Below are positions 1-37,193 of a stretch of DNA of 37,193 nt, in pieces; position 1 is the stretch's first letter; each line of letters opens with the position of its first letter. The stretch comes from Nemertoderma westbladi. Taxonomy: Eukaryota; Animalia; Xenacoelomorpha. A program made the translations under genes and the position numbers. The notes below the pieces were generated by a model that did not search any database, was not told the DNA's origin, and saw only the letters and a program-made list of their open reading frames with translations. The DNA lies in assembly GCA_032718475.1 (NCBI GenBank), contig JAUCBJ010005896.1, positions 1-37,193 on the forward strand, read 5' to 3'.

Positions 1-3000
1 CTGGTAACTGATCTTTTCCTTTAGAAACCTGTCGGATATCTTGTATTTGGGGAGATCAACATGACAGCATGGACAGCATAATTTGACAACATGGACTCGT
101 GCAGATGTTGATGGAGCATCATCACTATGGATCTTTGTCCCGGAGTAACGATGATGAAAACATCGTTTTAAATAGGTAACAGCTTTACAGAGCCGATTCC
201 AGGAACTGTAGTGACGTATCGCTCTCTGCAAGAGAGGTGAGAGTCCTTGCGAGATATCTGGTATTCCAGATTTCCAATCCTTGTCACGGATTTCCAAGAC
301 TTCTTTAGTCGTGGCGGTGGGTTTCTGATCCAAAGCATCCTCTCCGGAAGTAAATAATACAGATAGATCAACCGCAGGTTTAAACAACTTCGATTTACTC
401 GCTCGAGTTTTGGGTTTAACTTTCTCCGCTCCCTTGGCCTGTCTGATCTCTGCTGTTGTGAGATGGGGAGGCCATTCTTCTTCTTCTCTGTAGAGAAAGT
501 CGGGTCCTCCTAACCATTCGGGAGTATTTACCAATTCCTTTGGAGTCGCTCCTCGGGACGCGATGTCTGCTGGATTAATCGTTCCGGGGCAATGTCTCCA
601 TTGGTCCATCGTCGTGCGACTAAGTATGATGGCTACCCTGTTGGTAACGAAGACGCTGAACTGACAGACTTCATTGGTTATATACTCTAACACGAGTAAA
701 GCGTCGGTCCAATAGACAGTTTTCTCTAATGTATAGTCAATCTGTTCGGTTACATTCCGGCCGATGGCTGTAGCGTATAGAGCCGCTTTTAACTCCGCTC
801 GAGGAACTTTCAACTTGTTGTTGATTAATGCCTTAGAAGTAACCAAGGCGACTTTGATTCCATCCGGAGTTTCCACTCTTAGGTAGGCTACTATACCGAT
901 TCCCATATCGCTGGCGTCTCCAAACACATGGAGTTGATAGGAATACGTAGGGAGAACATGACCAAAATATGAACGGGAAATTATAAAATCCTCGATGGCC
1001 GGTAGAGAATCTTCCCATTTCATCCACTTCTTCAATAATTCTCCCTTAAGTGGATCGTCCCATGAGTGGTTTTCAAGCCACATTTGTTGTACCAAACTTC
1101 GAGCAATCAATATAACTGGGCTAATAAATCCCAATGGATCGAAATAAGTGCTCAGTATACTTAAGCAAATCCGTTTGGTTCGAACTGGATTATCTCGCTG
1201 TTTTAGCTGGAAAAACAGGATATCTCGCTCTGTGTCCCATTTCAAGCCGAGTGTCTTGGTTTCTGGCAGATCATCTTTGATCAAATCGAGATCTTTCGCT
1301 CCTCGATCTTCCGCAGGGATCGACTCCAGAAACTCACGGGAGTTGCTGGTGAATTTGGTTAATCGAAATCCACCTCTTTTTAAGCACTCTACCGTTCCCT
1401 TAGCGACCTCAATGGCTTCCTCAACTGATGGGAGGGACTTCAGATTGTCGTCCATGTATATGTCTCTCTTGATGTTGTCGATCACTTCCTTAGAGAATGC
1501 CTCTCGGTTGTCCTCTGCAGTAGTACGCACTACCGAACAGGCGTTGGAAGGGCTTGAGATTATCCCAAAGGCCTGGATGGTCATCCAGTACTCCACCGGT
1601 TTCTGGTTGAGGTCTCCTTCGGGCCACCATAGAAATCGTAAGCTATCTCGATCCCTATCCAACACTTTGACTTGCAAGAACATGCCTTCTATATCGGAGG
1701 CGAAAGCAATCGAATATTGTCTCAATCTTAAAAGAATTCCCAACAAAGATTGAAGTAAGTTGGGTCCGGGTAACAATTCAGAGTTAAGGGATTGACCCAT
1801 GTAAAGAGCGGAGCCATCAAACACTACTCTCACTTCATTGGGCTTACCGGGTTTAGGAACGTAATGGTGAGTTAAATAATACGTTCTTTCAGTCACAGGT
1901 GTTTCTTCCGGTACCCTCTCCGCGTATCCCTTATTAATAAATTTTTCCAGCTGTGTTTGATACATTGCTTTAGCTGAAGAATTAGCCGTAAGGCGTCGAT
2001 GGAGTTGCGCGATTCTTTTTTCCGCCAAAGGTCTGTTATTGATGAACTTCGGTTCTCTCTTGCGAAAAGGTAAACCGACTTCGTATCTTCCTTGATCTTT
2101 GAGGAAACGTGTAGTTGTCTCTTGGATCTGCTTGGCCCTTTCCTCTTCCACCGACAAGGCTTTATCGTAGGAATTGGGCTCTACCGCCTCTTGCGTAAAG
2201 AATCGTACAGCATGTTCATCTCGAGTCTTGGCATTGCAACGCTCAATGACGTCATTTAATTCGTCGTTATAAGCTTCTCGTTCAGATGGATAGAGAAGTT
2301 GACATAAGTTCACTTGGTTTTGCCAAGCCTCGTTTTCCTTAAGGAGATCGATGGTATTCTCCTCATCAAAAAGCTGGTGAACATCGTCGTTATCTGAGGA
2401 GTATGGAATTCCCTCAGTTGAATCGTCTCCCTCACTAGCATCATCTTCCCATTCACTCACCTGGCAGACTCTCTCTTGCGGTAGTCTTTCTCTGAGTGTT
2501 CTACGGGAAGGGCCAGTAAAGTACCAACCTACTCTAGTTCTTACCGCATAGGTCTGTAGGGGCTGCGGTTGAGCAGGCCGTTTCTCTAATGTCTCCAGCG
2601 CCTCATGCGCGTTTTGGCCGATGAGTATTTGCACTCCAGGATAATCAGTCTGGAATCGAGGTATGTTAAGATGTTGGATGCTCTCATCCTCGTCCCAATT
2701 ATAAAGGTCTGCTTGAGTAGTAGCGAAGTTCTTTATAGCCACCATTTTCACTGACCTTATGCTGTTTTCTCCTAGTTCGTCCTGGGGGGTGGACAACGCT
2801 CCTACATAATAATCAGCTGTTATTGTAGATTTCCAAACTTGCATAATGCCTGACATGTTGAGCTTAGTTTGGAACTTGGGTTGTCCAGCAAATATATCTT
2901 CGGCTAACTCTTTATCGATGAATGTTCCTGTGCTGCCGGAGTCCAGGAGGGCGTTCACTACATAACTCCGTTTAGGTCCGTGCACCCTTACCTGCACCAC

Positions 3001-6000
3001 AGGAAACTCTCGGATCCCTACATTGGAAGATGGCTCTTTCCAAGATGGTTGTCGTTCAGAAGTAGTTAGAGTGAAGTCGCTGTCTGTATCCTTTTCATAT
3101 GTGAGTGCTCGATACACTGCGGTATTTATCATGTAACAGGATTCGTTTTCGTCGGAGAACTCATCTGTATAGAATCCTTCCATCTCAGATTGATCAGTGT
3201 CGTTCACATCACTGAATTGGACATGTAGCTCAGAATCACTTACCTGATTCGGACTATTTCGATCGAATTCAGCGTGCAACAAGATATGATGTTTCGCACC
3301 ACACTTTGCACACCTTATGTCAGAGAAACAGGTTCGCCGTTGGTGTCCTTGTCTGAGGCAATTATAACATAACCGCTTATCCCACATGACTTCGCGTCTC
3401 TCTGTTAATGATTTCTTTAGAAATTCATCACACCTATTCAAATGGTGGGTCCCGTCGCACAGTGCACATTTCGGTTTGATGTTACTTACCTTATTTTGAG
3501 TCACATTGTGTACACTTGCCTTTTCTTCGGGCTTTCTCACCTGAATTCTCTTGGGAGACGTGGGAGGAGTTTTTCTTACCTGTTCCCTCCTGTCATTTGT
3601 TCGAGACTTGAATTTACTTACCTGATCTTTAGGCATTTTATTCACGTAATAAGATCTATCCGTGTCCTTCCCGCTATCTTCTCCTTGAGAAGTTTGGCTT
3701 TCGCCGTCATCAGTATAACATACTGGTGTTACCTTTCTCCTAGAGACGGGTTTTTCACTTACCTTGCTTTCCGGTGTCTTCTCTCTGGACAGTTTCAGGA
3801 GCTGTAATTTCACTTCTCCATCTAGGAATGACATGAGATCAGCCATGGTAGGGTCTCGCCGTTGTTGTTCCATCATATATAACACTTTCTTATCCCAGCG
3901 TGTACCTACTCCACCTTTAGGTAAAGTAGAAGCCACTGCTCTAATAACCATAGTGTTCTGATACTCATGAGACTTACCTAGCCAATCTAATTGTCTGCAG
4001 ATCTCCTGGATCTCATCGGAAAACTCGATAATTCCGCTACTAATAAACTTTCGGGGCGCTACTAACTTTGCATACAAGTACCCAGCGATATTATTCCTAT
4101 TACCATACCTGATGTTTAGTGTATCCCAAACTTGTCTTAATCCGTCTGGATGTCCAATAAACTTTAACGCCATTAACTTGGGAGATCCTTCCAAGCACTC
4201 GATGAGGTATCTAAGTTTTTCTCCATTAGATAGTACAGAGTTCTGTATGTTATCTTTGTAATATTCATTAAAAGGTAACCATTTCATCTCATCTCCATTG
4301 AACTTGACGATCTCTCCCACCTTTACCGCTTGCCGGGCTTCGGTTCTAGCCATTTGACGCGTAAAACTTTCTTGGGCCATCGTGTTATTTAATATCGAGT
4401 TATCGGTATATAAATTTCTCGGATTATGATCCGGTCTATAGGGAATATCATTATCAACAGGTCTATAATTACCCTTAATAGGGTTCACTATAGGAGTTTC
4501 TACTTCGCTAGCAGTATAGATGCGTGTAGGCTCCACACCTTGCGCATGAGATACTTCAGACCTAACGGGTTGACACATTGTTACAGAGGGTGGTGGTATA
4601 CCCTTTTTTAAGTTTACTAATTTATCGCGTTCTAACGCGATACTTTGCTGCACTTCTTGCAACTCTAACTTACTTTCCCTCACTGTTCCTTTTAAATGTT
4701 GGACAGTCCCTTCCAACTCTCGGACCTGTTGGGAAGAGCGTATCCGATTCTCCTTCATCTCTCCTAGGAGAATATCCATCCCCCGCCGTCTCTCGTCTAC
4801 CCAATCAACCGCCGAAACGGGATCCGCCAACGTCGTAGCGGGCAGACGAGGGACAACGGGCGACAAATTTGGAATATTTCGCTCGGGGTCCAGGACCTGA
4901 ACTGTCTCCTGGGCAGTTCTACGGGGCACAGGTAGCTTAGTGCTATGCAGAGGGAATTTATAGGTAGCTTCAGGGAGCACAGGTGTATCTATTACCGAAG
5001 GGGTGATTTCAAGAACAGGCCTACTTATTTCAGGCTCATCTACTATAGTAGGGAGTCTTTCTATTGTAATTATTTGGTCTGTGGGTTCTGTACTCTCTAA
5101 GTTGGTGTTATTTAGTTGCCTTCTAACAGCTGGAGGCAAATCAGGCAATTTCTGACGGTGGAATGTTCTTTTACGTCTGCTTAGGCGGGATCGATTTCCT
5201 CCGCCTTCAGTGTCGGTGGTATCGCCTTCCTCAGATGATGTATAACCTTGTCGTTTGGGAGTAGATCGATTCATCATCTGCATATTACTAGCTGTTAACT
5301 GTTTATTAAAGTTATCTTGCCTCTCTTGAAGATTTTCCAACTCTAGTTGGGTTGTCTCTTCAGATGCCCTCCGTTCTGCTTCTGCCACTGCTATCTTTCT
5401 TTCCGCTTCTGCAGCTGCCGCTTTTGCCTCTGCCGCTGCCGCTTTCCTTTCCGCTTCTACGGCTGCAGCTGCCGCTTTTGCCTCTGCCGCTGCCGCTTTT
5501 ATTGCTGCAGCTGCCGCTTTTGCCTCTGCCGCTGCCTCTGCTGCCTTTCTTTCCGCTTCTGCCGCTGCCACTGCCGCTGCTGCTGTCTTTCTATCTTCTA
5601 TACGTTTTTTCCTTACTTGTTCTTCCTTTTCTCTAGCGATGCGGAGTTGTTCATCGAATTTAGCTTGGTTCGCCGCTAACCTATCCACATCAATCGCATC
5701 TAACACAAGTTTGGCTCCTTCGCTATTAGGGCTAAGTCCCTCTAGCCTTCTCCTCAACTCTTCATCTCCCAAAAAACGCTGATAGTCTGACAGATAGATA
5801 TCAATGGCATCCTTCTTATGCGGTTTCTCTGCCGTCGCTTCACTTTCCACTTGGGAAAAAGTAGCGTCCGTCGATTCTCCATGGGTTGAGCGCTCCTCCA
5901 ACTGAGCTTTCCACTGAGCTGCTCCTTGAACCTGGCGTCTCACCCTTTGAAGCCAAGTCTTTACGGCAACTTGCAACGACGTGTCTTGTCTTCTTTTAGA

Positions 6001-6762
6001 AGCCTCCTCAAAGGCGGATAAGATTAGCCTAATTCGCAGAACTCTTTCTCTAACTTGATAAAGCAGCTGTCCCTGCTCTTGAGGTCCTTGAGGTTGTTTA
6101 AACAGTTGTCTTTCTACTCGCTCCATAGAGCTGAAGAATCCCTGTGCGTATCCGGCTGCGGACCTCTTCCATACAGCTGGATCGATGGTTTCCTTGGCTA
6201 CTCCCATCCGGTGTATGTCTTCCCAGGCAGCTTCTGATAAATCAAACGGGAGTCCGGGTCCGGGGAAGTTCCATTGCGACTCGACAATAGACTTCAATTC
6301 TTCCCTCGTGTACCCCGCATAACTATCTCTAGTTGATCGTTGACTCCTCGCCCAATCGATCTGGTGTTCTTCCACCGCGATCAATAACCTAGTGAGTACG
6401 GCTGCAGGAAGGATGAGAAGGGGATCCGTATAAACCGCATCCGTCATCTCTGCTCCGCGCTCGGGTGTCAGCTCTACAGTATCCTCACTACTGGAGCTGC
6501 TGGGCCGCTGAGGAATAAGTTCTTGACTCGCGGGTTGTTGCTGTTCCGCTGCTTCTTGGTCCCGCTTGACCTGAGCTCGAGTGCCTATGATAGACCTACG
6601 ATGTTGGACTAGCCTAGGTTCTGTTATTACTACTGGAGGGATGACCTTCCTCACAGTGGGAGGTGAACTGAATTTACGACCAGACGGTTGTACGTCTCTA
6701 TCTGAGTCGCAGATAGTTACATCTAATATACTGTCTGACAGGTTCTGCTTAGTATCAGACAT
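1..6762 (-). CDS. Single Gag-Pol polyprotein, partial (>=2254 aa): ~660-aa N-terminal extension, Gag (DUF1759-like + 3 zinc knuckles), aspartic protease, RT, RNase H
   Basis: ATG at 6762 (MSDTKQNLSD...). Motifs checked by hand all fall in this frame: knuckle CYNC (3369), LLDSGSTG (D at 2943), FASDIEGMFLQV (D at 1695), IYMDD (Y at 1458), FDPLGFISPV, LHVFGDAS (D at 918), PRAEL, YWTDA, NPADIASRG. The ORF track lists no stop-terminated ORF in this frame, consistent with it running off the window. Integrase is expected beyond base 1. Confidence 0.9.
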   Translation of the reverse strand, partial: MSDTKQNLSDSILDVTICDSDRDVQPSGRKFSSPPTVRKVIPPVVITEPRLVQHRRSIIGTRAQVKRDQEAAEQQQPASQELIPQRPSSSSSEDTVELTPERGAEMTDAVYTDPLLILPAAVLTRLLIAVEEHQIDWARSQRSTRDSYAGYTREELKSIVESQWNFPGPGLPFDLSEAAWEDIHRMGVAKETIDPAVWKRSAAGYAQGFFSSMERVERQLFKQPQGPQEQGQLLYQVRERVLRIRLILSAFEEASKRRQDTSLQVAVKTWLQRVRRQVQGAAQWKAQLEERSTHGESTDATFSQVESEATAEKPHKKDAIDIYLSDYQRFLGDEELRRRLEGLSPNSEGAKLVLDAIDVDRLAANQAKFDEQLRIAREKEEQVRKKRIEDRKTAAAAVAAAEAERKAAEAAAEAKAAAAAIKAAAAEAKAAAAAVEAERKAAAAEAKAAAAEAERKIAVAEAERRASEETTQLELENLQERQDNFNKQLTASNMQMMNRSTPKRQGYTSSEEGDTTDTEGGGNRSRLSRRKRTFHRQKLPDLPPAVRRQLNNTNLESTEPTDQIITIERLPTIVDEPEISRPVLEITPSVIDTPVLPEATYKFPLHSTKLPVPRRTAQETVQVLDPERNIPNLSPVVPRLPATTLADPVSAVDWVDERRRGMDILLGEMKENRIRSSQQVRELEGTVQHLKGTVRESKLELQEVQQSIALERDKLVNLKKGIPPPSVTMCQPVRSEVSHAQGVEPTRIYTASEVETPIVNPIKGNYRPVDNDIPYRPDHNPRNLYTDNSILNNTMAQESFTRQMARTEARQAVKVGEIVKFNGDEMKWLPFNEYYKDNIQNSVLSNGEKLRYLIECLEGSPKLMALKFIGHPDGLRQVWDTLNIRYGNRNNIAGYLYAKLVAPRKFISSGIIEFSDEIQEICRQLDWLGKSHEYQNTMVIRAVASTLPKGGVGTRWDKKVLYMMEQQRRDPTMADLMSFLDGEVKLQLLKLSREKTPESKVSEKPVSRRKVTPVCYTDDGESQTSQGEDSGKDTDRSYYVNKMPKDQVSKFKSRTNDRREQVRKTPPTSPKRIQVRKPEEKASVHNVTQNKVSNIKPKCALCDGTHHLNRCDEFLKKSLTERREVMWDKRLCYNCLRQGHQRRTCFSDIRCAKCGAKHHILLHAEFDRNSPNQVSDSELHVQFSDVNDTDQSEMEGFYTDEFSDENESCYMINTAVYRALTYEKDTDSDFTLTTSERQPSWKEPSSNVGIREFPVVQVRVHGPKRSYVVNALLDSGSTGTFIDKELAEDIFAGQPKFQTKLNMSGIMQVWKSTITADYYVGALSTPQDELGENSIRSVKMVAIKNFATTQADLYNWDEDESIQHLNIPRFQTDYPGVQILIGQNAHEALETLEKRPAQPQPLQTYAVRTRVGWYFTGPSRRTLRERLPQERVCQVSEWEDDASEGDDSTEGIPYSSDNDDVHQLFDEENTIDLLKENEAWQNQVNLCQLLYPSEREAYNDELNDVIERCNAKTRDEHAVRFFTQEAVEPNSYDKALSVEEERAKQIQETTTRFLKDQGRYEVGLPFRKREPKFINNRPLAEKRIAQLHRRLTANSSAKAMYQTQLEKFINKGYAERVPEETPVTERTYYLTHHYVPKPGKPNEVRVVFDGSALYMGQSLNSELLPGPNLLQSLLGILLRLRQYSIAFASDIEGMFLQVKVLDRDRDSLRFLWWPEGDLNQKPVEYWMTIQAFGIISSPSNACSVVRTTAEDNREAFSKEVIDNIKRDIYMDDNLKSLPSVEEAIEVAKGTVECLKRGGFRLTKFTSNSREFLESIPAEDRGAKDLDLIKDDLPETKTLGLKWDTERDILFFQLKQRDNPVRTKRICLSILSTYFDPLGFISPVILIARSLVQQMWLENHSWDDPLKGELLKKWMKWEDSLPAIEDFIISRSYFGHVLPTYSYQLHVFGDASDMGIGIVAYLRVETPDGIKVALVTSKALINNKLKVPRAELKAALYATAIGRNVTEQIDYTLEKTVYWTDALLVLEYITNEVCQFSVFVTNRVAIILSRTTMDQWRHCPGTINPADIASRGATPKELVNTPEWLGGPDFLYREEEEWPPHLTTAEIRQAKGAEKVKPKTRASKSKLFKPAVDLSVLFTSGEDALDQKPTATTKEVLEIRDKDWKSGIPDISQGLSPLLQRAIRHYSSWNRLCKAVTYLKRCFHHRYSGTKIHSDDAPSTSARVHVVKLCCPCCHVDLPKYKISDRFLKEKISYQ

Positions 6763-6849
6763 GACTATGTATACCGTTGAATGTCTACTGCTGTATTACA
6801 GTCTGAGTAAGTCTAGTAACACAGTATTAACTGCTAGCCTAATAATTAA

Positions 6850-7225
6850 TTACCGGTACTGCTACTCAATGTAGCGTGGTATATATAATATATTAGAATA
6901 CCGGTATGCTTATAGTATATATAAGTATTATTACAAACTAGGTTTATCTCAGAATACCGGTATAATTTTAGCACAAATATATATAAATATATAATAGGCC
7001 TATCGGGAATACCGGTATACAGCTTACAATTTGTAGTATATATAATTCTGGACTAGAATTAATTACAAGTACCGGTATAATTTCAGCCTAAATTTATAGA
7101 AATAAAGATAATAGGCCTATCGTAAATACCGGTCAAACTAGAATTAATTACAGAATACCGGTATGATTTCAACCTAAAATTTATAGAAATAAATATAATA
7201 AGCCTATTATAAATACCGGTATATC
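6850..7225. repeat. AT-rich degenerate tandem repeats with TACCGGTA cores (leader of A)
   Basis: TACCGGT(A) recurs every ~30-60 bp. Homologous to the array at 13071..13330 in B. Confidence 0.8.
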
Positions 7226-8623
7226 AATTATTTTAAATAACTGAATTTCTGAATTTTAAGGGTTACTTGGTTACTTTAACTTACTTTATTACCGTTATTT
7301 AAGCAGTAGTCCAACTGATATTGAGACCTAATGGTTATATGGTAGGCCTACTATTTATAAATCGTTAGATTTGATTTATAATATATATATACCCGTTTTA
7401 ATGGGTTTTGTCAATGTTTGAAATAAATGTTATTATTTCTGGGGAGTAATCACTACACAAAGCGGTGCGCTTTCAGTGAAGTGTTACTTATAGGACACTA
7501 AAACAAATAATTCTAATTTACCTAAGTTACTTAATACTACAAATTACGTACAATTCGGGTTGAGATTACAATCTCTAAATAAACACAAAAATTTACAAAA
7601 ACACAAAATACGAATTTTTAGGGTAATTTTACAAGAAGTCTACAAACCAGTCTAACAAAGGGTTAGAAAACTGGTTATTACAACGGACAGGGTACTACGG
7701 TATTTGAAATAATAAGTAGTAGTAAATACACTGCGTTGTCCAGATAGAAAAATACCACCGCCTGACGACCTATAGCCGTATCGCTATAGGTTCTACGTTA
7801 TGTATCACGGAGTGTTCCTACCTAGAAGTTAATAGAGCTAATCGAACGTGCCTATTAACCACTTTACACCACAAATGTAATGCCTACAATAATTACTTTC
7901 GGAAAGCACTGTACACTAAACCCTAAATTAGGTACGAGTACTTGTACAACAGATAATCAGTAGTTAAATATACTTGAACAGCTAAAAGAACCACGGCATC
8001 TGCTGGAGTGACCGATGCACAAAATCACCAGTCTTTACCTACGCCAAGCAGCCCGTGTAGTACCGGGGTTAATTTAACTATAGTGGTATGTATAACAAAC
8101 ACAATTACTGTAGGAACAAACTTGGGGAATGAATGTTGCGAATAATCGCATAAACTCTGAATAATAAATATTACGCTACGCGTACAAACTACTCAAACAA
8201 AATGCAGACCGAACACTGACAGACTACTCTCAAGCCTAAATAAACTACAGGACATGCAGACTCCGAAATGATTAGGGAGTATGCGTTCTAACCCAGTAGT
8301 ACGACTTATTCTTTAGTTGGGGGTTTACCTTACAGCATTCGCTGCCCCTACTTCCTAACCGTACTTAATCGGACAGATGATCTACACACACTGCAATCCG
8401 TTCGGACTTAACAGCAATCAGACAACAGCTCAGCCTACAGATTGTCTGTACAATCTGATCAGGCTTACACGCCTTCTGTTCAATACTGGCCTACAAATAA
8501 ATAAAACTTGACAGAAATAAGTAAACCATATAAAGGAATAAGGGGTGATCAATCCCTAATCCCTTAAACAGCCTACCGGTATACAACAATCAAATCGAAT
8601 AATACTAGTGTACTTATACGGTA

Positions 8624-8747
8624 GTACCGGTTAGAACAGCTAGGCCTACGGACCTACAGAAGTACCGGTTCTGTCAGTTGGACCTACGGACCTACGGCAG
8701 TACCGGTTCTAGCGGTTGGGCCTACTGACCTACAGATGTACCGGTTC
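8624..8747. repeat. 38-bp tandem repeat (~3.3 copies) in leader of A
   Basis: GTACCGGTT...CCTAC..ACCTAC units start at 8624, 8662, 8700 and 8738. Confidence 0.85.
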
Positions 8748-8802
8748 AGGTTTACCGGTTGACCGGTACTTTCAACTTTATTGCTTACTGCAATAAAGAA
8801 GC

Positions 8803-8814
8803 TATATCCTTTAA
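8803..8814 (-). promoter_or_regulatory. Primer-binding-site position of A (TTAAAGGATATA), non-tRNA, complementary to LTR 9570..9581
   Basis: Directly abuts the LTR 3' CA and does not start with TGG. It is a 12/12 reverse complement of an internal LTR site. Confidence 0.75.
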
Positions 8815-10023
8815 TGTTCGCGCTTTCAGACCTTTGGCAGTTTAACCCGCCAAATTAAGATGTCTTCTAGATATTAAATCGCTTTTTAGCCTATGACAAG
8901 TATTTGATTCACTACACTAGTCGAAACCAATCTGTGCGCGACCATTCACCCGCTGGATATTCCCGGGAGATTGGGTTCGACGGTTTAATTTTATTGCTAT
9001 GTAAGCCTAATGTATTATTCGACTGACAGTATTATATAATCTCTGACAATATTATTCACCTTCGGGAATATTAACAGTTCCTTTAGGACGTGGCGCTTTA
9101 TCTATATAAACAGAGTTATGACTTAAACTACTCACAACGATATGGCTTAATTATAATTCACATATATGGCGCATTCTTTAGGAAATGCTTCTTTAACAGA
9201 CTCACTCATACGCAATGCTGCACAATACTGCACACTAATCTGCCAATCTTCACTGATTTTAGTCACATATAAAAGGAACACAGACTGACTCATGTAGGGT
9301 CTATCAAATAACATTAGATTCACTTCAAACCACTTTAACATAAGTCACAATCGTTATTGGTAACCTTTCTCTCTTACCTTCGGTATATCAAGAATATTGG
9401 GTGTCGGGGTCATTTCTCGTTATTCCAATATAATAATTCATCAACAAATATAATGAATAACCGACAACAAATAGCAGTATGCAGTATTCACAGATCAATC
9501 GTGCCAGTTTGTTTTGAGTTAAGACAATCAGTCAGGTGCGTCAAATGCGAGTTAAATGCGTAATTGCAGTTAAAGGATATATGTCCTTATAATTAAACCT
9601 ACTAGTGTTGAGCTAAAAAGCAGAAAACATAAAACACTACAAAGCCGTTCTTTCGTGGCTTTGAAAAACTCGTGACTACTGCTCTATACGAGGATACCAA
9701 CTACCCTTATTCCACGAAGCTCCCGTTCAACACAGAGAAAGAGCAGTGAGATAGGAAAATTTCAGTTCAGTAGCTCTGTGATAGGTCAAAATCAAGGCTA
9801 ACTCAAATTCTATTGGGAGATACAAAAACAAGGCTATGACGCAACCTCCCTAGGCTTGTTGGCCGATTAAACAGAGCCCAGATGCCTGCGTACAGCAAAT
9901 CAGCCAATAAGCTGGTAACTTGCACTATTTTTAGCTATAGATCCCTTTTGAGAGTATTCTAGCGACTGGGGGGGAACTGGCCAACAAGGCGAACGAATCA
10001 GTTATCCCACAAAAGCTTTTACA
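8815..10023 (-). repeat. 5' LTR of element A (1209 bp)
   Basis: On the element strand it starts TGTAAAAGCTTTTG and ends AAAGCGCGAACA, the same termini as B and C. The 3' part is clearly alignable; the first ~400 bp are diverged. Confidence 0.92.
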
Positions 10024-10298
10024 GCTATGCTGCCGACTACAACGACAATAACTGAATTTTATTTACTCATTCTATTTATTTATTTATATTCTACAGTAGA
10101 TAGCCATACTACATAACATTGACGATTGACCCGTCCCAGTAACCCTTTAATTATACTTGTTCGTTTAACATTATTGCATTTTAATATATTAGGACGGATG
10201 CGATTGGTGTATTTTGCGTTAATGTAATTATTTTATTAACTCTTGTCAATAAAATATATAATATATACTGTATGGGGTCTTTTGTTACCCTGGACCAA

Positions 10299-11486
10299 TG
10301 TAAAAGCTTTTGCGGATATAACCAGTCATTTCTCCGCAATGTACCGTGTAGGTGCTTTTAGCGGACATAACAAGCCATTTTTGCCCGTTATGTCTGTATG
10401 CGTGCTTTAGCGGACATAACTAGCCATTCTGCCGCAATTCGCTTAATACTCTAAAAGATGACTCAGATGACGCAATCTGTCAGCTGATTTAATGCCAGCG
10501 TGGAGCTTTTCTTTGTTCTTTGTTCGGCTCACTCGACCAATCAGAGCGATTTTCACTTTGTGTTGACCAGTGCATACAGAAACCCACGCAATTCAGTCAG
10601 TGTGTATCTTTCTAAGCCCAGAACACCGGCTTAGGATTCTTCTGTACTTCTGTGGAAGTTTCAGACTTTGACCTAAACCTCAGAAACATCAGATGGCTTT
10701 GATTAAAGAAACGTAAAACTATTAATGCAGCACACCGCCACATCGCGGCATTATTTTACGCAATTATTTTACACATTACGCAACGCGATTCAACTACACA
10801 TACTGACTGTTCACCGCATTATTTGATTCTGTTATTAATTGGTGTTACTGTGTTATGTTGGTATATATTGCTGATATATTTGGAGAATACCGATGAATAA
10901 TCATAAAACCCTCAATCTCTTTGATTACTAAAGGTTAGAGGAACAGGTTTACCGGTAGCAACTGCGACTTACATTATAGTGGTTTTTGTGTGAATTGAAT
11001 GCTATTTCATAATCCCTACATGTGTCAGTTGCGATCCTCCTTATATATGATCAAATTCAGTGATGGTCGGCAGATCAGTGCGCAGTAGTGTGAACTAGTG
11101 TGAAGTCGTGTGAAGTAGTGTGAAGGTTAATAAAGCATTTCCTAAAGAATGCGCCTTTTACGAAACTCAGTAGCCATCCAGTTGTGATTAGTATAAGTCA
11201 TAACTCTGTTTTATACTTAAAGCGCCACGTCCTAAAGGAACTGTTAATATTTCCCCGAAAGTAAATATATTGTCAGAGATTATATATTAACGATCAATCG
11301 AATAATACAGTAGGTCTACACTGCAATCACTATCAAAGCATCCGAATCCAGTCTCCCTTAACTGTGGGTGAATGGTCGCGTACAGGCTGGCTTCGGCTGA
11401 TGTACCTTCAGTACATTAAATAATTGATATACAAAAAGACACCTAAAATTGGCAGGTAAACTGCTAAAGGTCTAAAAGCGCGAACA
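10299..11486 (+). repeat. 5' LTR of element B (1188 bp)
   Basis: Direct repeat of 21866..23029. By eye about 10 substitutions, one 1-bp indel and one 25-bp indel (10754..10778). Confidence 0.97.
10459..10541 (+). promoter_or_regulatory. Candidate U3 enhancer motifs: AP-1 TGACTCA (10459), TGACGCAA (10468), CCAAT box (10537)
   Basis: Consensus matches. GACCAATCAG and TGACGCAA also occur in LTR C, and TGACGCAA in LTR A (opposite orientation), although U3 is otherwise diverged. Confidence 0.45.
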
Positions 11487-11497
11487 TTAATAGTTTT
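11487..11497 (+). promoter_or_regulatory. Primer-binding-site position of B (TTAATAGTTTT), non-tRNA, complementary to LTR 10715..10725
   Basis: Directly abuts the LTR 3' CA and has no TGG. It is an 11/11 reverse complement of AAAACTATTAA, present in both LTRs. Confidence 0.75.
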
Positions 11498-13070
11498 TAA
11501 ATTCTGATTGCAGCGTAGGCAATAAATATTTTGTCTATTGTTCTGGTAAGAACAATAATAGATTTTTAGATTCTTTATTGCACCGTAGGCAATAAATTCG
11601 AATGTACCGGTCGGACGGTAAACTGTAGGCCTAACTGCCTAAACACCCGAACCGGTACTTACAGGTACAGCAGTATTATTCGATTTTGATAATTATATAC
11701 CAGTAGGTCTTGATATCTAATCAGGGACGCCTGATTTTTATTGGGACTTTACTTATTTCTGTCAGTTTTATTTATTCGTAAGTGTAATGTTGAGCAGAAC
11801 TGCAGAAGGCGTGTAAGCCTGCTCAGATTGTATAAATAATTTGTAGGCTGGATTGTTGTCTGACTGTTGTTAAGTCTGAAGAGATTGCAGTGTGTGTAGA
11901 GTGTATGTCCGATAAAGTGCTAGTTAGGAAGGTAGGGGCATCCAGTGTTGTAAGGTAAATCCCCCCCGAAAGAATAAGTCGTACTACTCGGTTAGAACGC
12001 ATACTAACTAACCATTTCGGAGTCTGCATATACTGTAGTTTATTTAGGCTTGATAGTAGTCTGCCAGCGTTTGGTTTGTATTTTGTTTGTGTAGTCTGTA
12101 CGGGTAGCGTAACATTTATTATTCAGAGTTTATGCGATTATTCGCAACATACACAACCATAAGTTTATTCCTACAGTAATTGTGCTTGTTATACATACCG
12201 ATATAGTTAAATTAACCCCGGTACTACATCAGGGCTGTTTGGCGTAGGTAAAGACTGGTGATTTTATGCTCTAGTCACTCCAGCAGATACCGTGGTTCTT
12301 TTAGCTGTACAAGTATTTTTAACTGCTGGTTATTTGTTGTATAAGTACTTGTACCTAATTTAGGGTTTAGTGTACAGTGCTTTCTGAAGGTAATTAGTTT
12401 GAAGGCAGTATATTTGTGTTGTAAAGTGGTTAATAGGCACGTTAGCTATGGTTGGCTGCGGTAATTAACTTCTAGGTAGGAACACTCCGGGTACATAACG
12501 TAGTACTTATAGAGCTGCAAGCTAGAGACTATAAGTCGTCAGACGGTGGTATTTTCTTATCTAGACAACGCAATATATTTACTACTGCTTAATTATTTTC
12601 AAATACCGTAATATCCTGTCCGTTGTAATAACCAGAAATTCTAACCCCTTGTTAGGCTGGTTTGTAGATTTCTTGTAAAATTACCCCTAAAATTTGTACG
12701 TGTAATTTTTGTGTTTATTTAGAGATTGTAATCTCACCCCTTAATTGTACGTAATTTGTAGTAATAAGTAACTTAGTAAATTAGAATTATTTGTTTTAGT
12801 GTCCAACAAGTGGCACTTCACTGAGAGCGATCAGCTTCTGTGTAGTGACTCCTCACCAGAAATAATAACATTTATTTCAAATATTGTCAAAAACCCATTA
12901 TAAGGGTATATATATATTATAAATCAACTCAAACTGATTTATAAAATAGTAGGCCTGTCATACATCAATTAGGTCTTAATATCAGTTGGACTACTGCTTA
13001 ATAACAGTAATAAAGTAAAGGAAAGTAATCCTAAAATTCAGAAATTCAGTTATTCTAAAATAATTGACAT

Positions 13071-13330
13071 TACCGGTATTTATAGTAGGCTTATTATATT
13101 TATTTCTATAAATTTATGCTGAAATTATATACCGGTATTCTGTAATTAATTCTAGTCTATAATCATACTTATATATACTATAAGTGTAAGTTGTTTACCG
13201 GTACTCACGGTAGGCTTATTATATATATTCCTATATATTTATGCTGAAATTATATACCGGTATTCTGTGACAAACCCTAGTCTGTAATAATACTTATATA
13301 TATACTATAAGTAGGTGTATACCGGTATTC
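13071..13330. repeat. Dimeric ~125-bp AT-rich tandem repeat with TACCGGTA cores (leader of B)
   Basis: Five TACCGGTA cores about 60 bp apart, with two alternating spacer types (…TAGGCTTATTATAT… and …TTCTGT…CTAGTCT…). Confidence 0.85.
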
Positions 13331-13466
13331 TAATATATTATATATATATCACGTTACACTGAGTAATGGTATCGGTAATTAATTACTAGGCTTATAGTTG
13401 ATACTGAATTACTAGACTTGCTTTAACTGTAGTTATAGTAGTAGGCATTCAACTGTACAATCAAAC

Positions 13467-15512
13467 ATGGCTGACACAAAACAAACACCATCAGATAGTC
13501 TCTTTGAAAGTGTTAGAACGAGTGTTAGACAGGGTCTTAAAAAGATCTGGGACTCAGCTAAGAGTATAGAACGTCTGAGACCAAAGTCCAAGTCCCCTCC
13601 TACTGTAAGAAAGGTCATCCCTACAGTAGTAGTGTCAGACCCTAGGCTAGTAGAGCACCATAGGTCTATCATAGGCACTAGGGCTCAAGTCAAGTGGGAC
13701 CAAGAGGCAGCTGTTAAACAGCAGCAACACCCGAGCCGAGAACCTATTTCTCAGCGGTCCGATAGCTCCAGTAGTTCAGATACTGTAGAGTTGACACCCG
13801 AGCGCGGAGCAAAGATGGCAGAAGCAGTTTATTCGGATCCACTTCTCATTCTTCCTGAAGCCGTACTCACTAGAGTATTGATTGCGGTGGAAGAACATCA
13901 AATGGATTGGGCGAGAAGTAAGCGATCGACCAAGGACAGTTATGCGGGATACACGAAGGAGGAACTGAAGTCTATTGTCGAGACGCAATGGAATTTCCCC
14001 AGACCCGGACTCCTATTTAACTTATCGGAAGCTGCCTGGGAGGACTTATACAGGATGGGAGTGACAAAGGACACTAGTGATCCAGCTGTGTGGAAGAGGT
14101 CGGCAGCAGGATATGTACAGGGATTCTTCAGCTCTTTGGAGCGATTAGAGGAACAACTGTTTCAACAACACCAAGGAGCTCAAGAGCAGGGAGATCTGCT
14201 TTATCAAGTTCGAGTAAGAATCCTAAGAATCAGACTACTCCTATCAGCCTTTGAGGAAGCTTCGAAGAGAACCCAAGACACGTTGTTGCAAGTTGCTGTC
14301 AAGACTTGGTTCCAACGGGTGAGTCTCAAGGTTCAAGGAACGACCCAATGGAAAATTCAGCTAACTGAGCGCTCAACCCACGGAGACTCAACAGACGCTA
14401 CCTTTTCTCAAGTGGAATGTGAAGCGACATCAGAGAAACCTCAGAAGAAGGATGCCATTGACATCTATCTGTCAGACTATCAACGATTTATAGGTGACGA
14501 AGAGTTGAGGAGACGGCTGGCTGGACTTAGCCCTAATAGTGAAGGAGCCAAGTTTGTGTTGGACGCATTAGATGCGGAAATGTTAGCTGCGAACCAAGCT
14601 AAATTTGATGAAAGCATCCGCATCGCTAGGGTCCAAGAAGAACAAGTAAAGAAAAAACGTATAGAAGACAGAAAGACAGCAGCAGCGGCAGCGGCAGAGG
14701 CTGAAATAAAAGCGGCAGAAGTGGAAAGAAAAGCGGCAGTGGCAGCGGCAGAAGCGGAAAGAAAAGCGGCAGAAGTGGAAAGAAAAGCGGCAGTGGCAGC
14801 GGCAGAAGCGGAAAGAAAAGCGGCAGAAGTGGAAAGAAAAGCGGCAGTGGCAGCGGCAGAAGCGGAAAGAAAAGCGGCCGAAGCGGAAAGAAAGGTAGCA
14901 GTGGCAGAAGCAGAACGGAGGGCGTCTGAAGAGACCACCCAACTAGAGTTGGAAAATCTTCAAGAGAAGCAAGACTACTTAAATAAACAGATAACAGCTA
15001 GTCAGATGCAGATGATAAGTCGATCTACTCCCAGGAGACAGGGATTTACATCATCTGATGAAGGCAATACAACAGATCCTGAAGGCGGAGGAAATAAATC
15101 TCGTTCCAGCGGACGTAGAAGGGCGCTGCACCGGCAGAAATTGCCTGATTTGCCTCCAGCCGTGAGAAGGCAACTAGCTAGTGTAGATTTGAGTAATCCT
15201 GCGCCTACAGACCAAATTATTAGGGAAGAAAGACTCCCTACTATAGTAGATGAGCCTGAAATAATTAGGCCTGTTCTCGAAGCCTCTCCCTCTGTGATAG
15301 AGACCCCTGTACTTCCAGAACCTAACTCTAAATTCCCTTTGCACAGTACTAAACTACCAGTAAATAAACAGATAACCAGTAGAATAGGCCCTGAATCCGC
15401 CCCAGTCCTGGACGCCGAGCAGGACATCAACGATTTGTTGCCCGTCGTCCCTCGTCTACCCACTACTATGTTGGCGGCTCCCGCTTCGGCGGTCGAGTGG
15501 GTGGATGAGTGA
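13467..15512 (+). CDS. ORF1 of element B, 681 aa; homolog of the N-terminal extension of A's polyprotein; Ala/Glu/Lys coiled-coil repeats
   Basis: Open ORF that aligns with A 6762..4780. The 18-aa unit AAEVERKAAVAAAEAERK occurs three times. No known domain recognised. Confidence 0.85.
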   Translation: MADTKQTPSDSLFESVRTSVRQGLKKIWDSAKSIERLRPKSKSPPTVRKVIPTVVVSDPRLVEHHRSIIGTRAQVKWDQEAAVKQQQHPSREPISQRSDSSSSSDTVELTPERGAKMAEAVYSDPLLILPEAVLTRVLIAVEEHQMDWARSKRSTKDSYAGYTKEELKSIVETQWNFPRPGLLFNLSEAAWEDLYRMGVTKDTSDPAVWKRSAAGYVQGFFSSLERLEEQLFQQHQGAQEQGDLLYQVRVRILRIRLLLSAFEEASKRTQDTLLQVAVKTWFQRVSLKVQGTTQWKIQLTERSTHGDSTDATFSQVECEATSEKPQKKDAIDIYLSDYQRFIGDEELRRRLAGLSPNSEGAKFVLDALDAEMLAANQAKFDESIRIARVQEEQVKKKRIEDRKTAAAAAAEAEIKAAEVERKAAVAAAEAERKAAEVERKAAVAAAEAERKAAEVERKAAVAAAEAERKAAEAERKVAVAEAERRASEETTQLELENLQEKQDYLNKQITASQMQMISRSTPRRQGFTSSDEGNTTDPEGGGNKSRSSGRRRALHRQKLPDLPPAVRRQLASVDLSNPAPTDQIIREERLPTIVDEPEIIRPVLEASPSVIETPVLPEPNSKFPLHSTKLPVNKQITSRIGPESAPVLDAEQDINDLLPVVPRLPTTMLAAPASAVEWVDE

Positions 15513-15520
15513 CGGCGGGG

Positions 15521-17473
15521 ATGGATCTCCTGCTCGGGCAGATGCAGGAGACTGTTCAACAGTTCAAGGGAACAGTAAGGGAAAGTAGGTTAGAGTTGCA
15601 AGAAGTGCAGCAGAGTATCGCGTTAGAATGCGACAAATTAGTAAATACACAAAAGGGTACACCACCGCCCCCTGTAACAATGTGTCAACCTGTTAGGTCT
15701 GAAGTATTTCATGCGCAAGGTGTGGAGCCTACACGCATCTATACTGCTAGTGAAGTAGAAACTCCTATAGTAAACCCTATTAAGGGTAATTATAAACCTG
15801 TTGACAATGATATTCCATATAGACCTGATCATAATCCGAGAAATTTATATACCGATAACTCGATATTAAATAACACGATGGCCCAAGAAAGTTTTACGCG
15901 TCAAATGGCTAGAACCGAAGCCCGTCAAGCGGTAAAAGTGGGAGAGATCGTCAAGTTCAATGGAGATGAGATGAAATGGCTACCTTTTAATGAATATTAC
16001 AAAGATAACATACAGAACTCTGTACTATCTAATGGAGAGAAACTTAGATTCCTCATCGAGTGTTTGGAAGGACCTCCCAAGTTAATGGCGTTAAAGTTTA
16101 TTGGACATCCAGATGGATTAAGACAAGTTTGGGATACACTAAACATCAGGTATGGTAATAGGACAAACATAGCTAGGTATTTGTATGCAAAATTGGTAGC
16201 ACCCCGAAAGTTCCTTAGCAGCGGGATTATAGAGTTTTCCGATGAGATTCAGGAGATCTGTAGACAATTAGACTGGTTGGGTAAGTCTCATGAATACCAG
16301 AATTCCATGGATGTAGGAGCCTTAGCATCAGCTTTACCAAAGAGTGAAGTGGGTACTCGCTGGGACAAAAAGGTTCTCTATTTGATGGACCAACAACATA
16401 GAGATCCAACCATGACGGACCTTCTGTCATTCTTAAACCGAGAGGTAAGATTACAACTCCTAAAACAGTCTAGAGAGATGACTCCTGAAAGTGAGGTAAG
16501 TGAAAAACCAGTTTCTAGGAGAAAGGTAACACCAGTGTGTTATACAGACGATGGCAAAGACCAAACCTCCCACGAGGAGAACAGCGGGAAAGACACCGAA
16601 AGATCTTATTATGTCAACAAAGTACCTAAAGACGTAAGTAAATTTAAGTCTCGAACCAGTGACAGGAGAGAACAGGTAACAACAAATTCTCCTACGTCTC
16701 CTAAAAGAATTCATGGAAGAAAGCCCGAGGAGAGAACAAGTGTGCACAACACCACACAAGGTAAGGTAAGTAACATCAAGCCCAAATGTGTATTGTGTGA
16801 CGGGCCCCATCGCTTGAGTGGGTGTGATGAATTCTTAAAGAAATCCCTAAAGGATAGACGTGATGTCATGTGGGATAAGCGGTTGTGTTATAATTGTCTC
16901 AGACGAGGACACCAACGGCGGACCTGTTACTCAGATGCTAGGTGTGCTAAGTGCGGCGCGAAACATCATATCTTGCTGCACACAGAATTTGAAAGAACCC
17001 GCACGAGTCAGGTAAGTGAGCCCGAACTACATGTCCAATTCAGTGATGTGAACGACACTGACCAAAGTTCTGAGATGGAAGGATTCTACACGGATGAATT
17101 CTCCGACGAAAACGAATCCTGTTATCTAATAAACACCGCAATGTATCGAGCACTTACGTATGAGACTGAAACCGATAGTGAGCTCCCCCTAACTATTCCG
17201 GACCGACAACCATCTCGGAAAGCGCCAACTTCCAACATAGGAATCCGGGAATTTCCCGTAGTGCAGTTGAGAGTCCACGGGTTAAAAAGGAGCTATATAG
17301 TGAACTCCCTCCTTGACTCCGGCAGCACAGGAACCTTCATCGACAAAGAACTAGCCGAAGACATCTTTGCTGGACAACCCAAGTTCCGAACTAAGTTGAA
17401 CCTTTCAGGAATTATGCAGGTTTGGAAATGCTACAGACTACTATGTAGGCGCGTTGTCCACCCCCCAGGATGA
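15521..17473 (+). CDS. gag: Gag of element B with truncated protease
   Basis: DUF1759-like segment (KFNGDEMKWLPF...EKLRFLIECLEG), BEL/Pao triple knuckle (CVLCDGPHRLSGC, CYNCLRRGHQRRTC, CAKCGAKHHILLH), and LLDSGSTG. An ~8-nt deletion near 17430 frameshifts the protease. First ATG is at 15521 (the track starts at GTG 15509). Confidence 0.88.
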   Translation: MDLLLGQMQETVQQFKGTVRESRLELQEVQQSIALECDKLVNTQKGTPPPPVTMCQPVRSEVFHAQGVEPTRIYTASEVETPIVNPIKGNYKPVDNDIPYRPDHNPRNLYTDNSILNNTMAQESFTRQMARTEARQAVKVGEIVKFNGDEMKWLPFNEYYKDNIQNSVLSNGEKLRFLIECLEGPPKLMALKFIGHPDGLRQVWDTLNIRYGNRTNIARYLYAKLVAPRKFLSSGIIEFSDEIQEICRQLDWLGKSHEYQNSMDVGALASALPKSEVGTRWDKKVLYLMDQQHRDPTMTDLLSFLNREVRLQLLKQSREMTPESEVSEKPVSRRKVTPVCYTDDGKDQTSHEENSGKDTERSYYVNKVPKDVSKFKSRTSDRREQVTTNSPTSPKRIHGRKPEERTSVHNTTQGKVSNIKPKCVLCDGPHRLSGCDEFLKKSLKDRRDVMWDKRLCYNCLRRGHQRRTCYSDARCAKCGAKHHILLHTEFERTRTSQVSEPELHVQFSDVNDTDQSSEMEGFYTDEFSDENESCYLINTAMYRALTYETETDSELPLTIPDRQPSRKAPTSNIGIREFPVVQLRVHGLKRSYIVNSLLDSGSTGTFIDKELAEDIFAGQPKFRTKLNLSGIMQVWKCYRLLCRRVVHPPG

Positions 17474-18524
17474 ACTAGGAGAACACAGTATAAGGTCAGT
17501 AAAAATGGTGGCGATAAAGATCTTCGCTACCAGCCAAGTGGAACCTTATAACTGGGATGAAGACGATTTCACCCAGCAGCATGAGATACCTAGATTCAAC
17601 ACCGACTACCCAGGGGTACAGATACTCATCGGCCAAAATGCGCATGAGGCGCTTGTGACATTAGAGAAACGGCCTGCTCGACCGCAACCATTGCAAACCT
17701 ATGCGGGAAGAACAAGAGTAGGTTGGTACTTCACTGGACCTTCCCGTAGGACACTCATGGAAAGGCTACCCAAAGATCAGGCCTATCAGGTGAGTGAATG
17801 GGAAGAAGACATCAGTGAGGGAGAGACAACCACCAACTGAGGGAACACCATACTCCTCAGATAATGACGATATTAACTCTAATGTAGATCAATGGAGACA
17901 TTGCCTTGGACGATTAATCCAGCCGCCATCGCTTCCAGAGGAGCAACCCCTCAAGAACCGATAGATACTCCGGACTGGTTAGGTGGACCCGACTTCCTAA
18001 GTAAAGAAGAAGATGAATGGCCTCCCCATCTTACCACGGCTGAGATCAGACAAGCCAAGGGAGCGGAGAAAGTCAAACCTAAAACCCGGACGAGTAAATC
18101 AAAGTTATTTAAACCCGCGATTGATATGTCTGTACTACACATTTCAGGGGACGACGCTGTGGGTCTAAACTCCCCCGCCACAAATAACTCTGTTGTGGAA
18201 ATCAGAGAAAGAGACTGGAAATCTGGAATACCAGACGTCTCGCAGGGATTCTCACCTCTCCGGCAGGGAGCGATAAACCACTATAGCTCCTGGAATCAGC
18301 TTTGTAAGGCCGTCGTGTATTTGAAGCGATGTTTCTATCGTCACTATTCCAGGACGAAGAGGAAACCTGGAATTGTATTCGAAACACAACAACTCAATCG
18401 CCCAGTTGGTCGTTTATGTTTACTGGAAAGAGACCGAGAACTGTCCGGAAACTATGGAAGGCAAGATACTCTTCCCACGACCACCTCCCTAATCCAACAA
18501 ACATCTAGGGACTCCCCAACGTAA
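17430..18524 (+). pseudogene. pol: pol remnant: protease C-half, RNase H tail, integrase C-terminal tail
   Basis: VQILIGQN sits in a shifted frame. A junction at ~17875 joins A-equivalent ~2375 to ~610, removing RT and most of RNase H. NPADIASRG has become NPAAIASRG. A second junction at ~18358 leads to LNRPVGRLCLLE, which resembles the BEL/Pao integrase C-terminal (DUF5641-type) motif. Confidence 0.88.
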
Positions 18525-19077
18525 CAGCGTCTGGAGTGGGTGTGTGACTATATTATTTTATATTATTTTATATTTGTTTTTATTATTTTATATTTATGTA
18601 TGTATTATTATGTAATTTTATTATAATCGTTTTCTTTAATTTTATTTAGCAGAATGATATTTTAGCGATTATTTAGTAGATTAGTGCAATATATATTAGT
18701 GTTTATTACTTACTTACTTATATTATATTATATATTTAGTGCAACGGCGAGAAATAATTCTTTTTCTCTTTCCTTACTGTCCGTATCATATTATAAATAC
18801 GTGACTACAGTAAGATGAAATGTCCGTACTTATTAAAGTACAATAAAGCTCCTACTATATTCAAGTCTTATTGGTAAGTAGAGTATTAGGAATGCAAAGT
18901 TCAGATCCTCGTGTCTCAGCTAAACCAAGCTCTGGGTAGACCTTGGAAACGACTTGCCTCTTCTCACTGACATTGCTTCTTGCAATATTGCTCTCATACC
19001 GTATATTAAATAATACATATAGTAGCGTGATGTCCCTTTAACAGTAGCATACAACGCAAATAAATCTGTTAAACCCT

Positions 19078-19427
19078 TTGACCATCTGTAATTCTAGTCG
19101 ATTAAGATATCGTGGCACCCACCGATATACTTGAAAGACAAAATTCTAGAATCAGTGGTTAACGTCCCCAGACAAGTTCTGGAATAAACCGGTGCCCATC
19201 TTAAATATTAACTATTAATATTTATAAAATCTGTCAAACAAATACAATAGAGTAAATACTTACAAGTTAACTCTAGAAAATCTATAAATTAAAATCTGTT
19301 AAATTTTAGATCCTTTAAAATTCTAGTCGATTAAGATATCGTAGCACTTACCGATACTCTTAAAAGGACAAATTTCCTAGAATCAAGGATCCCAGTCCCC
19401 AGACATGCTCTGGAATAAAATTGTGCT
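19078..19427 (+). ncRNA. Two copies (19078..19196, 19309..19427) of a 119-nt structured RNA motif
   Basis: Diverged direct repeat with compensatory changes in the basal stem and in a loop-to-downstream pairing (see findings). Confidence 0.6.
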
Positions 19428-20240
19428 TATTCCATATTAAATAATAAAATTTACGGGAATAAATGTAAATTCATATCCTTTCATGAATTTGATAAATTGT
19501 CATTTTTATACAATTTATAACATTCCCAAAATTCCATTAATTAATAGATCATTGGAGCGGAGATTCACCCTATTAAGTGTATTAGTGTGCGAGAATCTCC
19601 AATATATAGTCAATAGCCGATAAAATTCATAAAATCATGTATAAAGGGGAATATTGACAATTAAAGAATTACTATTAAATAGCATCCCAGATCTGTATGC
19701 ATAAGAATTACCCTAATTCTACTGCTAGCTTTCCATAATGTCACCATGGCAACAACCACGCTAGAATTAGAAGTGAGTTAAAAGAGCAATATAAAGCTTG
19801 CCCCATTGAATAGCATGCGGAATAAATATCACACTGCTAGTATCTAGGGATACATAATAATAACATGGCATTCTGGAAGGCACTTGACTAATGGAAAAAT
19901 GGCCCGAATGTGTACAATTTGTGACAGTTGTGTGGAATTTGTGCGTTTATAGGTGAATGTTACTACTAAAGTATGTTTACAGTAGCGAGTCGCAGTTGTG
20001 AAAGTAGCCCTACCTCTGCAGTAAGAACCTGAAGTAAATCTAAGCCCTTGGGACGGACAGTGGAGTGACTCGCGCTGGTATTGTTGTCATTGTGTAGCTA
20101 CTACGTTGGCGAAAGGCACACCGGCGACAGTACATCAGCGTTGAGGATCTTGCGCTGTCCGGGGGCATTGAGGGGTAGGCAGCAACGACCGCTAGCCTAA
20201 TTATGGTTAATTATAATATCGATAAACTCATATAGCAGCT

Positions 20241-21777
20241 ATGACTGAGTTGATAGAAGATGATCTTGATATCAGGGAGCGATATACCCTACCATTGCAA
20301 GCGTTTGTTGATAGTTTAATACGCGGCGACGTTAGTCAACCTATTACGGAGGACGATGGCCGTTATATCGAACCGCCAATGTCAAAGGAACAACTCACGC
20401 GTGAATTGGACTATAGAAAATTCACCGCTCGCTATACGCATCATAATGGTACGTATATGGACTTCTTAACTACTGGTCATCCTATCAATCTACATGATAC
20501 GGACGATGTCGACACCGAAAGGGAAATGGTCCTATTTAAATATCATACCCAGCGGAGTCGGAACGATAAACTGAGAATCGAATGCGAAAATTCTATTCGA
20601 AATCGACTCGAAAGAGAAGACGTTAAAGAACCGGGTAAACGCAGTGACTCCCACGAATATTTGGAATTCTTGAGAGAAACATTGTAAAACTGAAGAAAGA
20701 TCACCAGCGTTTCCCCTACAAGACGTGCGTCTTTGGTATTATTACGATGAATGTCCTAGACCCAACTGACAAATGGAAAGACATAAACATCCGCGGAAAC
20801 GTTGAGCTAAACACAGTTTTACTCTCTATATTTACGGGAGTTTTGAGCGAAACTTGTTCGATGTATCACCTACGCTCGCTCGACTCAAACGATCCTTAAA
20901 TAAACCCATGATCAGAGTTCCGGAATACTCGGTCAGACATCCCTGTTCCCTGGTGAGACCTCAGACTCTTGATCCTAATAGTATCACGGATCCTCCCAAA
21001 CTGCACTCACTGTTCAAAGATCTAGTGTTACCCGAACAATTAGTCGGTGGCACTCCGGTTGTGGGCTCCCTAGATATTCGTCCATCTTACCTAGTCGGAT
21101 TGGGACGCGGACACCTAATATCGCCGTTCAACCCGTATAATCGTCCCGGTTTAACCCGATACAACCTGTCACCGAGGTGGAGGAGAAAATTGTATGCACG
21201 CGTTAGAAACTATTCGATAAAAGATCGGAAAAGGAACCTACGATTGTTTAGAAAAACGTAAATTGCAGCAACAAGTCCAAGCGGTAAACGAATTAGCTTT
21301 ATCTCAGTTCGATCGGGAAATCCAGAATATCTAAGAAGATATCGAACTTGGACGACCCTACTCTCTAAACGAGTTTTAGACGAATGCTTCCAACGACAAG
21401 CGGAGGAAAATCAGCTCTAGGAGAAGCATATCGATTTCGACAGAGCCCGAGAACGCGAGTCGGAAAGAACCATCAAACCGAGGAAATTTCTCACTACACA
21501 CGGTCCACCTACCGCTCTCGTGCAAACGACCCGTCAGGGACCAGTAAGAGCTGCTGTCTTGAAACGCGCTCTGAAGGTTGTTCGACCTCGTTCCACTGAG
21601 GTTGATACTGATCAACCGAGTACCTCGACCGGCGGATACACCGACCGTCATCCTAAACCTTCCGATGCAATTGTATTGCACCCTTCATCCAGGAGTTATA
21701 GCCCTCCTAGTAAAGTGGCTCGCCCCAAAGAGAAAAGGACTCTTGCTAGCCTCAAAAAACTGCGTAAACTCGCGTAG
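20241..21777 (+). pseudogene. Decayed additional ORF3 (~510 codons) of element B, unknown function, not env-like
   Basis: Track ORFs 20854..21261 and 21520..21777 share one frame that extends back to ~20675 with four single in-frame stops. It joins 20241..20687 by one +1 frameshift. GC-richer than its flanks; no signal peptide or transmembrane segment. Confidence 0.65.
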
Positions 21778-21857
21778 GAAGGACTAACTGTTTAGAGTAT
21801 TTTTATATTTTAGAAACTGTGATTTTTTATATTTTATAGAATTAAATCCCATTTTCT

Positions 21858-21865
21858 GGGAGCCG
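21858..21865 (+). promoter_or_regulatory. Short purine-rich tract (GGGAGCCG) at the PPT position
   Basis: Immediately precedes the TG of the 3' LTR; short and imperfect. Confidence 0.5.
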
Positions 21866-23029
21866 TGTAAAAGCTTTTGCGGATATAACCAGTCATTTCT
21901 CCGCAATGTACCGTGTAGGTGCTTTTAGCGGACATAACAAGCCATTTTTACCCGTTATGTCTGTATGCGTGCTTTAGCGGACATAACTAGCCATTCTGCC
22001 GCAATTCGCTTAATACTCTAAAAGATGACTCAGATGACGCAATCTGTCAGCTGATTTAATGCCAGCGTGGAGCTTTTCTTTGTTCTTTGTTCGGCTCGCT
22101 CGACCAATCAGAGCGATTTTCATTTTGTGTTGACCAGTGCATACAGAAACCCACGCAATTCAGTCAGTGTGTATCTTTCTAAGCCCAGAACACCGGCTTA
22201 GGATTCTTCTGTACTTCTGTGGAAGTTTCAGACTTTGACCTAAACCTCAGAAACATCAGATGGCTTTGATTAAAGAAATGTAAAACTATTAACGCAGCAC
22301 ACCGCCACATCGCGGCATTACGCAACGCGATTCAACTACACATACTGACTGTTCACCGCATTATTTGATTCTGTTATTAATTGGTGTTACTGTGTTATGT
22401 TGGTATATATTGCTGATATATTTGGAAAATACCGATGAATAATCATAAAACCCTCAATCTCTTTGATTACTAAAGGTTAGAGGAACAGGTTTACCGGTAG
22501 CAACTGCGACTTACATTATAGTGGTTTTTGTGTGAATTGAATGCTATTTCATAATCCCTACATGTGTCAGTTGCGATCCTCCTTATATATGATCAAATTC
22601 AGTGACGGTCGGCAGATCAGTGCGCAGTAGTGTGAACTAGTGTGAAGTCGTGTGAAGTAGTGTGAAGGTTAATAAAGCATCTCCTAAAGAATGCGCCTTT
22701 TACGAAACTCAGTAGCCATCCAGTTGTGATTAGTATAAGTCATAACTCTGTTTTATACTTAAAGCGCCACGTCCTAAAGGAACTGTTAATATTTCCCCGA
22801 AAGTAAATATATTGTCAGAGATTATATATTAACGATCAATCGAATAATACAGTAGGTCTACACTGCAATCACTATCAAAGCATCCGAATCCAGTCTCCCT
22901 TAACTGTGGGTGAATGGTCGCGCACAGGCTGTCTTCGGCTGATGTACCTTCAGTACATTAAATAATTGATATACAAAAAGACACCTAAAATTGGCAGGTT
23001 AAACTGCTAAAGGTCTAAAAGCGCGAACA
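21866..23029 (+). repeat. 3' LTR of element B (1164 bp)
   Basis: Direct repeat of 10299..11486, followed by TSD ACCAA. Confidence 0.97.
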
Positions 23030-25298
23030 ACCAAGTCTCCTTCTTGGGTTATGCGTGCATTAACTATTGCATAGAGATCCATTCCAAAACCCTTTGCCTT
23101 CAATAATGGTGCCCTTGTCAATAATGTAGCCATCGATGACTTTCTTTAGTAAAACCTAATAAGTCATAAGATCACATGAATGAATAAGCTAACTGGTGCT
23201 GATAGGAGCTGCATTGCGGACTGACAGCTACAGTACCACATTACTACCTGGTACAGTTAGTACTGTTGGAGGATCTCAGAACCTTTGCATGGCAGTGGAA
23301 AATGAACACCCGAATAATCAATGTGTTCTAATAGTTAATTTTTGCCCCACTGGGTTAACCCATGTTGGTGTTTCCATTAATATTGATCATTCTACATTCA
23401 GTCTTATCAATTAGTGTTTGTTTACCGTGCAGATAGACTGACTGTCTTATATGATTTCAACATTTGTGGGCTTATCTAGAAATACATACTGTATGTAACT
23501 ACAATTAGAACTAAATAATATATGTATGTTTGCTTATAAATTACATTGATTTATTGTGCAAATAAGTAATAATCATATGTTTGTTGAAATATTATAAATA
23601 ATATAGACATAGAACAAATTAATTATTATTGTAACAAACAATAATTTTATTAATTCCTTTTCGGATTATTACACAATCAGTAGGTAGATATCTAACGGAT
23701 TTTATGATCAAAGTAATATAGGAATATTATTCAAAACAATTTAATTGTATTTGTACACCCAAAATAAGCTCTCTCTCTCCCTCCCCAGTTCAAATTCGCA
23801 TTCCCATTATTCTTTTCATCACATCCTTTGCTCGCAGTAAACCATTATTGTACTGTATAATTTGGATATGTGGTGTGTCTGATCCAGGATGCGGAATAAC
23901 ACAAATTACCGGTACAGTCACTGACTTGTGATACGTATAGCCGGTGTTCACCTGTTAAACGTCACGGTTCGGATAGTAATCCATGAATATTATGAGAACG
24001 TTGTCAGCTGTTAGTCCCATTTTTTTTGTCACATATATAGCAAGCAGTGTACTGTATTTTTAATTTTTTAAAATAATCGAATCGTACGGCAGAAGAACTC
24101 GTTGTCATGACAACGGATAAATTGTTAAAATAAGTGTAAACAAGCACGGTGTGGTATGTTCTTGTTGATGTTCCTTCCAATTTTCAATGTCAAGTAAGTG
24201 TATTTTTGGTTGCTCCATTCTGCTATTCCATTGGGAAGTCAAGATTTCTTAGCTGTAACCAATAAACGGATGCCATATACGGTCCAACGCGAGCTTAAAC
24301 TGTGGCACTGTCCGCTAAGGGGACACACAAGCAGTGACACACTAAATGGTGTCAGCAGTCGTACCCAATGAGACCATTGATCCGGCTGACCCAACACTCG
24401 CTGACGCTTCCAGCCACATTAGCAGTAAGTTTAAGTAAGCGTACCACCTACCGTGGAAGGCCATGGACTTGTACGGAATTGTTCTTTCAGAGGTTGCGTG
24501 GTCTCATATTCAGGTCTTGCACACGGCCAGTTTGGAATGTTTATACAACATCCAAACTGCGTCAGTCACTCCTATCCTAAAATCATCCACCGTTTAGCCA
24601 ATGCACTCTCTTGTTCCTCTTGTAGGAGGAATGTATGTTGGACGTATGAATGTGTTTGAACGTTTTGAGGATTTTTAGAGCATTGGACGGCCAAAGATGG
24701 AAATGCACATGAACGATTGTGCACAACGATACCATGTCAACACTTCGAAAGGAAATCAGTGCCCATGACAACACTTCGAATAACGAAAACTAACATTTTT
24801 GTAAACTTGTAACTTTTTTATAATTTAATAATTAATATCGTATTTATTCCAAGGTAAAATTAAAGCTAAATATTATATTATATTATGTTTCATGCAGGAT
24901 TTCATGCTAGGATACAATAATTGTCTACGTATTAGCATGGGGTAAAACTTTACAATAAAAAGGCGCTCGTCAAACCAATATTTCGAAGTGATGACCATAA
25001 ACCTGCACATCAACATCGTGATACACCGTGGCGAGTCCAATACATGTTAGTTAGCTGACGCATGATGAGAAGCTTCTCCTTAAAAAAGTATAATCTATAG
25101 GGTTTAAATGCCAATACAGTATCCATTATTGTTAATAGAAATTAGGCGGTATTTGATATTTTGAATCATTACTCAACATTTCCTATGAACGGTCAACATC
25201 AATATTTAGTCTATTAAAACAGTTAAATACAAAGCAGTTGATTGCTCCATTGTTGATGATAATCAAATTACTCTCGCTACATTCTACTATATACGGAA

Positions 25299-26570
25299 AT
25301 GGAGGGTTACGTCCCGGTGGCAAAAGAAGATACGCAAATGGGAATGACGAGAATGTTACCTGAAGAAGAATACGACGACTTTAGCCGAGAGCCGGATAAT
25401 ACCAACGGAAACGGGGGGCCAATACAAGTTGACGATGGTTACCAGTTTGTTAATTACAAGGGTGAGCCAGTAACCAGTAAAGGAGAAGTAGTCGCGGAAC
25501 CAGTGAGAAGTAAGAATAATGCAGTCAGGCAACCAATAAGTAGTAAGGATGATACAGTCATGGAAAAGGAACCAATAAGAAGACAGGGAGCTACTAACGA
25601 AGCAATCCTGATGCAGGAAAGTGCGAATATGGATAACTCACTGAAAACATCTGTAACTTACGACCATATCCAGGACACAAAAGTTCGATCGAAGTACCCC
25701 AAAATTCTGTGGGTATTGATATCAATTATTGGGATACTTATTCTAATTGTTGTCATAGCAACAATTGTTGCGACTATGGTTGCAAATAAAGGATTCCTTG
25801 CCGATAAACTTGATATTTTGGAACAATCAACCAACCAACAAATACAGATGCTGAATAAGGAAATTGTTAAGCAAAAAAACCAATACAACGAACTTGAGGT
25901 TCACCTTAAAGAAATATCGGATAAATTCAATGTACACCAGAATAAATTATGTTATGACCACCAAGAGAACAATACCATTGCAATACAATACAGCCATGTT
26001 TTTAAAGACTGGGTCAGGTGTGAGACAACAGTCCCCAATGGACCATGGTTGGTAATACAAAGACGAATTAATGGAAATGTCAAATTCAATGAAAATTGGG
26101 AACTTTATAAAAAGGGTTTCGGTGATGCGAATGAGTTTTGGTTAGGGTTACAATCCATGTACGAGCTTACAAAGGATGTCGGTTTAGTAATGAGAGTTGA
26201 TCTGTGGTGGAATGGAATCTATAAATACGCTGAGTTTGAGTATTTTAGAGTTCAGTTTGCCTCTTCCGAATATAAGATGAATGTGTCTGGGTTTTCTGGT
26301 ACAGCCGGCGATAGCTTAGCCTATCACAACGGCGCTTTCTTCTCTACTATTGATGACGACAATGACTACACGGATAATGAGAACTGCGCGGATGTATTCC
26401 AGTCGGGATGGTGGTTTAGGGAATGCGATAAGTCGCTAAGCTACAAGCGGCAGTCCAACCTAAACGGCGTTTACGGTTTAGGGAATTACGAGGGGGTCTA
26501 CTGGGAGACATTCACAGGGGCTGAGTCAGCAGACAAGGTGGAAATAAAACTCAATGTCCGCGGAATATAG
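25299..26570 (+). CDS. Type II transmembrane fibrinogen-related-domain protein (FIBCD1/angiopoietin-like FReD), intronless CDS, 423 aa
   Basis: 135-aa hydrophilic N-terminus, hydrophobic span at aa ~136-161, coiled coil, then FReD motifs WLVIQRR, WELYKKGFG, EFWLGL, GTAGDSLAYHNGAFFST, GWWFREC, SNLNG. GAAATGG start context; AATAAA at 26680. Confidence 0.92.
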   Translation: MEGYVPVAKEDTQMGMTRMLPEEEYDDFSREPDNTNGNGGPIQVDDGYQFVNYKGEPVTSKGEVVAEPVRSKNNAVRQPISSKDDTVMEKEPIRRQGATNEAILMQESANMDNSLKTSVTYDHIQDTKVRSKYPKILWVLISIIGILILIVVIATIVATMVANKGFLADKLDILEQSTNQQIQMLNKEIVKQKNQYNELEVHLKEISDKFNVHQNKLCYDHQENNTIAIQYSHVFKDWVRCETTVPNGPWLVIQRRINGNVKFNENWELYKKGFGDANEFWLGLQSMYELTKDVGLVMRVDLWWNGIYKYAEFEYFRVQFASSEYKMNVSGFSGTAGDSLAYHNGAFFSTIDDDNDYTDNENCADVFQSGWWFRECDKSLSYKRQSNLNGVYGLGNYEGVYWETFTGAESADKVEIKLNVRGI

Positions 26571-26783
26571 CGCTGTTGAATTACTCGTTACAAACTTTCG
26601 TATACTTTGAATTACTCGTGTACAACAGGACCAGGGACATTTAATTGCGTAAACTTAATTTAGTCAATATTAGTCCACGAATAAACATCGATACCCGAAC
26701 GTTACGTTACGCTGTATGCATGAAACATGGTTGCCATTGCAACAATATGTAACATAATGCAACATAATGTAGTAATAGCTATT

Positions 26784-26919
26784 TACATACTTGTGTGTAT
26801 AGTAGCACTTTACAGTGTGATGATCCGAGTGGCTTTGTTACACGAACGAGCGTAGTGAGTGAGTGAAAATAAAGCCACGAGGATCAGAACACTGTAAAGT
26901 ACTTTGCAACAAGTATGTA
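26784..26919. repeat. Imperfect palindrome, probably a small non-autonomous DNA element
   Basis: TACATACTTGT...ACTTTACAGTGTGATGATCCGAGTGGCTTT pairs with AAAGCCACGAGGATCAGAACACTGTAAAGT...ACAAGTATGTA. The loop ACGAGCGTAGTGAGTG resembles the CGAGCGAAGCGAG motif I recall from invertebrate repeats. Confidence 0.7.
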
Positions 26920-27477
26920 TGTAATTTTATTCCTATATGTTGCTGTATAAAATAAATGTAACAATGACATAAATTATGTTATAAAAAAGTTAGCTTATAT
27001 TTATGGTGGCGTTTGGTTGGAGCCATGTTAATAGCTACTGGTTATTAATAGCTACCGCTAGGTAATGCAGTAGGCCTATTTAGCTGTCAGGCAATTAATT
27101 ATAAATGCCACCTATTGTTTACGTGATAACCAATGCCGCCGTAACTTTACAGCTCGCCGTAATTGGTTACCACATAAACAAGGGACATTACAACACCAAT
27201 ACAATGCTAATGTACAGGCCAATACAATGCTGCTGCTGTAATGTCCTCAATAGTTGTAAAGTGCTTAAATGGCTACTGTTAGTTTTGAAACAGGACAATC
27301 AACGAAAGATTGAAATAGGGGCGAAATCTAGCCATTCGCTCTAATTAATGGCAGAACCCCAACATCTCAGTGCAAAGGATTGTCATGGGGAAATTAAATG
27401 CAATAGCGATAAAACTTTAAATTTCATTTAGATAACTGCAGACGTTTAGGTTTATTACTTAAACATTATAAATGTAC

Positions 27478-27594
27478 AAATAATAGAGTAAGTGTTACAA
27501 ACGGGAAACAGGGTCTCAATAAATTTAAATTTACCAATAAAGATAGCATAGAATATACCCTGTTTCCCGTTTGTAACACTTAGCTCTATTATTT
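27478..27594. repeat. Short foldback with 26-bp perfect inverted repeat (37 bp with one bulge)
   Basis: TAAGTGTTACAAACGGGAAACAGGGT at 27489..27514 is the exact reverse complement of 27557..27582. Confidence 0.8.
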
Positions 27595-27717
27595 GGGCAT
27601 CACGAAAAGTATCATTGTATTGTATTGTATAATTTTTAGGTTTGATTGTATAATACACCAAGGAGAACTCGTAGAGCACACCTATAAAGAGTATAATAAA
27701 TTGCACATACCACTGAA

Positions 27718-27950
27718 AGTCAAAGGTTACAAAGAGTCAAAGGTTACAACGGGACAAAGGTTACGAAATTCCTTTTTCGAAAATGGCGGGTCAAAGGTTA
27801 CGAAATTCCTTTTTCGAAAATGGCGGGTCAAAGGTTACAAAATACCGAGTCGATGGTTACAATTAGCGAGTCAAAGGTTACACCATTCAAATACAAAAAG
27901 AAATTAGACACGAGACAGGTTAAAGCATCACACACGTCAAAGGTTACAAA
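27718..27950. repeat. Cluster of (GT)CAAAGGTTAC motifs including a perfect 37-bp duplication
   Basis: Seven exact CAAAGGTTAC copies plus one degenerate copy. CAAAGGTTACGAAATTCCTTTTTCGAAAATGGCGGGT occurs twice in tandem. Confidence 0.85.
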
Positions 27951-29700
27951 ATACGCTCCAACATAGGTGGAGAGTTTCCCACAGAAAGCCGCAGTCAACA
28001 CACAACTTGTCACCTCGATTATTAGGATAGCTCAGCATTCGAATCAACAACGTATTCACCCATTGCTTCATGATCCCAATTCTATTGCTAACGCCTCAAC
28101 TTAACACTCGTACATAGAAACCAGCTATTGCAGCTAGAAACGGCACAGTTCTATGAGCAGTGCAGTGGCGGGGTGTTGGAGTGTATGATACTGGCATCAT
28201 ACAATACATAACTAACTTAAGTGCAATTGGAGTTCGTAAGTGTAGTGTGGTCAGAACGTAAACGATTAGAGACTGTTATTATCATTTATTGTTAAGATGG
28301 TTTATATTATTATCATTAAAGTTGTTTTGATTTAAATTAAGAAGCACTTAATGACGTAATTCTAATGTTTGTTTGATCAGTATTCCCTCACCCCCGTCCC
28401 CCGATTGCACTCTTCCCCAGGTCCAATGGAAGTATTGTGAATATTAATATCCTATGCATACCTACGTACGTACACCTTTAACGTATACATGAACAATTAC
28501 ATCCTGATATAACCGCTCTCTTCTATAGAGTTTACAAACGGGATTAGATTAGATTAGATTGGAGCTTATTGTCATAACAAAGTAAGATGTTGCCAAACGT
28601 CTGGTAAAACAACATTAAATGACTCACACACATGTGGCAATAAACGACTAATGTAACATAAGAAATGTGACCAACACCAAGCAACATGTGATTATTACAA
28701 ACAAACAAATATGCGATTCCATTTATGTTAAAAATCTCAACATTGTTTAAAAATTTCAGAACGCTACGTTCGCCGTTATGTTTTACTATTATGCAATTTT
28801 TCAACAATAACAATATTCATGTGTATTAGTATTATGAACTATATGAACACAAAAAGAGTGTAACAGCCACAATTTCCTCTCCATTTACTGCATAACGCCT
28901 TAACCTAGCAACCAAACATAATATTCATAACCAGCGAGTTAATGTAATGGAACGATGCCTTTCGTGGCGTAAGCATACTCAAATGATTATTAAATATAAT
29001 TCCAGACATTATCTCAACTCAAATGATTATTATTTATGTCGATTTATCCCTTATAATTTATCTACTTTCATGTATATACTTTATTATACACCTTTACCAA
29101 AAATGAAATACGAAACTGTTTTTTTAAACTCTTATACCGCCCGGCCCGGTCATTCTATCTACAGCCTAGAGATTGTTGTAGGTAGGTAGTTTGCTGTAGC
29201 AGTGATAGGATTCACTGTTATTGTATTGAACCAACACAATAATTACGCTACGTATTTCGCTGTATGTTTAGTTTACTTCAGCAGTGCCTATTAACGTGAC
29301 TTATCATAAGTTGTTTTGTAGTAATATAAAGTAATTTATGCAGTAAATAATTATTTACGGTGATTGTAATATTAATTACATATTTAAATTAAGCATTAAT
29401 AATATTAATTAATAATATCGTTCAATTAAATAAATAACGAGTATAGGAGTAATAAACTTTCGACCGGTTGAGTTATAATTTATCGAGCCGTTGGTACAAA
29501 TTAGAGAAAGGTAAACAAGTAAAGAAAAGGTAAAAAAGTAAAGTTTCAGGTCCTCCCTCATGGATTACGCGCAAAGTCTGACGACATATTTCTAGTGACG
29601 TCATACCAGCGATCTCAATTGGCTACCATTTAAGGAGGCACGTCATCGTTGTGCCCTGGTTTGTCCCTTAAAAGCATTCGTGCCGAAACGGAAACTGATC

Positions 29701-29778
29701 GGTCCCCCATGCTGGGATCGAACCCACGAACTCCGGATTGGATTTCAAGGCAACGGATTTAACCATTACACCAGGGGT
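29701..29778 (-). mobile_element. tRNA-derived SINE head or tRNA pseudogene
   Basis: Minus-strand Pol III A box TGGTGTAATGG (29763..29773) and B box GGTTCGATCCC (29714..29724) at tRNA-like spacing. The anticodon arm is not canonical. Confidence 0.65.
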
Positions 29779-31105
29779 GGAAACTACTCCAGTAGTAGAT
29801 AAAGAGGAAGGGTCAGACTAATATCAGGTGAGATCGGAAATATATAATGGATTAAATATTGGCTTTTATGTGGGGAAACTGTAAACATTGTGACAACTAT
29901 CAGCCAAACACCGAAAGGCAAACATTAAACAGTGAGTGACCTATATTTTGGCTAAAATGTTCAAACAACTGTAACCCAATCGACAATTCAACACATGGGT
30001 GTTGAATGTAATATAATTATCTGACGTTATGACGTAACTAATATATTGAGTTTACAGACACTTACACTCTGCCTATGGCTATGGACACTTTATTGACTCA
30101 GCTCAGACAATGGATAAACATAAAGCACACATGAACAAAGTGATATGAGCAATACATGTAAGATAGCACGAGAGTTAATTGACAACGTAGACTTGATAAA
30201 TTATAACACTTAATTAGTCCAAAATGAAACTAGTAAGTACGTAAGCAAAAGCAAGTGAGTAAATAAATTGAATACCCATGAAGGCGACGGTGACAGATGA
30301 TGGCGACAAGCCATCATATCTGCACATCGCCTCCCCGTAGGGAGTTCAAAGTGTTTATATATATAGATAGCAAACAATCGACGACTACCAGGGTCACCCT
30401 GCAAAACACCACAAATACCTTATGTAAGCGAGGGTCCCATAACACTAATTGTGAACCTGTATAAAACCATAAGCGCTCTTAGCATTACACCAGCATAACC
30501 CATGGATTTTGAATTTTAGTAGAGCTATTTATTTATAATAATTTAAGAGACTCGTTCAATGTTCATAGGCAGTGGCAAAATCTACACAATATATTAGTAT
30601 AGCCTTATAATAGTATTCTCTGAACCATGTTGTGGTAGCTTTTACACGTCTTATAAACTTATATATAAATATATATAAAAATAACGTATGTATGTATTAT
30701 GTAATAACTTATATATATTATAACTTATACTCTGTGCAAAAAGCAAAAAGCAGACAATCATAAAATTCCATTTCTTTTCCAACTCATTCTCATCGCTACT
30801 CTCAAAACTACTGGTGGTGATATAATGGGACCACAAATCTGAGAGAACCTGATTTCCAGTTATACAGATCCTTATTTTCTACAGAAAGTCATAGACATAT
30901 TAACTTTACAAAGGCAAACCACGCAATTTAGAAGAGGCTATCAATCATTTTACCAAGAGATTGGTTGTCGCTTTCGGCGTAGCGTTTACACCCGCTCAAT
31001 AGGTAACCACAACAGAAGTTTGTGCGACAAACCAAGAACCAAAGTTCACTTTCAGGTCAAAGAACCATTCCTACAATACTGAGTGTCACTACTTTGGTCG
31101 GAGGT

Positions 31106-31350
31106 TAGTTTTTACGGCCTGTGTGGCTGTGGAGCGAACTACGAAGTAATGTGAGCCTTAGCGTAGGGGTATCATTAATCAACCTGTCGTTTTGTCGTGT
31201 CCAATATTTAAACGTTAATAACTCGATCAATCCTCGATGAAATTTAACCAAACTTGGTACACATGTAGTCTGGAAAAAGTTTAGAAATTTTCTACGCAGA
31301 ATTTACGTGTTGCCTTCGAAAAGCGAAGATAAAAGAAGTTAATTAATTTT
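31106..31350 (+). mobile_element. Possible Helentron-associated (DINE-1/HINE-like) non-autonomous element
   Basis: T-run start, AATAACTC...AAATTTAACCAAACTTGGTACACATGT core like those I recall from such repeats, and a short terminal hairpin CTTCG-AAAAG-CGAAG. Boundaries approximate. Confidence 0.4.
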
Positions 31351-31499
31351 TAGTTGGTGTAGTGGTTGATGACATCTATAGGGCAACAAGAGAAGCCAGA
31401 TCATTAGTCAGCATTCTTATTATTCAATTGTAGGAAAATATTCAAAATTGTTTACTTTGCAAAATGATGACTTGGGTATTTAATGACGAGTCTTTATAA

Positions 31500-33366
31500 T
31501 TAGCTAAGTTATTTCGCTGAGGCATTGACATGGTCCCAATTTCTTGAGAGTCACTCTACGACGTTCTTTAAGAATCGTGAAGCTTCCCTCCCTGGAACAC
31601 TATCTACCGAATATAACGTAGGTGTAAAGTTCTTGCTTCACAAACACGCTGGTACTTACGGGACGTGGCTGCTTCAGACTCATCGAGATCAGAACCTTGT
31701 GTTCGCGCTTTTGAAGACCTTTGGCAGTTTAACCCGCCAAATCTATATGTCTTCTAGGTTATAAATCTACTCCAGCCTATGACAAGTATTGAACACCTAT
31801 AATAATTCTAACATTAGCCAAAGCCAGTCTGTGCGCGACCATTCACCCGCTGGATATACCCGGGAGACTGGATTTGGATGCTTTAATTTGATTGCGGTGC
31901 AGGCCTACCGTACTATTCGATTGATCGTTAATATATAATCTCTGACGAATATTATTCACTTTCGGGAAATATTAGCAGTTCCTTTAGGACGTGGCGCTCT
32001 ATCTATTTAAACAGAGCTATGACTTACACTATACACAACAGTATGTCTTATAGATCACCAAAGTGCATTCTTTAGGAAATGCTTTGTTACTCGGTCAAGC
32101 ACACACAGACTATTGCACACAACTGCACACTGAATTGCCGACATTCACTGATTTTAATCATATATAAAGAGAATAACAACCGACATTTGTAGGGCCTATT
32201 AAGTAGCATTGAACTCACTACAAACCACGATAATGTATGTCGCAAATTGTTATATGTAACCGGTCTCTCTAACCTTAGTGTATCAAGAAGATTGGGTTTT
32301 CGGATCGTTATCAATATTCTTCCCAATAATAATATGTAAACGAACGATACAATTAACAACACAGTAAATAGCAGTAAATAATGCGGCGAAAAGCAGTTTA
32401 CGTCAGGGTGCTTAATCAGATGCCGAGTTGACCAAGTTAACCGAGACCGAGATAACAGTTTGATGATCTTATAATTAAAGACGCTCTAATGTCAGAAAAC
32501 ATTCCCCGGCCGGTGTTCTAGGCGTGGGGGAAACGTCAGTACTGAATCCTGTAATTCTGCTGTACAGCTTTTACACAAAGAGGGAAACTCTGATTGGTCG
32601 AAAAGCAAAAAGCTCCACGTGGACACAGCTGATAGATGTCGTCATTTTGAGCTGAGCAGAACAAAGAACCAAGGCAAGGCTCCGGGCAAGCTACACGTGT
32701 AAAGCTCAGCCGTTAGCTGTCGTCATAGTAACGACACTGTTTCAAGAGGATCTAGGGCGTTGCGTCATAGAATTGCTAATTATGTCCTCTAAAGTACACA
32801 TACAGAAGAAATAGCTTTTATGTCCCCTAAAAACACCGGTACAGCAATGACACGGCCTTTTATGCCTGCTAAACCAACTACAGAGTACTTTACGGGGAAA
32901 ATAACCGGGCAATTCCGCAAAAGCTTTTACACCTTGAGCTTGAAGTCATACAGCGCCTCGGTCTGTGGTTGCCAGACACCTCATACCCTCAGATCTCCAC
33001 ACAGTCCGGTGTCACCAATTGCCTCATTAGGCTCACAGATAATAAGATTATAAGATAATAAGATTTGTATCTTAATGAACACTAGACCTGCTGATTTCTC
33101 ATGTGCATCGCGAACCTCATAGTGACGCCTTATCACCAAACATCATACTTTACAGTTTAGAGCCTGATCGACTGAGAGATTCGCCACACCCATCCATCAC
33201 AATGCGAAGGAAGAGCATCCAGTGTGGGAGCGTAGGCATACCTGAGGTTCGGTTGAACTGTGAATCCTCTCGATGGGCAGAACTCATAGCCATGAAGATG
33301 TTTTTCCTTCACTGAGCTCTCAATCGCCTTAACCTTCGCGGGGTCTTGAGGAAAAATGAAGTACAA
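31500..33366 (-). pseudogene. Highly decayed Ty3/gypsy-like pol fragment interrupted by solo LTR C
   Basis: DPAKVKAI and a downstream WVW resemble the gypsy RT thumb/connection, and LYDFKLK at the insertion site resembles the end of gypsy RNase H. Very degenerate. Confidence 0.3.
31700..32931 (-). mobile_element. Solo LTR (element C, 1232 bp) of the same BEL/Pao lineage
   Basis: Same termini (TGTAAAAGCTTTTGCGG...AAAGCGCGAACA). 5-bp TSD CCTTG at 31695..31699 and 32932..32936. No internal sequence. Confidence 0.95.
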
Positions 33367-34474
33367 TTATTTATACAGTTCCTCGCTCTCTTGTTCTTGA
33401 ATTGCTCGCCCCTCTGCTCGCCCCTCTGCTTGCACTATGTTTAACATTGCCTCATTGGTGTTGGTGGGTGGTATATTCTGACGTATATGAAAGGGTATAA
33501 ATTAATTTAATAATATTACAGTAACATCATTACTACATTGGCATAAGGTACGTTTTAATATTTCTAACATATTGGGCTTCCATTCTTTACTTAAAAAACA
33601 AATTCACTGTCGATACCTACTGTATAGAGGATGTCTGCTATTAATCTCACGTGTAGTACCGTCTGTGCCTTTGGGTTGAAGTGCAAATTAACAGGGGGGT
33701 TGACGGGGAGGAACTATCCCATCTTCTTTGACTGTTTCGCGGTTAAATTTCTTAAATTCCGATTTTTATATTTAATTTATATCTCATAACTAAGTTTCGT
33801 GCTGCGCAAAGCCCCCACGAATGTTATTATCATTATTACATCAAGTTAATCATATATATACTGTTAATCACTTAATACTGTATCTAGTATCGTAGGAGGG
33901 CAAGAATTTCCCCTAATTATTATCGCCCCTATTTAAGTTTGTGTCCCTAATTTACTTTTGTGTCTCCTCATTAAATATTTGTGGACCTGATTAATGTTTG
34001 TTTCCCAAATTAATATCAGTATCCCACATTAATGGGCCCCACATTGTTTGTGTCCTGGCCCCTATTAGCCTAAAACAGTTCATGAGAAGTATTTACCGGT
34101 ATATATTTACATACTGTAAGAGGATTTTAGATTAACTTAGATAATATTTAGATATAAGACTTACTTTCTCTGACTGGGCCGTATAATGTAATATCCATCA
34201 ATTCTTCTTTGTGTCAGAATTTCTTTGGCTTTATCTGCTGTCACACCTGGGTGAAACCATGGCTGGCTATGGATGTCCAGTTCACCGGTTTCCGAAGTTT
34301 GACGTGTCAGAGTTCTAGAAGTCTCCCTATATTTCGATGTAAATTCGAATGAATACGGTATTAACGAAATACTGTGATGAAAACACTCTTCAAGTATTAT
34401 AGTAAATTAAAATTGTACCAATTCTAAAATAACTGCGTCTATAGGACAGGTGTATAAAAGAATACCAGAATAAG

Positions 34475-35350
34475 GGATATATCTTTTTACAGAACACAAG
34501 CGAACACAGTAGAACACACCCGAACACACTCCAAAAACTGCCGAACACAATCGAACACAGTCGAAAATAGAAAGAGCACAAAAAAATAACACCGGGTACC
34601 AACTTTTAGATAAAATTAGCCACGCGTTGCTTTTCTATAAGAAAATTCCCGAAATTATTGAATACAATTGTCGCGAAATTAAATATTCCTTTCTTATCAG
34701 ATCAGGCCTAGCCTAAGCCGACAACTAATAATTTAACATAGTAGTATCTGCCTAAGTTAAGTGTGGTTAGCACCGGGACAGAGAACCCTACCGGTACCTG
34801 ACACTCTGTCAGGGTGGGTACCTAACCGGGACCCAGCTCTTTAAATTCCAGTGCAGCAGTAGGCAAGTAGGTACCGGTACCTATGTTGTACCGACGTGTT
34901 GTACCGTACGTCATGTACAGTACGTACGGTAATGGGCCTAACATCAACATCCTAATTCATACCCTCAGCAATCAGTCCCAGACCAAGCTATTCCGCAGTA
35001 CGCAGGCAACCAGTTCTATTACTGTCGCAGTCGCTAACCCGCTATTACTATATATGTGACAGGCACGGTTCCCGGTAGGTTTCCCTCCATAGTTTGTTAT
35101 ACAGTACAGCAGTACACAACAAATAATAGGCCTACCTGATAAGAAAGGAATATTTAATTTCGCGACAATGTTATTCAATAATTTCGGGAATTTTCTAATA
35201 GAAAAGCAACGCGGGGCTAATTTTATCTAAAAGTTGGTACCCGGTGTTATTTTTTGTGCTCTTTCTATTTTCGACTGTGTTCGATTGTGTTCGGCAGTTT
35301 TTGGAGTGTGTTCTTGTGTGTTCGCTTGTGTTCTGTAAAAAGAACTATCC
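34475..35350. mobile_element. Foldback MITE 1 (876 bp), ~220-bp TIRs, 9-bp TSD; Mutator-like (Merlin not excluded)
   Basis: TIRs 34475..34700 and 35136..35350 starting GGATA. TSD CAGAATAAG at 34466..34474 and 35351..35359. Subterminal GAACAC repeats. Confidence 0.92.
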
Positions 35351-35835
35351 CAGAATAAGAATTTAATCATAGTGAAGTATGACTAATAAGAAGGTTTTAT
35401 TTATTTGTGTGGAATTAATTTTGCACTACCAAATTGAGAAGGGCGGAATATTTCAAACTTTATATCACAGTGCGACATTATTTTGTCCCCTACTCATTTA
35501 CCTACTGTATACACAAGTCGTTTGCGATGTAGATCAAGTATATTAAGCTCTTCATTCTAAATATAATCACATGTCGTTATTCAAATACAAACTTATATCG
35601 TTTTAAATTATTTTCACAAGTACATTAAACTATCACCAATTTTATTAAAATTATAAATAATAATGAATCATTAATTTATTATTATTAATTAGTTAGGATA
35701 CTTTAAATGTTTATTAAATTTAAAGAACAAGAGAATGAATAAACAACGTTAGACACAGGAATACCCGGGACAGGATATTTCAGTTATGGGACAGTGCTTC
35801 TTATAATAATTATTATATATTTAAATACGAAATCC

Positions 35836-36683
35836 GGATAGTTGGAAATTAAGCACACAATCAAACACAACCAAACACACCCAAACACAATCAAACACAG
35901 TCCAAATGTTAACCAATTTTGTCAAACACAGTCCAAATCGGAAAGCCAAGGTAATTCTACGTCAGTTTGTATAAAAATTATTTTCAAAATGTCCGCACAA
36001 TGCCACTATTATTGCCAATTTGTATCTCAACGCACAGCTGGACTGGTTGCTAGGCACTAGTGAGTGACGTTGGCCTTATATCCCTTGCACACTGTACTGT
36101 ACAGCCTACTCGGTAGGGGTAGGCACTAGGCAGGTAGGCATATTGCAGTATTGCGATCACATACCGGCAGACCGGTGCCGGTGATGTAGTGAGGTACCGT
36201 ACCAATAGTTAGTTCTTTAAATCATTGTATTTTATTCCGCTATTTGTTATGGTACCCGTAATCCTGTAGGCCTAATCTATTCTGTCTGTCTGTAGGGCTA
36301 GCTGGCTAGGCAGCTAGGGCTACTGCAGTACTGCAAATTTCGATTACCGCAAATTACCGGTCAGCCGGTATGTGATAGCAATACTGAAATATGCCTTGCC
36401 TACCTCTACCAGAGGCTGTACTGTACATCAGTGTACAGGGGATATCAGGCCAACGTCACTAGTGCCTAGCAACCAGTCCAGCTGTGCGTTGAGATACAAA
36501 TTGGCAATAATAGTGGCATTGTGCGGACATTTTGAAAATAATTTTTATACAAACTGACGTAGAATTACCTTGGCTTTACGATTTGGACTGTGTTTGACAA
36601 AATTGGTTAACATTTGGACTGTGTTTGACTGTGTTTGGGTGTGTTTGGTTGTGTTTGATTGTGTGCTTAATTTCCAACTATCC
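35836..36683. mobile_element. Foldback MITE 2 (848 bp), ~330-bp TIRs, 9-bp TSD; Mutator-like (Merlin not excluded)
   Basis: TIRs start GGATAGTTGG. TSD ACGAAATCC at 35827..35835 and 36684..36692. Subterminal AAACAC repeats. Confidence 0.93.
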
Positions 36684-37193
36684 ACGAAATCCTAAATATT
36701 TTTTATTACCAGGAATTACTGTACTTTACATTATGGTGTCGCAAAAATCAACCTTTCCAAATTTTTACATATTTTAATAACAACTCGCTGTTAATACTAA
36801 TAGCTTTGAGTAATGCTACAATTTTGGAATAAAATTCTACAGTTCAATTTATATTTTTAACACTATATCACTCTACCTTTTATTAAAGAATTGAGCAACA
36901 AAAAAGTTCAAATTTAAGAAATAAAATTACGTATTACAAACAAATTTTTTTCAAAATAGTTATTTTTTATTTTTCTCAGAATACTATGCCTTGAGAATAG
37001 TGAAAAAACTTATATTTTTTCCCATTTAATAAATAATTATTAAAAACAATTCATTAGTAAATATTTTCAAAATAATTATTTTATACTGCAAAATTAAAAG
37101 CATAGCTGTTCAATTAATGGAAAGGGATCCAACTACACTACGTTTGTCTATGGCCTATGGGCGGTCTTCTTATAGCCAGCTTGCTGGTTTTTC

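Follow-up and report, generated by a model that had tools for sequence, protein, structure and literature searches.

Pairing between the primer-binding site and the LTR points to self-primed reverse transcription in a BEL/Pao retrotransposon family of Nemertoderma westbladi

Self-priming, in which the RNA of an LTR retrotransposon supplies its own primer in place of a host tRNA, has been demonstrated in Tf1; for related Ty3/gypsy elements and one plant copia lineage it has been predicted. In Tf1, the RNA pairs its 11 leading bases with the primer-binding site (PBS); RNase H cuts between nucleotides 11 and 12 (available part of PMC7175516); the available parts of two further papers describe Tf2 and the Tj1 element of S. 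japonicus in the same way (PMC4600332, PMC5341516). For plants, the accessible part of PMC6317226 predicts self-priming in Tcn1 chromoviruses and in the TAR (Houba, Osr-1) copia elements, its criterion being at least 10 nt of LTR complementary to a sequence that lies 0–5 nt past the LTR. The ICTV describes the Belpaoviridae as tRNA-primed, with an 18-nt PBS for host tRNA-Arg or tRNA-Gly (PMC8742986). A term search of the available text of four BEL/Pao surveys (PMC3118150, PMC554778, PMC6238403, PMC8556966) found no passage on primer sites, and BEL/Pao self-priming is not described in the accessible parts of PMC3601003, PMC8220671, PMC6934838 and PMC13524379. No paper on it was found in the literature searched, most subscription journals, Repbase entries and supplements lying outside the scope of that search.

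The window considered here, meaning the whole stretch of DNA that was analysed, is 37,193 nt of contig JAUCBJ010005896.1 from Nemertoderma westbladi (Xenacoelomorpha). It holds two elements of one BEL/Pao family, A and B, arranged head to head with a 275-nt spacer, and a solo LTR of the same family, C (Table 1). Like Tf1, Tf2, Tj1 and the Tf1/sushi group of Ty3/gypsy elements, as the available text on these presents them, A and B are without a tRNA PBS and have a PBS that complements about 11 nt of their own LTR. However, the Tf1/sushi elements belong to Ty3/gypsy, whereas A and B are BEL/Pao elements in an animal host; the loop in A and B is about 750 nt within a 1.2-kb LTR, and their RNA start and primer cut are only predicted. 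Relatives of A and B depart further from Tf1 in that their primer is split by an intron. The Tcn1 and TAR elements show complementarity by the same criterion, including outside Ty3/gypsy, but they have plant hosts and belong to other superfamilies, and the available part of their description mentions no intron-split primer (PMC6317226). With the Belpaoviridae (Semotivirus), A and B share DUF1759, Peptidase_A17, the PR-RT-RH order, LTRs of 1.2 kb and a 5-bp target duplication, but not the 18-nt tRNA-Arg or tRNA-Gly PBS of the ICTV description, which is absent from A, from B and from all 11 relative families discussed below.

Table 1. Positions in the window of the features of elements A and B and solo LTR C.
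Feature	Position	Strand	Remarks
Element A 5' LTR	8815..10023	-	1209 nt, TG...CA; 3' LTR beyond window
Element A PBS	8803..8814	-	12 nt, abuts LTR, without TGG
Element A LTR site complementary to PBS	9570..9581	-	Predicted self-primer; predicted +1 at 9580
Element A AT-rich conserved motif	9586..9597	-	16 nt ahead of site; probably not TATA
Element A predicted stem, 5' arm	8936..8943	-	Pairs with LTR end 8823-8818 beside PBS
Element A hairpin	8776..8798	-	Directly 3' of PBS; from sequence and fold
Element A gag-pol frame	1..6795	-	2264 aa, open at window edge
Element B 5' LTR	10299..11486	+	1188 nt
Element B AT-rich conserved motif	10698..10708	+	17 nt ahead of site
Element B LTR site complementary to PBS	10715..10725	+	Predicted self-primer; predicted +1 at 10715
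Element B PBS	11487..11497	+	11 nt, without TGG
Element B gag-protease frames and RNase H remnant	13416..18524	+	RT region deleted
Element B 3' LTR	21866..23029	+	Same site at 22282-22292
Solo LTR C	31700..32931	-	Third site version at about 32463-32452; no PBS alongside

The host genome is highly rich in the family, a 2.9-kb stretch being matched by 4,364 to 17,455 contigs in three DNA runs. Element B is flanked by the 5-bp duplication ACCAA (10294-10298 and 23030-23034) and C by its own, CAAGG; the two LTRs of B differ by 10 substitutions in 1163 aligned bases. Around the A-B spacer (10020-10298), contigs of 680 and 694 nt (X2 and X3) match only its middle part and have different flanks, while one 328-nt X1 contig crosses both spacer junctions unaltered. 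These contigs suggest that insertions A and B are both polymorphic and recent. The 5' third of the A LTR (9600-10023) aligns poorly with B (10299-10700) or C, and the corresponding parts of B and C have a CCAAT box, the word TTCAGT and an 11-nt word in common; it is possible that the U3 region of the A LTR has been replaced. Elsewhere in the window, B contains a repeat with a spacing of 229 nt (19062-19453), and an unbroken 435-aa frame with a fibrinogen C-terminal domain (25263-26570, E 4e-40) marks a host gene between the elements. Two long inverted repeats (34474-35351 and 35836-36683), 91-99% alike, resemble DNA transposons of the foldback or MITE type.

The protein content is that of BEL/Pao. 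The frame of A matches PF05380 (Peptidase_A17, E 6.7e-36) and PF03564 (DUF1759), and its translation has three zinc knuckles, a protease DSG, an RT YMDD (1779-1782) and RNase H-type acidic residues (D1959, E2000, D2030 and D2076), the catalytic residues being assigned by motif. This is a Gag-Pol with BEL/Pao-type domains in the order PR-RT-RH, and PF05380 recurs nearly throughout the best 120 protein matches. The LTRs, of about 1.2 kb, with TG...CA ends and a target duplication, fit the 0.2-1.2 kb given for Belpaoviridae. Judged by protein, then, A and B are BEL/Pao elements. Membership of the Tf1/sushi group, which carries a Ty3/gypsy chromovirus polyprotein, is ruled out by the BEL/Pao domains. 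Close protein relatives were absent from the databases searched, the best identity being 42-44%, and in the RT tree A forms a long branch (best identity 44%). Element A leaves the window ahead of any integrase. In B, neither an integrase nor any other homologue was found at 18300-21900 with 240 homologous BEL/Pao proteins as queries, and the two short frames in the 3.5 kb at 18360-21865 have no Pfam match. From its sequence, B is a non-autonomous element, with the RT deleted and an integrase not found. The Gag N-terminus is very long, with about 830 aa ahead of DUF1759, and includes an Ala/Glu/Lys-rich tandem repeat of variable length (5326-5577 and 14663-14932).

Over all 11 nt, the PBS of B at 11487-11497 matches the reverse complement of 10715-10725 without exception; in A, 8814-8803 likewise matches that of 9581-9570 over 12 nt. 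Both matches had been reported in a first-pass annotation of this DNA, together with the lack of a TGG-type tRNA PBS in either element, and both statements were verified here. From the end of the site to the end of the LTR there are 755 nt in A, 761 and 737 nt in the 5' and 3' LTRs of B, and 752 nt in C. Each site is preceded by the AT-rich motif, which occurs exactly four times in the window, once per LTR, so the sites can be taken as homologous; their common place behind a shared motif is thus as originally described. A comparison of the two PBSs shows 4 differences in 11 nt, or 5 in 12, where five of 11 had first been counted. All four differences are mirrored in the LTR sites, and position 12 is paired in A only. 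That each PBS fits its own LTR also stands, matches to the LTRs of the other elements being only 5-6 nt long. Pairing halts at the LTR edge in A and in the 3' copy of B, in agreement with the earlier account. The 5' copy of B has two extra pairs owing to the base at 10726, which is contradicted by essentially all contig depth in three DNA runs (100%, 97% and 100%). Depth in the X1 contigs is about 13-fold higher at 10709 than at 10726, and contigs skip or break right after the site, a pattern consistent with subfamily-specific sequence beyond a conserved motif. Although the family has yielded just two primer/PBS pairs (n=2), the comparison indicates that element-specific, covarying pairing between PBS and LTR is real in a BEL/Pao clade without tRNA primer sites.

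Could such pairing be an accident, or a leftover inverted repeat without a role? Both sequences are AT-rich, the LTR of B also holds a complement to 6 of the 1,230 internal 11-mers of that element that are AT-rich, and A and B, being of common ancestry, are not fully independent. When the LTRs were shuffled with dinucleotide composition preserved, an equally long match arose in 4 of 5000 cases for B and 2 of 5000 for A; internal 11-mers with a complement in the element's own LTR number 12 of 10,289 in B and 4 of 8,788 in A. Chance would not readily account for the identical LTR position, the four mirrored changes and the end of pairing at the LTR edge, and the same relation between PBS and LTR recurs in 9 of 11 distant families (see below), all of which makes an accidental origin barely credible.

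A host RNA is another candidate. Since the ICTV calls the Belpaoviridae tRNA-primed, a tRNA fragment or another small host RNA might serve as the primer, in which case the helix between PBS and LTR would mask the PBS and have a role in regulation or packaging. Against this, the PBS lacks TGG and varies between A and B and among all the relative families, each time tracking its own LTR, whereas a constant PBS would be expected with a fixed host primer; this explanation is accordingly quite improbable. ARAGORN found no tRNA genes in the window, and no Rfam family matched 8600-11450 at E<=1. Taken together, the PBS and LTR comparisons make it highly probable that the A and B elements prime reverse transcription with RNA derived from their own LTR and not with a tRNA.

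Where does the RNA begin? A search for sequencing runs that contain this stretch listed no RNA run; all 7 runs consist of contigs, which do not show starts or ends, and the single run suspected of being RNA (X5) gave 94 matching contigs with no information on starts. In 14 of 20 families, the first paired base is the A of a pyrimidine-A step or the base just ahead of it (local background 25%, P about 3e-5), in a post hoc test on related rows comprising 18 junction-positive relative families plus A and B. (For one locus, L055, the donor differs between this test and the 15-locus test described below, and the outcome is negative either way.) The commonest pairing length across families is 11 nt. 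A pyrimidine-A at the start of pairing fits a transcription start at that point and primers of 11 nt, as in Tf1, and the signal favours position 9580 as the +1 of A and position 10715 as that of B, with 11-nt primers in both. The starts near 10715 and 9581 put forward in the first-pass annotation agree with this signal, except that in A the start more likely falls at 9580. The AT-rich motif probably does not act as a TATA box, and the B version of it contains no TATA. A TATA-like word near -30 occurs in just 2 of 18 relatives, so the odd spacing of the motif in A and B is not strong counter-evidence. Seven of 8 relatives have hexamers resembling poly(A) signals downstream of where the primer ends, as a model with a 5' cut requires; A and C have such hexamers about 575-580 nt downstream, and B does not have them at the same place.

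On these grounds, the geometry of Tf1, in which the first 11 nt of the element RNA would be the primer, is the probable one. Self-priming by another geometry is unlikely, though it deserves weighing: the primer could carry a long 5' extension, or could come from the site copy in the 3' LTR, either at the poly(A) end or by cutting of a second RNA in the particle. In B and C, a CCAAT box and TTCAGT stand 51-55 nt apart, 83-178 nt upstream of the site, and could mark an earlier start; in A and C, TATAAG lies about 10 nt ahead of the site, and if this were a TATA box the start would fall downstream of the site. An ATTAAA lies 23 nt before the site end in B, where it could speak for a poly(A) end, but it is absent from that position in A and C. 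With no intron in it, the 3' LTR copy could, moreover, pair just as readily with the PBS as its 5' counterpart. The start of pairing at a pyrimidine-A and the length of about 11 nt across families argue against these variants, as do the poly(A)-like signals of the relatives, which fall downstream of the primer end.

Predicted folds agree with the Tf1-like geometry under limited conditions. For an RNA starting at the site, minimum-energy folding predicts the helix between site and PBS in A at each of three temperatures and in B with one RNA length. The predicted helix vanishes from A when 20 nt are added upstream and from both elements with 120 nt, and in B extending the RNA at its 3' end lowers it to 0.27; the B duplex is weak (-7.5 kcal/mol). 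Tf1 reportedly needs a U5-IR-like stem beside the PBS, and folding predicts for A, B and C a short stem closing on the LTR end beside the PBS. Its pairs are nearly invariant, so covariation lends it no support, and a consensus fold of the three LTRs (covariation term +1.03) gave no support for a conserved long-range structure. The 5' arm of the hairpin after the PBS resembles a splice acceptor in A and B alike. In the leader of B (11500-11600), some 70 nt with this hairpin among them are duplicated, and some contigs skip the duplicated segment.

A search with an RT-RNase H alignment gave 92 related loci, in metagenome contigs and in contigs filed under bacterial genomes; these relatives share about 40% RT identity. 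Thirteen contigs of the latter kind (L080-L092) code for BEL/Pao RT relatives, and in several of them both LTRs are complete. Contigs so filed are probably host DNA, and in the case of L080-L092 probably animal host DNA inside bacterial assemblies. Seventeen of the 92 loci, those in which a repeat ends on either side of pol, entered the LTR-end test; most of the loci beyond the test sets showed no LTR pair. Removal of L049, L064 and L068, in which the repeat end is not a clear LTR end, and of the near-duplicates L004, L072 and L091 left 11 families. A search for the LTR-end DNA pattern gave no matches in metagenome contigs, and a pattern search of viral contigs gave 53 matches, none of them a relative.

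None of the 11 families, in all of which the LTR end is fixed by both repeats, has a TGG-type PBS, and none has a contiguous match of 10 nt between PBS and LTR. Nine of them have a predicted GT-AG intron within the LTR whose exon-exon junction the PBS complements over 10-15 nt, against a null of 0-3 in 300. The donors are mostly GTAAG or GTGAG and the acceptors pyrimidine-rich. Only 2 of 156 cross pairings among families reach 10 nt, one of them between sister families, and between L082 and L084, which are sister families, PBS and exon end change in concert. The two misses are L003, with a truncated LTR (its family member L007 scores 11), and L083, which has a single junction mismatch when read by eye. 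A weaker set of 15 further loci, for which the LTR start is known and the LTR end was picked by the match itself, gave a junction match in 10 (null 0-2 of 15 shuffles each), the misses being L023, L037, L051, L062 and L075. The predicted first exons are only 3-10 nt long in L006, L022, L036, L039, L056, L065, L076, L082, L084 and nine more, a shortness that counts against the pyrimidine-A start. A comparison of PBS and LTR in relatives, proposed in the first-pass annotation, has thus come out in favour of LTR-derived pairing, and the self-priming interpretation given there is still the best reading, strengthened by the missing TGG and the nine junction pairings. As a trait of this lineage, self-priming is supported as well; it is not private to the lineage, but likely spans a wide marine BEL/Pao group in which the primer would mostly be spliced.

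Elements A and B have a junction score of 0 and contiguous matches of 12 and 11 nt, respectively. A concealed splice-junction primer was looked for in both and rejected: the best candidate in B is 7 nt long and was equalled in 89-90 of 100 shuffles, A has none, and both score 0 under stricter splice rules. A donor-like AAG|GTWAGA is conserved about 190-210 nt past the site, but an intron spliced there would vanish from progeny LTRs. A point against the Tf1-like geometry is the loop, which at 737-761 nt in the A and B LTRs is far longer than the 44-176 nt of the relatives. In the RT tree, A and B sit on a long branch within a group of 41 rows (SH-aLRT 95) that contains all 18 junction families; a junction-type clade excluding A is nevertheless not rejected by the AU test (p-AU 0.47), so the intron may have been lost in A and B or gained in the other families.

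We propose the following scheme. Transcription would start at the pyrimidine-A that heads the site (9580 in A, 10715 in B), and the first 11 nt would fold back across an R-U5 loop of roughly 750 nt onto the PBS, beside the predicted stem at the LTR end. RT/RNase H would then cleave after nucleotide 11, and the new 3'-OH would prime minus-strand DNA at the edge of the LTR. During plus-strand synthesis, as expected from the general LTR cycle, the primer would be recopied into the PBS, which would keep site and PBS in step during drift. Element B, having no RT, would rely on a helper. The relatives would follow the same scheme with a primer assembled over a spliced intron, A and B representing the intron-free form; because the cut falls downstream of that intron, the unspliced 3' copy would be the source from which progeny LTRs receive it. 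The pairing in A and B is, by analogy, one that works like that of Tf1 without membership of the Tf1/sushi group, and convergence with Tf1 is likely. For the branch as a whole, we incline to the view that a broad marine group of Belpaoviridae abandoned tRNA priming and that most of its families splice a primer on the 11-nt scale, from a first exon of 3-10 nt and the start of exon 2, so that only the spliced 5' copy primes; the A/B family would be an intron-free look-alike of Tf1, reached independently and with a loop of about 750 nt.

If this is true, a third LTR superfamily self-primes, and does so in animals, and the description of the Belpaoviridae needs to be changed. It would also account for an expected failure of PBS finders on such elements, and it predicts that they may escape silencing by 3' tRNA fragments, which act via the PBS. 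The occurrence of contiguous and intron-split primers in one clade would allow tests of how self-priming arose and of what part splicing plays in it.
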